Shown one piece after another: positions 1 through 64,000 of a DNA stretch of 64,000 nucleotides; positions within the stretch are counted from its first letter, which is position 1, and each line of letters opens with the position of its first letter. Both the position numbers and the translations under genes were made by a program. Source of the stretch: Candidatus Peribacteria bacterium (GTDB lineage Bacteria; Patescibacteriota; Gracilibacteria; UBA1369; UBA12463); contig CALRDN010000002.1 of the NCBI GenBank assembly GCA_943354965.1, positions 38,029-102,028 of the forward strand, read 5' to 3'. The notes under the pieces are model-generated. The model did not search any database. It was not told where the DNA came from and was given only the letters and a program-made list of their open reading frames with translations.

Positions 1-1352
1 CTCCCCTGTCCTCCTATATTATCGGAATCGCTACGGGAAAATATATCCTCGAACATTTTGGAACAAAAGTACTTGTAGGAAGAGATAACCGACTCACGGG
101 AGAATCGCTACAGAAAGCCTTTATTCATGGCCTCGAAGAAGCAGGCTGCGCAGTCACAAATGCCGGACTCTGCACCTCCCCCATGATGTATTGGGGTACA
201 TGCGCGCTACCATTTGATGCGGGTGTAAATATCACCGCAAGCCATAATCCAAAAGAATATAACGGCATCAAGATCGTAGGCAAGGGCGCACACTCAGTCT
301 GCGGCGACGAACTGCAAAAAATTCTCGCAACTTCACAGGAGATTTATGAAGAAAAAGTATCAGCGGCAAGTGCGAAAAACATCTACACCGAGCCATCCAC
401 CACCATAGAAGAAAAACCAATCGCCTCGGAATATATTGAAGATCTCCTTCACCGAGCACAACTTAGCCGCCCACTGAAAATCGTCATCGATGCTGGAAAT
501 GCCACAGCTGGAGCCTTTGCTCCGGAGCTTTTTAGGAAATTTGGCTGCGAAGTAGTAGAGCTCTTCTGCGACCTCGACGGCAATTATCCAAATCACGAAG
601 CCAATCCAGAGGAGGCAAAAAATATGAAAGACCTCGCGCAGAAAGTAATTGAAACCAAATCCGATCTCGGCATAGCGTTCGATGGAGACGGCGACCGTAC
701 GGGAATTGTTGATGAAAAAGGACGTCACCATTCAGCCGATTATCTCCTCCTTCTTCTCGCAAAAGACTTACTCAAGCGCATGCCCGAATCACAAATCGTC
801 TTCGATGTAAAAGTTTCACAACTATTAATTAGCGGCATCAGAGAGGCAAAAGGCATACCTGTTATGAGCAAAACCGGACACTCGTTTATCGAATCAAAAA
901 TGAAAGAACTTCAGGCGCCACTTGGTGGAGAAATATCCGGACACTTCTTTTTCGCAGAAAATTATTACGGATTCGACGACGCTTTCGTCGCAGCGCTGAG
1001 ACTTATTTCTATCTTCTCCCAATCAGACAAACCCGTCTCGCAATACTTCGACGAACTTCCAAAAATGTCTACGACTCCCGAGTTCAAACTCCACTGCCCC
1101 GATGATAAAAAATTTGAAATCGTTCAAAAAATCACCGATCATTTCACGCCTCTCTACCCATGCATCACACTCGATGGTGTACGCGTAAACTTCGACACGA
1201 GCTCATGGGGAGCTATCAGATGCTCTAACACAAGCCCAAATCTCACAGCACGACTCGAAGCCCCAAGCGATGAACGACTCACCGCCATCAAAAATATCTT
1301 CATCGAAGAGCTCAAAAAATATCCGGAAATCGACCTCACCAACATTCAATAG
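1..1352 (+). CDS. phosphomannomutase/phosphoglucomutase (alpha-D-phosphohexomutase family), 5' end outside window
   Basis: Frame 3 is open from base 3 (..VLVGRDNRLTGESLQKAF..CTSPMMYW) and runs into listed ORF 183..1352. Motifs seen: active-site loop GVNITASHNPKEYNGIK, metal loop FDGDGDR, sugar loop GGEISGH. Confidence 0.85.
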   Translation, partial: PLSSYIIGIATGKYILEHFGTKVLVGRDNRLTGESLQKAFIHGLEEAGCAVTNAGLCTSPMMYWGTCALPFDAGVNITASHNPKEYNGIKIVGKGAHSVCGDELQKILATSQEIYEEKVSAASAKNIYTEPSTTIEEKPIASEYIEDLLHRAQLSRPLKIVIDAGNATAGAFAPELFRKFGCEVVELFCDLDGNYPNHEANPEEAKNMKDLAQKVIETKSDLGIAFDGDGDRTGIVDEKGRHHSADYLLLLLAKDLLKRMPESQIVFDVKVSQLLISGIREAKGIPVMSKTGHSFIESKMKELQAPLGGEISGHFFFAENYYGFDDAFVAALRLISIFSQSDKPVSQYFDELPKMSTTPEFKLHCPDDKKFEIVQKITDHFTPLYPCITLDGVRVNFDTSSWGAIRCSNTSPNLTARLEAPSDERLTAIKNIFIEELKKYPEIDLTNIQ

Positions 1353-1357
1353 TCCAC

Positions 1358-2971
1358 ATGCAACTTATCAAGACCCATAAATACTGGCGCCTTCTGGAAA
1401 TTCTCCCGGGATTACTCACCTGGACGGCAATTCTTCTCCCCGTCTTTCTTTCAATGTACAAACCCGAACTCGTATCTATCTTCGTCATCGTCTATACCAC
1501 CTTCTGGTTATTTCGATCGTTCAGATTATCAATAGATCTCATTAGAGGCTACAGAAAGACAAAAATCGCTATGGACACCGACTGGAATGAACTCCTGGAT
1601 TACGTAGAAAATCCACAGCATCTCGACACAGCCATCCAAAATCTCTCCACCAGAAGAACCGCAGAAAATCGAAAACTTGAAAACGTCTACCGCAACGTTG
1701 CACAAGAAATGAATCACCTCAAAACCATAAACCAATACAAAAAACCGTCAGAAATTCTGCATGCGATTCTCTTCGTTACCTACAAAGAACCCCTCGCCAT
1801 CGTCAAACAATCCATTAAATCCTACGCCGAAAGTGTCTACTCTTCACAAAACATGATTCTCGTTTTCTCAGGAGAAGAAAGCGATAAAACGAACGCCGAA
1901 CAGTACGCAAAAGAAATCACAAAAGAATTCAGCCACCACTTCAAAAAAATAATTACCACTATTCATCCAAAAGGCCTACCTGGAGAAATTCCCGGAAAAT
2001 CCGCCAATGCCACCTGGGCCGCCAAAACGCTTCTCGCCTATATTGATGCGGAGAAAATCCCCTACGAAAACGTCATCCTCTCCAATTTCGATGCCGATAC
2101 CGTCGTCGACAAACAGTACTTCTCGGAACTCACCTTCCGTTATCTGCTCGAAGAAAACCGAGGTATCAAAACCTACCAACCTACTCACTTCTACCACAAC
2201 AACATCTGGGAGGTCCCTATGGTTATTCGCATGCTCTCACTCTCTTCCACTTTTGTACGACTCGCAGAATCCATGGACACCGCGCACTACAAGAGCTTCT
2301 CTTCCAGATCCATGGGCCTCCAGAGCGCCGTAGATTCCGATTTCTGGGATGTAGGCATTATTCCGGAAGACTCACGCCAGTACTGGACCTCATACACGCG
2401 CTACGACGGTCACAACGAACTCGTACAGGTCTACACACCCATATACATGGATGCCGTTCAATCCGAGACCTTCTGGTCCACCTGCAAGGATCAGTACAAA
2501 CAACTTCGCCGCTGGTCATGGGGTGTCACTGATTTCCCCTTCGTCGTCCTCAATCTCCTAAACAACAAAAACATTCCATTCTTCAAACGTTGGCACGCTA
2601 TTTTTTCTCTCCTTCTTGATCACTTCTACTGGGCCACTACCCCAATTCTTCTCACATTCACCGGCTGGCTCCCACAACTCCTCAACAACGACTACCGCGA
2701 CTCCGTTCTCTCCTACAACGTCCCACGTCTCGCCGCAGGCATGCTCAATATCGCCGCTGTCGGTATTCTCGTCTCTGCCATTATCACTATACAAATTCTT
2801 CCAAAACGCACCGATATCGGCATATGGAAGCGCTGCTCTCTCATCGTTCAATGGATATTTGTCCCTCTCACCAGTATCTTCCTCGTCTCTATCCCCGCCA
2901 TCGAATCCCAAACTCGACTCATCCTCAATAAGCGTCTCGACTATCAAGTCACTCCAAAAGTGCGTACCTAA
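1358..2971 (+). CDS. membrane-bound family-2 glycosyltransferase (processive, cellulose/chitin-synthase-like)
   Basis: N- and C-terminal hydrophobic segments. Motifs seen: DxD-like SNFDADT and a Q-x-x-R-W motif (QLRRWSWG). The start lies 6 nt after the upstream stop. Confidence 0.55.
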   Translation: MQLIKTHKYWRLLEILPGLLTWTAILLPVFLSMYKPELVSIFVIVYTTFWLFRSFRLSIDLIRGYRKTKIAMDTDWNELLDYVENPQHLDTAIQNLSTRRTAENRKLENVYRNVAQEMNHLKTINQYKKPSEILHAILFVTYKEPLAIVKQSIKSYAESVYSSQNMILVFSGEESDKTNAEQYAKEITKEFSHHFKKIITTIHPKGLPGEIPGKSANATWAAKTLLAYIDAEKIPYENVILSNFDADTVVDKQYFSELTFRYLLEENRGIKTYQPTHFYHNNIWEVPMVIRMLSLSSTFVRLAESMDTAHYKSFSSRSMGLQSAVDSDFWDVGIIPEDSRQYWTSYTRYDGHNELVQVYTPIYMDAVQSETFWSTCKDQYKQLRRWSWGVTDFPFVVLNLLNNKNIPFFKRWHAIFSLLLDHFYWATTPILLTFTGWLPQLLNNDYRDSVLSYNVPRLAAGMLNIAAVGILVSAIITIQILPKRTDIGIWKRCSLIVQWIFVPLTSIFLVSIPAIESQTRLILNKRLDYQVTPKVRT

Positions 2972-2978
2972 ATCCATA

Positions 2979-4733
2979 CTATCTCGTCTGTCTATAAGAA
3001 TTCCCCAAGATGCCTTCAAATCCACCGAGGGTACTTGATGGTGGCTCAAACTGGAGAATAACGCCTTCTGATAAACTAACCGAACCAGTATTTGCCCCGG
3101 AAACTTTCTTGAACTTCTCTGGATCCGGAAGCTTAAGTGCCTTCAAACTCTTAGCCTCATCAACAGAAAGCGGTGGCTTTTTAAGAGCAAAATTTTTCTT
3201 ATTTGGATCGGAAGCAGATTGCTGTGAAAGGTTCACGGTATTATCGTTAGCATTCTTCACCGTGATATCTAAATCTCCTTGCACCGCCTTGAAATAATTA
3301 GCCCAACCGAGTGCCTTCGTCGGATTCAACGGATTTGCAGGCACACTTCTCAGCGCTGACAAATCGGAAGAAACCACATCCGTACCAACTTTGTACGAAC
3401 CTGTATTCCCGGCAACGATCATTCCCTTGATATATAATTGTCCAAACAGCGTATCGGTAGCGCTAATAGCGTAATCCGAGAGAGATTCCGCGATACCTCC
3501 ATCCTTTTTTGCTGGAAGAACCAGTCCATCAGCATACATCTGCACGCGCATTTCACGTACATTAGGATAGACAAGAATATTACCCTTGAGCTTACTGGCT
3601 ATATTACTTCTCAAAGAAATAATACCAAACTGACCTGATGTAGAATATAAATTACCCTCAATATGAACATCACCATCTACGACAATAATAGTTTTATTAC
3701 CCTTCCAATTATTAGCCGTACCATCTAAATGCACACCACCCGTACAATAAAAAACCTCATCAGTAGTAGTAAACTTCGTCAAATAACCACCATTAACACC
3801 ACAACTCGTTGAAGCCACCTTTTTCCATTTCGCAACATTACGATAAATAAGATTACGAACATCTGCCTGCGTCACGGGATTTAATGCCTTTGCACCAGAT
3901 GCATCCACATTAGCACTACCCAGATAACGAATAGTATTCCACGTTACCGGAAAATCATCTCCGGGATTTACCTGACCAGGCTTAAATTTGATTTTCGCAG
4001 GATCAGGCAAAACAGGATCCACAATCTCATCCGGTACAAAATCCTTCTCCCTCAAGCACACATCTGGATCTTTCATCGGATCCAAACAGGCATCAACAAG
4101 CGTAATCCATGGAACCTTGATACTATCCATCGCTATCCATCCAACGGTATCGGACCATGCATAAGTATAGGGAAACCATGTTCGATAATTAGCAGCAGCA
4201 CCAAAATCAACCTTCACCTTGAACGCACTTTGCGCGCAAATATCCACATCATTATAGCCAGGAGTCGCTTTACAGGTCATTCGTATCCATCCCACGGGAC
4301 TCCATGCATATCCGGAAAGATTTCCAAAAATATCGATACTCACTCCATACTTCACAAAACCGCAGGGAATACCACGATTAGGACCACCATCCCCAGGGCA
4401 ATACAAACTAATCCATCCAAGATTATCATTCCAATACCATCCCTTCAGATACACCGTATCAGCAACTTTCTGAGCACAAGCAGCCATGGCAGCTGGCGGC
4501 AAATAAACAGGAAGATTATTCTGACTCGGCATAGCCCCATCGAAATAATTCTGTCCACTATTATCTCTCACATGCTGAAAACCCTTATCATCCTTCACGA
4601 TCGACGTAACTACCGTCGTGTCCCCTCCTAACTTCTGACAATCATCCACGGCGGCATCAGCAACATGAGGGACTCCTCCGATGAGAACAAGAGACAGGAA
4701 GAAAAAGAATAGGTGTTTTTGTATTTGTTTCAC
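2979..4733 (-). CDS. secreted hypothetical protein with three GWI-type aromatic repeats
   Basis: Listed ORF 2979..4841 overlaps the upstream gene. An internal GTG at 4733 gives VKQIQKHLFFFFLSLVLIGGVPHVADA, a signal-peptide-like N-terminus. A TGgTATAAT box lies 6 nt upstream. Repeats: GWYWNDNLGWISL, GYAWSPVGWIRM, TYAWSDTVGWIAM. Confidence 0.6.
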   Translation of the reverse strand: MKQIQKHLFFFFLSLVLIGGVPHVADAAVDDCQKLGGDTTVVTSIVKDDKGFQHVRDNSGQNYFDGAMPSQNNLPVYLPPAAMAACAQKVADTVYLKGWYWNDNLGWISLYCPGDGGPNRGIPCGFVKYGVSIDIFGNLSGYAWSPVGWIRMTCKATPGYNDVDICAQSAFKVKVDFGAAANYRTWFPYTYAWSDTVGWIAMDSIKVPWITLVDACLDPMKDPDVCLREKDFVPDEIVDPVLPDPAKIKFKPGQVNPGDDFPVTWNTIRYLGSANVDASGAKALNPVTQADVRNLIYRNVAKWKKVASTSCGVNGGYLTKFTTTDEVFYCTGGVHLDGTANNWKGNKTIIVVDGDVHIEGNLYSTSGQFGIISLRSNIASKLKGNILVYPNVREMRVQMYADGLVLPAKKDGGIAESLSDYAISATDTLFGQLYIKGMIVAGNTGSYKVGTDVVSSDLSALRSVPANPLNPTKALGWANYFKAVQGDLDITVKNANDNTVNLSQQSASDPNKKNFALKKPPLSVDEAKSLKALKLPDPEKFKKVSGANTGSVSLSEGVILQFEPPSSTLGGFEGILGNSYRQTR

Positions 4734-4804
4734 GAAGTTATTATACCATAATAAATAGAATTGAGCAATGGCACTCATAATAAGAAATATAGTACATTCT
4801 AAAG

Positions 4805-5968
4805 CTAGAAATTGCTCCTCTTGAGAGGCAGTGAGCAACATCGGAAGCTTCCCCCATTAATAGGGGCCTGATCAAACTTCAACTCGATAACCTCTATTCC
4901 CGCCTTCCTCATCTCTTCGTTCAGGCGCACAGAACTAGAACGAGAAAGAACTTTCGTAGGAGAAAGAGAAAGAACATTCGTTTCCAAATTTTCCTGCTCC
5001 TCACGATTCACAATGATCCAAATATAATTATTGCGTATCGATTGTGGAATATTTCTCATTGCATCAGGATAAATTAATGCGTATCCCTCGCCAACCGGCA
5101 TAAACGTACAATCAAGATGAAGAGAATCTTCTCCTTCGTATGGCTGCTTGATATAAATCGGTTCAACTTTGAGCCCGCTATCTTTCAGTGCCTCGCACAT
5201 GAAATCAACAGCCTTACCCTCAGTGCGCTGCCCTACGCCAATATATACCACACCCCTATCCACAATTACATCCCCTCCCTCAATAGTCATTCCTTCTGGA
5301 ATATGTATAACATTTTCAGGAGAAAAACCCGCGATGGTGTGTTGGATACCGGCTACTTCCGGCTTGCGTGCTGCCTTCGCCATACCGGAAACAAAAAAAG
5401 TTTTTCCAATAACAAATCCAATATCTCGAGTATAAATCTGCTCCTGTACATCCACGTAATTTGGCATTAAAACATTAACCCCATTCGCCTCGAGAACGCG
5501 CTTAAAATCAACAAATTCAGCCACTGTCTCGTTGGGAGTTGGCATCAATCCATTGTTTAAATTTTTCTCCTGAGTTGCATTAATAATCTCACGATGCCCA
5601 CCAAGCATCATGTTATCCGGAAAACCAATAATAACAGATTCTAGTTTCCCCGTTTCACTGAGACACTCTATATCTGGGACGATATTCTCTGCGTCACTCT
5701 TTGTATCCAGTACAGAATGCACGCGCCGAGCCATCTCCAAACGTATAAATGAAACAGCGTGATTGCGTATGACCTCAACTATATGGGAACGAATAGCACT
5801 CATACCCGGAAAAGAAGAGGGCGAAAGACCCTTGAGAACAGGAGCTGACGCGGGAGTAGCGGAAACATAATGCGATTGTTGATGAGGCCTTTCTCCTGTT
5901 ACAGCGGGAGTGCCCGTTTCTTTTGGAACAAAAGAAACGGAAGAAAAGGTGTCAACGTCATCGCGCAT
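4805..5968 (-). CDS. guanidino-group-modifying enzyme superfamily protein (amidinotransferase / DDAH / arginine-deiminase-like)
   Basis: Motifs seen: YTRD, EGGDV, GxGQRT, LHLDCTF and a C-terminal GGSFRCCSLPL with the putative catalytic Cys. The first ATG is at 5968; the ORF-track start at 5974 is GTG. The N-terminal ~100 aa are low complexity, so the start is uncertain. Confidence 0.6.
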   Translation of the reverse strand: MRDDVDTFSSVSFVPKETGTPAVTGERPHQQSHYVSATPASAPVLKGLSPSSFPGMSAIRSHIVEVIRNHAVSFIRLEMARRVHSVLDTKSDAENIVPDIECLSETGKLESVIIGFPDNMMLGGHREIINATQEKNLNNGLMPTPNETVAEFVDFKRVLEANGVNVLMPNYVDVQEQIYTRDIGFVIGKTFFVSGMAKAARKPEVAGIQHTIAGFSPENVIHIPEGMTIEGGDVIVDRGVVYIGVGQRTEGKAVDFMCEALKDSGLKVEPIYIKQPYEGEDSLHLDCTFMPVGEGYALIYPDAMRNIPQSIRNNYIWIIVNREEQENLETNVLSLSPTKVLSRSSSVRLNEEMRKAGIEVIELKFDQAPINGGSFRCCSLPLKRSNF

Positions 5969-6004
5969 AAGCACTGGTGTTAAAGAATATTTTTTTATAT
6001 ACCG

Positions 6005-6913
6005 TTAGGATCGCGGGAAGTCTCTACCACGCGCTGCAAGAGTTATCGTGGGGACATCAACCTTCAAGCCGAAACTTTCAGCCCACTGCATGAAAGATTC
6101 GATATCAAAAGCCTTGCAACTAAAAATATCAAAAAGGAAAGTACCGGAATCATCGACATGAATAGTAATGTGAGACTCAGCAATAACCGCCATTCCATCC
6201 CTATAGGTTAGACCCTCGGGTGTCGTTGAGCGAATAACTCGAGGTGGCGCAATAGGTGTCATACCAATTGCTTTCGGAATTTTTTCCAAAAAATCATACA
6301 TCCAGTCTAAACTCATTTGATCAGGAGATAACTGTCCACCAAATGTTAAATGTGGACCAAACGCAGATGGAATTTCCGCAGGATCATCAACAGGATTTGT
6401 TCCGCGAAGAAAAATCTCATCCCTTTTTATTTCAAATGTTGAGCGCATAGCTCGTTGAATGGCTTCAGCGGGGTTAGCAATTTCCTTACCAATTACGGCA
6501 AAATCCACAAATACCGTACCTTTTTTATCAAAGGTGTGAACGGTAAAATGCCCCTGAGGATAAACAAAAAGAGCGCTTACGCCACTATCTTCCGGAACAA
6601 GGCCCTTGAAATATGGAATCACATGAAGCGCTTCCTTGCCCCCTATTCCAAGCCCTTTTGCCAATGTATAGCATAAATTATAAACACCCTCTACGTCAGC
6701 CAATTTATTCGGATCTCCTTCATAGCCGTCATACATCACATGTATAATTTCCGCTTTCACCGTTGCAGCAACTCCTACTATCACCATCCGAGCAGCATGC
6801 CATTCAGGAGTATCGACATCATCACCGAGAAATGGCTCAGCAGGAAAACCTTCCTGAGAAGAAGGAGGAGAAATATTTTTATCAAAAATTGCATCAGAGA
6901 TATGAGTAGTCAT
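6005..6913 (-). CDS. tandem-duplicated pyruvoyl-type S-adenosylmethionine decarboxylase-like protein (SpeH/SpeD family)
   Basis: The C-terminal half has GMAVIAESHITIHVDDSGTFLFDIFSCKAFD, matching the AdoMetDC self-cleavage ES|H site and the FxC motif. The N-terminal half has the paralogous GVSALFVYPQGHFTVHTFDKKGTVFVDF but lacks the Glu-Ser. Confidence 0.6.
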   Translation of the reverse strand: MTTHISDAIFDKNISPPSSQEGFPAEPFLGDDVDTPEWHAARMVIVGVAATVKAEIIHVMYDGYEGDPNKLADVEGVYNLCYTLAKGLGIGGKEALHVIPYFKGLVPEDSGVSALFVYPQGHFTVHTFDKKGTVFVDFAVIGKEIANPAEAIQRAMRSTFEIKRDEIFLRGTNPVDDPAEIPSAFGPHLTFGGQLSPDQMSLDWMYDFLEKIPKAIGMTPIAPPRVIRSTTPEGLTYRDGMAVIAESHITIHVDDSGTFLFDIFSCKAFDIESFMQWAESFGLKVDVPTITLAARGRDFPRS

Positions 6914-6919
6914 AAAAGA

Positions 6920-6949
6920 ACTATACTCACCCTTTAAAAATTACGTCAA
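6920..6949 (-). promoter_or_regulatory. sigma70-like promoter: TTGACG-N18-TATAGT, with the -10 ending 6 nt before the ATG at 6913
   Basis: The reverse complement of 6914..6949 reads TTGACGtaatttttaaagggtgagTATAGTtctttt, then ATG. Confidence 0.5.
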
Positions 6950-7036
6950 ATATTTCGACGATAATTCACACTATAATAAATAAAATTGACAGGATAAAAA
7001 TTACCATGATACGTTGGCACCTAATCCAACATACCT

Positions 7037-9013
7037 ATGGAACAAACGAACTATAGTATTACAGACCTACTCGCCTCCGCTGTCGAGACAGCCACCGGCA
7101 AGCGACCTAATATTTTACGTGCCAATATTGCCACGGCGGATTATGGATTTAATGCTTTTCAACTCAGAGAAGGTAATCAACATATCGATTCCGTTATTGC
7201 CGATGCCCGCGCCAGAATCGTCAAAACTCTTCCACAAGGCATAACCGTTTCCTCTGCAGGAACTTTCATAAATTTCAATGTTTCAAATGAACTCCTCTCG
7301 CAAACAGCGGGGAATATAGCAGAAAATCCTAGCGGTGGAATCACACCGGCCCATGACAAAACCATGGTAGAATATTTCTCACCAAATACCAATAAACCGG
7401 CTCACTTAGGCCATCTTCGCAATCTCACTCTAGGAAAAAGTCTCTCCGCAACTCTCGCCTTTCTCGGACATGACGTCCTCCAAGCCAATCTCACAAACGA
7501 CCGCGGAGCACACATTTGCAAGTCCATGCTCGACTACCAAATGTTTGGAGAAGGATCAACCCCGGAGTCGACAGGAATCAAGGGCGACCATTTCGTCGGA
7601 GATTATTATGTAAAATACGAAAAAGCCCTTCAGAAAGAAATTGCTCCAATCGTAGCCGAGCTCAGAAAAAAGCCGGAAAACGCCGCCAAGCTAGCGAGAA
7701 AAGCTGAGTTGGAAAAAGAGCTCAAGCCAATTATAGAAAGAGAGAAAGCGCAACAAGAAGCAGATAAATTAGCAAAAAAAACAACAAAAGACACGAGAGC
7801 TCCGGAAGAAAAAATGAAAATAAAAGAGTTAAAAAAAGAGTTAGAAAAATTAGGAAAAATAGATGAAGAAATAAAAGATGAGGCGAAAAAAGAATCCTCG
7901 CTCGACAAGCAAGTAAGCGCGATGCTCCTGAAATGGGAGGCGGAAGATCCTGAGATACGAGCCCTCTGGGAGCAGATGAACGGATGGGTACTGGGTGGAT
8001 TCCGAGAAACACTCGACAGGATGAACGTCCACTTTGATGTGGAATATTTTGAATCTCAAATATACAACATGGGCAGAGACATCGTCATGGATGGACTTGA
8101 AAAAGGCATTTTCGAGCGTGACCCAAGTGGAGCCGTTATAGCAGATTTACAAAAACTCGGAATTCAAAAAAATGAAGGTAAAAAAGTACTTCTCCGATCA
8201 GACGGAACCACAGTATACACCACGCAGGACCTCGCCATCGCAAAAATGAAAATGGAAGATCATAAACTCAACAACAGTTTCTATGTGGTAGCAGGTGAAC
8301 AAGATGATCACTTCCGTGCACTTTTTGGCATTTTGAAAGCGCTCGGTTATGAATGGGTCGATAAACTCAAACACTTGTCCTATGGCATGGTAGAACTTCC
8401 TGAGGGGCAAATGAAATCACGCGAAGGTACGGTCGTGGATGTTGATGATTTACTCAATGAACTACGCGATAAGGTAAAAGTTATCGCCGCAGGAAAAGGA
8501 AATGAAACCATGAGTGACGAAGACGCCGACAAGATCGGAAAGGCTGCAGCACAATATTATCTCCTCTCAGTACGACCGGAATCAGGTATGAAATTCGACC
8601 CAAAAGAATCCGTAAACTTCGAAGGAAAAACCGGTCCATATATCCTGTATCAATACGTACGAACAGGAAAAATTCTTGAGCAGGCAGATCTCTTGGAAAC
8701 AGCCCAAACAAAAACCCCAGTAGACTTCAACCTTCTTCAGGAGCCAATCGAACACGAGTTACTTCTAAAAATAGTAGAGTTCACCGAAAAAATGCGTGCC
8801 GTTCAGAAAACGATGGATCAAACCCTCATAGCCACCTACGTCTACGAACTCGCACAAACCTTCTCTAACTTCTACTCGAAGTGTCCGGTCCTAAAGGGTG
8901 ACAAAACCCCTCCAGAGCTCTCCCAGGCCCGTCTGAAGCTCGTAGAATACACGCACACACTGATCAAGCAGTCTCTCGACCTCCTCGCAATTGAGACGGT
9001 AGACAAGATGTAG
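7037..9013 (+). CDS. argS: arginyl-tRNA synthetase with a Lys/Glu-rich insertion
   Basis: HIGH motif PAHLGHLRN, MKSR (KMSKS-like) in GQMKSREGTV, and a DALR-type anticodon-binding C-terminus. A ~100-aa K/E-rich stretch lies at roughly aa 195-300. Confidence 0.9.
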   Translation: MEQTNYSITDLLASAVETATGKRPNILRANIATADYGFNAFQLREGNQHIDSVIADARARIVKTLPQGITVSSAGTFINFNVSNELLSQTAGNIAENPSGGITPAHDKTMVEYFSPNTNKPAHLGHLRNLTLGKSLSATLAFLGHDVLQANLTNDRGAHICKSMLDYQMFGEGSTPESTGIKGDHFVGDYYVKYEKALQKEIAPIVAELRKKPENAAKLARKAELEKELKPIIEREKAQQEADKLAKKTTKDTRAPEEKMKIKELKKELEKLGKIDEEIKDEAKKESSLDKQVSAMLLKWEAEDPEIRALWEQMNGWVLGGFRETLDRMNVHFDVEYFESQIYNMGRDIVMDGLEKGIFERDPSGAVIADLQKLGIQKNEGKKVLLRSDGTTVYTTQDLAIAKMKMEDHKLNNSFYVVAGEQDDHFRALFGILKALGYEWVDKLKHLSYGMVELPEGQMKSREGTVVDVDDLLNELRDKVKVIAAGKGNETMSDEDADKIGKAAAQYYLLSVRPESGMKFDPKESVNFEGKTGPYILYQYVRTGKILEQADLLETAQTKTPVDFNLLQEPIEHELLLKIVEFTEKMRAVQKTMDQTLIATYVYELAQTFSNFYSKCPVLKGDKTPPELSQARLKLVEYTHTLIKQSLDLLAIETVDKM

Positions 9014-9033
9014 GAAAAATATCGGTAAACCAA

Positions 9034-10209
9034 TTATCTACCAACTTCCTCCCCCTCAATCAGCTCACGGTGAAGAGCGACTATTGCAAGTTCATAGTCA
9101 GCCTCTTGAACAACTAGCGTATAGTTACGATCTGCAGAGGTGGTAATTTCCTCAACATTAATGCCGGCTCTATCTAATACACCTGCAATATTCCGAGAAA
9201 GACCGCGCTGCTGTTTCATCCCATTGCCAATGCAGGAAACAAGAGCGACACCAGGTTGAGACATCACCGTTCCAATACGATCGAGACGACTTTCTAACTC
9301 CTCTTTTTGTGGATGATCAGCGTCTATCGTAAATGGAAATGATGATCCACCACCGAATGTAGCAGTAACGGAAATATCCAACTCTTCACAAGCCTTCAAT
9401 ACGAGACTCGCAATACCGCTTGAATGAGCCATGCGCGCAGAACTGACCGTATAGAGAATCTGATTATTTTTTCCACTAATAAATTGAACTCCCTTAGATT
9501 CAATCTGTTCTGAAACACGAGTACCCTTATCTCGAAAATCATAGATACTACGAACCTGGAGCTGAATACCTCGCTGATCCAGACCCATGAGACCGCCGGA
9601 AGTAAAAGCGCGAGGACCATTAAGAGTAGATAACTCTAGCGCCTCACGGAAACTCATTCGTTTCTGGCGTCGAACGTGTTGAAAACCATCACGCATTTCT
9701 GGAGTATACCCCGGCTCAACAATGGAAGGATCGGCAGAAAAAACACCAGGAAGCTCTCCAAAAACCTTAACGCGAATATGATCAGAACTTGCCCCAATAC
9801 GAGTCAATGCTGCCGCCAAAATACCGGCATGAGCATCTATGCCATCAAAACCAAATGTATGACCGTGAATACCGGAAAGACGGCCGAGAACCGGGGTTTT
9901 GGAATCAGACTCTAATAAACTTCGAAGATTCGAATCTCCAATTTGATCGACTGCAAGGTGAAAAGCTTCCTCGCTCGTCATATCACAAACCTCACTGGGA
10001 TCATAACGATCAGATACATTTCTGACATCTACTAACACAAATTCATCCATAAGATCCTTAAGCACATCTGCGGAACTTGCGACAACAACGGGAGTTCGCA
10101 TTCTAGTTTCATGGGTAAGTACCTGCTTCACTCGAGCAGGATGAGCCTTCACCAAATCATCAGATAAAGGAAGAATCGTATAATTAGTAGATGCAATTCG
10201 ATCGTTCAT
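9034..10209 (-). CDS. aspartate-kinase-like protein (amino acid kinase domain plus two ACT domains) with a divergent N-terminus
   Basis: LPGVFSADPSIV corresponds to the aspartokinase DVxGVxTxDPR motif. The C-terminal ACT region is ALVSCIGNGMKQQRGLSRNIAGVLDRAGINVEEI. The ATG at 10209 is preferred over the track's TTG at 10218. The KFGGTS-type N-terminal motif is not recognisable. Confidence 0.6.
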   Translation of the reverse strand: MNDRIASTNYTILPLSDDLVKAHPARVKQVLTHETRMRTPVVVASSADVLKDLMDEFVLVDVRNVSDRYDPSEVCDMTSEEAFHLAVDQIGDSNLRSLLESDSKTPVLGRLSGIHGHTFGFDGIDAHAGILAAALTRIGASSDHIRVKVFGELPGVFSADPSIVEPGYTPEMRDGFQHVRRQKRMSFREALELSTLNGPRAFTSGGLMGLDQRGIQLQVRSIYDFRDKGTRVSEQIESKGVQFISGKNNQILYTVSSARMAHSSGIASLVLKACEELDISVTATFGGGSSFPFTIDADHPQKEELESRLDRIGTVMSQPGVALVSCIGNGMKQQRGLSRNIAGVLDRAGINVEEITTSADRNYTLVVQEADYELAIVALHRELIEGEEVGR

Positions 10210-10303
10210 AAAGCTCAAGTAAGAAATAAAAACAGGCCGGCAATATAATACAAATATGACAAACAGTCAATAATTGCTGTATTGGAAGCTGAAATAAAAA
10301 GAC

Positions 10304-12598
10304 TTATTCGCCCGACTCTAGAGGAATCTCCCTTGGAGTTCCCTCGCCGCTTACGTCGGCACAACCGCTACATACTAATTTCACATCACCCTCCTTGGAG
10401 GTTTTTTCCGTGATAAGCATGCCACATTTCTTGCACAACTCCCCTGTTGGCTTATCCCAAACCGCATTCTTACAATCAGGGTATTTATTACATCCATAGA
10501 AAGCCTTTCGTGTTTTCTTGGAGAATCGCTTAATCATCGAACCCTTGCCACACTTAGGACACTTGATAGCATTTGGATCATCGATAGAGACGATATTCTT
10601 ACACTTCGGATAGTTCGTACAGCCGAGGAATGAGCCAAAACGACTCGTCTTCACCGCCATATCACTTCCACACTTTTCACACTTTGTACCTTTTAACTTC
10701 TCCTCAAGATCTTTCTGTTCCTGTGTTTTTTCTTTTACGACAAGCGGTCTCTTAAATTTACATTCAGGATAATTGGTACAGGCGTAGAACTTTCCAAACC
10801 GTCCGAATTTAATCTGCAACGCATTGGAACATTCAGGGCACTTTTCTTCCGTTGACTCCGTAGTAATGTCGTCCTTCTTAATCGTCTCATTTTTCTCAAC
10901 AATCAATTTATGAAATGGCTCATAGAAGTCGCGAATCAATGGTACCCAGGCCTGCTTGCCCTCAGCAACCTTATCCAAACCTTCTTCCATTTCCGCCGTA
11001 AATTTGTAATCAACAATTTTCGGAAAGTGCTCAACCAAGAGATCCGTTACGAGCATTCCTAAATCAGTAGGCTTCAAAACTTTTCCATCTTTCTCAACAT
11101 ACAAACGCGCAATAATCGTAGAAATTGTCGGAGCATACGTACTCGGACGACCAATTCCCTCGGACTCAAGCTTCTTTACCAATGCTGCTTCGGTATATCG
11201 TGCAGGCGGTTTGGTGAAATGTTGTTCCGGCAAAAGTTCCTTCAAATCGACAGATTCATCTTTCTTCAAAAGTGGAAGAAGTTTTTCTCCATCTTTTTCC
11301 TCATCCTCTTCCTGATCATTTCCCTCCATATATACCTTCATGAATCCAGGGAAGACAACGGTCTGACCTGTAGCACGGAAGTTATACTGCTTGTGATTGT
11401 CAGGGGTAATATCCGCACCAACTTGCTTCAAAATAGCCTCAGCCATCTGACAAGCAACCGTGCGCTTCCATACTAACTCATAGAGATTAAACTGATCCTT
11501 GCTCAAATCGGACTTTACCTTGAACGGCTCGATCGACATATCTACCGGACGGATAGCTTCGTGAGCTTCCTGAGCACCCTTCTTTGATTTGAATTTGCGA
11601 GCAGTAGGGAGAAGATATTCTTTTCCATATAACTCCGTAATAATAGCATTGGCCTGCTCAATTGCGACATCAGACAAATTCGTAGAATCAGTACGCATGT
11701 AGGTAATAAGCGCTGTAGGCTTACCATCAACATCAACACCTTCGTACATTTGCTGTGCTACCATCATCGTCTTCTTTACCGAGAAACCAAGCTTACGAGA
11801 ACACTCTTGCTGTAATGTAGAAGTCGTAAACGGTGCAGCCGGTGAGCGCTTCACATCTTTTTCATCAACATTCGTTACCGTGAACGTATCTTTCTTAATT
11901 TCATCATGAATCACATTTGCATCCACTCCGTTTGTAACCTTCGCCTCCTTACCATTAATCTTCGTAAGAGCTGCGCGGAACTTTTCATCTCTTTTTGTAA
12001 GAAAATCAGCCGTCAAACTCCAATATTCATTAGGGACAAAAGCGAGGATTTCTCGCTCTCTATCCACAACTAAGCGAGTAGCGACACTTTGTACACGACC
12101 GGCCGAGAGACCATAACGAACCTTCTTCCACAATAATGGAGAAAGCTCATAACCCACCAATCTATCCAAAACACGTCGAGCCTGCTGGGCATCGATCATA
12201 TCCTGAAAAAGTTGTCGTGGATGTTTGATCGCCTCGAGAATAGCCTTCTCTGTAATTTCATGAAAAACGATTCTCTCTACTTTATTCTTCTTTGGATTAA
12301 TTTTGAGCGCCTCCAATAAATGCCATCCAATAGCCTCCCCTTCTCGGTCCTCATCAGTTGCCACCCAAATATTCGTATCCTTATCTATAAACGATTTAAG
12401 TTCGGTAATAACTTTTTTCTTATCCGGTGAAATTAAATATTCCGGGGCAAAATCATGCTCAATATCAACACCCATCTTCGATTTAGGAAGATCACGGACG
12501 TGTCCCATGGATGCACGAACCACGAAATTCTTGCTTAAAAAGCGCGAAATCGTCTTCGCTTTTGCAGGGGACTCTACGATAACAAGGTCTTTTGCCAT
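10304..12598 (-). CDS. topA: DNA topoisomerase I
   Basis: Toprim N-terminus MAKDLVIVESPAKAKTI. Several C-terminal CxxC..CxxC zinc ribbons. The ATG at 12598 is preferred over the track's TTG at 12634. Confidence 0.95.
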   Translation of the reverse strand: MAKDLVIVESPAKAKTISRFLSKNFVVRASMGHVRDLPKSKMGVDIEHDFAPEYLISPDKKKVITELKSFIDKDTNIWVATDEDREGEAIGWHLLEALKINPKKNKVERIVFHEITEKAILEAIKHPRQLFQDMIDAQQARRVLDRLVGYELSPLLWKKVRYGLSAGRVQSVATRLVVDREREILAFVPNEYWSLTADFLTKRDEKFRAALTKINGKEAKVTNGVDANVIHDEIKKDTFTVTNVDEKDVKRSPAAPFTTSTLQQECSRKLGFSVKKTMMVAQQMYEGVDVDGKPTALITYMRTDSTNLSDVAIEQANAIITELYGKEYLLPTARKFKSKKGAQEAHEAIRPVDMSIEPFKVKSDLSKDQFNLYELVWKRTVACQMAEAILKQVGADITPDNHKQYNFRATGQTVVFPGFMKVYMEGNDQEEDEEKDGEKLLPLLKKDESVDLKELLPEQHFTKPPARYTEAALVKKLESEGIGRPSTYAPTISTIIARLYVEKDGKVLKPTDLGMLVTDLLVEHFPKIVDYKFTAEMEEGLDKVAEGKQAWVPLIRDFYEPFHKLIVEKNETIKKDDITTESTEEKCPECSNALQIKFGRFGKFYACTNYPECKFKRPLVVKEKTQEQKDLEEKLKGTKCEKCGSDMAVKTSRFGSFLGCTNYPKCKNIVSIDDPNAIKCPKCGKGSMIKRFSKKTRKAFYGCNKYPDCKNAVWDKPTGELCKKCGMLITEKTSKEGDVKLVCSGCADVSGEGTPREIPLESGE

Positions 12599-12606
12599 AC
12601 CATCTG

Positions 12607-12634
12607 ATTGTATTGAGAATTCGCTCGCTGTCAA
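12607..12634 (-). promoter_or_regulatory. sigma70 consensus promoter TTGACA-N16-TACAAT, 8 nt upstream of the topA ATG
   Basis: The reverse complement of 12599..12634 reads TTGACAgcgagcgaattctcaaTACAATcagatggt, then ATG. Confidence 0.6.
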
Positions 12635-12738
12635 ATGAAGAGTGCAATTTTGGCTTTAAAAAAGGGAAATTTGCGGTCTTGAAGAAAACAAAATTTGACA
12701 AAATGGCAAACAAACGCCAAAATAGAGACGTCTTAAAA

Positions 12739-12807
12739 ATGCACATGCAACATTCAGTCAACACTTTCGGATATTACTTTTGGAACTTCAACAACGTGAA
12801 GGCCTAG
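12739..12807 (+). CDS. candidate 22-aa aromatic-rich leader peptide (MHMQHSVNTFGYYFWNFNNVKA)
   Basis: The short ORF lies in the topA/aroA divergent gap. Codons 12766..12789 encode F-G-Y-Y-F-W-N-F. An in-frame alternative ATG at 12703 would give 34 aa. Possible promoter: TTGACA 12695-12700 with caaaat at 12718-12723. Confidence 0.4.
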   Translation: MHMQHSVNTFGYYFWNFNNVKA

Positions 12808-12831
12808 AGTGTTATGCGAAATTTCTTCCTC

Positions 12832-12857
12832 AAGGCCCTCACGAAAGGGCTTTTTTT
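12832..12857 (+). terminator. intrinsic terminator / attenuator hairpin directly upstream of aroA
   Basis: Stem 12832-12839 (aaggccct) pairs with 12846-12853 (agggcttt), loop cacgaa, and seven T at 12851-12857. It ends 11 nt before the aroA ATG at 12869. Confidence 0.55.
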
Positions 12858-12868
12858 ATGCTTATATT

Positions 12869-14737
12869 ATGAAACTTATCGTCGAACCAACATTACGAAT
12901 TGAGGGTGAAGTCACTCCCCCACCATCCAAATCACACAGCGTGAGAGCGCTTCTATTAGCCACGTTAGCGCGGGGCACATCCACGCTAAAAAATATTTTA
13001 GAAGCTTCCGACACACGTGCCGCTATGGATGTTTGTAGAAAGCTCGGGGCAAAAATTACCTGCGTAAAAAATGCGACAGGAGGATTGGACTGCACGGTTG
13101 AGAGTAATGGAGCCCCACTTCAAACAGATGAAACAGAAATCTTTTCAGCAAATTCAGGAATCGCGACCACATTTACTATTCCTATTTTAGGGCTGAGAAA
13201 AGAGACAAAACACTCTATGATACTCTCATGCGGAGAGCAGATGATGCAGCGACCGATCGATACCATTCTCGATGCCGTTACGAAACTTGGATTAAAAATA
13301 AAAAGTACAAACGGGCACTGTCCGCTAAAAATATCAGGAGCATTAATCGGTAGTGAAATAGAAATTGATGGAACAAACTCTCAAAACGTATCAGCCCTTC
13401 TACTCGCACTTCCTCTCGCACCAAACACATCTATTATAAACGTAAAAAATCTGCAGGAACGTCCATATGTCGAGATGACGTTGCGATGTTTGGATGAGCA
13501 ACATATTACATACACACATACTCACAGTGGAGATATCGATCAGTTCACCATACCCGGGAACCAAATCTACAAGCCATTTGAAAAGACTACACCGGGTGAT
13601 TTTTCATCAGCATCCTACATCATTGCCGCTGCAGTTTTACTCCCGGGGCATGTAATTATTGATACGATGGACATGGCCGATTCGCAAGGAGACAAGCGGT
13701 TGATCACGATTCTGCAAGAGATGGGAGCGCACATAAAAATTGAAGGGAAAACAATCGTAATTGATGGTGGACACCCTCTCGCTGGCCAAGAAATCGACTG
13801 CAGTGATATTCCGGATATGGTGCCAACACTCGCGGTTATTGCCACGCAGGCTGAAGGAAAAACAACACTTACAAATGTCGGTCACGCCCGAATCAAGGAA
13901 ACTGATCGGCTAAAATCCATGGCAACTGAACTCAAAAAAATGGGAGCTAATATCGAGGAACACGCAACCTCGCTCGTCATATATCACAGCCGGCTCTTCT
14001 GTGCATCGCTCGACGGATACAACGATCACAGAACCATAATGGCACTCGCCATAGCCAGCCTTCTGCCTACTGACGGAGCAAGCAAAATCACAACAGCAGA
14101 GGGAATGGACAAGACATTTCCTAACTTCACCACCACTATGAACACTCTCGGCACAAAAATGCATACGGCTCAGCAGAGTTGTCCCTTGGGGACTTCAAGC
14201 CCTAAACATCTCATCCTCATCGGCTTCAAAAATGCCGGAAAAACGACAATCGGTCAGGATCTGGCCAAAAGACTTGGTCTACCATTCCGAGACCTGGATG
14301 AAAAAATCATCGCACATCATGAGAATATTTCAGGTAAAAAACAAAGTTGTAGAGAAATAATGAACGAGTACGGAGAAACATTTTTCAGAGATATGGAACG
14401 TATTGTTCTTGGGGAAGTCACAGCATCTCCCGACGTCAGCATTATCGCCCTAGGCGGAGGAACTCCGATAGTGGAAGAAAACCGTCCACTTCTCACTCCT
14501 CATCACGTTATTCACATTTCTGCCCCAAAGAGTATCGTGTTCGAGCGAATTATGATCAACGGCAAACCAGCGTTCTTCCCACAGGGCCAAGACGCCTTTA
14601 TCAGCTTCCAGGAGCTATGGAATTCCAGGGAGCCTATATTCGAAAAACTTGCTACAATGACCATCCACAACAACGGCTCTATCAAGGAATCTGTAGAAAG
14701 TATCCTACGACAACTCGTTATCAAAACCACCATATGA
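12869..14737 (+). CDS. aroA: bifunctional EPSP synthase / shikimate kinase (AroA-AroK fusion)
   Basis: The N-terminal part has PPSKSHSVRALLLATLA and the EPSP synthase fold. The C-terminal ~170 aa carry a P-loop LIGFKNAGKTTIGQDLAKRLGLPFRDLD, typical of shikimate kinase. The start was moved to ATG 12869, downstream of the terminator. Confidence 0.9.
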   Translation: MKLIVEPTLRIEGEVTPPPSKSHSVRALLLATLARGTSTLKNILEASDTRAAMDVCRKLGAKITCVKNATGGLDCTVESNGAPLQTDETEIFSANSGIATTFTIPILGLRKETKHSMILSCGEQMMQRPIDTILDAVTKLGLKIKSTNGHCPLKISGALIGSEIEIDGTNSQNVSALLLALPLAPNTSIINVKNLQERPYVEMTLRCLDEQHITYTHTHSGDIDQFTIPGNQIYKPFEKTTPGDFSSASYIIAAAVLLPGHVIIDTMDMADSQGDKRLITILQEMGAHIKIEGKTIVIDGGHPLAGQEIDCSDIPDMVPTLAVIATQAEGKTTLTNVGHARIKETDRLKSMATELKKMGANIEEHATSLVIYHSRLFCASLDGYNDHRTIMALAIASLLPTDGASKITTAEGMDKTFPNFTTTMNTLGTKMHTAQQSCPLGTSSPKHLILIGFKNAGKTTIGQDLAKRLGLPFRDLDEKIIAHHENISGKKQSCREIMNEYGETFFRDMERIVLGEVTASPDVSIIALGGGTPIVEENRPLLTPHHVIHISAPKSIVFERIMINGKPAFFPQGQDAFISFQELWNSREPIFEKLATMTIHNNGSIKESVESILRQLVIKTTI

Positions 14738-15180
14738 AAACCATCCTCCTCATTCACGGACCAAATTTAAATCTCTTAGGAAAACGTGATCAAGCTCACT
14801 ATGGCTCACTTACATTAAAAAAATTAGAAGCAATAGTGAAGGCGGAAGCAAAAGTACTGGGCTATCGAATCCTGCCATTCCAGTCCAACCACGAAGGAGA
14901 ACTAATTGATTTTATTCAAAAGAATTCAGAAAAAACAGATGGAATACTTATCAATCCTGGAGCACTCACGCACTATAGTTATTCGCTCCATGATGCCATA
15001 ATCGACGCACGGATACCGACCGTAGAAGTTCACCTCTCCGACATAAACAAAAGAGAATCCTGGAGAAAAATATCAGTAACAAAACCTGCCTGCATCGGGC
15101 AAAAATTCGGCAAGAAAGAAAAAAGTTATCTAGAAGGACTCACATTACTGCATAAAAAATTGACCACCAAAAAATCATGA
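14734..15180 (+). CDS. aroQ: type II 3-dehydroquinate dehydratase
   Basis: MKTILLIHGPNLNLLGKRD..HYG. ATGA overlap with the aroA-aroK stop. Confidence 0.9.
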   Translation: MKTILLIHGPNLNLLGKRDQAHYGSLTLKKLEAIVKAEAKVLGYRILPFQSNHEGELIDFIQKNSEKTDGILINPGALTHYSYSLHDAIIDARIPTVEVHLSDINKRESWRKISVTKPACIGQKFGKKEKSYLEGLTLLHKKLTTKKS

Positions 15181-16223
15181 ACGTTACTATTATTAAACAA
15201 CTTCCCACGGCGGAAGAAATCATACAGGCATTTCCCCTCTCAGAGACCGCGCACATGCAAGTAGCACGCGATCAGCAGGAGGTAAAAGATATTATTTCCG
15301 GAAAAGACAATCGCATGATCGTCATTGTCGGCCCATGCTCGGCATGGCCATTTGACGCGACGCTCACCTATGCAAAAAAGCTAAAGACACTCGAAGAAAA
15401 GCTCAAGGACAAGCTGAAAATCATCATGCGGGTATACATCCAAAAACCACGAACCAGCAAGGGCTGGACCGGCCCAATCAACCAGCCAAATCCATTCACC
15501 GAACCGGACATCGCACAGGGTATTCGTTACAGTCGCGACATTATGGTAAGAATTATTGAGATGGGATTGCCAATATCAGATGAGTCCGTTTTCACACACA
15601 ATGCAAAGGGCTTCAACGAGCTTCTTGCGTGGGTAGCAATCGGTGCACGTAGCACCGAAGATCAAGAACACCGCGTATTTGCATCCTGTATCGACGCTCC
15701 CGTTGGTATGAAAAATCCAACAAGTGGTAACCTGGAAATTGGCGTAAATAGTATCATCGCCGCTCAAGCACAACACACCGCCGTGTTCCATGGAGCGCAA
15801 GTGCAGACCCATGGAAATCCGTATGCACATCTCGTTTTGCGAGGTGGACTCGATCAACCAAACTACCACGTAGAAGATCTCTACACCGCGAAAAAACAGC
15901 TAGAAATAGCCAAAGTGAGCAACCCTGCCGTAATCATTGATGCGAGTCATGACAACTGCAAAGTAAATGGTGCGAAAGACCCGGCACAGCAGATGAACGT
16001 CATCCGTGAGGTACTCACGACGCTAAAAGAACATCCTGATTTACAACCGCTCATAAAAGGATTCATGATTGAAAGCTTCATAAAAGGAGGCTGTCAAAAA
16101 GTAGAAAAACTCACCTCGGAAACAATTGATCTTGATGGACTTTCTATCACTGATCCATGTCTCAGCTGGGAACAAACAGAAAATATTTTAAACACCATTG
16201 CTCATGAACACCACATTGCTTAA
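15177..16223 (+). CDS. aroG: 3-deoxy-7-phosphoheptulonate (DAHP) synthase, class I
   Basis: Motifs seen: IVGPCS, KPRTSKGWTG, IDASHDN. ATGA overlap with the aroQ stop. Confidence 0.9.
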   Translation: MNVTIIKQLPTAEEIIQAFPLSETAHMQVARDQQEVKDIISGKDNRMIVIVGPCSAWPFDATLTYAKKLKTLEEKLKDKLKIIMRVYIQKPRTSKGWTGPINQPNPFTEPDIAQGIRYSRDIMVRIIEMGLPISDESVFTHNAKGFNELLAWVAIGARSTEDQEHRVFASCIDAPVGMKNPTSGNLEIGVNSIIAAQAQHTAVFHGAQVQTHGNPYAHLVLRGGLDQPNYHVEDLYTAKKQLEIAKVSNPAVIIDASHDNCKVNGAKDPAQQMNVIREVLTTLKEHPDLQPLIKGFMIESFIKGGCQKVEKLTSETIDLDGLSITDPCLSWEQTENILNTIAHEHHIA

Positions 16224-17331
16224 TGTAAAATTACCGCAGCCAGAAGCCATAAAATACCAAGTTAATATTGGAACCGAATTAATAAAAAAAATCCCATCTC
16301 TTCTTGGGACACTTACTCCTGTTGCACGATATATTATCATCACGGACACCATGATGAACAATATATATGGCACTGCAATAATAAATATATTTAAAAAAGC
16401 CGATCTGCAAGCAGATATCATAACGTTCCCAGCAGGAGAAAAAAATAAGACTGAGGCAACCCATAGGAAGCTCACGCATAAAATGTTACAGAAAAAATGT
16501 GGACGCGACACGATGATTATCGCACTTGGCGGAGGTGTGGTCGGAGACACAGCGGGATACGTTGCCGCAACGTATATGAGAGGCATTCCATATATCAATA
16601 TCCCAACATCATTTCTTGCCATGGTGGACAGTTCGATAGGTGGAAAAGTTGGTGTAGATACGAAATTTGGGAAAAATCTTATCGGTGCGTTTTGGCATCC
16701 AGAAGCAGTAATAGTTGATATTGATTATTTAAAAAAACTCCCACAAACTCAACTCGTAAATGGTCTCATGGAGTCCATAAAGATATTTCTTACATATAAT
16801 AAAGAAATGCTTGAAATGGTAGAAAATAATTGGAAAAAAGTTTTGAAAAAAGATTTAAGTCTTCTTCAGAAAATCATCGCGCGTTCCATCGAACTAAAAA
16901 TAGGTGTTGTCACAAGAGATGAGCACGAAGCCAATGAACGCATGGTGGTAAACTGGGGACATACGATCGGGCATGCCATCGAACATCTAAGTAATTTTTC
17001 CTTCGGACACGGGTACTGCGTAGGATATGGCATCCTAGTCGAAAGTAAAATCGCAGAATTAATGGGAGTACTATCAATCGAAGATTTTGAGAAAGTATGC
17101 GAGATGATGCATGGATTCGGAATTACAAAAAAAGCACTCAAGGACATACTCAAAAAATTCAGTATACAAGCCATTGTCAAACAGACGCTCATTGATAAAA
17201 AAGCACGAAATGGAAAAGTAAAATACGTACTTCTAGAAAAAATCGGATCAGTAAAAACAACAAAAGGAATGTTCGGACATGAAATTGATAAAAACATGGT
17301 TAAAAAAGCACTCACATACTTCACAAAATAA
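16204..17331 (+). CDS. aroB: 3-dehydroquinate synthase
   Basis: LGGGVVGDTAGYVAATYMRGIPYINIPTS and the GHTIGHAIE metal site. ATG at 16204; the track's start at 16198 is TTG. Confidence 0.9.
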   Translation: MNTTLLNVKLPQPEAIKYQVNIGTELIKKIPSLLGTLTPVARYIIITDTMMNNIYGTAIINIFKKADLQADIITFPAGEKNKTEATHRKLTHKMLQKKCGRDTMIIALGGGVVGDTAGYVAATYMRGIPYINIPTSFLAMVDSSIGGKVGVDTKFGKNLIGAFWHPEAVIVDIDYLKKLPQTQLVNGLMESIKIFLTYNKEMLEMVENNWKKVLKKDLSLLQKIIARSIELKIGVVTRDEHEANERMVVNWGHTIGHAIEHLSNFSFGHGYCVGYGILVESKIAELMGVLSIEDFEKVCEMMHGFGITKKALKDILKKFSIQAIVKQTLIDKKARNGKVKYVLLEKIGSVKTTKGMFGHEIDKNMVKKALTYFTK

Positions 17332-17335
17332 TACT

Positions 17336-18427
17336 ATGGCAGGAAATACATTCGGAAAATTATTTCAAATCACTACATTCGGAGAGTCTCATGGAGACGG
17401 AATCGGCGTTGTGATCGATGGATGTCCTGCGGGACTCGAGATAACTCGTGAAGAAATTCAAAAAGAGCTCGACCGACGCAAGCCTGGAACAAGCCACTTA
17501 ACAACACCACGTCAGGAAAAAGATCAGGTAGAAATGCTATCGGGAATATTTGAAGGGAAGACAATGGGAACGCCAATTGCACTGCTCATCAGAAACCAAG
17601 ATCAGATTCCTGCAGTCTACGAACCAATAAAAGACCTCTACAGGCCGGGACATGCAGATGCAACTTACGATGCAAAATATGGCATGCGAGATTGGAGAGG
17701 TGGCGGGCGCGCCTCTGCACGGGAGACGATCGGCCGCGTAGCGGCCGGCGCCATCGCCAAAAAACTGCTTGCACACGCCGGAATACAAATCACGGGATAC
17801 GTGACACAAATTGGAAACGTGAAAATTACACAAGTAGATGAAAGTACTATTACAACCAATCCCCTCAACTGCCCCGACGCAACCGTGCTCGATGCGATGA
17901 TTCAGGAGATCGAGACCGCGCGCAAAGACCTCGATTCCGTTGGCGGAATAGTAGAAATCATCGCGCGCGGAGTCCCCGCAGGCCTCGGCGAACCCGTTTT
18001 CGACAAACTCTCCGCCGATCTCGCCCATGGCATCATAAGTATACCCGCCGTAAAAGGCATCGAAATCGGTGACGGCTTTGCATGCGCATCCAAACACGGC
18101 AGCGAAAATAACGACGAGTGGGCACTCAAAAACGACAACAATAATAACTCCCACATCGGCACGACCACCAATCACGCCGGCGGTATCATCGGAGGAATCA
18201 GTAACGGAGAAGATATCCTCCTACGTTTCGCCCTTAAGCCTACCTCAAGCATAGCGAAAAAACAGCAAACGGTAGATAGAAACGGCACATCAGCCGAAAT
18301 CGAAGTCCATGGTCGTCACGACCCATGCGTTGCACCTCGTGCCGTCCCGGTTGGAGAAGCTATGGTCGCCCTCGTTCTCGCGGATCACTACCTCCGCAAC
18401 AAAATAAGCCGAATAGAAACTCTATGA
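17336..18427 (+). CDS. aroC: chorismate synthase
   Basis: [20 protein letters not shown] and [14 protein letters not shown]. The start was re-placed to ATG 17336, just after the aroB stop. Confidence 0.95.
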
Positions 18428-19017
18428 AAAAAACCGCACCACACCAATCATCACCATCAACTTGCATCTCCGTTTCAGGAGCCCCGGGATCTTTCTCAGA
18501 AGAAGCCGCGCTGCTCTACGCGCAACGCCACGCCATCGCCAATCCGAAAATAGTCTTCTCAATCGACATGGAGGGAGTCCTCACATCACTCGACAAAAAA
18601 CAATCAGACATTGGAATTTTCCCAGTTGTAAATTCAAGAGGTGGCCTCGTACAAACTGCATTTAAAGCTATGGGAAAGCACGTATTCACCTACACGGACG
18701 AACTCTGGCTCGAAGTCTACCAATGCCTCATGACATTACCCGGCACCACCAAAAAGCAGATCAAAAAAATAGCGAGCCACCCACAAGCGCTATCACAATG
18801 CGAACGATACATCAGAAAAGAATTTCCAAACGCCAAACTCATCGAATGGGAAGACACAGCGAAGGCCGCAGCAGACCTCAGCAAAGGCAAATTATCAAAA
18901 GACACAGCCGTCATCGCACCAGCTCGATCTGCACAAATCTATGATCTCAAACTCATCGAAAAAGGCATTCAAGACAATCATCCCAACCTCACAACATTTA
19001 TCGCCGTCACAAAATAA
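18424..19017 (+). CDS. pheA: prephenate dehydratase catalytic domain only (no ACT domain)
   Basis: GAPGSFSEEAA, SHPQALSQC, and an ending ..NLTTFIAVTK right after the TRF-like motif. It is 197 aa. ATGA overlap with the aroC stop. Confidence 0.8.
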   Translation: MKKTAPHQSSPSTCISVSGAPGSFSEEAALLYAQRHAIANPKIVFSIDMEGVLTSLDKKQSDIGIFPVVNSRGGLVQTAFKAMGKHVFTYTDELWLEVYQCLMTLPGTTKKQIKKIASHPQALSQCERYIRKEFPNAKLIEWEDTAKAAADLSKGKLSKDTAVIAPARSAQIYDLKLIEKGIQDNHPNLTTFIAVTK

Positions 19018-19018
19018 C

Positions 19019-20005
19019 ATGAACAACAAGCCAACATTCGGCATCATCGGATTCGGACGTTTCGGAAAATTATGGGCTCAGGCCATAGAGCCATTTGGCG
19101 AAGTAAAAATTTTCGACAAGAAAAACAAGAAAAATTCACTCCTCGATACCATCAATTGCGACCTTGTTTTTCTCCTCGTTCCCATATCGGAAATGCAGTC
19201 CATCTGCAAAAAAATCGCACCACACCTCAAGCAAAACACTATCGTTATTGATGCCTGTTCCGTCAAAACACATCCGGTAAAAATGATGAAGAAATGGCTT
19301 CCTTCCAAACAGCCAATCATTGCCACGCATCCCCTGTTCGGCCCGGACTCTATTCAAAAAAATGGCTTAGCCAAGCAAAAAATAGTCATCAGTACTATTC
19401 GCGCCACCAAAGAAGAATTGGAAAAATTTGAAAGTCTTCTCAAGAAACTCCATCTCGAAATTCTCAAAACAACACCGCAAGAACACGACAAACAGATGGC
19501 GAAATCACAGGCACTTGTACATCTTCTCGGACGCGCCCTCGCGAAACTTCATCTCAAGCCGCAGGAAATTTCTACACCTGACTATCAAACACTCATACAG
19601 ATTAACAATATGGTGAATAATGACACGTGGGAGCTGTTTTATGATATGCAAAGAAAGAATCCATACGCAAAAAATATTCGAAAAGCACTCATACGCGCAC
19701 TACAGCAGTTTGAAAGCACTATTCAAGAAGGCCCGAAGAAATTCAAACCAACTATCACCTCCCTTCGTAAGAAAATAAACACCCTGGACAAAGAAATAAT
19801 CGAAACTATCAGCAAAAGATTATCAATAGTGGAGGAAATCGGAGCCCTCAAAAAACAGCAGCAAATAAAGATAAAAGACAGTACTCGTGAAAATAAACTT
19901 CACAATCTTCACGAAACTCTGGCAAAAAAGAAACACATCGACCCAAAAACAATTCACCACATATTCACCCTCCTCATGAAGGAGTCACGCCGCGCACAAT
20001 TATGA
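19019..20005 (+). CDS. tyrA: prephenate dehydrogenase fused to C-terminal AroQ-class chorismate mutase
   Basis: Rossmann motif FGIIGFGRFGKLW and HPLFGP. The C-terminal ~90 aa (LRKKINTLDKEIIETISKRLSIVEEIGALK..) are helical chorismate-mutase-type. Confidence 0.8.
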   Translation: MNNKPTFGIIGFGRFGKLWAQAIEPFGEVKIFDKKNKKNSLLDTINCDLVFLLVPISEMQSICKKIAPHLKQNTIVIDACSVKTHPVKMMKKWLPSKQPIIATHPLFGPDSIQKNGLAKQKIVISTIRATKEELEKFESLLKKLHLEILKTTPQEHDKQMAKSQALVHLLGRALAKLHLKPQEISTPDYQTLIQINNMVNNDTWELFYDMQRKNPYAKNIRKALIRALQQFESTIQEGPKKFKPTITSLRKKINTLDKEIIETISKRLSIVEEIGALKKQQQIKIKDSTRENKLHNLHETLAKKKHIDPKTIHHIFTLLMKESRRAQL

Positions 20006-21171
20006 AATTTTCCACAAAAGTACAAATCCCACCATCAGCAACGGTTACTATTAACTCAATAGCACAGCAAAAAAAGCTCGCAGGAGAGCGCATATTCAAC
20101 CTCAGTGCTGGCGAACCCATGATGAACACGGCGCAATATTTAGAAAAAGCAGTCCAAGACGCCATGCAAAATGGCCGAACGCTCTACCCGCCCGTCGCAG
20201 GGCTTCTCGATCTCCGAGAAAAGGCATCGCAGTGGATGAACACCAATTACAAAACAAATTACACGGCAAAAAATACGCTCATCACCTGTGGTGGTAAATT
20301 CGGCATATACCTGTCACTTCAGGCACTTCTCAACGACGACGATGAAGTGATTATTATCGCCCCATATTGGGTATCCTACCCATCCATGGTCAGTCTCTTC
20401 GGCGGAAAACCCGTAATTATCACAACAGAAGAAAATAATCAGTGGAAAATAAAACCTGAGGATATTCAACAAGCCTGCACCGAAAAAACAAAGATGCTCA
20501 TTCTCAACAACGCCTCGAATCCAACCGGCACACTCTATACAAAAGAAGAATTGATGTTAATACTCAAGGTAGCAAAAGAAAAAAACATCATCGTGCTTTC
20601 CGACGAGGTTTACAGCGGACTTACCTACGACGCCAAAACGTATACATCCTGCGCCTCACTCGAAAAAGACAACGACAATCTCATCGTTATTCAAAGTTGT
20701 TCCAAGAACTTCGGCATGACCGGCTGGCGAGTTGGATTTGTATTTGGATCGGAAAATCTCATAAAAATGCTCACAAAAATTCAAGGTCAAAGCATCACGG
20801 GAACGAGTATTATAAGCCAATATGCCGCAATAGCCGCCATCGAACAATCAGAAAAAATCACAGCCGAAATTCAACAGGAAATGCAATCACGCCGCGACAT
20901 ATTCACCTTCACCTTCAACGAACTATTCCGCGCAAATGTCTCTCAACCGCAATCATCACTCTACCATTTCATTCCTCTCTCTGCATTTGGAATAAAAAAT
21001 AATGATGACATTGCATTTTGCGAACAAGTATTAACAAACGCCAATATAGCACTTGTACCAGGATCCGCATTTGGCTGCGCAGGATACATAAGAACTTCCT
21101 TCGGTGCAAATAAAAATGAATTAATAGATAGTATACAAGCACTCGCCTCTCATCTCGGGTTTTCAGCTTAG
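20002..21171 (+). CDS. class I/II pyridoxal-phosphate aminotransferase (probable aromatic/aspartate aminotransferase)
   Basis: PLP-lysine context SCSKNFGMTGWRVGF and NNASNPTG. ATGA overlap with the tyrA stop. It is the last gene of the aro operon. Confidence 0.8.
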   Translation: MKFSTKVQIPPSATVTINSIAQQKKLAGERIFNLSAGEPMMNTAQYLEKAVQDAMQNGRTLYPPVAGLLDLREKASQWMNTNYKTNYTAKNTLITCGGKFGIYLSLQALLNDDDEVIIIAPYWVSYPSMVSLFGGKPVIITTEENNQWKIKPEDIQQACTEKTKMLILNNASNPTGTLYTKEELMLILKVAKEKNIIVLSDEVYSGLTYDAKTYTSCASLEKDNDNLIVIQSCSKNFGMTGWRVGFVFGSENLIKMLTKIQGQSITGTSIISQYAAIAAIEQSEKITAEIQQEMQSRRDIFTFTFNELFRANVSQPQSSLYHFIPLSAFGIKNNDDIAFCEQVLTNANIALVPGSAFGCAGYIRTSFGANKNELIDSIQALASHLGFSA

Positions 21172-21249
21172 ACAAGCCAAAATTGAATTTACATATTTTC
21201 ACAAATATGTCGCAGCAGCACCTTTTTGGCACAAACTACACAAATTCTC

Positions 21250-21277
21250 TTGCAAAAGAATTTTGCAAAATTATAAT
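21250..21277 (+). promoter_or_regulatory. promoter TTGCAA-N16-TATAAT for the HU gene, overlapped by the palindrome TTGCAAAA-gaa-TTTTGCAA
   Basis: -35 at 21250-21255 and -10 at 21272-21277. A perfect 8+8 inverted repeat (21250-21257 / 21261-21268) covers the -35 and the spacer. Confidence 0.5.
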
Positions 21278-21367
21278 GCTGGTGAATTAAGCGATGTGTA
21301 CGGTGTTTTAAACACTCTCCATATCTCAACATTCAAAAATATTATTTCTTTTTAACCCAATCATCCT

Positions 21368-21643
21368 ATGACAAAACAGGATTTGGTAAACTCCGCTTCT
21401 AACGTCGCAAGCGTTACGAAGAAAGCAGCTGCAGAGGTTCTCGATGCAGTTCTTGCTCACATCACTAAGTCACTCAAGCGTGGCGAAAGTGTAACAATCA
21501 CTGGTTTTGGAACATTCCGTGTTTCAAAGAGACAGGCTCGAACAGGTGTTAACCCACGAAACCCATCACAGAAGATCAAGATCCCAGCTATGAAGCTTCC
21601 AGCTTTCAAGGCCGGCAAATCTCTTAAGGATGCAGTTCGTTAA
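21368..21643 (+). CDS. hup: HU family DNA-binding protein
   Basis: 91 aa. GFGTFRVSKRQARTGVNPRNPSQKIKIPAMKLPAFKAGKSLK is the canonical HU arm. Confidence 0.9.
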   Translation: MTKQDLVNSASNVASVTKKAAAEVLDAVLAHITKSLKRGESVTITGFGTFRVSKRQARTGVNPRNPSQKIKIPAMKLPAFKAGKSLKDAVR

Positions 21644-21666
21644 ATCGATCTCGATTTCAACTATTA

Positions 21667-21696
21667 AACCCGCCCCCATAAAGGGCGGGTTTTTTG
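21667..21696 (+). terminator. intrinsic terminator after the HU gene
   Basis: aacccgccc (21667-21675), loop ccataaa, gggcgggtt, followed by a T-run. Confidence 0.8.
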
Positions 21697-21758
21697 TTAC
21701 GCAAACTATTGAAAAAAAATGAAGCATCGGGAGGTACCTTCAAACACCTCATTTTGAA

Positions 21759-21824
21759 ATGCTCACGAATTGCTAGCACCATGAGGTACAAATGCTAAGG
21801 AATTGCTAAGAAGATGCTAAGGAT
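21759..21824. repeat. six tandem 11-bp units (WTGCTAAGRAD-like) upstream of pheS
   Basis: Units start at 21759, 21770, 21781, 21792, 21803 and 21814: atgctcacgaa / ttgctagcacc / atgaggtacaa / atgctaaggaa / ttgctaagaag / atgctaaggat. Confidence 0.6.
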
Positions 21825-21884
21825 CCAAAAACACTATAAAAAGAAGGTGGAACCGGCTACGGAAACGCGGTACAATGAACCGGC

Positions 21885-22925
21885 ATGAAAGATCTAATCT
21901 TACAACTCGTCAAAGAGGCGACACTAGAAATAAACAACACGACAACTCCCGCACAACTCGAGGAGCTCAGAATTAAATATTTGGGACGCAAAGGATCATT
22001 CACGAATGTAATGCAGAACCTGAAAAGTGTTCCAAATGAAGAAAAACCAGCCATCGGGCAAGCGCTCAACGCAGCCAAAAATGAACTTGAGCAACATCTG
22101 ACCACTAAACAAAAAACATTAGAAGAAGAAGTTCTCAAGCAGCAACTCTCCGACGACTCATTCGACACAACCCGTCCAGGAACACACTATGAAACCGGGC
22201 ATATTCATCCACTTTCGCAGGTACAAAAAGAAGTGGAAGAAATTTTCAGTCAGATGGGATTTGCCATTCAGGATGGACCAGAGATTGAATCGGAATATTA
22301 CAACTTTGAGGCATTGAACGTACCAAAAGATCACCCTGCTCGAGATATGCAGGATACGTTTTTCTTGGCTGATAAGTCGCATGATCATCATGGAAGAATG
22401 GTTTTGCGCACGCAAACATCACCAGTACAAATCCGAACCATGGAGAAATTTGGTGCACCACTACGTGTCATTGTACCAGGAAGAGTATTCCGCTATGAAG
22501 CGACCGATGCCTCACACGACTCAACCTTTTATCAAGTAGAGGGACTCCTGATCGATAAAAATATTTCCCTCGCAAATTTAAAAGGAGTGATGACGGAATT
22601 TCTCACACGACTCTTCAAAAAAGAAACAAAGGTGCGATTCCGACCAGGATATTTCCCCTTCGTAGAGCCAGGAATCGAGCTCGATATGTGGTGCCTCTTA
22701 TGCAGCGGAATGGGTTGCCGAGTCTGCAAACACACCGGATGGATGGAGTTCATGGGTGCCGGAATGGTACATGCGAATGTACTAAAAGCCGGCGGCATCG
22801 ACCCGGAAGTATACCAGGGCTGGGCATTCGGATTCGGCCTCACCCGTCTCGTGATGATGAAATATGGTATTGATGATATCCGCTTACTGATGGGCGGCGA
22901 CCTTAGATTCTTAGAACAATTTTAA
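21885..22925 (+). CDS. pheS: phenylalanyl-tRNA synthetase alpha subunit
   Basis: Class II motifs HPARDMQDTF, FRPGYFPFVEPG and GAGMVHANVL. A TACAAT box lies at 21871-21876, 8 nt upstream of the ATG. Confidence 0.95.
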   Translation: MKDLILQLVKEATLEINNTTTPAQLEELRIKYLGRKGSFTNVMQNLKSVPNEEKPAIGQALNAAKNELEQHLTTKQKTLEEEVLKQQLSDDSFDTTRPGTHYETGHIHPLSQVQKEVEEIFSQMGFAIQDGPEIESEYYNFEALNVPKDHPARDMQDTFFLADKSHDHHGRMVLRTQTSPVQIRTMEKFGAPLRVIVPGRVFRYEATDASHDSTFYQVEGLLIDKNISLANLKGVMTEFLTRLFKKETKVRFRPGYFPFVEPGIELDMWCLLCSGMGCRVCKHTGWMEFMGAGMVHANVLKAGGIDPEVYQGWAFGFGLTRLVMMKYGIDDIRLLMGGDLRFLEQF

Positions 22926-22927
22926 AT

Positions 22928-25390
22928 ATGAAGATTTCCCTAAACTGGCTCAAAAAATTCGTAGAAATTCCTGAAAATGTAACAGCACAAGAGCTGGCGC
23001 ATCTCTTTACGATTAGAGCCGCAGAGGTAGAAGGAGTGCTCAGTGAAGGCGAGCTACTGCGCAATATCGTCGTAGGACAGATTACATCCCTCGCACAACA
23101 TCCAAACGCCGACAAACTAAGAGTTACCCAAACCAACGTCGGAAAAGAAACGTTACAAATTGTCTGTGGAGCAAAAAATATCAAAGAAGGCATGTTTGTA
23201 GTTGTCGCATTACCGGGCAGTCAGGTTCGTTGGCATGGCGAGGGAGACTTAATCACATTAGAAAAAACACAACTTCGCGGCATAGATAGCCACGGAATGA
23301 TATGTGGTGCCGACGAGGTTGGGCTACCGCCACCATCAAATCCAGCAGATGACGTACCGGATTTAGCAACCTATGAACTTACAAAAGATTATGTACTCGA
23401 GCCAGGAATGCCACTCGCAGCGCTCCTCAATAAAAACGATGTGATTCTCGAAATTGATAATAAATCCCTCACGCACCGACCGGACCTGTGGGGACACTAT
23501 GGCATCGCCCGAGAAATGGCCGCCATCTATAATACAAAACTCAAGCCATACGAAAAAGCGGTTTCATTAGCCAAAGAAAAGGATATTCCAACTGCGCAAT
23601 CCCCTCTCAATATTACCATCATAGACAAGGAAATCTGTCCTCGATTCACCTCATGTATTATTAAAAACATAAAAGTAAAAGAGTCACCGGAATGGTTAAA
23701 ACAGGATTTAATCAAAGTCGGAGTACGTCCCGTAAATAACATTGTCGACATCACCAATCACGTCATGCTCGGGCTCGGACAACCGATGCACGCCTATGAT
23801 AGAAAAATGGTAGAAACAGATACGCTCGAAGTACGATATGCCAAAAAGGGCGAGTTCATCGAGACCATTGACCATAAACATCACAACCTCTCAGAAGAAG
23901 ATCCAATTATTACGAACGGCAAACACGTACTCACGATTGCGGGAGTAATGGGTGGAGCCTATTCAGAGATTTCCGAACATACGACAGAAATAATTCTCGA
24001 GAGTGCGAACTGGCAACCGGCAGTAGTACGAAAAGCATCACAGCGTAATGGTTTACGAACCGAAGCCGTACAGCGTTTCGAAAAATCCATCGATTCAGAG
24101 ATGGCAATCACCGGACTTCTTCGCGCAATAGCACTGGTCAAAAAGCTCTGCCCAAAGGCAGAATTAGAGGGTGGCCTGATCGATGACTACTCGGAAAAAG
24201 TAGCGACAAAAGTGATCGTGGTTCGACCCGAACGCATTCAGCAAAAGATTGGAGCGATCGTGACGACCAATGAGATGAAGGACATTCTTAAACGATTAGG
24301 ATTTGGCGTTGCTTCTGCTCCGAACAAATCACTTTCAATCACAGTGCCTTCTTGGCGCGCGACCAAAGACATCGCCACTGAAGACGACATAGTAGAAGAA
24401 GTCGCGCGCATGCACGGCTACGAAAACATCCCTACTCCTCTCCCAACCCTTCCCACCAAACTCCCCGAAGAAAACATTCTTCGCACCCTCGAACACAAAT
24501 CCCGTGCCATTCTTTCAGGACTTCTCAATATGAATGAGGTCTACAACTACTCATTCTATAGCGGAGCCGATCTCACAAATGCACTCCTTCCAAATGAACT
24601 TCACCTCAAACCCCAGAACTTCCTCTCAACCGACCAAACTCACTTACGAATATCACTCGTTCCTAACCTTCTCAAAAACATTCACGACAATCTTCGCTTC
24701 AAAAAGAGCTTCAATATCTATGAAATCGGCCACACCTACAACGAAGAACACGAGTTCTTCCCACGTGAAGATGTCTGGATTACCGGCGCCATCGTGACCA
24801 ACACAACCGAAAATCCAAACGCAATCCCCCTTCTCGATGCTAAAGGAATCACGGAAAATTTCCTGCAAAATATTGGCGCACCTACGCAGGAGTGGAAGAA
24901 AGTCGTATCAACACTACAACTTGCTCATCCCCACAACTCCCTCACCATGTTCTCGCCTGCAGAAAATTTAATAGCCCGTTGCTACGATCTCAATCCTCTT
25001 ATCACCAAAAACTTCGACCTCGAAGGACCGCACAAGATAGCCATATTCGAGCTAAACCTCTCTCAGCTTTCTCAAGAAAAACTCCTCGAAAGAAAATATC
25101 ATCCAATCCCTCGTCACCCTGGCATCGAGTTCGACCTCGCTATTCTCATCGACAAAAAAACTCCATCTATTCAACTCAAAAAAGCCATCGAAAATGCCAT
25201 GCCCGAGCTCATCCAATCCGCCACACTCTTCGATCAGTACGAAGGCCAAAACGTCGACCCTGCCAAAAAATCCCTCGCCTACCGCATCCTCCTACAATCC
25301 CCCGACCGCACCCTCACCGACGACGACCTAACCAAAGCCCAAAAAGCCATCACAGAAAACATCACCGCCATAGGGGGCTCCATTCGATAA
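22928..25390 (+). CDS. pheT: phenylalanyl-tRNA synthetase beta subunit
   Basis: N-terminal tRNA-binding domain MKISLNWLKKF.., plus B3/4, B5 and FDX-ACB-like regions. It starts 2 nt after pheS. Confidence 0.95.
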   Translation: MKISLNWLKKFVEIPENVTAQELAHLFTIRAAEVEGVLSEGELLRNIVVGQITSLAQHPNADKLRVTQTNVGKETLQIVCGAKNIKEGMFVVVALPGSQVRWHGEGDLITLEKTQLRGIDSHGMICGADEVGLPPPSNPADDVPDLATYELTKDYVLEPGMPLAALLNKNDVILEIDNKSLTHRPDLWGHYGIAREMAAIYNTKLKPYEKAVSLAKEKDIPTAQSPLNITIIDKEICPRFTSCIIKNIKVKESPEWLKQDLIKVGVRPVNNIVDITNHVMLGLGQPMHAYDRKMVETDTLEVRYAKKGEFIETIDHKHHNLSEEDPIITNGKHVLTIAGVMGGAYSEISEHTTEIILESANWQPAVVRKASQRNGLRTEAVQRFEKSIDSEMAITGLLRAIALVKKLCPKAELEGGLIDDYSEKVATKVIVVRPERIQQKIGAIVTTNEMKDILKRLGFGVASAPNKSLSITVPSWRATKDIATEDDIVEEVARMHGYENIPTPLPTLPTKLPEENILRTLEHKSRAILSGLLNMNEVYNYSFYSGADLTNALLPNELHLKPQNFLSTDQTHLRISLVPNLLKNIHDNLRFKKSFNIYEIGHTYNEEHEFFPREDVWITGAIVTNTTENPNAIPLLDAKGITENFLQNIGAPTQEWKKVVSTLQLAHPHNSLTMFSPAENLIARCYDLNPLITKNFDLEGPHKIAIFELNLSQLSQEKLLERKYHPIPRHPGIEFDLAILIDKKTPSIQLKKAIENAMPELIQSATLFDQYEGQNVDPAKKSLAYRILLQSPDRTLTDDDLTKAQKAITENITAIGGSIR

Positions 25391-25397
25391 ATAAAGC

Positions 25398-25635
25398 ATG
25401 ATATCACCTGCGCCCCAGTAGGGGCAGTTCAGCAGAATAGTCCCTCGGGGGTGTCCCTTGGGGGATATACATTGGCGGAGTTCTGAGGATATATTCTACC
25501 CTACTTTCAATAGGATATCGTACGATATACAAACCCATAGCAAGTTGATACTAAAATGCTATCAAATTGATATCCTTTTAAAAGTGACCAAAAGGAACAC
25601 CTCCAGGGGCGCGAAAGGATATCGCCTGATATCAT
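25398..25635. other. palindrome-rich intergenic element with eight GATAT(C) cores, bounded by inverted repeats (structured RNA, MITE-like element or protein-binding array)
   Basis: ATGATATCA (25398-25406) is complementary to TGATATCAT (25627-25635), and GCGCCCC (25410-25416) to GGGGCGC (25606-25612). GATAT cores start at 25400, 25464, 25488, 25514, 25524, 25569, 25618 and 25628. A perfect 14-bp palindrome ATATCGTACGATAT lies at 25515-25528. Confidence 0.5.
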
Positions 25636-25735
25636 CCCATCCCACCCCTCGACAAAGCTGACTCATAAATGTACAATCCAGAAGGTAACCAACCGCGACC
25701 AGAAGCGTATAGAGTAGAGGAATATTCAACCACCA

Positions 25736-28651
25736 ATGGACCTACATAAAAAAATCCACGATCGATACGAAGCTGCGATAGAGAAGCGCGGAAGTGATGT
25801 GTATAAATCACACGCGACAGCTTGGCAGAGATCCAAGCAACCATGGAATGTGAAACGAGTCATAGCATGGTTTTTCACACTCATGGTCGCAGGAGGAGCG
25901 ACTGGCATTTTTCTGCTATTTGGAGCCATTGGTATTCTATCTATAGGACTTCCAACTGTTGATAATATCAGCTCTCAAGCCGCACGAGCGACGGAAATTT
26001 ACGATCGAAACGGAGAGCTTCTCTACACTATTTCCGGAGAAGAAAACAGGAAATATGTTCCCTATGATCAGATCTCGCCTAACCTCATCAATGCCACCAT
26101 CGCCGTAGAAGACGATCAGTTTTGGGAGCACAAAGGATTTGATATGACCGGTATAGCCGCAGCAGGACTCTATGAAGTCTTCGGCATAGGCAAGCAGCGC
26201 GGTGGATCCACTATCACGCAGCAGTATGTAAAAAACGCCTTCCTGACATCAGAGAGAAGTATAACGCGCAAACTGAAAGAGCTCATCATGTCTATTCGTC
26301 TCGAACAAAAATACGACAAGAAAAAGATTCTCGAACTTTATCTCAATCAAATTCCATATGGAAACAGCGCCTATGGAATTCAACGTGCCGCAGAAATATA
26401 TTTTGGTAAAAACGCCATCGATCTCACTCTGGCGGAAAGCGTCATTCTCGCAGGAATACCGCAAGCGCCAAGCTACTACAATCCGTACAGTACACATCGA
26501 GAAAGTATCATCACGAAAACATTTTCACCCGAAGAACTTGCCTCGAGGAAACTGGTATCCGCAGAAGATATCAACAAAAATGAATATGTATATGGATTAT
26601 TAGGAAAATTAAATACCATCGATGAGCAACACAAAATATACATGCCGGGACGTGCAGACGTGGTCATGAAGCGCATGCTAGAGCTTGGATATATCAAACA
26701 GCTGGAAAAAGAAGCCGCATGGCAGGGTACGCAAACCATCGCATTCCTTCCATTCAAATATTCCATCAAAGCGCCACACTTTGTCTTTTATGTGAAAGAC
26801 ATTCTCGAACAGAAATATGGCAAAGAAATTCTCGAACGTGGAGGCTTGAAAGTATATACAACTCTCGACTGGAAACTGCAGCAGGTAGCGGAAAACGCCA
26901 TATCGAGCCGCGCCGAGTCCAACGAAAAAAACTACAAAGCGACCAACGCAGCGGCTCTCTTCGCCGATCCCAAAACAGGACAAATCCTCACTATGGTAGG
27001 TTCACGCGACTACTTCAACAAAGACATCGATGGAAATGTAAACGTCACCACTCGTACGCGACAACCAGGATCAGCATTCAAACCATTTGTCTACGCGCAA
27101 GCCTTCCTACGCCGCTACACACCCGCAACCGTCCTCTACGACACTCCAACGAAACTTGGTCCTGATACACCACAAAATTATGACGGAACCTTCCAGGGAC
27201 CTATGTCGATGCGCCGAGCGCTTGGACAATCTCGAAACATCCCCGCCATCAAGGCCTACTATCTCGGAGGTGAGCAGGGTGCCATCATAGATCTTGCAGA
27301 AAAAATGGGTATCTCCACGCTCAACAGAGAACATGATTATGGGTATCCACTAGCCATCGGTGCAGCCGAGGTGAAGATGATCGATATGGTCACGGCTTTC
27401 GGAACATTCGCCAACATGGGTAAAAAACCGGAACTCACCCCTATTCTCAAAATCGAAGATCACTCCGGAAACATTATCGACGAGTGGAATCCGGACAGCG
27501 TAAAAGACTGGCAAGAAGCCCTAGATCCGGAAGTATCGTATTTAATCGATAGTATTCTTTCTGATAACTCCATTAAATTAAGTCAAAATCTTTCAATTCC
27601 GAATCAAACCATTGCTACCAAAACTGGAACGTCTACAAACAAGTCAAAATCCAAAGGAACGGCGTATCCAATGGACCTCTGGGTTATGGGCTACACGCCA
27701 AGCATTGTAGGATCGGTCTGGGTAGGAAATAACCGCGGAAATCCACTCGGAGCAAACGCCGATGGTTCCAACGTCTCTGCGCCAATATGGAAAGAAATCA
27801 TGGCAGCATTTTTGAAAGACAAACCCGATGAACCATTTCCACGTCCGGAAGGAATAAAAGAAGTGACGGTATCATCTGCAACAGGACTCCTTCCGAATGA
27901 AAACACACCAAAAGAAAATCTCCGCACGGAAGTATTCGCAAGTTTTGCCATACCTACCGAGATAGAAAGAGCCTTCTCCAAGGCAAAAGTAGACAAACGC
28001 AACGACCTGCTCGCTAACGATTTCTGTCCTCCGGAAATGGTCGAAGAACGCGTCTTCCAATCACACAGTGATCCAATAGACAAAAAAGAATGGCAAGACG
28101 GCGTAAATCAATACTACGGAAGCGTAAAGAAAAAAATATCAGAAACGCCTATAGATCCAAATAATCCAAATGCGCCAGTAGCAGAAAGTGTATCTCTTGG
28201 GGGCTCGGCCCCTACCGAGGCCTCGCCCCTCTGCACCCCCGAAGCCCAAACTCAAGCCCCAACCGTCGCCATCACCTCTCCTTCTACCTTCTCGACTATC
28301 GCAGGAGGTACAGTCGACGTAGCAATCACCTACTCTGCACCAGCCGGCATCCAAGATGTCACCTATATATTCGATAAACTCCCACGTGCCGTAAAAAGTT
28401 CCAAACCCTACGACACCGCCACGATCAAAATCCCTAAATTCGTAAAACCCGGATCCGTCTACGAGCTCAAAGTAAAAGTCACTGACAAGAATCAGTACAG
28501 CGGTTATGCCACCATCCAGGTAAAAATCGCCGACGCAAACAATCCAGCCGACAATACCCCTCAAGCTTCCACCTGGCCCATCGCTCCATTAGGTACACCC
28601 CTGATTCCATCCAGTCCCGCCGACCTCCCACTCCTCTTCCCGAAGCAGTAG
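25736..28651 (+). CDS. class A penicillin-binding protein (glycosyltransferase + transpeptidase) with a C-terminal Ig-like extension
   Basis: N-terminal TM segment. GT51 motifs ATIAVEDDQFWEHKGFD and RGGSTITQQ. Transpeptidase motifs SAFK, SRN and KTGT. Confidence 0.9.
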   Translation: MDLHKKIHDRYEAAIEKRGSDVYKSHATAWQRSKQPWNVKRVIAWFFTLMVAGGATGIFLLFGAIGILSIGLPTVDNISSQAARATEIYDRNGELLYTISGEENRKYVPYDQISPNLINATIAVEDDQFWEHKGFDMTGIAAAGLYEVFGIGKQRGGSTITQQYVKNAFLTSERSITRKLKELIMSIRLEQKYDKKKILELYLNQIPYGNSAYGIQRAAEIYFGKNAIDLTLAESVILAGIPQAPSYYNPYSTHRESIITKTFSPEELASRKLVSAEDINKNEYVYGLLGKLNTIDEQHKIYMPGRADVVMKRMLELGYIKQLEKEAAWQGTQTIAFLPFKYSIKAPHFVFYVKDILEQKYGKEILERGGLKVYTTLDWKLQQVAENAISSRAESNEKNYKATNAAALFADPKTGQILTMVGSRDYFNKDIDGNVNVTTRTRQPGSAFKPFVYAQAFLRRYTPATVLYDTPTKLGPDTPQNYDGTFQGPMSMRRALGQSRNIPAIKAYYLGGEQGAIIDLAEKMGISTLNREHDYGYPLAIGAAEVKMIDMVTAFGTFANMGKKPELTPILKIEDHSGNIIDEWNPDSVKDWQEALDPEVSYLIDSILSDNSIKLSQNLSIPNQTIATKTGTSTNKSKSKGTAYPMDLWVMGYTPSIVGSVWVGNNRGNPLGANADGSNVSAPIWKEIMAAFLKDKPDEPFPRPEGIKEVTVSSATGLLPNENTPKENLRTEVFASFAIPTEIERAFSKAKVDKRNDLLANDFCPPEMVEERVFQSHSDPIDKKEWQDGVNQYYGSVKKKISETPIDPNNPNAPVAESVSLGGSAPTEASPLCTPEAQTQAPTVAITSPSTFSTIAGGTVDVAITYSAPAGIQDVTYIFDKLPRAVKSSKPYDTATIKIPKFVKPGSVYELKVKVTDKNQYSGYATIQVKIADANNPADNTPQASTWPIAPLGTPLIPSSPADLPLLFPKQ

Positions 28652-28655
28652 ACCT

Positions 28656-29195
28656 CTACTTCTTCCCTAGAATCCTCTCCACCGCATCCAAAAAACTTTC
28701 AGCCTCATAAACATCTGGATCACCCTTCAGCTCTTCCGGCAGTTCAAACCGATCCGTTTTCAAAAAAATCGGCCTCACCTCTAAATTTTTTCCAAACTCG
28801 ATATCCGTTGAGCGATCTCCAATCATCCACGAACTCTCCGGCTCCATTTCACAATCCCAAATCAAATCTTTTACCAAACCAATCTCCGGCTTACGACACT
28901 CGCACGTATCTTCTGGCATGTGAGGACAAATACAAACATCAAAAAAGCGAATCCCCTGTTCATCCATTTTTTGCATAAAAGCATCCTGCACGCGATCAAA
29001 ATTTTCCCACGGAAATTCTTCACTTCCGATTCCATTTTGATTCGTAACGATCACTAATTCATATCCAGCCTCACGTAAGCTACGCAATCCCTCGAACACG
29101 CCGGGCTTGTAAGCTAACTTCGCCAACGTATCGATTTTTCCATCATCTACCTCCTCTATAAGGGTTCCATCCCGGTCTAAAAAGACTATTTTCAT
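28656..29195 (-). CDS. gmhB: HAD-IIIA phosphatase, D,D-heptose 1,7-bisphosphate phosphatase-like
   Basis: FLDRDGTLIEE, IVTNQNGIG, and the Zn-loop CICPHMPEDTCECRKPEIG. A TAGAAT box lies at 29202-29207, 6 nt upstream of the ATG. Confidence 0.7.
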   Translation of the reverse strand: MKIVFLDRDGTLIEEVDDGKIDTLAKLAYKPGVFEGLRSLREAGYELVIVTNQNGIGSEEFPWENFDRVQDAFMQKMDEQGIRFFDVCICPHMPEDTCECRKPEIGLVKDLIWDCEMEPESSWMIGDRSTDIEFGKNLEVRPIFLKTDRFELPEELKGDPDVYEAESFLDAVERILGKK

Positions 29196-29317
29196 AGCCT
29201 TATTCTAAGCTGAATTTGACAAAATAGGCAAACTTTTTACATCCAAAGCTAGACAAAGCTAAGCAAAAATGATATAATAGAACCAATCCTTAAAAAGTAT
29301 CTCTTAATTCTCCTCCT

Positions 29318-29497
29318 ATGATTGCTTTCTGTCCAAAATGCTGGAAGAACACACACGGTGCCGAGAGCATGCGTGAAATGAAGGATGTTCAGTTCGTTAC
29401 CATGAAAAATGGTCGACGAGCAGCAAAGGGTACTTGCTCAGTCTGCGGACGAGGCATGTACAAGATTGTAAAAACTTCTGAAGCTCCTGCTGCTTAA
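29318..29497 (+). CDS. 59-aa zinc-ribbon protein, DUF5679-like (below the ORF-track length cutoff)
   Basis: Own translation: MIAFCPKCWKNTHGAESMREMKDVQFVTMKNGRRAAKGTCSVCGRGMYKIVKTSEAPAA. It has a CPKC...CSVCG ribbon with a VTMKNGR core. An upstream TGaTATAAT lies at 29270-29278 and a terminator lies downstream. Confidence 0.6.
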   Translation: MIAFCPKCWKNTHGAESMREMKDVQFVTMKNGRRAAKGTCSVCGRGMYKIVKTSEAPAA

Positions 29498-29528
29498 GTT
29501 TGGAACATTCACAACCAGTATAAAAAAG

Positions 29529-29555
29529 CCTTCATCAAACCATGAGGGTTTTTTT
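29529..29555 (+). terminator. intrinsic terminator after the small zinc-ribbon gene
   Basis: Stem ccttcat (29529-29535) pairs with atgaggg (29542-29548), loop caaacc, and seven T at 29549-29555. Confidence 0.65.
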
Positions 29556-29576
29556 ATGTGTGTTATAATCACCCCG

Positions 29577-31424
29577 ATGAAAAAAATGAAAAAATTGATA
29601 CCAGCATTGCCAGCATTTCTCTTCTTGAGCTTTCTGATTGTCAGCCTGCTTCACCGAGGAGGTATCTCGTTTCAAACGCATATTTTGTGGATGATCATTC
29701 TGCTTCCAATAGCCTTGAGTGTTTTCATTATCAAAAGAAAAGACAACCAAGCCTCAAGCCGAACACCATCAATAGTGCTCAGCCTTATTCTGCTTCTCCT
29801 TCTCACCATAGCCGCAGGCTGGGCTTATTCACAAATGCGCGACTTCGGCCTCATATCAGTTACGACACTGCTCGGAGGGCTGACAACACTTCTGATCGTC
29901 ATAGAAATGGAGGTAACTGAATCGACCGTGGAAAGAATACTCAATATTCTCTGCGTCATCGCCTCCTTGCTTTGCATGTTCGGGCTCGGCCTCTACTTCT
30001 TCACAATCATCGACCGCCTCTCAGCGACCTTCGTCCACCTCCCCTATCTCACAACATCCTATCCAAACGCCTTCGCCCTTTTCCTGCTAAGCGTGATGCC
30101 GCATGCACTTCTCCAGCTCAACAAATTCCGCGATCGACCATGGCTCATTATCAATGGCCTCATTCTCTCATCACTCCTCCTCACCTTCTCCCGAGGATCG
30201 CTTATCGTAGGAGTTGGAATCATCGCCGCGCTCTTCCTCCTCAGAAAAATACGATTCGATAAACAAGCTGCCCTCGTACTGATAGGAGTTGTTGCCCTTA
30301 CAGCCACATTCCAAGTGATGAGACCGGATAGCCTGGGACAAAATTCTTTCGAAGATAAATACACACTGAGCTCAGAAGAAAAAACTTCATCCGTTTCCGA
30401 GCGAATGGACTTTTGGAAAGGTGCCATCGAAATTATCAAAACATATCCACTCTTTGGGGCAGGACCGGATACATTCGAATATATTTTCCCTCAATATCAA
30501 ACGAACCTCCTCGCTAACTCCGACCATCCCCATAATATGTTTCTCAAACAAGCGAGCGAGTTTGGCATTCCTTCAGCGTTTCTCCTCTTGGGATTACTGG
30601 TCTACGCACTCTATGGCCTTCGGAAAACATATCGTACAAACAATATTCATCTCGCCCTCGGATTAGCAGTGCTCGCGATGGTAGGTCACAATCTTCTCGA
30701 CTACAATTTAAATTTCACATCAAACGCGCTCGTCTTCTACGCCCTCCTAGGGCTGATCATTGGTCTCACTCGATTCAACACGTATCAAGTACCTAAACGT
30801 GCGCTATGGGTCATCCTCATCGTACTGACGAGCATACTATTTGTCGGTGGTGGGTACGAAGCATATCAACGCATGCTTATTACACAAGCAAGAGAAGTAA
30901 CAGCATCATCCGCCGAAACAATCTTTGAAAAAATTCATCCCATCTTTTACGAAGATGCTATCTTGCTGCGCGCGCAGAATGCTATCGAGATGAAAAATAC
31001 CAAGCTCGCAAAAGAACTTCTAAAAAATATCACTCTGCACAATCAGTATTATGCAGAAGCGCAAAACCTCCTCTCGGAAACTTATCTCGGGAATGCCTCA
31101 AAAGTGCTAGCAAAAGCCAATAACGCGAAGGCACTTGAACTCGACCCATGGAACAATTTACGATATTATTTCCAAAAAATAACATTGGAATTGCAGGAAG
31201 GAAAAATCATAAAAAAAGAACCATATCAAAAACTTCTCGAAAACTATCTACAACTTCTACAAAATAATGCACATGAAACCGTTCGTAGCGGCAATCCGCG
31301 TTATGCCATCAAAATCGCAGAAGCACTCGCACTGACCGATCTAAAAAATAAACTCACATCAACCGCCGAACTGGAAAGAAAAAAATTCACCGACCGATAC
31401 AATATCACTCTCTCACCTCTTTAA
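29577..31424 (+). CDS. O-antigen ligase (Wzy_C) family polytopic membrane protein with a C-terminal helical-repeat domain
   Basis: About 10 or more hydrophobic segments. Motifs seen: LLTFSRGSLIVG and HPHNMFLKQASEFGIP. The start was moved to ATG 29577 because 29556 overlaps the terminator. TGtTATAAT at 29561-29569 ends 7 nt upstream. Confidence 0.65.
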   Translation: MKKMKKLIPALPAFLFLSFLIVSLLHRGGISFQTHILWMIILLPIALSVFIIKRKDNQASSRTPSIVLSLILLLLLTIAAGWAYSQMRDFGLISVTTLLGGLTTLLIVIEMEVTESTVERILNILCVIASLLCMFGLGLYFFTIIDRLSATFVHLPYLTTSYPNAFALFLLSVMPHALLQLNKFRDRPWLIINGLILSSLLLTFSRGSLIVGVGIIAALFLLRKIRFDKQAALVLIGVVALTATFQVMRPDSLGQNSFEDKYTLSSEEKTSSVSERMDFWKGAIEIIKTYPLFGAGPDTFEYIFPQYQTNLLANSDHPHNMFLKQASEFGIPSAFLLLGLLVYALYGLRKTYRTNNIHLALGLAVLAMVGHNLLDYNLNFTSNALVFYALLGLIIGLTRFNTYQVPKRALWVILIVLTSILFVGGGYEAYQRMLITQAREVTASSAETIFEKIHPIFYEDAILLRAQNAIEMKNTKLAKELLKNITLHNQYYAEAQNLLSETYLGNASKVLAKANNAKALELDPWNNLRYYFQKITLELQEGKIIKKEPYQKLLENYLQLLQNNAHETVRSGNPRYAIKIAEALALTDLKNKLTSTAELERKKFTDRYNITLSPL

Positions 31425-31427
31425 AAC

Positions 31428-32039
31428 ATGATACATCAGCTATTAATCGGCACCACAAACAAAGGAAAATTCAAAGAAATTAGCGAAGTTCTCGATACGC
31501 TTCCCGTAGAACTTCTCACTCCTCAAGGACTAAAAATCATCGGACAACCGGAAGAAACCGGCGGAAATTACGAAGAAAACGCACGGATAAAGTGTCAATT
31601 TTATTATGATCAATCAGATCACATGCCCACACTAGCAGAAGACTCAGGCATAGAGATAGATGCATTCCCCGGAGAACTCGGTATGAAAACACGACGCTGG
31701 GGAGCCGGAGAAAACGCCACCGACGAAGAGTGGCTCACACACTTCCTGACAGAGCTCAAGAAAAAACCACCAGAGATGCGAACCGCACGATTCCACTGCA
31801 CCGCAGCCCTCATGCTCGACAACAAAATGCATGTATTCCATGGAATCTGCCCGGGAATCCTCCATACAGAACCGCAAACAGCCGTGCCCCATGGCATTCC
31901 CCTCTCATCATGCTTCCAGCCGGAAGGATTCGACAAAGTCTACAGCGCGCTCACGCCGGAAGAAAAAAATCAGATCAGCCACCGTGGCCGAGCGATGCAT
32001 CAGGTAAAGGATTATCTAAAATCAATAGGCTATCTGTAG
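31428..32039 (+). CDS. rdgB: non-canonical purine NTP pyrophosphatase (RdgB/HAM1 family)
   Basis: LIGTTNKGKFKEI, EDSGIEIDAFPGELG and ISHRGRA. Confidence 0.85.
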   Translation: MIHQLLIGTTNKGKFKEISEVLDTLPVELLTPQGLKIIGQPEETGGNYEENARIKCQFYYDQSDHMPTLAEDSGIEIDAFPGELGMKTRRWGAGENATDEEWLTHFLTELKKKPPEMRTARFHCTAALMLDNKMHVFHGICPGILHTEPQTAVPHGIPLSSCFQPEGFDKVYSALTPEEKNQISHRGRAMHQVKDYLKSIGYL

Positions 32040-33713
32040 ATAACACGCTACGCAATACACCATTTTCTCTGACTCCGGAGAATAGGTTGTTTGAATATCC
32101 TTATTACATTTACCACACTGTCTTTTCCAAAATGTTCGAGGATTGCGCTGATGGAAGCGATCCATATGGCGCTGATCAGGGGATCTGCGTGGAATAGGTA
32201 GCCGTTGTTGACGATAGAATTGCAACTCCTGCTTAATAATTTTAAATGGTCTGCCTGTCACTTCACAAACTACCGCCAAATTTAAAATGTCATCGGATAC
32301 GTTATCAATACCATCCGGCAATTGAGAACTTTCAATAATTTTTACGGCATTAGATGGTACACTTGGGGCATCATCCCATTTCCAACCCTTAGCCTCCACC
32401 CCCTCTTTATTGGACGGGTAATACATCTGGGCGGTTGTTTTATTGTAGCCAAATGGAGAAAAGGATACAGGGAAAAGTTCTCCCCATTCGCCCGTTGATC
32501 GCATATGCTCAATTATTTTTGGTACCAATACTTCATATTCAGCCTTCGTGTACTGTTTATTAAAAATACAATACTGCTTATTGTGCATATTAAAACATCC
32601 AAAGCAATCTTTACTGCTTTGCACATACCAGCAATACAACAAATCCGAAGAGTTAACGTGAATATTATGACTAAAAAGAATATGATAACAGCCATTACCG
32701 GCAATAGAACATTCATATGATTCAGAGAGGTTGAGTCCATATTGATAAATATCATATACATTTTTCGCACCAGTAACCACTTGGTACAGATATTTGCCAT
32801 GCTCCACATCTTCACAATCAAAACTCATGTGGGTATCTTTACAATTCTGCAAATAATCACCAGAACAATTTTCCAAATTCAGTCCATGAAATTCCTTATA
32901 TATATGCTTCTTTTCAAGTTCCTTTAACTGTGTTTTACACTGCTGATATTGAACATATGAACCTAAATCAATCTTCGACATCTGCTCTTCGTATTCCTTC
33001 TTCGTTAACTGCTTATTCATAAAACAGTACTCTTTATCACGCATACCTATACAAAGAAAACAGTTTTTACACCCTACGCAATCACGCAAAAAAGCTGATG
33101 AATTACAATTGAAGCAATCCTGCGAACCCCGTAGTCCATAGCATTTATGGACATCAACACAATCATAGCAAAGCTCACAGCTGAGATTATAAAAACCATC
33201 CACGCAAGAAGTGCTCCTTTTAATACCATATCCATAATAACAATCCTCGCAAAAATCAGCATGCATAATAAGATAGCAGTTTTTGGAAAACCCCGCGTAG
33301 TGAATATATTCAGAGTTTTCATTTGTTCCCTCGATGAGTAAATTCTGAGCGGGCACATCTTGCCATAGCTGTTTAAGCTGAGCGAAAACGGAACGGGAAA
33401 AATCAACATCACGACCATACGAACACGAATCCCACTGATCGCTATGCCAACACTCACGACAATACACTACTTTATTACTTTCGGGAGGATGCTCGGTCAA
33501 TACGCTTTTCCGACAAAGGCCGCAATGCGATGAATAAAAAAAACGTTCATTGGCAAGTGCTAGTCTCCTTTGTTGTCTGCAGTCTGGACAATGAGTTGGA
33601 GATGGAATGAGATGTTTTTCCCCATTAAATACAGGCGAAACACTCTCGTAAAAGTTCAAATCATCATCCGTAATATCAAAAACAAGATCGCAGCTTTGAC
33701 AAGATTTAGTCAT
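32022..33713 (-). CDS. cysteine-rich hypothetical protein with homologous N- and C-terminal double zinc-ribbon modules
   Basis: About 39 Cys in 563 aa by my count. The N-terminal module is CQSC..FYE..IPSPTHCPDCRQQRR..NER.FY..HCGLCRK...VVYCRECW. The C-terminal module is ..FYRQQRLPIPRRSPDQRH..RNPR.FW.RQCGKCNK...MVYCVACY. The central part is an internally duplicated C-x2-C ladder. Confidence 0.6.
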   Translation of the reverse strand: MTKSCQSCDLVFDITDDDLNFYESVSPVFNGEKHLIPSPTHCPDCRQQRRLALANERFFYSSHCGLCRKSVLTEHPPESNKVVYCRECWHSDQWDSCSYGRDVDFSRSVFAQLKQLWQDVPAQNLLIEGTNENSEYIHYAGFSKNCYLIMHADFCEDCYYGYGIKRSTSCVDGFYNLSCELCYDCVDVHKCYGLRGSQDCFNCNSSAFLRDCVGCKNCFLCIGMRDKEYCFMNKQLTKKEYEEQMSKIDLGSYVQYQQCKTQLKELEKKHIYKEFHGLNLENCSGDYLQNCKDTHMSFDCEDVEHGKYLYQVVTGAKNVYDIYQYGLNLSESYECSIAGNGCYHILFSHNIHVNSSDLLYCWYVQSSKDCFGCFNMHNKQYCIFNKQYTKAEYEVLVPKIIEHMRSTGEWGELFPVSFSPFGYNKTTAQMYYPSNKEGVEAKGWKWDDAPSVPSNAVKIIESSQLPDGIDNVSDDILNLAVVCEVTGRPFKIIKQELQFYRQQRLPIPRRSPDQRHMDRFHQRNPRTFWKRQCGKCNKDIQTTYSPESEKMVYCVACYLQIAY

Positions 33714-33766
33714 AACATGAGCTTAACGCAAAATAATATTCAGGGCAACTCTAACAAGAGGAATAA

Positions 33767-35038
33767 TCAAACAAGCGACACATGCGTGTATGCCTTTGGC
33801 TGCCAAAGATATTTATAATCAAATGGCTGCTCTTGGCGATAAATCGTGAAGGATTCCTTGCCATTTCCATCAATCTCAAAAGAAACTTGAACCGCCACCT
33901 TGTCTTTGCGCTGCACCTTCAAGGCTGCATAATCGCGGTCCTTAGCCAAATAAAGAAGTGCCTCTTTGGCAAAACTCTCTTTTTGCTCCTGGCTAAAATC
34001 AGCACTAAACTCTACGCGACTATCAGCGAGCAAACGATCCACTCTCGCATTCTCGCTAAAGAATTTGAAGTATCCTGTTAATCCCACAACGAGAATCAAA
34101 GCAACAACGGCGACACCCTGAAGCTTTCTCAAAAGAACTCGTCCGAACGATTCATCATCACTATAAAATTCGTCATCACTATCGTCAGTTACACTTGCCT
34201 GATCTTGAACAATCGTCCTGGCGCGAACCGGCTGTTCGTACATTGGCTGCGCACGAGGTGGCTGCTGTGGCTCTACGGGTAGGGTAAAATCGGGCTCCGG
34301 CTGAAGTGGCTGAGGGTGAGGAGCATCCTGATTTTGCTGTGGATCCTGAGGCTTATAAAAATTCTGTGCCGATGCTCGTGCGAATTGTTCCATAAAGAGT
34401 TCACGTAAAGAAGTAAGAATCTCCTGATCAACTGGGATATTTTCATGCTCGCGCGCTTTTTTCAAGAGAGAAGCGGCGCTCCCAAAATACGAAGTAATCT
34501 GTGATAACGAAAATCCTTTCTGATTTGCAGTTGCTGCACCAATCACATCTTTCGCCTTCTTCAAGGCATCATAATAAAGCTTCGTGCAATCCTCCTCCCT
34601 CATTCCCATGACAATGGCACGGTCTACCACACTCACCTCCTCAAAGAACGTAAGCCACAAAACCTCTCGCTCCTTGTACTCTAGCTGTGAATAGAAGTTC
34701 TGGAGGATCTCCTCTCTCCTGATAGAGCGACTACCCGAACTCGTCTTTATGTCATAGACATCATGCAAATCGCCGATTTTCTTCGACGCATCCCCTGCCT
34801 GGGCAGGCTGCGACTGTATCGAGAAAAACTCATACGCCCACTTGTACAAATCCAAAAGCGTAATAACCTCATCACGCTTCATCTCATCAAAAGCATTCTC
34901 ATACAGCGACTTCATGATGAACGCAATCACCGGTTTCGTCGTAGCTCTTCTCGCGCAATACAAATATAACTGATCAAAAGACTGCTTATACAGCTTCCAA
35001 AACTTCTCTACATACGGATTTTCGTTGAGGAATGTCAT
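33767..35038 (-). CDS. hypothetical membrane-anchored protein with an N-terminal sigma-70/ECF-like region, a Pro/Gln-rich linker, one TM helix and an extracytoplasmic domain
   Basis: Region-4-like EREVLWLTFFEEVSVVDRAIVMGMREEDCTKLYYDALKKAK. A region-2-like N-terminus. A PQ-rich stretch of ~50 aa. TM segment GVAVVALILVVGLTGYF. The sigma assignment is tentative. Confidence 0.4.
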   Translation of the reverse strand: MTFLNENPYVEKFWKLYKQSFDQLYLYCARRATTKPVIAFIMKSLYENAFDEMKRDEVITLLDLYKWAYEFFSIQSQPAQAGDASKKIGDLHDVYDIKTSSGSRSIRREEILQNFYSQLEYKEREVLWLTFFEEVSVVDRAIVMGMREEDCTKLYYDALKKAKDVIGAATANQKGFSLSQITSYFGSAASLLKKAREHENIPVDQEILTSLRELFMEQFARASAQNFYKPQDPQQNQDAPHPQPLQPEPDFTLPVEPQQPPRAQPMYEQPVRARTIVQDQASVTDDSDDEFYSDDESFGRVLLRKLQGVAVVALILVVGLTGYFKFFSENARVDRLLADSRVEFSADFSQEQKESFAKEALLYLAKDRDYAALKVQRKDKVAVQVSFEIDGNGKESFTIYRQEQPFDYKYLWQPKAYTHVSLV

Positions 35039-35052
35039 GGGAAATATCTATA

Positions 35053-35826
35053 TTAAACATCAATCGACGAATCACTCTCGTGTCCCAAAGGTTTAGGGCG
35101 CATATGAAGAGGTCTGCATGCCTGAGCCGCGGGATGACTTGATTCCACCCACTCACCAATACCCATTATTTCCTCACTTCTATCGCCCGCCATATACCGG
35201 CTAAGGAGCGCAAGATCCATGGAAACATAGGCCGGATACTGCCATCGCATGGCAGGGGTAACACGATATTTGTCGACACCAAAAGCCGCACCCAGTCTAC
35301 GCTCTCTCTCGGCACAAATTTCTCGTGCTGCCGTCTGAAACATCTTCGAATGAATAGCACTACGAAGTTGACGAGCCACATCCATCAATTGAGACAAAGC
35401 AGATGTATCAGCTTCTGCAAAAGCTCGAGCAACAGCATGGCCATTCCCTAAACTTCTAAAAGTGGACCCAGGATCAGTCAACAACTCAGCAAGGTGAGTA
35501 GTGGATGAACTTACCCAACGCTCCACATTCGTAGAGTTTCCCGTTAAGGACTCTAATTCAAAACCATCGCTACCTGACCTTTTATCAAATGCTGCAGCAC
35601 GACGCCAGGCATCAGCCCACTTGGCAGAATTATCAGGACTCAAAGCGACTAAACGAGATACGCAATCGATGGCATTACGCATCTGTGCCTCAGCAGCATT
35701 ATCCGGATTGGCAAAAATACTATTCAAAAAGCTCGGATCAGCAATTCTATGAGCCAAATCATTAGGAGCTGCTACCTGCATATCCGTACCTGCATCATCA
35801 TCCTGAGGAGCGTGTAAATTATCCAT
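35053..35826 (-). CDS. hypothetical protein (Ala/Arg-rich, predicted soluble helical)
   Basis: Open frame with coding-like composition and no motif I recognise. ATG 35826 (MDNLHAPQ..) was chosen because TATAAT (35840-35845) lies just upstream. The ORF-track start 35895 would lie upstream of that box. Confidence 0.45.
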   Translation of the reverse strand: MDNLHAPQDDDAGTDMQVAAPNDLAHRIADPSFLNSIFANPDNAAEAQMRNAIDCVSRLVALSPDNSAKWADAWRRAAAFDKRSGSDGFELESLTGNSTNVERWVSSSTTHLAELLTDPGSTFRSLGNGHAVARAFAEADTSALSQLMDVARQLRSAIHSKMFQTAAREICAERERRLGAAFGVDKYRVTPAMRWQYPAYVSMDLALLSRYMAGDRSEEIMGIGEWVESSHPAAQACRPLHMRPKPLGHESDSSIDV

Positions 35827-35922
35827 AGAAATAGTAAAAATTATAAAGGAGTCCATTTTGCCACAATTTGTGCGCACGCACAAGCCAGAGTGCAAAACAC
35901 CAATTTGGTCAATATTTTAGCT

Positions 35923-36915
35923 TTAGGAAGAAAGCAGCCCTGCTTTGAGCACCTCCTCAATTTCATCAAAAACCACCTCGACCGTGACTAACGTATCGCA
36001 TTGCATGATTTTTTCGACATACTTTTTCGCCCCCTCAAAACCCTTGATATATGATGCCAAATGTTTACGCAACTCACGTATCGCTTTCACCTCATTAGAT
36101 CCCTCCACGGCGAACCGGACATGCTGGCGAATTAGGGGCATTTTTTCAAGCATATTTTTTGGTCGTTCATAGGCCACCCCCTTAAAATGTGCCGCAATTT
36201 CGGCGATAAGCCATGGATCACCAAGTGTTGCACGGCCCACCATTACACCATCCAGATTCCCCAGACGCATCTGCGCATCTGCCACAGACTTGATATCTCC
36301 ATTTCCAAGAATCGTAATGCCCAATTCTTTCTTCGCCAAATAAATAGGGTCCCAGTTCGCCTCACCGGAAAAAGCCTGCGTGCGAGTACGTCCATGCAGT
36401 GATAATAATTTCGCCCCGGCATCCACAACGCCCTTGCAGAAGCCCAAAAACCGCTTCTCATCATAACACTCATATCCCAGTCGCGTCTTCACAGAGACCG
36501 GAACAGAAACAGCTCTACTCAAATTATATACAATCTCAGCCGCCAGATCGGGACTCTTCAAGAGCGCCGATCCACACTCATTCGAGGTAACCTTGCACGT
36601 CGGACAGCCCATATTAATATCAATTCCAGCGATTCCCATATCTTCTAATATCTTCCCTGACTCCACAAAAAACTCCGGCTCCTTTCCGAAAAGCTGCATG
36701 ATAAGCGGAAACTCTTCCGGATGCCAGTCCATCATTCGATAGGACTCTTTGCTTCCATGATGAATCGCCGCCACACTCGTGAGCTCAGAGAAACAAACAA
36801 CATTTTCCGTACCCGGCAATAGCTTTACCGCTCTACGATATGCCGAATCGGTATAACCGGCCAGAGGAGCAAGCGCCACGATAGGCTTCGAAAATGTATC
36901 CCAGCTAAATTTCAT
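35923..36915 (-). CDS. dus: tRNA-dihydrouridine synthase
   Basis: LAPLAGYTDSAYRR, DINMGCP and the HGRT motif (LSLHGRTRTQ). Confidence 0.9.
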   Translation of the reverse strand: MKFSWDTFSKPIVALAPLAGYTDSAYRRAVKLLPGTENVVCFSELTSVAAIHHGSKESYRMMDWHPEEFPLIMQLFGKEPEFFVESGKILEDMGIAGIDINMGCPTCKVTSNECGSALLKSPDLAAEIVYNLSRAVSVPVSVKTRLGYECYDEKRFLGFCKGVVDAGAKLLSLHGRTRTQAFSGEANWDPIYLAKKELGITILGNGDIKSVADAQMRLGNLDGVMVGRATLGDPWLIAEIAAHFKGVAYERPKNMLEKMPLIRQHVRFAVEGSNEVKAIRELRKHLASYIKGFEGAKKYVEKIMQCDTLVTVEVVFDEIEEVLKAGLLSS

Positions 36916-36924
36916 AGTATTGGG

Positions 36925-36952
36925 ATTATACGGTTAAAAAGCCATATATCAA
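36925..36952 (-). promoter_or_regulatory. sigma70-like promoter TTGATA-N16-TATAAT, 9 nt upstream of the dus ATG
   Basis: The reverse complement of 36916..36952 reads TTGATAtatggctttttaaccgTATAATcccaatact, then ATG. Confidence 0.55.
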
Positions 36953-37512
36953 GGCCAAGGCTTCCCATCTACATATAACTGCTTCAACGCTGGCGTGCCA
37001 TCGGTATCTACCGCGACCTTTGCGAACGCCTGTCGATCCTGCGTCCACGTAGTAAACATCTGACCCTTACCCTCAGGAATAAAATACTGCTCTATGCCGT
37101 AATCCAGCCGATACGTAGGTTTCTCATAAGAATCAGTCGGCGGAGTATCGACGCTCACAATTCGGCCCTTTATGAATATGCCGTCCGCAGGCTTCGCATG
37201 TGACATTTCCCCCGGATAAGAAAAACCATCAGACTCAACAAGCGATACATACACAACCTCACCCTGCCGGAACTGCTCCTCATTAACCAACCGCCCGTTA
37301 TAGTAGCCTCCTACGGTCGTTAAATCATGCTGATACGTTACATAATCACCTCGCAACGGATCACGCGGATCTACCGGCAAAAGATGAATAAGAATTTCCC
37401 TGCCACTAGACAGTGTCATCAATTTCACCATGATGAGAACAAAAATAACCATCACCTGAAAAGCCACAGCCAAGCCAATTTTTATATCTTTATTCATGAG
37501 GTGTTGGATCAA
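36949..37512 (-). CDS. GDYXXLXY-domain membrane-anchored protein
   Basis: N-terminal TM segment. PVDPRDPLRGDYVTYQHDL matches the family signature (RGDY..Y). It overlaps the end of the upstream membrane protein gene. Confidence 0.65.
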   Translation of the reverse strand: MIQHLMNKDIKIGLAVAFQVMVIFVLIMVKLMTLSSGREILIHLLPVDPRDPLRGDYVTYQHDLTTVGGYYNGRLVNEEQFRQGEVVYVSLVESDGFSYPGEMSHAKPADGIFIKGRIVSVDTPPTDSYEKPTYRLDYGIEQYFIPEGKGQMFTTWTQDRQAFAKVAVDTDGTPALKQLYVDGKPWP

Positions 37513-39088
37513 TATCTGCGATCATTCGACGACGAGTACGCTCCATCAGCCATCCAACTCCGAAAAGAAGAAGACCTGCCCCAATGAAAAATAAACTCTT
37601 GTCGAGGAAGGTGAAAAACCAATCAAAATACTTCACAAGTATAAATAAGAACATGCCTATGACGCCCATATTAATCATCCATGACGCACGCCTATAGTAT
37701 CCAAGGGCGATAATGCCGATAAGTTGAGCGAGTATAAGTGCATTGAAAAGAATAGCCATAAAAAGGCCTCCTGACGAAAGAGTATCGTAATCGACAAACA
37801 GTGAAAAAGGAGGAAGGATCAAAAGGAAAAGATAAAAAACAACATGTGCCAATACGACGAGGTTTTCATACAACGGCAAGCGCGCACGAATTAACGCCAT
37901 GCCAAGCCCTCCGAGAAGAACAGCATAAGAAACAACCATCTGCCAAGACCCCACCATAGACAATCCATCACTCAACTCGACAAGCGCGTGAAGACCGGAC
38001 TGAAGTGAAAAGAAAAACAAACTGCCCATCAAAAACAGGGTACCAAACAGTGAATAAACAGATCCGAACTTCTTATCAATACGGCCCAGCACGACAAGTA
38101 GCGCCGCATAAAGAATATAACCAACATAGAGAGAAAGTGGCTCGATACCTGGCAAATCAATCCATTGAAAAGACTGTGCACCCCACCATATAGGCAGCAT
38201 CACCATGGAAAAAATAAGCGAAAAAACCGTCTTGAAATAATACGCCACTCCAATACCAAGAGCAGTCATAGCGAAGAAAATAATCCTCCAAGAAAGAGGA
38301 TCGCCAAAATCCGCATTAAGACCAAGGAGAGTTACACCACTAAAAAAAACAAACAGTACAAGAAAAGCTTGGTGGAGAGGATCATCTTCTGACTTGGCCT
38401 CCTTAGTCAAAAGATTACCGGCGAAAAAGAGAGTTATCGTAGAAGCAATAAGGAGAAAAGTAGAAGTAGTGAAGAAAACGCGGTAACCAAACGTCCCGGT
38501 GAAAAGTTCGATACCATGGCCAAAAGCAGCAGCAAGGCCTAGCGCAAGAGCAAGGAAAAAATGAGTACCGGATCTCAATACAAAGCCCATGGCGAGGGAT
38601 CCAAGCATCCAAAGAAGGAGCCCATCCGGCCAGTTCTGACGAACATGGAACATCTGAGCTATCAGAAAAATACCCGCCCCATATATAAGAGTACCCAAAA
38701 GATAAAAAGCGTTCCCTACCTTTTCGAGCTGCTGCTTCTCGTGAAAATACCAACCAAGCCCATACGAACTCAACATAGAAATCATAATAATACCGATTTT
38801 CATAACCTTCGTCATCTCGGTCCAGTTAGCGGCAACAAAAGAAAAAATACCAGCGCCCACTAATAATGCACCAAAAATAACAATCGTATGCACACTGCGC
38901 TTGCCGGAGTCTTCCTTGCTGCCATAAACTCTCGCCTCGCGAACTGCCTTTTCTATCGCCTCTACCTTAACTCCACTCTGGAGCAAAGATACATACACCT
39001 GCTCAAGCGTCTCGCCCTTAGCCAAGCTGGCATGGACCTGCTCCACAAGTTGGATGGAACTGCCTTCGGTAAATTGAAAGTGCGGCAT
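37490..39088 (-). CDS. large polytopic membrane protein (DUF2157/DUF4401-like), partner of the GDYXXLXY protein
   Basis: A soluble N-terminal ~60 aa is followed by about 14 or more hydrophobic helices. The genomic coupling with a GDYXXLXY gene is the usual context for this family. ATG 39088 is preferred over the track's TTG at 39103. Confidence 0.55.
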   Translation of the reverse strand: MPHFQFTEGSSIQLVEQVHASLAKGETLEQVYVSLLQSGVKVEAIEKAVREARVYGSKEDSGKRSVHTIVIFGALLVGAGIFSFVAANWTEMTKVMKIGIIMISMLSSYGLGWYFHEKQQLEKVGNAFYLLGTLIYGAGIFLIAQMFHVRQNWPDGLLLWMLGSLAMGFVLRSGTHFFLALALGLAAAFGHGIELFTGTFGYRVFFTTSTFLLIASTITLFFAGNLLTKEAKSEDDPLHQAFLVLFVFFSGVTLLGLNADFGDPLSWRIIFFAMTALGIGVAYYFKTVFSLIFSMVMLPIWWGAQSFQWIDLPGIEPLSLYVGYILYAALLVVLGRIDKKFGSVYSLFGTLFLMGSLFFFSLQSGLHALVELSDGLSMVGSWQMVVSYAVLLGGLGMALIRARLPLYENLVVLAHVVFYLFLLILPPFSLFVDYDTLSSGGLFMAILFNALILAQLIGIIALGYYRRASWMINMGVIGMFLFILVKYFDWFFTFLDKSLFFIGAGLLLFGVGWLMERTRRRMIADIDPTPHE

Positions 39089-39162
39089 ATCCCAAGCATA
39101 CAACGAAACTTTACATTTGAAAACGTGGATGTAGAATATCGCGGTAACATTATTCTACCCTC

Positions 39163-40902
39163 ATGCACAACCCTATGAACAAGCACAAACTCGGAGAAGT
39201 TGCATCCACATCAATATGCGGAAATGACATTATGAGCTCGGTATTGTATGTCTCAGGAATTGCCATCGGGGCTGCCGGAATATATGCACCAATAATTCTT
39301 CTGGCCATCGGGGGCGTATTGCTACTTTATAGGGGCGTGTATCGCGAAGTAGTAGAATCACTTCCTGTAAACGGAGGAACCTATAACGCCCTGCTCAATG
39401 GAACCTCAAAAAACATTGCCGCAACAGCGGGAGTTCTCACCATTCTTTCCTATGTCGCCACATCTGTAATCTCCGGAAAAACAGCCGTAGAGTATCTAGG
39501 AACGATTATTAACATTCCCATCATTCCCGTAACCATCGCCGTTCTCATATTCTTCGCCGCGCTTGTTATATCTGGAGTAAAAGACTCGGCAAAAATTGCC
39601 ATTGGCATCTTCTTCCTGCATCTCACTACGCTCGTAGCATTCGTCGTACTGGGATCATATTATCTCTATACTCACCCAAATCAATTTCACATAAATTTTG
39701 CACACACTCGAGTCCTCGTTCAGGACTACACCCTCATGATCGTCCTCTTTCTCGGCTTCGCTTCATCATTACTCGGCGTATCAGGCTTCGAAAGTTCCGC
39801 AGACTTCGTCGAAGAACAGGAAAAAGGAGTCTTCAAAAAAACGCTCACAAATATGTTGCTTGGAGTTGTTATTTTCAACCCTCTCGTAGCGCTCCTCTGC
39901 CTCGGAATCTCCGACATGTCAGAGATAGCTAAATTCTCCAACTTTCTTCTCGCTGGAGAGGCAAAAATCGTAGGTGGAGCAATTTTTCAGTATATCGTCG
40001 TCATAGACGCATTCCTCGTACTCTGTGGAGCTGTTCTCACCGGATTCATCGGTGTCTCGGGTCTCATCAATCGTATGTCTCAAGATGAAGTACTCCCTAT
40101 CTGGTTCGCAAAAAGAAATGCAAAACGATCCTATCCCCGCATCGTCATCACCTTCTTGTTACTCTGCATATCTATTCTCTTGTCTACTGGAGGCAATCTC
40201 AAAGCCCTTGCTGGCGTCTATGCCATCAGCTTCCTCTCCGTAATGAGCATGTTTGCTATCGGTAACCTCATTCTCAAAATCACTCGACCGGATCTCCGAC
40301 GCCTCTACTCATTTCCAATGCTACTTGTCATTCTCGCCTTCGCGACAACATTCACGGGACTCATCGGAAACATCATGATGGATCTCAACAATCTATTATT
40401 CTTCGCATTCTATTTCTTCCCAGTAATACTCATCGTGCGTGCCTATATATACCGTGACTATATCGTTTCTTTTTTCTACAACCACACGGCTCCCGATACT
40501 CTTCTCCATAAATTATTCCGCGTCGTTTTCCGCAACGTAGTGCGAGGAACATACATTCTCTTTATCCATCGAGCCGACCGACTTTTCAACACGCTCAAAT
40601 ATATCAATGCCAACGAAGCGGGACGGCACGTCATTATTCTTCACTGCAAAGACGAAACAGATGAAGTAAACGACATCGTCTGGCACGACCTCAAAACGCT
40701 CGTACCACTCATTCCAAAAGCCGGAGTATTTCAGCACCTCCGCCTCGACCTTCACCAAATAGAAGGACCGTTTGGACCAGAAGTAATTCACAAAGCATCC
40801 GTAAAATACGACATTCCTACGAACCGCATATTCATCGGAACGATTCACGAAAACCACAAGTTCATGTACGAAGACTTGGGCGGCGTGAGAATTATTGTCT
40901 AG
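39163..40902 (+). CDS. APC-superfamily amino acid/polyamine permease with a ~150-aa cytoplasmic C-terminal domain
   Basis: 12 predicted hydrophobic segments and the N-terminal motif ICGNDIMSSVLYVSG. Confidence 0.7.
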   Translation: MHNPMNKHKLGEVASTSICGNDIMSSVLYVSGIAIGAAGIYAPIILLAIGGVLLLYRGVYREVVESLPVNGGTYNALLNGTSKNIAATAGVLTILSYVATSVISGKTAVEYLGTIINIPIIPVTIAVLIFFAALVISGVKDSAKIAIGIFFLHLTTLVAFVVLGSYYLYTHPNQFHINFAHTRVLVQDYTLMIVLFLGFASSLLGVSGFESSADFVEEQEKGVFKKTLTNMLLGVVIFNPLVALLCLGISDMSEIAKFSNFLLAGEAKIVGGAIFQYIVVIDAFLVLCGAVLTGFIGVSGLINRMSQDEVLPIWFAKRNAKRSYPRIVITFLLLCISILLSTGGNLKALAGVYAISFLSVMSMFAIGNLILKITRPDLRRLYSFPMLLVILAFATTFTGLIGNIMMDLNNLLFFAFYFFPVILIVRAYIYRDYIVSFFYNHTAPDTLLHKLFRVVFRNVVRGTYILFIHRADRLFNTLKYINANEAGRHVIILHCKDETDEVNDIVWHDLKTLVPLIPKAGVFQHLRLDLHQIEGPFGPEVIHKASVKYDIPTNRIFIGTIHENHKFMYEDLGGVRIIV

Positions 40903-40918
40903 AGATAAATATTTTATC

Positions 40919-41632
40919 CTATTTCGTTCGTATCAACGGTATATCTCTCGCAGCAACTCCGTCAACACTCGTTCGATTCAACATCGGATGATCCTCATCT
41001 CCAGGCCCAAAATCAGAATCAGGATGGTAGGCGACAACCGTCATTGTCTGGCCACTACCGGTTCTAAACTTATGGGGAGCCATTGTGTGAATACCAAAAA
41101 CTTGACCTGGATACATAACCGTCTCCTCATCAGGAGTTATACAAATGCCACCACCATCACTTACTAACCCTAAACGCATCGAAGGGGGTGTATGCATCGT
41201 CTGATCTATATTTTCAGGAAAGTGCAAAGAATTCAAACATGGATCCCCCTTCCTCACGGGTGGAATAAGTAACGAATCAGTACATCCATCAATATACTTC
41301 AATCGACCATTTTTCTCTACCGGTCCACCCATCATAAACATGCCATTATGCATAAGTCTTTCAATGGCAATACCAATGCCATCAGAAATAATAAGCGGCT
41401 CATTGCTACAAAAATACATCCCTTTATCCAACGCGAACACCCTACCGCCCGCCATCTCAATTTTGGCACGTGCCCCATGCACGGTATCAAAAATAAACCC
41501 GTAAAAAGTACTACCTCGTTCGGACAATTCCAAAGGCTCTCCATGAAAAGCGTGGAGTCGGGTAGGAAACTGATCGTGGGAATAATCAGCAAGTAGACCT
41601 GAATCTAAACCAAAAGAAGAAAAAGATTTCAT
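40919..41632 (-). CDS. hypothetical protein, possibly a double beta-barrel (cupin-like) fold
   Basis: The open frame was truncated to ATG 41632 (MKSFSSFGLD..) because the listed start at 41740 overlaps the tmRNA 3' end. There are two Gly/His-containing beta-rich halves. No family is firmly recognised. Confidence 0.4.
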   Translation of the reverse strand: MKSFSSFGLDSGLLADYSHDQFPTRLHAFHGEPLELSERGSTFYGFIFDTVHGARAKIEMAGGRVFALDKGMYFCSNEPLIISDGIGIAIERLMHNGMFMMGGPVEKNGRLKYIDGCTDSLLIPPVRKGDPCLNSLHFPENIDQTMHTPPSMRLGLVSDGGGICITPDEETVMYPGQVFGIHTMAPHKFRTGSGQTMTVVAYHPDSDFGPGDEDHPMLNRTSVDGVAARDIPLIRTK

Positions 41633-41676
41633 GTCGACATTATAGCAAACTTTAAAAGTTTGCATAGTAGCTACAT

Positions 41677-42115
41677 TGGTGGAGATGCCGGGAGTTGAAC
41701 CCGGGTGCAAAAGAAGAATGGACATACGTCTACAAATCATAGTCCGCTCTTATTTACTTCGCATGTGATAGAGAGTGGACCAAAAGCCACGCGCGAAGGG
41801 CTATAGGTTTTTGTGCATGTATCGTAACTCCTCAATACACACCTTAGTTTAGAAGTATTACGCCCGATGGAACCGCCTAAACATCAGTTCCATAAGACGC
41901 CCTCCGAAAAAATTCAGAGAGAACAATAAGACGAGAATTAAACAAGAGTTGGAGTCCTCGAAAAAGATCGAAGAAGAGCAATTGTCCTAGACTCGCCGTT
42001 ATCGGCAGTTGTATCTGCAATTAGTTTGCGCCAGACGTTGATAACGGTCGGACTGGCGCAACGGCCGGATCGCAGTATGCCTACCCGTTTCTTCTGTCGA
42101 ATGCCGGACATCCCC
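41677..42115 (-). ncRNA. ssrA: tmRNA (SsrA), 439 nt with encoded CCA
   Basis: The minus-strand 5' end reads GGGGAUGUCCGGCAUUCGACAG. The 3' end reads CCGGGUUCAACUCCCGGCAUCUCCACCA, giving a T-arm, an acceptor stem with a G3:U70 pair, and ACCA. The candidate tag ORF starts at a GCA ~98 nt in: ADTTADNGESRTIALLRSFSRTPTLV, then a stop. Confidence 0.85.
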
Positions 42116-42174
42116 ACATGTGAACGAACGCGCCACAAAACTACAAACTGCAGCGGACTTGAAGTATATCAAAT

Positions 42175-42672
42175 TTAAAACCCAATTGCCAGATTTGACG
42201 TAATAGCAGGCTGCACCTTATTGGGAGTTATCAGTACACTTGGACCAACAGCAAAGCCTAGTGTCTTACTCAACCTAATACCAACAAGTGTGGTAATCCT
42301 TGCAATTGGTGCAACCTGGGTGCCAATCCATTCAGCACCAACACCCAACTCTCCAACTACATAAAATGGGTTCGCGATACTATCATGGAAAGTTCCAACC
42401 GCTTCAGCACTTCCAGCCATCTTCCCGTGATAAGCAGCGCCTAAACCAAGCCCAACCCCAGCAGACCAGTGATCAAAGAGTTCATGGGTATACAAAATAT
42501 GCCCCATAGCCTTATGAGCATCAACCTCGGGCCCAATCGCGATATGGTGAGGATGGGTATGTGTATCTTCATGGTGAAGTTTTGCACCAACATCAGCTTC
42601 AGCTTCAGCCTGACTCGGAATCATCATACTTCCAGCTGCCGCGAGACCCGCAAATGTATTTTTAATATTCAT
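42175..42672 (-). CDS. small secreted His-rich protein with a beta-strand-like C-terminal half ending in Phe
   Basis: Signal peptide MNIKNTFAGLAAAGSMMIPSQAEA. His cluster HHEDTHTHPHH. Alternating hydrophobic strands and a terminal ..NLAIGF. The promoter TTGACA-N19-TAATAT ends 6 nt upstream of the ATG. Confidence 0.5.
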   Translation of the reverse strand: MNIKNTFAGLAAAGSMMIPSQAEAEADVGAKLHHEDTHTHPHHIAIGPEVDAHKAMGHILYTHELFDHWSAGVGLGLGAAYHGKMAGSAEAVGTFHDSIANPFYVVGELGVGAEWIGTQVAPIARITTLVGIRLSKTLGFAVGPSVLITPNKVQPAITSNLAIGF

Positions 42673-42768
42673 AGAAAGATATTATAGCAATAATTTATAC
42701 TTTTGTCAAGAACACTTGATATAAGTATTATATCTGACAAATAGAAAATATTAAAGCCTAATTGAAGA

Positions 42769-45700
42769 CTATTTCTTCTTTTCCCCCACTATCCCCACAA
42801 CCTTCCCCGCCAGCTTCACCAAACACTCCTGAAGCTCCTCAACCCAACCCATTCCAAGCTCAGAAATTACAATCTGAAGCTTATTACCGACAATCTGCCA
42901 TTTCGGACTGTATTCAAGTAAATTCATAATATTCTCCGGCTTCACCTTTTTAGAAAGCTGCATAATAATAATCTGCTTATCTTTACCCAAGTGAACATTA
43001 TCCGCCTTCACCTTCGCAACTCCCGCCTTCTTCGCATATAATTTTAACTCAATTACCTTAAACAAATTCAACACCTCTTTCGGCATTTTTCCATAATCCT
43101 CAATAACATCATCCTTCAGCTCAGCCAAATACTCGAACGTATCCGCGCCAGCCATTTTTTGATACAAACTAATTTTATCTTTCGAGCTAACGATATACGA
43201 ATCAGGGACATAACAGGTCAAAGGAAGCTCTACGGATACATCTTCCACCTCATCCGCCTTATCAGCCGACTTACCAGAATTTAAATCCTCAACGGCTTTA
43301 TTTAACATACGAATAAAATGACTCACACCCACAACATTAATTACTCCACTCTGCTTCGCGCCCAAAATTTCACCAGCGCCGCGAATTTCTAAATCTTTCA
43401 TAGCTATTTGGAATCCTGAGCCTAGCTCAGAAGCCTCCACGATCGCTTTTAAGCGACGTTTAGCATCTAACTTAAGTCTCTGCCCATGATAGAGGAAGTA
43501 GGCGTATGCCTGGACCTTTCCTCGACCCACTCGTCCACGTAACTGATACAACTGTGCTAACCCAAATCGCTCTGCATTATTTACCAACAACGTATTCGCA
43601 TTTGGAAGATCAATACCATTCTCAATAATTGTTGAACTCACCAATACATCAAATTTATGTTCCGTGAATTGCAGAATTTTCTCCTCTAACTGGCTAGATC
43701 CCATCTGTCCATGAGCAACACCAACACGTGCCTCAGGAATCAACTGGCGCAACTTCTCGGCCATCGAATCAATCGTCTGAACTTTGTTATGCAAGAAATA
43801 AACCTGCCCGCCGCGCTGTACCTCGCGCAAAATCGCATCACGAATTAATGTCATCCCAAAGCGTCTCACCTCAGTAATAATAGGCAAACGACCCGGTGGT
43901 GGTGTAGTAATCGTCGTAACATCTCTCAGTTTATTAAGCGCAATATTTAACGTTCTTGGAATAGGAGTTGCAGTTAATGTTAACACATCCACACCGGCCT
44001 TAATTTTCTTCAAAGACTCTTTCTGGGTAACACCAAACCTCTGTTCCTCATCCACCACAATCAATCCAAGATTTTTAAATTTAACATCCGGCTGTAATAA
44101 TCTATGTGTACCAATAACAATATCAACCTCACCTTTTTCTAATCGCTGAAGAGTTAATTTCTGCTCCTTGGCCGAAACAAATCGACTCATCATCGCAATA
44201 CGCACATCAAACTGATTCATGCGTTTCGTAAACGTCTGATAATGCTGATCGGTCAAAATAGTAATAGGAGAAATAAAAGCCACCTGTTTTCCAGCTCTCA
44301 CAGCCTTGAAAGCGGCACGGACTGCAACTTCCGTCTTCCCAAATCCTACATCTCCACACACTAATCTATCCATAGGTGAAGCCTTCTCCATATCTGCCTT
44401 AACATCCAAAATCGCTTTGATCTGACCAGGTGTTTCTTCGTAAGGAAATGACTCGGCAAGTAAAATTTCATCTTTATTATCTGCCGGAAAAGCATATCCA
44501 ACTGCTCTCTTGCGCTCCGCATATAACATCAACAACTCCTTCGCTATAATCTCTGTTTCTTTCTTCACCTTACTTGTAATAGAACTCCACTCCGTCGATC
44601 CAAGACGTGTTAACTTCGGCATCGAATCCTCTGACCCAATATATTTTCCAACTTTATCAGCCTGATCAATAGGAACAAATAATTTATCATTTTCAGCATA
44701 CCCGAGTTTTAAATACTCTCGAGTAACATTATCAACTGTTCGCTGCTCCAAACCAAGAAACAGAGCAATACCATGGTCAGCATGTACCACAAAATCCCCA
44801 ATCTTCAACCCGGACATCAAATCAGAAAACACTCTCTGGTTACTATTTACCGACTTTTTTTTATCATCTCGTAGTATTGAAATTTCCTTATCCGTCAAAA
44901 TAGAAAGTTTAATCTCAGGATTCTGAAAAGCATACGGAAAGGTGTCATCCCTCCCCTCTTCGATGAGATAAATCCTACCTCCATCAGGGCTCACATCCTC
45001 AAAAACATCCGTAAAAGGAATATTGTGAGTATGAAAAATCTCCGTGAGTTGTTTTTTATTCTTTGTAAAAATCAAAACATTCCATCCATTACCTTTCTTG
45101 GCAATTAAATCATTCGTAAAATCAAAGAGGTCTACATATCGCAAACTCGTAAGGTAATGTAGGTGCTGATGATTATCCCCATCCTCATTAAATAATGTGA
45201 AAATAACACTCTTACATCTCGCATAAACATGAGAAACAAGCGCATTCCAGCCATCATACATATCATCAGTAATATCTAATTCATCTTCCACAAATAAACA
45301 ATCCTTCTGAATATAATCTGTTAACTTTCCATCCCAATTCTGGAAAAATAATGAATACAAAGAAACATTCTCTACGTCTTTTATTGAGCCAGGCTGTAAT
45401 AATCGTATCTTCTCAATCCCCTCAAAACCAATCTCAATCTGAACAGGATAGGTTAAATTTACCGGCCAAACAATAAGGGTATCTCCGGTGCGGTAATACT
45501 CCCCAACATCAATAGACTGATTATCGGAAGCGACCGTATATCCCCACTCCATAAGAAGCTCAAACACACGAACGGGATCAACTGCATCACCCTTTGAAAT
45601 TTTCAAAATATTATCAGAAAAATCCTTAACATTAGGATATTGAAGATAAAAATAAGAAGCCGGTACAACCAAGGAACAAATATCCGCGGATAAAAAACGA

Positions 45701-46059
45701 GACAAAAACACTGAAATTTGTATCTGATTATATCTCTTTTCCTCCCTACTACATTTTTGTATATCAACTACCTGCCAATCATCACCACCATGAAGATCAA
45801 GACTGTAAGCGGGTAAACCCGTCCAACGAGGAATATCCTGGATAAAAACATCTCTTTCAGATTTATTATTCACCGCCCATACCGTCTTTGTAAATGTATT
45901 CTTAGAATTCTGGAGAATATCAGCAACTGTAAAAACACGAGAAGAATAACCCGTAGACCCAGATAGAGTAATAGAATTATGTTCATGGAACACATTCAAA
46001 ACCCTATGATATATAGGATAACCAAAATGACTCATTAATGACTCGTACATCTTACTCAC
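42769..46059 (-). CDS. mfd: transcription-repair coupling factor
   Basis: RNAP-interacting (CarD-like) region, helicase motifs GDVGFGKTEVA and VVDEEQRFGV, and the TRG motif region. GTG start with AAGGAA 5 nt upstream, 21 nt after dnaN. Confidence 0.95.
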   Translation of the reverse strand: MSKMYESLMSHFGYPIYHRVLNVFHEHNSITLSGSTGYSSRVFTVADILQNSKNTFTKTVWAVNNKSERDVFIQDIPRWTGLPAYSLDLHGGDDWQVVDIQKCSREEKRYNQIQISVFLSRFLSADICSLVVPASYFYLQYPNVKDFSDNILKISKGDAVDPVRVFELLMEWGYTVASDNQSIDVGEYYRTGDTLIVWPVNLTYPVQIEIGFEGIEKIRLLQPGSIKDVENVSLYSLFFQNWDGKLTDYIQKDCLFVEDELDITDDMYDGWNALVSHVYARCKSVIFTLFNEDGDNHQHLHYLTSLRYVDLFDFTNDLIAKKGNGWNVLIFTKNKKQLTEIFHTHNIPFTDVFEDVSPDGGRIYLIEEGRDDTFPYAFQNPEIKLSILTDKEISILRDDKKKSVNSNQRVFSDLMSGLKIGDFVVHADHGIALFLGLEQRTVDNVTREYLKLGYAENDKLFVPIDQADKVGKYIGSEDSMPKLTRLGSTEWSSITSKVKKETEIIAKELLMLYAERKRAVGYAFPADNKDEILLAESFPYEETPGQIKAILDVKADMEKASPMDRLVCGDVGFGKTEVAVRAAFKAVRAGKQVAFISPITILTDQHYQTFTKRMNQFDVRIAMMSRFVSAKEQKLTLQRLEKGEVDIVIGTHRLLQPDVKFKNLGLIVVDEEQRFGVTQKESLKKIKAGVDVLTLTATPIPRTLNIALNKLRDVTTITTPPPGRLPIITEVRRFGMTLIRDAILREVQRGGQVYFLHNKVQTIDSMAEKLRQLIPEARVGVAHGQMGSSQLEEKILQFTEHKFDVLVSSTIIENGIDLPNANTLLVNNAERFGLAQLYQLRGRVGRGKVQAYAYFLYHGQRLKLDAKRRLKAIVEASELGSGFQIAMKDLEIRGAGEILGAKQSGVINVVGVSHFIRMLNKAVEDLNSGKSADKADEVEDVSVELPLTCYVPDSYIVSSKDKISLYQKMAGADTFEYLAELKDDVIEDYGKMPKEVLNLFKVIELKLYAKKAGVAKVKADNVHLGKDKQIIIMQLSKKVKPENIMNLLEYSPKWQIVGNKLQIVISELGMGWVEELQECLVKLAGKVVGIVGEKKK

Positions 46060-46080
46060 AAATCGTTTCCTTGATTGAAT

Positions 46081-47187
46081 TTATACTTTGAGTGGCATGA
46101 TAATATAGACATAATTGTCATCTTTGCAAGGCTTAATCACAACAGGTGATAACTTGTCATTCATCTCAATAAAGATCCTTGAAGCTCCAATAGACGCCAA
46201 AACATCTAATAAATACTCCGCATTTAAAGCTGTTTTATTATTCTCTCCTGTTAAAACAATATCAACCTCAGCTCTATCTTCACCTACTTTTGTCTCATCC
46301 GTAGAGATAGTTAATTTACCATCGTTCGTAACTGATACTTTTACACTATTATTACTTTCTCGTGCAAAAAGACTTACACGCTTCATATTTAATTGAAGCT
46401 CCTGTGTATCAACTTCAGCTTTAGACTTACTATCCTTCGGAATAATACGCTCATAATCCGGAAATCGACCCTCAATAAGACGAGATGTGAACTCAATATC
46501 CCCAATTCTAAACAAAATCTGATTCTTTGTAATATCAACAAAAACCTCCTGAGCTGTAGTTTTTGAAAGTAATTTCCCAAGCTCTTGAACAGTTTTTACA
46601 GGAATAATACACTCAACTAATTCGTCTTTTCCTTTTACAAGCTCAATTTTCTTCTCTGCTAAACGATAACTATCAGTAGCAACCATCTTTAAAGTTTTCT
46701 TATCCACAACCATCAAAACTCCTGATAATACTGGTCTTGAAGAATTTTGTGATGCTGCAAAAGCAACCTGCTGAATAGCAAGATTCAAATCTTTAACTGG
46801 CAATACAAGATCACTCCCCTTATCTACCTGGGGAATAACAGGAAATTCATCTGCATGAATACCTTTCATTTTTGTCTGAGATTTATCCGCCTTAACCGTA
46901 AAATTAAGACCTTCTGTAGCGCTAATTTCAAGTTTCTCATTTGGTAATAATGAAACATAACTCATTAATAATTTAGCAGGAACGGTTATAGAACCTTCAT
47001 TTCGAACTTCACACTCAAAGAAATACCGAACAGCAATCTCTAAATTCGTAGCTGAGAAAAACAAATTCTTACCCTCAGCTTTAATGAGAATATTATTTAA
47101 TACCGGCAAAGTATTACTTGAACTTATTGCTCTACCGACGATATCCAAAGCATCTAAAAATTTCTTTTGTTCGCAAAGTACTTTCAT
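46081..47187 (-). CDS. dnaN: DNA polymerase III beta sliding clamp
   Basis: 368 aa with the three-domain clamp pattern (MKVLCEQKKFLDAL..., ..YVYIIMPLKV). A TATAAT box at 47194-47199 lies 6 nt upstream of the ATG. Confidence 0.95.
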   Translation of the reverse strand: MKVLCEQKKFLDALDIVGRAISSSNTLPVLNNILIKAEGKNLFFSATNLEIAVRYFFECEVRNEGSITVPAKLLMSYVSLLPNEKLEISATEGLNFTVKADKSQTKMKGIHADEFPVIPQVDKGSDLVLPVKDLNLAIQQVAFAASQNSSRPVLSGVLMVVDKKTLKMVATDSYRLAEKKIELVKGKDELVECIIPVKTVQELGKLLSKTTAQEVFVDITKNQILFRIGDIEFTSRLIEGRFPDYERIIPKDSKSKAEVDTQELQLNMKRVSLFARESNNSVKVSVTNDGKLTISTDETKVGEDRAEVDIVLTGENNKTALNAEYLLDVLASIGASRIFIEMNDKLSPVVIKPCKDDNYVYIIMPLKV

Positions 47188-47683
47188 GTGCCTATTATAT
47201 CTACCTACCCTTAGAAAACAACCTAATCTCTATAATTCTTTTCTTTATGTTTTTATCTTTAATTGTTTCTCCCTGTATCTCTGTTATTTTATGAATATAA
47301 AAATAGTAGTAGATAGTGAGCTCCGACTTTTGCACCATTTATGGGTAAGAAATGTGTATAACTCATGAATTCTAGTGAGTATTAGGCTTAAAACGTTTTG
47401 AACAATGATAAATATTGGTAATAAACTTATGGGTATATGTGTAAAAGTAGAGATAGATAATCCCCTTTTACACAGGTGTTGCAAAAGTATGAAAGTATAA
47501 TAAAGATATCTTTCCTTTAGATGTGGATAGTATGTATAAAATGGGTAAAAGTGGTAAAAATAGCTTTGATTACAGAGAAATACCCTGTTGTTATTTTGGG
47601 TGGTTGATAAGTAGTACATAACTTGTGGAAAACGATATATTTTCCTGTACTTTGAAGCTAAAGTTAGGTAAACTACTCTGGCT
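47188..47683. other. candidate replication origin region (AT-rich, DnaA-box-like 9-mers) between divergent dnaN and rny
   Basis: DnaA-box-like 9-mers: TGTGTATAA 47353-47361, TGTGTAAAA 47438-47446, TTTTACACA 47466-47474, TGTGGATAG 47522-47530, TGTGGAAAA 47624-47632. AT-rich tract at 47230-47320. ATGGGTA occurs three times (47341, 47429, 47541). Confidence 0.35.
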
Positions 47684-49267
47684 ATGACTATGGAATATAT
47701 AAGTATTATTGGATTTTTCGCCATCGGGATCGCGGCGGTGCTATTTCTTTCGAAAAGGAAGGGAATGAGTAGTGATGAGGTGATAAAAATAGGAAATGAA
47801 AAAAAAGACAAAGCTAGGGTTGAGGCTGAGGTTCTGAGGAAGAGCGCATTACAGAAGATAGATGAGATGAAGAATAGCACCGTGGAGTCAGAGAAGAGTT
47901 TTAATGAATTTCTCGAGAAGATAGAAGAGTCTATTAAGTCTAAGGAAGAGGTTGTAGCCAAGCGCGAACTGAAAAACGATGATTTGAGAGCGGTGATTAC
48001 AAAGGAAAATGAAGAGAAGGCGAAGCTACAAGCGGAACTTAAAAAGATAGATGAGGAGCGTGTAGGATCCCTGGAAAAGAGGGCGCAAAAGAATGCATTA
48101 GATATAAAGAAAGAATTAGTTCAGTCCCTGGAGAATGAATTAACAGAAGATAATGAGAGGAAGTTGAAAAAGTTAGAAGAGTATTACAAGGAAAACGCAG
48201 AGAAAGAGGCGAGAAACACCGTGTTAAGCGCTCTACAGAGGCTTTCTACAGCAACTTCAAATGAGAAAAAAGGATCCCAGTTAAAAGTAGTAAACGATTT
48301 AAATAAGCCGAATGTAGTAGGAATGAACGCGGAAAATATTATCTTCCTCGAAGAGCAGCTTGATAATGTAGATATTATTTTTAATGACTTCCCGGGAATC
48401 GTTACTATCTCTCATTATAACCTCATCACAAGGCACATTACGAAGAAGACCCTCGATAAGCTCTTTTCTTATAGGGGCCCTATATCAAAAGCCACCGTTA
48501 CGGCAAAAATAGAAGAGGCAAAAAAGGATGTCGACAGAGAGTTGCTCGCTATAGGCAGGGATGCCTTGAGGCGTATAAATATTAAACGTGTACTTCCCGA
48601 TGAGTGTTTACAGGTAATTGGGCGTCTCCAATTTCGTACAAGTTATGGTCAGAATATTATGCGCCACTCCTATGAGGTGGGAATATTCGCCCTCATGATG
48701 GCGTATGAGCTTGGATTAGATATTGAAACGGCCAAGATAAGCGGATTCCTCCATGATCTCGGAAAGGCCATTGATCAAAACCCGGATATCATAGGAGCAC
48801 ATGATTTTCTTACAAAAGAGTTAATGGAGAAGTATGCCTGCTTCCAGGAGTGTGAGATTCATGCCGCATGGACACATCATGATTCTGAGCCACCAAAAAC
48901 TCCCGAAGCCTTCCTCGTAAAAGGAGCAGACGCTATCTCGGCGGGTCGTCCTGGCGCGCGCGCTGAATCGCTCGATAGATACGTCGAGAGACTGAACGCG
49001 TTGCAGGATATCGCAATGTCATACGAAGGTGTGGACAAGGTTTCAGCCATGTCCGCAGGAAGAGAGCTGCGCGTCTTGGTAAGCCCGGGAAGCGTGCATG
49101 ACAAGGAGATGCAGCCACTAGCGGATGTGATCGCCAGTGAGATCAAGGAAAAAGTCGCATATCCCGGATATGTGCGAGTAAATATTATTAGAACTACAAA
49201 ATCAGCGGATATTGCTCGACCTCGCCCTAGCGAGGGTGTCCAAAGCGGGAAGGCGATATCCACATAA
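47684..49267 (+). CDS. rny: ribonuclease Y
   Basis: N-terminal TM helix, a K/E-rich coiled coil, a KH domain, and an HD domain (HSYEVG..GFLHDLGKA). Confidence 0.9.
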   Translation: MTMEYISIIGFFAIGIAAVLFLSKRKGMSSDEVIKIGNEKKDKARVEAEVLRKSALQKIDEMKNSTVESEKSFNEFLEKIEESIKSKEEVVAKRELKNDDLRAVITKENEEKAKLQAELKKIDEERVGSLEKRAQKNALDIKKELVQSLENELTEDNERKLKKLEEYYKENAEKEARNTVLSALQRLSTATSNEKKGSQLKVVNDLNKPNVVGMNAENIIFLEEQLDNVDIIFNDFPGIVTISHYNLITRHITKKTLDKLFSYRGPISKATVTAKIEEAKKDVDRELLAIGRDALRRINIKRVLPDECLQVIGRLQFRTSYGQNIMRHSYEVGIFALMMAYELGLDIETAKISGFLHDLGKAIDQNPDIIGAHDFLTKELMEKYACFQECEIHAAWTHHDSEPPKTPEAFLVKGADAISAGRPGARAESLDRYVERLNALQDIAMSYEGVDKVSAMSAGRELRVLVSPGSVHDKEMQPLADVIASEIKEKVAYPGYVRVNIIRTTKSADIARPRPSEGVQSGKAIST

Positions 49268-49290
49268 TATATCTTTAAACCTCACTCACA

Positions 49291-49578
49291 ATGGCAGAAG
49301 ATAAAAAAATTACAAAGGCAGTCGACAAGCTCGTTATGGGCATGATAATCGGCGGTGCGGTCGGATCAGTTTTGGGTATGGCCTTCTCTCCTAAGTCAGG
49401 AAAAGAGAATAGAAAGTTAGTGCAAAACAAAGTCGATGATATAAGAGAAATGGCTAGTGGAGCTAAAGATGATTTTGTACGTGAGCATAAAAAAGAAATC
49501 ACCTCGGTGAAGAAGGGATTATTTTCATTTATGACAAAAACCCTTCACCCAAAAAAGAAGAGAACTTCTCATGAATAA
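49291..49578 (+). CDS. YtxH-domain protein
   Basis: GMIIGGAVGSVLGMAFSPKSGKENRK is the typical YtxH N-terminal helix. Confidence 0.7.
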   Translation: MAEDKKITKAVDKLVMGMIIGGAVGSVLGMAFSPKSGKENRKLVQNKVDDIREMASGAKDDFVREHKKEITSVKKGLFSFMTKTLHPKKKRTSHE

Positions 49579-51184
49579 AATTAGTTTTTTTAAAGGTGGA
49601 AACCCATGGGGAGTTACGAAGGGTATTTTTATTACACTCCTTATTTTGGTGTTTAGTTTTTCGCTTGCCTATGCGGCTTATATTATCTCAATAGAAAGAG
49701 AATTGCAGGTGAAAAAAGATGAATTTCTCACGTCGGGAATCGCGGTTCAATTTGAAAACAGGAGTATAATCATCAGCCCGATCGCGGTCGAAACATTTGC
49801 CGACCAGGTGCAGGTGGCCCTCGTGGTTCCATCACTAGAGAAAAAATCAGCCGTGTTGAGACGTATCAAGGGGCAGTATAAGATCGACCCGGAAGTGATA
49901 GGGTTTAGATTGGATAGAGATGCTCTTTTAAGTGACCTCCAAGGGAGAGTAAGAACTTTTTCCAAGGTACCGATTGTGGCGAAACTAGTAAATGAGAGCC
50001 CGGAAATACTGCAATCCGATTTACGATCACAGCTACCTCGAATTCTGAAGAAGCTCGATACGCCAATTGTAGCATCATCCAAGGATTTTAGTTTCACGCT
50101 GCGGCTCAGAGACCATATGGATCTCGTAGAATTTCATAAAAATGCAGACATAGAGGTGAGTCTCACGAAAGACCCATTCACACAATTTGTTACGAACGAC
50201 TGGTTGAAAAAAATTAACAGACCAATGGTGGCTGTATCGATATCAAAAGGTAAGGGCGATAAGTTGCAGTTTGACGGGAAGGGTAAAAGCGGGCTGGTAT
50301 TAAATATAGAAGAATTGCGGCATGTTGCGAATACGGCGCTTCTGGGAGATATAGTCAAAATAGAGCTTCCCATCGAGGAGCAGCCATTTACAGTGAGTTC
50401 CTCGCCTGAGGTCCAGGCCATGGGTATCAAAGAAGTGTTGAGCGTGGGGCATACGACCTATTATGGCTCCCCTGCTAATCGCATGTTTAATATTAGCGTC
50501 GGTATGAGAAAATTTGACGGGGTCGTTATACCGCCAGGTGAGGTTTTTTCTTTTAACAAAAATTTAGGGCCGGTTGATGGAGGAAACGGATTTTTGAAGG
50601 AGTTGGTCATCAAACCGGAAGGCACTATTCCTGAGTTTGGAGGAGGCCTTTGCCAAGTGTCTACGACGGCGTATAGAGCGGCACTCTATGCCGGTCTGCC
50701 GATAGTAGAGCGCACTCCGCACTCATATGCCGTGAGCTATTACTCCCAGGTTGGAGGGCATGGCATCGATGCAACAATTTATCCCGGAGTGAGAGATTTG
50801 AAATTTAAGAATGATACATCAGGAAGCATCGCTATGCAGTCGTACGCAGAGGGGTCTGAGGCGTATTTTATTCTCTATGGCAGTAATGATGGCCGTACGG
50901 TGAAGATGGAGGGCCCTGATATCACTAATCGCCATAGCGATGGAACTACGGAAAATACCAAGACGACTACATTGCCGGTAGGGAAAATACAGCGAATAGA
51001 AACCGCCCATCAGGGATTCAATACGCTCTGGTACCGTTACATAACTCTTCCGGGAGGCCTAGCATCAAAAGAAGAAATCGCCAGCCAGTATAGGGCTACG
51101 AGAAACAGGTTCCTCGTAGGGGCCACGGCAGAAGAAATCGCAGGAGGAGTGAAGGGACCAGCAACGCCAAGTTTCAAGGACTAG
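49571..51184 (+). CDS. VanW-family protein with an N-terminal membrane anchor
   Basis: GGGLCQVSTTAYRAALYAGLPIVERTPHSYAVSYY is the VanW core. It overlaps the ytxH-like stop by 8 nt. Confidence 0.8.
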   Translation: MNKISFFKGGNPWGVTKGIFITLLILVFSFSLAYAAYIISIERELQVKKDEFLTSGIAVQFENRSIIISPIAVETFADQVQVALVVPSLEKKSAVLRRIKGQYKIDPEVIGFRLDRDALLSDLQGRVRTFSKVPIVAKLVNESPEILQSDLRSQLPRILKKLDTPIVASSKDFSFTLRLRDHMDLVEFHKNADIEVSLTKDPFTQFVTNDWLKKINRPMVAVSISKGKGDKLQFDGKGKSGLVLNIEELRHVANTALLGDIVKIELPIEEQPFTVSSSPEVQAMGIKEVLSVGHTTYYGSPANRMFNISVGMRKFDGVVIPPGEVFSFNKNLGPVDGGNGFLKELVIKPEGTIPEFGGGLCQVSTTAYRAALYAGLPIVERTPHSYAVSYYSQVGGHGIDATIYPGVRDLKFKNDTSGSIAMQSYAEGSEAYFILYGSNDGRTVKMEGPDITNRHSDGTTENTKTTTLPVGKIQRIETAHQGFNTLWYRYITLPGGLASKEEIASQYRATRNRFLVGATAEEIAGGVKGPATPSFKD

Positions 51185-51192
51185 GCGAAGGA

Positions 51193-51993
51193 CTAAATGA
51201 GTGATGTGTTGGAGTCGTCAGGTATGCCACTCTTATTATCGATGCGCTTGAGGAGGACTCGTGCGGTTTTTCGAAGAGAGCTCTTTGCTCCTTCATGCTT
51301 AAGGATATTCTGGACAATAGTTCGTGCCGGAATAAGCTCTTCCATATCACAATAGGTCTCAGCCAATAGAAGACGATAGTCATTATGTTGGGGATCAAGT
51401 CGGAAGGCCTTTTGTATGGCCTCAACGGCAGATGGATAATCCCCTAGCTCTCGATATACATGGGCCAGGCTGATGTATCGTGCTGCTCTATTTGGATCGA
51501 GAGCGATAGCTTCTTTATAGACGTTTTTAGCTTCTTCAAAATTATGCTGCATATAGAGCGCCATTCCCAAATTCGATAACGCGAGTGGGTCCTTGGGGGA
51601 GATGGCGAGTATCTTTCTGAATATTGCCTCTGCCTTCTTGGCGAGCTGTTTCTTGAGATAGATTAATCCCAGTCTCATATTGGTCTCGATGTGTTCGTCA
51701 TCCAGAGAAAGGACCTGGATATAGAGACGTTCCGCCTCATCTAGATCGCCATTTTCAAAGTAAGCCTCCGCACTCATAAACGTATCCTTCAGCGTTTTTT
51801 GCTGTTCGGGCGTGAGGAGAAGCATCTCAACTTGCTGCTCTTTTTCCTCCTGTTTTTCGGCGACTCTTTTTACATGAAGACGCTGGAGCATTTCTTTTGC
51901 CCAAGAACCTTTTTGCTGAAGCTCAAGGTGTTTTTTCCAGTAGACGAGAACTAAACCGACGGCCGATATTAAACCAAGAAAAAAATAGATCAT
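51193..51993 (-). CDS. membrane-anchored tetratricopeptide-repeat protein
   Basis: An N-terminal TM helix followed by 4-5 TPR-like 34-aa units (..AEAYFENGDLDEAERLY.., ..LGMALYMQHNFEEAKNVYKEAIALDP..). Confidence 0.7.
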   Translation of the reverse strand: MIYFFLGLISAVGLVLVYWKKHLELQQKGSWAKEMLQRLHVKRVAEKQEEKEQQVEMLLLTPEQQKTLKDTFMSAEAYFENGDLDEAERLYIQVLSLDDEHIETNMRLGLIYLKKQLAKKAEAIFRKILAISPKDPLALSNLGMALYMQHNFEEAKNVYKEAIALDPNRAARYISLAHVYRELGDYPSAVEAIQKAFRLDPQHNDYRLLLAETYCDMEELIPARTIVQNILKHEGAKSSLRKTARVLLKRIDNKSGIPDDSNTSLI

Positions 51994-52019
51994 ATAGCGG
52001 GGTGCAGTATATATCGAAA

Positions 52020-52928
52020 TTAGAAGGAAAGCATCATATTTTCCAGAAGCAGCCGTGGATTCACATGTTGGCGCAAGGCGGTTTTCGAGGCGATGATTTT
52101 ATCCAACAATGCGAGGTAACGAGCATCTGTTCCCGGTCCCACTTCTATCATTTTCTTCCTGGCAAGATGAGTGAAAATATCCAAAAAAATACCAACCTTA
52201 TTCGAGTCTTCAATCAACTCCTGGAGATAGGCAAAACGTTCGAATATATTATTAAAGGCAAAAAAGCGGTTTATATCGCGATACAACATCGTATAAAACT
52301 CCATCATATCGGGATCTTCCAAGATTTTAAAAGCGACTCCCGGCCTCCCGAGAGATAGTTCACAAGCCAATTCCAGCGTCTTCGGTTCACGATCCATGTA
52401 CTCCAGACTTAGAAAATCCAAAAGTTCGGCACTTGAACAGGTCTGGAAATTCAAGGTTCGGGACCTCGAAATTACCGTCGGAAGAAGCTCAAGAATATTA
52501 TCCGTCGTAATCATAAAAAGTGTCTGTGGCGGCGGCTCTTCAAGCATCTTGAGCAAACAGTTCGCGGCCTCGGTAGTCATACGTTCAGCGCGCTCAATGA
52601 TAACGATTTTGTATCGCGCACTCGGCGTGAGATAGAGGCGATTCAGGAGATCCCTAATAGCATCAATCCCGAGCGTCTCCCCATCATCCCGGAACTCCAT
52701 CGTCTCGCTATGGATGCCTTTGCTAATTTGGGAGCATGTCACACAGTCATGACAAAACCCCTGTTCGCACTGGAGAATATGCGCCATCGTTAGGGCAACG
52801 GTATGTTTCCCAATCTGCGGCGGCCCCGCAAAAATATAGGAGTGAGCAACGTTCTCAGTCTCCACATCCTTCTCGAGCTGCTCCAGCAGCGGAAGATGCC
52901 CTACGATATGCCAACGATAACGAGTCAT
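52020..52928 (-). CDS. holB: DNA polymerase III delta-prime subunit
   Basis: HSYIFAGPPQIGKHTVA P-loop-like motif, a CxxC zinc module (CHDCVTC), and the SRSR (sensor) motif. Confidence 0.8.
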   Translation of the reverse strand: MTRYRWHIVGHLPLLEQLEKDVETENVAHSYIFAGPPQIGKHTVALTMAHILQCEQGFCHDCVTCSQISKGIHSETMEFRDDGETLGIDAIRDLLNRLYLTPSARYKIVIIERAERMTTEAANCLLKMLEEPPPQTLFMITTDNILELLPTVISRSRTLNFQTCSSAELLDFLSLEYMDREPKTLELACELSLGRPGVAFKILEDPDMMEFYTMLYRDINRFFAFNNIFERFAYLQELIEDSNKVGIFLDIFTHLARKKMIEVGPGTDARYLALLDKIIASKTALRQHVNPRLLLENMMLSF

Positions 52929-52946
52929 GTAGTTTGTATAATGAGT

Positions 52947-54281
52947 TTACGCGTCCGTCCAATCTTGTCGTGCCAGGAGGCTCTGTGCCTGCGAAGGATC
53001 CTTCATCAGTGCCTTCACTACCCTCTCTAACCGTACCTTATTTTGTGACCCTTTTACAAGAACGATATCCCCATTTTGTAGCTTTGGCTTGAGATATTCC
53101 GCCGCCGCCATAGCGTCATTGAAGGAGAGTATTTTCATAGACTGCGCGTGACGTTTTTCTATCTCAAGGGCGCATAATTTTGCCATGTCCCCTACCGTCA
53201 CAAGAACATCGATCTTCCCGCTCAAAAAAGATGCCATATTTCTATGTTCTCTTTCAGAAATTTCTCCGAGCTCATTCATATTGCCAAACACAAAAATTCT
53301 GCGCGCGCAGAATTTTTGGGATCCCGTTTCCGTTTTTGCCTTTATCTCTTCCGTCAACTCGCACAGTGTATTCACGGCCGCCCGCACCGCGTCAGGTGAA
53401 GCATTATACGAGCTATCAATAATGAGAGATCCGTTCACGCCATCGATGGCAGATAATCTTCCAGGAGGCAGCGTAAACGTTGCCAAGCGCTTGGCGATAT
53501 CCCGCATGTACATGCCGAGAAAGAGACCACATCCGATAGCTGGCAATAGAGACGAAATATGCTGCTTCCCCAAAATCGGAGCTCGTATCTGCTCAATCAC
53601 CTCTCCATATTTTGCCTCAAAAACCAGACCATCGCGGCCACTTTGTATATCATCAGCCCGCAATTTCGCCGCCTCTCCCGTTCCATACATAATTACCTTC
53701 GGGCTCATTTTATTTTTATTCATCTCCAAACCCAGTCCCCTGCACTGCTCATCATCATAATTGAGCAACATCGCCCCATCACTCTTGACCGCTTTTGCCA
53801 GTTTTGCCTTCTCCTGGAAAATCGCATCCATATCAGCAAACTGACCATCCGCCATATGCACCGGATGCACTCCCGTAAACACGCCAATATCCAAATTTCC
53901 AATAACGCCAACGAGCTGATCCATATCCCCCGGCTTGTCCACGCCCATTTCCAGAATGAGAATATCGTAATCTACACGTGCAAATATTCCCATCCACACA
54001 GCCAAAATCAGATTTTTCGCCCACCCAATCACCGAAGAAAACTCACTCGTGAGCTCGAGAATAGTGAGCGGCAAGCCAAATTCCGTATTATAACTTTTTA
54101 CACTGCTTAGTACTCGGAACTGTCCGCGTAATACATGCGCAATCGCTTCTTTGCAGGTCGTCTTCCCGATAGATCCGGTCACGCCGATCACTTTTACGCC
54201 ATTTCGTCTCATCCGAGCAAGCCGCGCACGTGCACATGCCGTCAAAACCCCCAAAACAAAAGATCGAAATAGTGCTTTCAT
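52947..54281 (-). CDS. murF: UDP-N-acetylmuramoyl-tripeptide--D-alanyl-D-alanine ligase
   Basis: VIGVTGSIGKTTCKE P-loop, Mur ligase middle and C-terminal domains (DSSYNASPDA). Confidence 0.9.
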   Translation of the reverse strand: MKALFRSFVLGVLTACARARLARMRRNGVKVIGVTGSIGKTTCKEAIAHVLRGQFRVLSSVKSYNTEFGLPLTILELTSEFSSVIGWAKNLILAVWMGIFARVDYDILILEMGVDKPGDMDQLVGVIGNLDIGVFTGVHPVHMADGQFADMDAIFQEKAKLAKAVKSDGAMLLNYDDEQCRGLGLEMNKNKMSPKVIMYGTGEAAKLRADDIQSGRDGLVFEAKYGEVIEQIRAPILGKQHISSLLPAIGCGLFLGMYMRDIAKRLATFTLPPGRLSAIDGVNGSLIIDSSYNASPDAVRAAVNTLCELTEEIKAKTETGSQKFCARRIFVFGNMNELGEISEREHRNMASFLSGKIDVLVTVGDMAKLCALEIEKRHAQSMKILSFNDAMAAAEYLKPKLQNGDIVLVKGSQNKVRLERVVKALMKDPSQAQSLLARQDWTDA

Positions 54282-54300
54282 AGTGCCAAAATAGTAACAG

Positions 54301-54335
54301 AAAAAGGCCCGGAAGAATACTTATTTCTCCGGACC
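54301..54335 (-). terminator. intrinsic terminator after rplT
   Basis: The minus-strand RNA reads GGUCCGGAG-aaauaaguauuc-UUCCGGGCC followed by UUUUU. The two G:U pairs make the stem complete only on the minus strand. Confidence 0.65.
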
Positions 54336-54361
54336 CTTTTATATGATGATGCTAATGCTTA

Positions 54362-54766
54362 TTACTTCGTTGCTGCAACTTTCTTCGCTTTAGGAGCCTT
54401 GAATACCGGTCCAGTGACCCCAGTCTTGGCTACCTCAACGATTTTGGCGAATACCTCAGGCTCAGTTCGAGCAATCTCGGCCATAACCTTACGGTCGATC
54501 AAGATAGCTTTTTTGGTAAGACCCTCGATAAGACGGCTGTATGAGATTCCGAGAGCTCGGCAAGCGCCGTTCAAACGGGTAATCCAGAGAGCTCGCATAA
54601 GTCTCTTCTTGATCTTTCGATCTACGTAAGAATGTTCGCCGGCCTTCATCCAAGCAGTCTTGGCTTGTTTAAAGGTACGACTTCGAAGTCCTCGGTAGCC
54701 TTTTGTGGCCTTGAGAAGTTTCTTGTGACGGGCTTTGGTGGTGACACCTCGTTTGACGCGTGGCAT
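54362..54766 (-). CDS. rplT: 50S ribosomal protein L20
   Basis: MPRVKRGVTTKARHKKLLKATKGYRG. Confidence 0.97.
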   Translation of the reverse strand: MPRVKRGVTTKARHKKLLKATKGYRGLRSRTFKQAKTAWMKAGEHSYVDRKIKKRLMRALWITRLNGACRALGISYSRLIEGLTKKAILIDRKVMAEIARTEPEVFAKIVEVAKTGVTGPVFKAPKAKKVAATK

Positions 54767-54788
54767 ATAGAAAGATTAGGGGAATATA

Positions 54789-54986
54789 TTAATTCATACG
54801 TAACATACCTTTGATTCGGTGAATCTCTCCAGTGTGCTCCTGGATGACACCCTTTCGGAAGCTTCGCTTCTGTCTCTTGGTCTTATTAACCAATAAGTGA
54901 CGGTGAGCGGCCTTAGCAAATTTGATTTTGCCTGTAGCAGTAAGCTTGAATCGCTTTTTAGCTCCGCTGTGTGTTTTTGACTTCAT
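54789..54986 (-). CDS. rpmI: 50S ribosomal protein L35
   Basis: MKSKTHSGAKKRFKLTATGKI. Confidence 0.95.
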   Translation of the reverse strand: MKSKTHSGAKKRFKLTATGKIKFAKAAHRHLLVNKTKRQKRSFRKGVIQEHTGEIHRIKGMLRMN

Positions 54987-54997
54987 AAAAAAGAGAA

Positions 54998-55579
54998 TTA
55001 CGGTGTTATATTGTCCGCATCAGCTTTACCGGTCGTCCCGGAAGTGATGGGACTCGATTGTGCCACAGAAGTGGCTGCGGGCGCAAGCATCATTATCAAC
55101 TGATTTCCCTGTCTCTTGGCACTATCCTCAATTTTTGCGACATCTTCGAGCATTTTATAAAGCTCATTCAGCTTCTCATGCCCCAAATGGAGATGAGCCG
55201 CCTCACGGCCACGGAACATAAGGGTAACTTTCACTAAATTGCGTGCCAGGAGGAACTTTTTGGCCTGTTTGGCCCTCACCTCAAGGTCATGAGTATCAGT
55301 TCGGAGGGATATTCTGATGCCTTTTACCTCAGTTTGCTTCTGTTGAGCCTTGTGCTTACGCTCCATTTTCTGCTGACGGTAGACATATTTGCCATAATCC
55401 ATGATTTTACAGACAGGAGGATTAGCATTAGGTGCTACCTCTACGAGGTCTAATTCCTGCTCTCGAGCCATTTCTTTAGCCCGCTCAATGAGGAAAACGC
55501 CCATTGGCTCCCCTTCTCCATCGATCAGGCGAACGCTCGCCGACCGGATCTGATCATTAATTCGTATGTGTTTACTCAT
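54998..55579 (-). CDS. infC: translation initiation factor IF-3
   Basis: MSKHIRINDQIRSASVRLIDGEGEPMG..LDLVEVAPNANPPVCKIMDYGKY. The listed 307-aa ORF is an upstream read-through, and 193 aa from ATG 55579 aligns with IF-3 N-termini. Confidence 0.9.
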   Translation of the reverse strand: MSKHIRINDQIRSASVRLIDGEGEPMGVFLIERAKEMAREQELDLVEVAPNANPPVCKIMDYGKYVYRQQKMERKHKAQQKQTEVKGIRISLRTDTHDLEVRAKQAKKFLLARNLVKVTLMFRGREAAHLHLGHEKLNELYKMLEDVAKIEDSAKRQGNQLIMMLAPAATSVAQSSPITSGTTGKADADNITP

Positions 55580-55587
55580 GTAGTCGG

Positions 55588-55616
55588 ATTGTATGGCATA
55601 CGGGCACCAAACGCAA
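55588..55616 (-). promoter_or_regulatory. promoter TTGCGT-N17-TACAAT, 8 nt upstream of the infC ATG
   Basis: The reverse complement of 55580..55616 reads TTGCGTttggtgcccgtatgccaTACAATccgactac, then ATG. Confidence 0.5.
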
Positions 55617-55658
55617 GTGAAGGTGCCTGTAGGATTCCGTTTCCATTTTGTATCCCGA

Positions 55659-55687
55659 TTGCCTTCCTGCTCCCGTTTCTTTACAAT
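55659..55687 (+). promoter_or_regulatory. promoter TTGCCT-N17-TACAAT, 9 nt upstream of the ispG ATG
   Basis: TTGCCT 55659-55664, TACAAT 55682-55687, ATG 55697. Confidence 0.5.
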
Positions 55688-55696
55688 ACCCTCACT

Positions 55697-56755
55697 ATGC
55701 ATCCACGAAGACCATCTCGGGTAGTCAATATAGGAAACGTCGCCATAGGAGGCCAGAATCCGGTCGCTATTCAGTCGATGTGCACGACCAAAACGCATGA
55801 TGTGAAGGCAACGGTGAAACAAATTCTCGCCCTCGAAAAAGTTGGCTGTGAAATTATTCGCGTCACGGTGCCATTTCCGAAGGATGCAGAGGCGCTTCCG
55901 GAAATTATAAAAAAAATCCATATACCATTAGTGGCTGATATTCATTTTGATTATCGTATGGCAATCGCCTCTCTCCAAAATGGGGCCGCAAAAATTCGTA
56001 TTAATCCAGGGAATATAGGGAAAAAAGAATGGGTAGAGGAAATCATTACCGTTGCGAAGAAATTAAAAAAACCAATGCGCATAGGCGTAAACGCCGGATC
56101 ACTCGAAAAAGATTTATGGGAAAAATATGGACGTCCCTCCCCTGAGGCTCTTGTCGAATCCGCCATTAGATGGATTCAATTTTTTGAAAAACATAATTAT
56201 CATGATCTCGTAATCGCCCTTAAGAGTAGTAACGTTCCCGAGATGATTGAGTCATATGAGCGTATCGCCGCAAAGTGCGATTATCCGCTGCACTTAGGCG
56301 TTACTGAGGCTGGAACATTTGTAACAGGGGGTATAAAAAGCGCCGTAGGAATTGGTACGCTTCTCTATCAAGGTATCGGGGACACTATAAGAGTATCTCT
56401 GACGGAAGATCCTCTGGAAGAAATAAAAGTGGCCAAAGAAATTCTCAAATCACTCAATCTCTACCAAAAAGAAAGGACAGTTATCGCCTGCCCTACATGC
56501 GGACGTGTGGAAGTTGATCTCATTAAATTAGCGCATGAGGTAGAGAAAAAAACAGCGCATATCAAAAAACCGATCAAGATCGCCGTGATGGGATGTGTTG
56601 TGAATGGCCCCGGGGAATCACGAGAGGCCGACTATGGAGTAGCGGCCGGACGAGGATGTGGAATTATATATAGACATGGAAAGATTATCAAAACCGTTCC
56701 GGAAAAATCCTTGGTAAGAGAATTGCTCGCAATTATTGACGCCGACAATCTATGA
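55697..56755 (+). CDS. ispG: 4-hydroxy-3-methylbut-2-enyl diphosphate synthase
   Basis: VNIGNVAIGGQNPVAIQSM, ACPTCGR and GCVVNGPGE Fe-S cysteines. The start was re-placed to ATG 55697, because the listed 55568 start overlaps infC. Confidence 0.9.
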   Translation: MHPRRPSRVVNIGNVAIGGQNPVAIQSMCTTKTHDVKATVKQILALEKVGCEIIRVTVPFPKDAEALPEIIKKIHIPLVADIHFDYRMAIASLQNGAAKIRINPGNIGKKEWVEEIITVAKKLKKPMRIGVNAGSLEKDLWEKYGRPSPEALVESAIRWIQFFEKHNYHDLVIALKSSNVPEMIESYERIAAKCDYPLHLGVTEAGTFVTGGIKSAVGIGTLLYQGIGDTIRVSLTEDPLEEIKVAKEILKSLNLYQKERTVIACPTCGRVEVDLIKLAHEVEKKTAHIKKPIKIAVMGCVVNGPGESREADYGVAAGRGCGIIYRHGKIIKTVPEKSLVRELLAIIDADNL

Positions 56756-57888
56756 AAAATATAGTTATTCTCGGCGCAACCGGTTCAATCGGAACACAAG
56801 TTCTCGATGTGATCCGTCAAAATCCGGACAAATTCCATATTATAGGAATGGCAGCATCAGGCCACAATACTGAGCTTTTTTCAAAACTCGTGCATGAATT
56901 TGAGCCGGAAAGAATATGCCTCACCGACCCGGAAAAACTTCTTAAACTCAAAATCGAGCGATATCCCATTTCAAAAAAATTTCCAGAACTTCTCCCCGGG
57001 GATGAGGGTATCACCGAGATGATTCGCGATCCAAATGTAGAAATGGTAGTGAACGCGATTAGTGGTATGGAGGGAATTATGCATACCATTACGGCCATAC
57101 AGCAGAAGAAAACGGTACTCATCGCCAATAAGGAAAGTCTCGTAAGCGCCGGCTCGCTCATACTGGAGCTCGCCATCAAGCATCAAACTCTTATCGTTCC
57201 AATCGATTCAGAAATCACCGGAATTATTCAGTGTCTCGAGGGGAGAAGTGAGCAAAATATAGAAAAAATAATACTCCCCTGCACCGGTGGACCATTTTAT
57301 GGAATGTCAAAAAAACAGCTAGCCAAGGTCACAAAGGAAGACGCGCTCAATCACCCTATTTGGAAAATGGGAGAAAAAATAAGTATTGATTCCGCGACCC
57401 TAATGAATAAAGGGTTCGAGCTGATGGTGGCTCACGCTTTCTTCAAAATTCCCGTTTCTCAGATAGAAATAGTGATACATCCCGAATCAATTATCCACGG
57501 AATGATTCAGTGGAAGGATGGAAATATTACGGCGACTATGTCCCCTCCTGATATGCGTTTTGCTATTCAGTATGCGCTTTTCTTCCCTGAGCGAGAGGAG
57601 ACGAAATTTCCCCGTTTAGACTTCGGAAAAATGTCGAAACTTACCTTCCAGAAACCGGATGAGTCAGTGCACGAATCGCTAACGCTCGCCCGCGGTGCCG
57701 CACAAATTCAAGGGAACATGCCGGCAATTCTCAACCATGCCAACGACGAGGCGGTAGGAAGATTTCTTAAAAATGAAATTTCATTCATAGAGATAGGGCC
57801 ATGTATTCGCGAGCATATCTCAAAACATGACTTCTCGGACGAGCCGAATATGGAAGAACTTATTGAGTTACAGCGATGTCATTTATGA
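56752..57888 (+). CDS. dxr: 1-deoxy-D-xylulose 5-phosphate reductoisomerase
   Basis: ILGATGSIGTQ, LANKESLV and NHPIWKMG. ATGA overlap with ispG. Confidence 0.95.
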   Translation: MKNIVILGATGSIGTQVLDVIRQNPDKFHIIGMAASGHNTELFSKLVHEFEPERICLTDPEKLLKLKIERYPISKKFPELLPGDEGITEMIRDPNVEMVVNAISGMEGIMHTITAIQQKKTVLIANKESLVSAGSLILELAIKHQTLIVPIDSEITGIIQCLEGRSEQNIEKIILPCTGGPFYGMSKKQLAKVTKEDALNHPIWKMGEKISIDSATLMNKGFELMVAHAFFKIPVSQIEIVIHPESIIHGMIQWKDGNITATMSPPDMRFAIQYALFFPEREETKFPRLDFGKMSKLTFQKPDESVHESLTLARGAAQIQGNMPAILNHANDEAVGRFLKNEISFIEIGPCIREHISKHDFSDEPNMEELIELQRCHL

Positions 57889-59033
57889 AAAATATTGCCA
57901 TTATTCTTGCAGCCGGAAAAAGTCTGCGGATGCAGGGGGTAGATAAGATAGAGACTATCGTTAATGATAAGCCATTAATTACCTATACCGTCGCGCCATT
58001 TTTAGAATCAAAATTAGTCGATGAAATTATTATCGCATGTAATAATGAAAATATTTCAGCACTAAAGGAAATATTTCCATCCAAGAAGTATAAAAATATT
58101 CATTTTACTATTGGTGGAGAAACGCGCTTCCAGTCAGCGAAAAATGCATTTACATATGCAAATAAAAAATTCAGTCTTTCCGGGAAATCCACTATTATAT
58201 TTCACAATTGCGGAAACGTACTCGCTACAAAACAAGAAATTAACGACACAATTATCACTGCGAAAAAATATGGCGCATGTATTGCTGCACGTCCCGCCTC
58301 TGACACACTCAAAAAAATATCATCCAAAAATCAGATCACTGAAACGATTGACCGCAAGGAGATTCTCTATGCGGAAACACCACAGACATTTCGTCTGGAT
58401 GTTCTCAAAAAAGCCTACGTGCAGCCGATTGAGACGACAGACGAGTCCTCTCTCGTGGAGCAATCCGGCCACGAGGTACACTGGATTCCAGCATCTACAT
58501 TCAACAGAAAAATTACAACGCAGCATGATATTGCTGTTACGAAGATGATACTTGAAAAAGAAAGTATAAATAAAAAGACATACTACGCTCTCGGAACCGA
58601 TATTCATTTTTTTGAAAAGAATACGAAAAAGAATCTCACACTTTGCGGGGTAATATGTAAAAAATTTCCAAAACTAGAGGCGAACTCTGACGGAGATGTT
58701 GCGATACACGCGCTTGCTACGGCCATTTCTCAGGGCATAGGTCAGGGGTCACTCGGAACATTCGCTACGGCACTTTGTAAAAAAGGAGTGAAAGACAGTA
58801 AAAAATATCTGAAATATATTCTCGAAAAAGCTCATGATAAAAACAAAAATATCATGCATGTGGGAATTCACTTCGAATGTAATATTCCAAAAATTGATCC
58901 ACTTGTTCCACGGATGAGAAAATCGTTATCGACAATTATGGGCATAGAAGAGGCTCAGATGAGCATCACGGCAACCACGCAGCCGTTGATAAGGGGTGGC
59001 ATTCGTTGTACGGCAATCGTGACAATGTATTAG
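57876..59033 (+). CDS. ispDF: bifunctional IspD/IspF (MEP cytidylyltransferase / MEcPP synthase)
   Basis: The N-terminal part has IILAAGKSLRM. The C-terminal part has GTDIHFF...NSDGDVAIHAL. Confidence 0.9.
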   Translation: MSFMKNIAIILAAGKSLRMQGVDKIETIVNDKPLITYTVAPFLESKLVDEIIIACNNENISALKEIFPSKKYKNIHFTIGGETRFQSAKNAFTYANKKFSLSGKSTIIFHNCGNVLATKQEINDTIITAKKYGACIAARPASDTLKKISSKNQITETIDRKEILYAETPQTFRLDVLKKAYVQPIETTDESSLVEQSGHEVHWIPASTFNRKITTQHDIAVTKMILEKESINKKTYYALGTDIHFFEKNTKKNLTLCGVICKKFPKLEANSDGDVAIHALATAISQGIGQGSLGTFATALCKKGVKDSKKYLKYILEKAHDKNKNIMHVGIHFECNIPKIDPLVPRMRKSLSTIMGIEEAQMSITATTQPLIRGGIRCTAIVTMY

Positions 59034-59855
59034 CGATAATTTCGGAAGCGATCTCTATGTGCGGATGCCTGGTTGTCTCGGTACTGTGCATCCCATCGCT
59101 GAAGAGTGTCTTCCACCGCATCAGCATGACGGATTGTAGTGTTGGGCTGAGGAGTAGGGGTGGGGCTGGACTTGGGAATAACAGCGTTTTCCACCGCTTT
59201 GCGAATGGCCTTACATCTTCTATAGATAGGTGGAATAGTCTGTATGATGAGCGATGTAAGAGTAGTGATTAACGCTTCATCGGTGGTGCATAGATGGTCA
59301 TCATGCTCGAGCGGTATTGCATGGCGGTGAGCACCAACGTAGAGATTCCCGACCGTAACATCTGTTTCGACGGGAACAATAATAAAATCAAAATCAATTT
59401 CCGATGCGGCGTTTACTTTGAATGTTTCAAGTGCCGTAAGCCACATCTGAGGGATATTGATATTTTTGCGTATACCTAGAATAAATACGGCATCATTGGA
59501 TCGCAGGGAGTCAATAATACTCGATCGCATATTGCCCGCAAATGGCGGCGTGACTACGCCTTTTGAATAAAAGAGAGCAAGGTGTCGCGACGGGAAATAA
59601 ACGGAGCCATCGGGGCATTCTTCTTCGGGATCGAGTAACGCATCAGGTGGTAGTGTAATGATATCCTGTTAGTGTAATGATATCCTGTTGGGGATAAAAT
59701 ACGGTAATATCTCGGATGGCGGTCATGGACATAGGCGGACGTGGAAGAGAAGGTTTTTCACGAAGCTGATTCACGCGATCGTGGTAGCTGGTTCGTGTTG
59801 CGGCGATACGAGCAAGATCCAGTATGGGGGTGTTATTTGGGCCATTTAGAGACAT
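59030..59855 (-). pseudogene. hypothetical gene split by a 19-bp tandem duplication (listed ORFs 59030..59530 and 59643..60038)
   Basis: Deleting one copy of the 19-bp repeat joins ..FYPQQDIITL to PPDALLDPEEECPDGSVYFPSRHLALFYSKGVVTPPFAGN-MRSSIIDSL.. with no stop across the 120-nt gap. That gives a continuous 268-codon ORF from ATG 59855. Confidence 0.6.
59651..59688. repeat. perfect tandem duplication of the 19-bp unit tagtgtaatgatatcctgt
   Basis: Copy 1 is 59651-59669 and copy 2 is 59670-59688. They are identical, and the unit length is not a multiple of 3. Confidence 0.95.
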
Positions 59856-59937
59856 AGGTGTGCATTTTAGATAACAATAGCAGGGCCAACACGGTATAAT
59901 ATAAAATGAGAATAATGTCGAGCGAGTATCGCGTATT

Positions 59938-60708
59938 ATGAATAAAATAAGACTCTCATCTCCGGGGAAGATCAACTTAACGCTCGATATAGGGCGAAAA
60001 ACCGCCGAAGGATACCATAAAATGCAGTCAATACTCATGCCAATTCAGCTTCACGACAGTATTACGTTGGAGAAAAATGATATAAAGAAAGTAATACTTC
60101 ATACGAAGGGTCGCTCCTGCCCTCAAGGCAGGGAAAATATGGCATACAAAGCCGCAGAACTCTTCTGCAAAGCCGCAAATATTCGACCAGCCGTAACAAT
60201 TACGCTCTACAAGCGCATTCCTTTGTCTTCTGGGCTAGGCGGTGGCTCTAGTAACGCAGCGACGGTATTGATTGGCTTGAATGAGCTTTATGATAGTCCC
60301 CTTTCCATGAAAAAGCTTTTGGAATTAGCCAAGGAAATTGGCATGGACACGCCATTTTTCCTGAATCCGACACTCGCACTGGCTACCCATTTTGGAGAAA
60401 AAATAGCTCCAATTGTAAGAAAAAATAGCACTCTACCAAAGGTGTTGCTACTTCCCTCAAAAGCAAAGAAAAAATCAACAGGGTTGGCCTATGAAAGTTT
60501 GGATTTATCGCTCTGCGGAAAGAAAAAAGAGAACACGCAAAAGCTCCTGAATTTTCTAAAAAAATCGCCTAAATCTTGGGATGGTAGTTGGAACGTCCTT
60601 CTCCATAATGATTTTGAACAGCTATATACCATACCGTCAACCAACCAAAAAACAAAAAAAACGTACCTAACCGGAGCGGGACCGATGAGATTTAGGATTT
60701 GCGAGTAA
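59938..60708 (+). CDS. ispE: 4-diphosphocytidyl-2-C-methyl-D-erythritol kinase
   Basis: [11 protein letters not shown] and [14 protein letters not shown] (GHMP kinase motif). Confidence 0.9.
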
Positions 60709-61228
60709 GGTTGAATCCAATTTTTCTTCTGGATGATTTTTCTTTCCCAATATCTAGAAGTTGCTTGATAGCCTGAAACACGATAGAAAAATTCTGATCA
60801 TATTTTTTCTCAAGCATTTCGATTTTTTCACGGAGTTCTTTATGTGTCGAAAGCATCTTTCGTAGACGGGTAAACATACGCATAATTTGTATATTAACTT
60901 GTATGGCACGGTCACTATTGAGAACGCTTGATAGCATGGCAACTCCCTGCTCGGTAAAAGCAAAAGGGAGATATTTTATATTCTTTCCTGATTCCAAGGT
61001 CACAATTTGTGATCTTGGAATATTGGCTTCTTTAAGGCTAAGTTGAAACATAAAGTCCCTAGGAAATCGATCAATATTTCGTTTAACAGCCTGATTCAAA
61101 ACTCTCGTCTCCACGCCATACAGTTCTGCCAAATCTTTATCCATCATAACTTTTTCTCCACGAATGATATAAATTTTTCGAGCGATATAATCTTCATCAA
61201 TAGTAATAATATTTTTTTGTAATTTCAT
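60692..61228 (-). CDS. ORF6N-domain DNA-binding protein
   Basis: [62 protein letters not shown] is the ORF6N signature. ATG 61228 is preferred. Confidence 0.8.
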
Positions 61229-61330
61229 AAAAAATAAAGTGTAAGAAATATAATATCCCATACTTTATCATGCAAATATGACAAAACGATGAAGGATCGA
61301 TAACATCTTCTTGAATTATTTCTGACATAC

Positions 61331-61933
61331 TTACATCCCCATTCTTCCCATCATAGCGCGGGAAATGGTACTTTCATCGGCATATCCGAGCTCTCCTCCT
61401 ACGGGAAGTCCGCGGGCGATGCGCGTCACGTGTACGTCGAGACCCTGTAGCATTTTGGTAATATACATTGCCGTGGTTTCGCCTTCGACACTTGGATTTA
61501 CCGCAAGAATAACCTCTTTTATGCCGCCTTCACGTATTCGTTTTTCTAATTCATAAAGTTTCAAATTTTCCGGACCGATACCGTCTATAGGAGAAAGAAC
61601 CCCATGAAGTACATGATACACGCCATGAAATGCGCCGGATTTTTCTATAGCAACGACGTCTAATACTTGCTCAACGACGCAGACGATATCCTTCACGCGA
61701 GCATCATCACCACATATTCTGCAAATGCTAGAGTCCGATAAATGCCAGCAGATAGAGCAAAACTCAACGCCATCTTTCATATTCAATACAGAATCTCCCA
61801 GATCTTTGATTCGTGAGTGCGGCGAATGTAACAAATGAATCGCTAGTCGCTCAGCGCTTTTCGGCCCAATGCCGGGAAGACGAGAAAATTCATCAATCAA
61901 ATTCTGAATGGATCGTGGTAGAAAAGAGCTCAT
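61331..61933 (-). CDS. recR: recombination protein RecR
   Basis: LPGIGPKSAERLA helix-hairpin-helix, a C4 zinc finger CSICWHLS..CRICGD, and a Toprim domain. Confidence 0.95.
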   Translation of the reverse strand: MSSFLPRSIQNLIDEFSRLPGIGPKSAERLAIHLLHSPHSRIKDLGDSVLNMKDGVEFCSICWHLSDSSICRICGDDARVKDIVCVVEQVLDVVAIEKSGAFHGVYHVLHGVLSPIDGIGPENLKLYELEKRIREGGIKEVILAVNPSVEGETTAMYITKMLQGLDVHVTRIARGLPVGGELGYADESTISRAMMGRMGM

Positions 61934-61955
61934 ATCAAAAAAAGTATATCACGCG

Positions 61956-62510
61956 CTACCGAGCTATCAACCTCAAAAACTCCGAGCGAGTCGTGTCATT
62001 TTTTTTGAATGAACCCTGGAGTGAAGATGTGACTACGACGCTATTTTGCTTTTCTACGCCACGCGACATGACGCACAGATGTTGAGCCTCGATTACTACT
62101 CCAACTCCCTTTGCGCCAACGAGTTTCATGAGAGCCTGGGCAATTTGTGAGGTAAGACGTTCCTGATTTTGCAGTCTGCGAGAGAAGATTTCGACAAGTC
62201 GAGGTAATTTAGAGAGGCCAATTAATTTACCATCAGGGATATATCCAATGTGTGCTTTTCCAAAAAAAGCCAACATGTGGTGTTCACACATAGAATAAAA
62301 TTCGATGTTTTTCGATACAATCATCTCGTCATACGCCTCACCGTCAAACACGGTCAGGACATCTTCGGGTTTCTTATCATAGCCGGAAAAAAGCGTCTTA
62401 TACGCCTCGGCTACTCGCCTCGGCGTCTCCCTCAATCCCTCACGTCCACCATCCTCCCCCATTGCGCTCAGGAGTTCTCCAGTCAGCCGTTCTATAGTTT
62501 TTGTATCCAT
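61956..62510 (-). CDS. folE: GTP cyclohydrolase I
   Basis: [18 protein letters not shown] and [16 protein letters not shown] box at 62520-62525 lies 9 nt upstream of the ATG. Confidence 0.95.
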
Positions 62511-62576
62511 TGGAACAGTATTCTACGAGACTCCCAGCTTCAGGGCAAGGAGAACATGTCCCAGAGACCACCTAGA

Positions 62577-62605
62577 TTGACTTATAAAGCTAAAAATGAT
62601 ATAAT
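62577..62605 (+). promoter_or_regulatory. sigma70 promoter TTGACT-N17-(TGa)TATAAT driving the rightmost gene
   Basis: TTGACT 62577-62582, extended -10 TGaTATAAT 62597-62605. Confidence 0.55.
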
Positions 62606-62721
62606 AGAAAGAAATAAAAATATCAAAAAACGCCAATATGTTTATCAAACGATCATTTCATAATTTCCAAGGAGCATACTCATGCTTTGTATCGAGCAGG
62701 ATGGTTTACGAAGAAGGTGCA

Positions 62722-64000
62722 ATGAATAATGCGCCTGGATCAATAGAAGGCAAGGGGGAAGAGGAAGTGGCCGCACCAGAAGAGACAAAAAGAGACAGGG
62801 AAATAGAAAACGTTTATCGTGAAGCACAAGAGCAACGAGCAGAACATTCAAATACAATTGGAGTCGATAGAAGTGCCTCCGAACAGTCGAATCGACTGGC
62901 GCAGGCTGAATCTGAAAGAATGATACAAGTGGATGCAAAACAGTTTGTAGATAAAGATGCGGAATCAGTAGGTTATAAGAGCCAATTAGAGACGGCGAAA
63001 GGGATATTGAACAGTCTCAGCATAGAAACGAACAAAATACTCACACATCTAACCCCGCCGGTTTTTTCATTAACGAACTCATTACAACCAAAGGCGGATA
63101 GTAATGGGTATTATTTTGTATATATTGACATACGTAATACGCCACAGGATATCAAAAAAAATCTGGAGAATGCGGCAAAGATGATTATTGAAGAAGGTAG
63201 ATTTTTGCACAACACGCCACAGGAAGACAATGCGGCAGACCGCGCACGAGAAAAAGGGATGCCATTCAAGAATATACGACAGGCATATGTGGAAGATCTA
63301 AAAAATAAACAAAAAATTAATTGGAATGGACCGGCGGGAGATCCATTAGCTCCATACTCATGGGTAGAAAATGATCAGAAAGATGGCGAATGGTTCAACT
63401 ATGCCGTCGAAACGCCAGCGGAAACTGCCGATAGAATACAAAAGAATGCTAAAGAAAAAGAGGTAAAAAGAAGGTCCAATGATGAGGCGAAAAAAATAGC
63501 AGATGACGAAGCCGCAGCAAGAAAAGCAGCCATTGAAGAAGAGGCCAACAAAGAGGCCGACAAGGAAGACATCAGTAAATTCAAAGCAGTTCTGGACGCC
63601 TATAACGTCAAGCGCGAAGCGTTTAATCAGGCAAATGGGTTGAAGCTTACGAGCCATCTTGATGCATTTTTTAATATAGATAAGGGCCCGTATAAATTAG
63701 CCGATATCGATGAGTATGGAGCAAGATTAGAGGGTCTCAGTAATGGCATTGATAGATTTGGAAAGATATTTGAGGGTATGAGCGAAAATACAAAAAATAT
63801 TCTCAAGTCGGTAGAGCTTATTATTGATCAAGAAGATGAAGATAAAAAGGATACGGAAAAAAATATTTCAAGAAACGCAGACGGAAGTTATCGTCTATGG
63901 TTCGATATCGCGAAAGATGAGAAGACAGTAAAGAAGGATATTATTGGCCAGAAAAATAATTTTGTAAAAGGAAAGAAATACACAGAAGACTCTCCAATTG
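62722..64000 (+). CDS. large Lys/Glu-rich hypothetical protein, 3' end outside window (not in the ORF track)
   Basis: Own translation: frame 1 is open from 62608 to the window end (MNNAPGSIEGKGEEEVAAPEETKRDREIENVYREAQEQR...KYTEDSPI). In-frame ATGs lie at 62638, 62701 and 62722, so the start is ambiguous. Confidence 0.6.
   Translation, partial: MNNAPGSIEGKGEEEVAAPEETKRDREIENVYREAQEQRAEHSNTIGVDRSASEQSNRLAQAESERMIQVDAKQFVDKDAESVGYKSQLETAKGILNSLSIETNKILTHLTPPVFSLTNSLQPKADSNGYYFVYIDIRNTPQDIKKNLENAAKMIIEEGRFLHNTPQEDNAADRAREKGMPFKNIRQAYVEDLKNKQKINWNGPAGDPLAPYSWVENDQKDGEWFNYAVETPAETADRIQKNAKEKEVKRRSNDEAKKIADDEAAARKAAIEEEANKEADKEDISKFKAVLDAYNVKREAFNQANGLKLTSHLDAFFNIDKGPYKLADIDEYGARLEGLSNGIDRFGKIFEGMSENTKNILKSVELIIDQEDEDKKDTEKNISRNADGSYRLWFDIAKDEKTVKKDIIGQKNNFVKGKKYTEDSPI

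Follow-up and report, generated by a model that had tools for sequence, protein, structure and literature searches.

How a member of the Peribacteria could match the synthesis of aromatic amino acids to their supply is the question raised by this 64,000-nucleotide window, in which a short ORF rich in Phe, Tyr and Trp codons and an intrinsic terminator stand directly before an operon for their biosynthesis. The comparative and folding analyses presented here indicate that the leader is very probably a classical ribosome-mediated transcription attenuator of the aro-phe-tyr operon, sensing charged aromatic tRNAs. The elements on which this reading depends are the following:

12695..12700, + strand: -35 hexamer TTGACA of the putative leader promoter (consensus scan, conserved in relatives)
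12718..12723, + strand: -10 hexamer CAAAAT (consensus scan, position conserved in relatives)
12739..12807, + strand: leader ORF MHMQHSVNTFGYYFWNFNNVKA, from ATG 12739 to the TAG stop at 12805-12807 (read from the sequence)
12765..12790, + strand: region 1, 5' arm of the 1:2 hairpin (anti-antiterminator; MFE and centroid folds)
12766..12789, + strand: regulatory codon run F10-G-Y-Y-F-W-N-F17, TTC GGA TAT TAC TTT TGG AAC TTC (sequence)
12795..12809, + strand: antiterminator 5' arm CGUGA-A-GGCCU-A-GAG (constrained folds, duplex energies, relatives)
12797..12821, + strand: region 2, 3' arm of the 1:2 hairpin, containing the leader stop 12805-12807 (fold, relatives)
12829..12843, + strand: antiterminator 3' arm CUC-A-AGGCC-C-UCACG (constrained folds, duplex energies, relatives)
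12832..12853, + strand: intrinsic terminator hairpin, regions 3 and 4, AAGGCCCU cacgaa AGGGCUUU (sequence, fold, consensus scan)
12851..12857, + strand: U7 tract of the terminator (sequence, consensus scan)
12858..12872, + strand: mini-ORF ATG CTT ATA TTA TGA, with its stop codon overlapping the aroA ATG (ATGA; sequence)
12869..21171, + strand: operon of the aroA-aroK fusion, aroQ, DAHP synthase, aroB, aroC, prephenate dehydratase, prephenate dehydrogenase-chorismate mutase fusion and aminotransferase (Pfam)

Leader ORF, promoter and operon

The aromatic run reads in the sequence as the initial annotation had described it: six of the eight codons at 12766-12789 encode Phe, Tyr or Trp, the remaining two being Gly and Asn, and the leader contains a single Trp codon. 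The annotated frame 12739-12807 likewise stands, but its start does not, as ATG 12745 is the conserved start codon. It is invariant across the 11 aligned subfamily-1 sequences, and the closest relative (L001) carries ACG in place of ATG 12739. Initiation at 12745 gives the 20-codon peptide MQHSVNTFGYYFWNFNNVKA; depending on which ATG is used, the ORF comprises 20-22 codons. The missing Shine-Dalgarno sequence was considered as an argument against leader translation and rejected, because the host genome as a whole is without such motifs (they precede just 5 of 51 genes).

A consensus scan of the region between topA and aroA returned a promoter-like site with 10 of 12 consensus matches and a 17-nt spacer. 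TTTGAC is invariant in seven of eight aligned loci and TTGACA is also present in subfamily-2 loci, while the equivalents of the -10 hexamer in relatives (TAGAGT, TAGAAT, TATACT, TAAACT) are located 9-21 nt 5' of the leader ATG. From this site transcription would start near 12730, leaving a 5' UTR of about 9-15 nt without a Shine-Dalgarno sequence. The leader RNA has a length of only ~125 nt.

The topA gene, with its start codon at 12598, is divergent from aroA across the annotated gap of 270 bp; therefore, the terminator in this gap ends no upstream gene. The operon had been described as having nine genes, and eight ORFs were counted, two of them fusions, with 10 activities in total. Pfam assignments confirm the content proposed earlier, i.e., shikimate-pathway enzymes together with chorismate mutase, prephenate dehydratase, prephenate dehydrogenase and an aminotransferase, and specify that EPSP synthase is fused to shikimate kinase and that the dehydroquinase is of type II. 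The products are chorismate, Phe and Tyr. The prephenate dehydratase is devoid of an ACT domain, again as annotated. Also in agreement with the annotation, aroE was found neither in the operon nor elsewhere in the 64-kb window; relatives share this gene order, and in the majority of them an aroE gene stands between aroQ and the gene for DAHP synthase. The mini-ORF arrangement (ATG...ATGA) occurs in 7 of 11 subfamily-1 loci, with a length of 4 or 11 codons, and may couple translation into aroA without a Shine-Dalgarno sequence. Recent horizontal acquisition of the operon was considered and rejected, as its GC content (44.0%, versus 43.7% for the window) gives no compositional signal. Within the window, the search for a second copy of the element with model R1 matched only 12745-12862. 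Just one further terminator on the plus strand, at 29523-29554, abuts a gene start; it was discarded as a leader-type attenuator, since it merely ends a small zinc-ribbon gene (29319-29497). No leader, and no Phe leader in particular, was seen upstream of pheS in the pheS/pheT pair (from 21885).

Alternative structures of the leader RNA

The terminator stem pairs 12832-12839 with 12846-12853 around a loop of 6 nt. It is short, with eight pairs (four G-C, one U-A, one G-U and two A-U) and -10 kcal/mol, and the T7 run at 12851-12857 ends 11 nt before the aroA ATG at 12869. This position, already given in the initial annotation, was recovered both from the sequence and by a consensus scan. In relatives a compensatory U-A to C-G change is found in the stem; in the other subfamilies the terminator is placed at the same position with a different stem sequence. 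Upstream of it, the 1:2 hairpin (12765-12821) is present in both the MFE and the centroid fold, and its core is recovered in relatives by RNAalifold. Region 1 of this hairpin overlaps the aromatic codons. One of its pairs shows a compensatory C-G to G-C change, in which a TAC(Y)/TGG(W) difference is coupled to the synonymous third base of an Ala codon (GCG/GCC). The 1:2 hairpin may also act as a pause hairpin; in some relatives the antiterminator is the stronger of the two helices.

The antiterminator had been proposed as a 5-bp pairing of GGCCU with AGGCC. The pairing holds, but as the middle block of a considerably longer helix, since constrained folds give an interrupted helix of 13 bp (5+5+3 pairs) between 12795-12809 and 12829-12843. 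Its 5' arm sits in region 2 and includes the invariant TGAAGGCNTAGAG, and its 3' arm overlaps the 5' arm and the loop of the terminator. When the fold is constrained by a ribosome placed on codons 11-15, the antiterminator has -18.7 kcal/mol, compared with -10.3 kcal/mol for the terminator alone. The duplex by itself reaches -21.3 kcal/mol (z = -4.0 versus shuffles), and the whole leader also folds more stably than its own shuffles (z = -2.4). The mutually exclusive structures for which folding had been suggested as a check are thus present, and they are stronger than was supposed.

The influence of ribosome position was modelled by blocking the ribosome footprint in an equilibrium, rather than co-transcriptional, fold. 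In this masking model the terminator probability is 0.92 for the free RNA and for a ribosome on the early codons. It falls to 0.32 with the A site on F10 and to 0.00-0.05 on codons 11-15 (G11-W15), and recovers to 0.59 on N16, 0.82 on F17 and 0.90-0.92 between codon 18 and the stop. In the model the antiterminator becomes free only while the A site is at codons 11-15, and a ribosome at or near the stop masks it. Codons 12-14 give a terminator probability below 0.1 for every assumed footprint (7-16 nt past the A site), and W15 stays in this read-through window for footprints of up to 13 nt. The three-state pattern did not arise in any of 300 dinucleotide-shuffled versions of 12739-12831. Among the 21 leaders with a detectable terminator, 20, which differ widely in sequence, show the drop and the recovery of terminator probability at or just after the aromatic run; the exception is L013, whose terminator never opens in the model. 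For the free RNA of several relatives (L002, L003, L004, L006 and L017), the antiterminator is the preferred equilibrium structure; therefore, the 1:2 "default-off" state is not universal.

In the proposed mechanism, RNA polymerase would start from the TTGACA/-10 promoter near 12730, and a ribosome would load on the short 5' end without a Shine-Dalgarno sequence and translate the leader of 20-22 codons. With ample Phe-, Tyr- and Trp-tRNA, it would reach the stop at 12805-12807 and cover region 2 (12795-12821). Region 3 could then pair with region 4, the terminator with its U7 tract would form, and polymerase would halt 11 nt short of aroA. Under a shortage of an aromatic aminoacyl-tRNA, the ribosome is predicted to stall while one of codons 11-15 (GYYFW) occupies the A site, covering region 1 (12765-12790) and leaving region 2 free. 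Region 2 would then pair with region 3 (12795-12809 with 12829-12843), no terminator would form, and transcription would read through into aroA. If the leader is not translated at all, the 1:2 hairpin (12765-12821) would sequester region 2 and the terminator would form. We infer the transcription start, leader translation, stalling, pausing and the amino acid response. The features expected of this class (promoter and short ORF, cognate codon run, terminator, exclusive antiterminator, their geometry and the 1:2 hairpin) are all found in the window.

Occurrence in relatives and rival explanations

Conservation upstream of aroA had been named as a further check, and a short ORF rich in F/Y/W codons followed by a terminator was found before aroA in 28 further loci, which as a group have terminators and co-varying antiterminators. 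Together with this window they make up the 29 leaders discussed below. The genomes are labelled as Peregrinibacteria/Peribacteria, Gracilibacteria, Uhrbacteria, Magasanikbacteria, Parcubacteria, "Saccharibacteria" and some Gammaproteobacteria-labelled MAGs. The nucleotides of the hairpins differ among groups, while all groups retain the aromatic run and the reading frame with its start and stop. Within the ORF, indels are multiples of 3, and those after the stop comprise 1-4 nt. F, Y and W interchange, with the core positions remaining aromatic. All 29 leaders have at least two F codons, 28 have at least one Y, 18 have exactly one W and 11 have none. The earlier claim that one peptide senses all three aromatic residues thus suits this window but not the family as a whole, given that 11 leaders lack a Trp codon and the other 18 have just one. 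Among loci with AroA at least 44% identical (n=53), 30 have an F/Y/W leader ORF, 22 of these with a terminator, whereas such an ORF is present in just 1 of 104 more distant loci. Of 600-nt windows drawn at random from these genomes, 1.35% contain a short ORF in which 6/8 or more codons are aromatic, and 0.25% contain one with a terminator within 120 nt; for at least 5/8 aromatic codons the values are 7.1% and, with a terminator, 0.5%.

The terminator region was partly misaligned by MAFFT (L161, L002), and therefore duplex and masking analyses were performed per sequence. The antiterminator duplex overlaps the terminator 5' arm in 21 of 21 leaders (-15.8 to -28.4 kcal/mol, z = -2.3 to -7.9). 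Region 3 varies widely (AAGGCCCT, GCCTTC, AAGAACCTC, CCTCCG, CCCTCTG, CCCCA, CCTCGC), and regions 2 and 4 change in step. For subfamily 2 (n=13), RNAalifold recovered the antiterminator, each of its 6 pairs showing double-sided changes. For subfamily 1 the alignment had been adjusted to the structure under test; in it the 1:2 helix and terminator reach 98.4% pairing (40-61% in slid controls) and contain two compensatory pairs, and 0/500 shuffles attained their covariation score. The antiterminator is paired in 83% of cells in 11 relatives, compared with 34-60% in slid controls. Its column-wise covariation in subfamily 1 is not above shuffles (56/500 for cells paired; 108/500 for the score), because the helix is nearly invariant there. 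Conservation, exclusive structures and geometry, the sequence-level predictions of the attenuator interpretation that could be tested, are all borne out.

A terminator-based attenuator could also work without being read by a ribosome, if one of the alternative hairpins were stabilised by a TRAP-, PyrR- or TyrR-like protein, by a tRNA, as in T-boxes, or by a small ligand, and the aromatic ORF were a by-product of a U-rich structured leader. The aromatic codons themselves lie within the conserved region 1 helix, so part of their nucleotide conservation could be structural. Moreover, two loci (L005 and L007) have no leader and carry instead a perfect inverted repeat resembling a protein operator, which means that protein control of the operon exists in the clade. 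Such a mechanism is nevertheless regarded as very unlikely here. A permissive Rfam search of 12300-13200 (E up to 10) returned a sub-threshold Phe_leader and noise, with no T-box or riboswitch, and at the gathering threshold the 13 related loci examined gave no leader match, just a tmRNA in L081. The small size of the leader RNA, just ~125 nt, also speaks against this mechanism. Across subfamilies the helix sequences change fully, whereas the ATG, the frame, the F/Y/W run and the stop beside region 2 persist. The Tyr and Trp codons are frame-specific and not merely U-rich, and the switch point of the masking model follows the aromatic run in all but one of the 21 leaders.

We attach an equally small probability to a sensor acting through the nascent peptide or translation, either by arrest, as in TnaC and SecM, or by stalling that exposes the aroA start or the mini-ORF, with control by translation or Rho access. 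This would accord with the hairpin and U tract lying just 11 nt from an aroA start without a Shine-Dalgarno sequence, with the mini-ORF over the aroA ATG kept in 7 of 11 close relatives, and with the Legionellales-type leaders (L022, L023, L028, L032 and L085), in which no intrinsic terminator is recognisable. However, the 6-8 U after the hairpin in this window and 21 relatives are the signature of an intrinsic terminator, and induction by amino acid excess would have the wrong sign for a biosynthetic operon. Beyond the aromatic run the subfamilies share no conserved peptide sequence, and a specific arrest peptide is therefore disfavoured. It is harder still to credit that a chance ORF lies beside a leaky or constitutive terminator, or that an independent small-protein or sRNA gene is present, with no regulatory role in either case. 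Aromatic-rich short ORFs are measurable in AT-rich genomes, as the background of 7.1% illustrates, but their combination with a terminator is rare (0.25-0.5%), the recurrence before aroA separates close from distant loci, the divergent topA leaves the terminator no upstream gene to end, and no shuffle gave the three-state behaviour. The comparative data already contradict this explanation.

Relation to known attenuators and meaning for CPR bacteria

Read as a ribosome-mediated attenuator, the leader invites comparison with E. coli pheL-pheA, with which it shares a short ORF dense in aromatic codons, hairpins 1:2, 2:3 and 3:4, and a terminator directly before an aromatic biosynthesis gene. Rfam RF01859 (Phe_leader) aligns end to end at 12744-12859; its score of 21.9 bits (E = 0.52) is far below the gathering score of 55, and the element is therefore not an RF01859 member by sequence and structure. 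The regulatory codons of pheL are those for Phe alone (7 of 15 codons), and pheL controls one gene, pheA. In contrast, the run described here mixes F, Y and W before eight ORFs of the common pathway and the Phe and Tyr branches, in a CPR host that lacks Shine-Dalgarno sequences. Selection of an antiterminator over a terminator by stalling on aromatic codons, as proposed here, is also the principle of pheM-pheST and trpL-trpEDCBA of E. coli. The pheM peptide mixes Phe with one Tyr. The targets of these two leaders are a tRNA synthetase and the Trp branch, respectively, and there is no sequence similarity. As for trpL, relatives of this window have separate Trp-codon leaders with terminators before their trp genes (WWW in L006, WGW in L033 and WW in L017).

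A precedent for a mixed-aromatic leader is aroR of Corynebacterium glutamicum, whose regulatory motif is reportedly F-Y-F, with mixed aromatic sensing. Like the leader described here, the aroR leader peptide precedes a common-pathway gene, aroF (cg1129, DAHP synthase), and it was detected by RNA-seq (PMC3890552). Compared by description, aroR differs in belonging to Actinobacteria, in controlling aroF (and a neighbour) rather than a full eight-ORF operon, and in having a motif of just three regulatory codons, compared with a run of 5-7 here. The multivalent attenuators ilvL (of ilvGMEDA) and thrL of enterobacteria provide a further parallel, since in these one leader peptide has codons for several amino acids sharing a pathway and any shortage relieves termination. 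The amino acids sensed are the branched-chain ones or Thr and Ile, and the sequences of these leaders are unrelated to the aro leader. To our knowledge, ilvL and thrL attenuators are confined to Proteobacteria.

Ultra-small CPR bacteria are widely held to be amino acid auxotrophs. The described Peribacteria genomes of this group were reported to have almost no amino acid synthesis (PMC4736985). The aromatic pathway of these Peregrinibacteria, which the leader would mark as regulated, is probably a functional biosynthetic capacity. In a compact design, one short peptide would integrate the supply of Phe, Tyr and sometimes Trp and gate the common pathway together with two terminal branches. Leader-peptide attenuation was known, as of 2010, from Proteobacteria, Actinobacteria and some Firmicutes (PMC2965389), and the present case would extend this textbook mechanism to candidate-phyla-radiation bacteria. 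It would also imply tight transcription-translation coupling on nearly leaderless mRNAs without Shine-Dalgarno sequences. As far as the part of the literature covered allows, we lean towards regarding the aro leader as an undescribed and widely conserved attenuator family of Patescibacteria/CPR. This family would have at least two structural subfamilies and a terminator-less Legionellales-type variant, travelling with the cassette aroA(K)-aroQ-(aroE)-aroG-aroB-aroC-pheA-tyrA/CM-aminotransferase. Alignment A5, model R1 and the subfamily-2 sequences can serve as the seed of a new RNA family and would allow better annotation of many metagenome-assembled genomes. If this assignment is true, then the aro leaders, together with the adjoining Trp-codon leaders, would be the first evidence that transcription-translation coupling controls amino acid biosynthesis in ultra-small, Shine-Dalgarno-poor bacteria.

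Architecture and folding of the leader

The region between the divergent topA and aroA genes contains the following elements, read from the sequence unless another source is named. The coordinates assigned to the leader, hairpin, T7 tract and gap in the initial annotation proved correct on re-reading.

12598, minus strand: topA start
12695 and 12723, plus strand: promoter-like site, TTGACA (12695), 17 nt, CAAAAT (12723) (consensus scan)
12739-12807, plus strand: leader ORF, ATG to TAG, product MHMQHSVNTFGYYFWNFNNVKA
12766-12789, plus strand: aromatic codon run F-G-Y-Y-F-W-N-F
12832-12839 with 12846-12853, plus strand: terminator hairpin (sequence and consensus scan)
12851-12857, plus strand: T7 tract, 11 nt from its end to aroA
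12858-12872, plus strand: mini-ORF ATG CTT ATA TTA TGA, 4 codons, opening directly 3' of the terminator U tract
12869, plus strand: aroA start ATG, 270 bp from the topA start

The stop codon of the mini-ORF overlaps the aroA start (ATGA). Such an overlap is also present in the related aroA loci L001, L161, L002, L162, L003 (4 codons) and L167 (11 codons); the mini-ORF of L081 and L168 stops 3-7 nt short of the aroA ATG, and none was found in the aroA upstream regions of L009 and L165. It may provide termination-reinitiation coupling into aroA, which has no Shine-Dalgarno motif. The leader promoter at 12692-12710, ATTTGACAAAATGGCAAAC, is nearly the same as ATTTGACAAAATAGGCAAAC at 29213-29232, in the promoter region of a small zinc-ribbon gene (29319-29497); the two may have a regulatory site or an extended -35 context in common.

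Unconstrained, the leader RNA folds (z = -2.4 vs. shuffles) into the terminator and a long hairpin, 12765-12790 with 12797-12821, which pairs the aromatic codons with the stop-codon region. To simulate the ribosome, all bases from the 5' end through 10 nt past the A-site codon were kept unpaired (masking model). The terminator-stem probability in this model was 0.92 in free RNA and at early codons, 0.32 at F10, 0.05-0.00 at G11, Y12, Y13, F14 and W15, 0.59 at N16, 0.82 at F17, and 0.90-0.92 from codon 18 through the stop. Where this probability is low, the MFE fold is an interrupted helix of 13 bp between CGUGA-A-GGCCU-A-GAG (12795-12809) and CUC-A-AGGCC-C-UCACG (12829-12843), with an energy of -18.7 kcal/mol vs. 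-10.3 for the terminator alone. Folding, which the initial annotation had suggested as a check, thus gives two mutually exclusive structures; the 5-bp GGCCU/AGGCC antiterminator proposed there is present, but as the central block of the longer helix. With footprints from 7 to 16 nt, the read-through range moves by one codon or two, with codons 12-14 inside at every footprint and W15 up to 13 nt. A terminator that forms in free RNA and with the ribosome at the stop codon, but not with it on the aromatic codons, was seen in 0 of 300 dinucleotide shuffles of 12739-12831.

Leaders in related loci

A survey of the region upstream of aroA covered 160+ related loci, drawn from genome, metagenome and Logan assemblies, and gave 29 leaders, the window included. 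Subfamily 1 consists of 11 distinct sequences (the window, L001, L161, L002, L162, L003, L009, L081, L165, L167, and L168), with peptides such as MQHSVNTFGYYFWNFNNVKA, MNNLAKTQNWFYFYNFTHLKA, and MNNSFKTYGYFFYNFSNLKA. TGAAGGCNTAGAG is invariant, as is the ATG matching 12745 (12739 is ACG in L001); the terminator GCC(C/T)T...A(G/A)GGC is common to its members, and indels are of 3 nt within the ORF and 1-4 nt past the stop. Subfamily 2 (13 sequences labelled Uhrbacteria, Magasanikbacteria, Parcubacteria, 'Saccharibacteria', Peribacteria or Gammaproteobacteria, or unlabelled) differs both in peptides, e.g., MIKKQASYFYFWSNLTEALFSVSA, MKTFSAAYFWFYFTPSVRR, and MNREQQSFYFYFWKTS, and in helices (CCGAGG...TTGTT, AACAAGAACCTCGG, GAGGTTC then Ts). 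The third group, five Legionellales-type loci, has ...SFFFYFWPQGQ-like leaders and no recognisable GC-rich terminator. In the Legionellales/Coxiellaceae-type MAGs L022, L023, L032, L028, and L085, longer F/Y/W leaders (...CRFTSYQxxSFFFYFWPQGQ, then stop) lie 60-130 nt 5' of aroA, a hairpin TTGGCC-CCAA-GGCCAA spans the last leader codons, and a long-range complement AATACTC...GAGTATT adjoins the aroA start. The Legionellales-type leaders may represent a version of the same sensor that acts on translation or depends on Rho.

All 29 leaders contain at least two Phe and 28 contain Tyr; Trp occurs exactly once in 18 and twice in none. Among the 53 loci whose AroA shares 44% identity or more, 30 have an aromatic ORF at most 400 nt upstream, 22 of them with a terminator, vs. 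1 of 104 more distant loci, a CPR-labelled member of subfamily 2. As background, 7.1% of random 600-nt windows contain such an ORF and 0.5% contain one with a terminator. Conservation of this arrangement before aroA, a further check proposed earlier, is thus evident.

In the masking model, the terminator probability drops and recovers on the aromatic run or immediately past it in 20 of 21 terminator-bearing leaders (the exception is L013), and in all 21 an antiterminator duplex shares bases with the 5' arm of the terminator (-15.8 to -28.4 kcal/mol, z = -2.3 to -7.9). If the leader arms are numbered so that 1:2 is the hairpin, 2:3 the antiterminator and 3:4 the terminator, region 3 varies by lineage, and regions 2 and 4 change along with it. 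The RNAalifold consensus of the 13 subfamily-2 sequences is the antiterminator, with double-sided change in 6/6 pairs. For subfamily 1, pairing in the 1:2 helix and terminator reaches 98.4% vs. 40-61% in slid controls, in an alignment fitted to the tested structure, and two pairs are compensatory; one of these joins a codon for Tyr or Trp (TAC/TGG) with the third, synonymous position of an Ala codon (GCG/GCC). Column-wise covariation of the antiterminator within subfamily 1 was not above shuffles, because the helix is nearly invariant there. R1, a model built from subfamily 1, finds one copy in the window; it also matches three subfamily-2 leaders weakly, over its full length and at their exact positions (E = 0.016-0.65).

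Trp-codon leaders with terminators precede trp genes in relatives: ...LSWWWTL... before trpE-trpG-trpD-trpC in L006 (about 8586-8675, minus strand), where the trp and aro leaders are divergent neighbours, ...SAWGWAA... before trpE in L033 (about 1749-1880), and ...TSWWTTTRW before a TrpB-like PLP enzyme gene in L017 (6962-7075). Leader-peptide attenuation therefore appears to be a general habit of these lineages, and Trp apparently has its own sensor wherever a trp operon exists. L005 and L007 (about 8940-8990) have no leader ORF; a perfect inverted repeat, ATACTCTTGTAATGATACA(G/A)CGTTACAAGAGTAT, lies between divergent trpE and aroA and looks like a protein operator, in which case the sensing system of the same operon would have been switched.

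The aro operon and its host

Pfam recognises eight ORFs in the operon, rather than the nine genes counted initially: an EPSP synthase-shikimate kinase fusion, type II dehydroquinase, DAHP synthase, DHQ synthase, chorismate synthase, prephenate dehydratase, a prephenate dehydrogenase-chorismate mutase fusion, and an aminotransferase. The dehydratase is without an ACT domain and aroE is missing from the operon, both as first described; aroE was not detectable in the rest of the 64-kb window either, so the encoded pathway is one step short unless aroE sits elsewhere in the genome. The order aroA(K)-aroQ-aroE-DAHP synthase-aroB-aroC-PDT-PDH/CM-aminotransferase is common to CPR-labelled and Gammaproteobacteria-labelled loci. 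In most related operons, aroE, for shikimate dehydrogenase, separates aroQ from the DAHP synthase gene (e.g., L017, 11234-12034), and it is gone from this junction only in the window's own clade (window 15177-15180; L001, L002, L003, and L161). The flanking TopA, HU and PheS (10304-12598, 21368-22925) are 97-100% identical to the L001-L003 proteins, the operon proteins (12869-21171) only 82-96%, and the leader peptide is clearly different (MQHSVNTFGYYFWNF... vs. MNNIAKAQNWFYFYNF...). Operon and leader may evolve faster than their surroundings or may have been swapped between strains. Adjoining topA, a 394-aa ORF (9034-10218, minus strand), syntenic in L002, L003, and L161, resembles an aspartokinase-like protein; Pfam recognises only C-terminal ACT domains and found no catalytic domain.

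The closest AroA-AroK homologues (84-90% identity) come from MAGs titled Candidatus Peregrinibacteria or Peribacteria, the latter being a class within Candidatus Peregrinibacteriota; topA-aroA synteny is kept in the closest relatives, with TopA 97-98% identical. A Shine-Dalgarno motif precedes 5 of 51 window genes, so its lack before the leader is uninformative. Many genes carry a TATAAT-like box 6-10 nt 5' of the ATG (e.g., 35923-36915, 42175-42672, 46081-47187, and 61331-61933), which points to widespread use of mRNAs with little or no leader. The window's pattern recurs in related loci of CPR type, and Legionellales-type loci have the Shine-Dalgarno motif in 40-50% of ORFs. L017, labelled Gammaproteobacteria, has it in 1 of 17; the label may be wrong, since this pattern matches the CPR loci.

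Mode of regulation and significance

Sequence, fold-model and comparative evidence support the attenuator interpretation offered initially, and the best explanation, which is very probably correct, is classical ribosome-mediated attenuation. Its sequence, thermodynamic and comparative steps were demonstrated here; initiation, stalling, pausing and physiological response are predicted. It is improbable that attenuation proceeds independently of the ribosome, and a translational or arrest-peptide sensor is hardly to be expected either, to the same degree. Still less credible is a chance ORF or independent small gene. All three are disfavoured by conservation that is specific to the reading frame, by terminators with U tracts, and by the phyletic distribution.

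The leader would work like pheL-pheA, pheM-pheST, and trpL of E. coli, a likeness already drawn in part in the initial annotation, and also like ilvL and thrL, which are multivalent leaders. It does not belong to Rfam Phe_leader (21.9 bits vs. 55), and the Rfam search found no family covering it or its relatives. The aro leader has no entry in Rfam and is not known to have been described before. The evidence supports regarding it as, in effect, a new sequence family within a well-known regulator class. The aroF leader of Corynebacterium glutamicum reportedly has the motif F-Y-F, so control of a common-pathway gene by mixed aromatic sensing has a precedent; the existence of this leader peptide is on record (PMC3890552). 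Leader-peptide attenuators were predicted in Actinobacteria (PMC1262725), and a 2010 paper limits the systems then known to Proteobacteria and Actinobacteria and adds a new one from Firmicutes (PMC2965389). For Peribacteria, the genomes described were reported to contain hardly any genes for amino acid biosynthesis (PMC4736985). The host group is unexpected and the regulated operon unusually complete. The mechanism itself is textbook, but the aro leader is a solid finding, open to testing, for the fields of RNA regulation and CPR bacteria.
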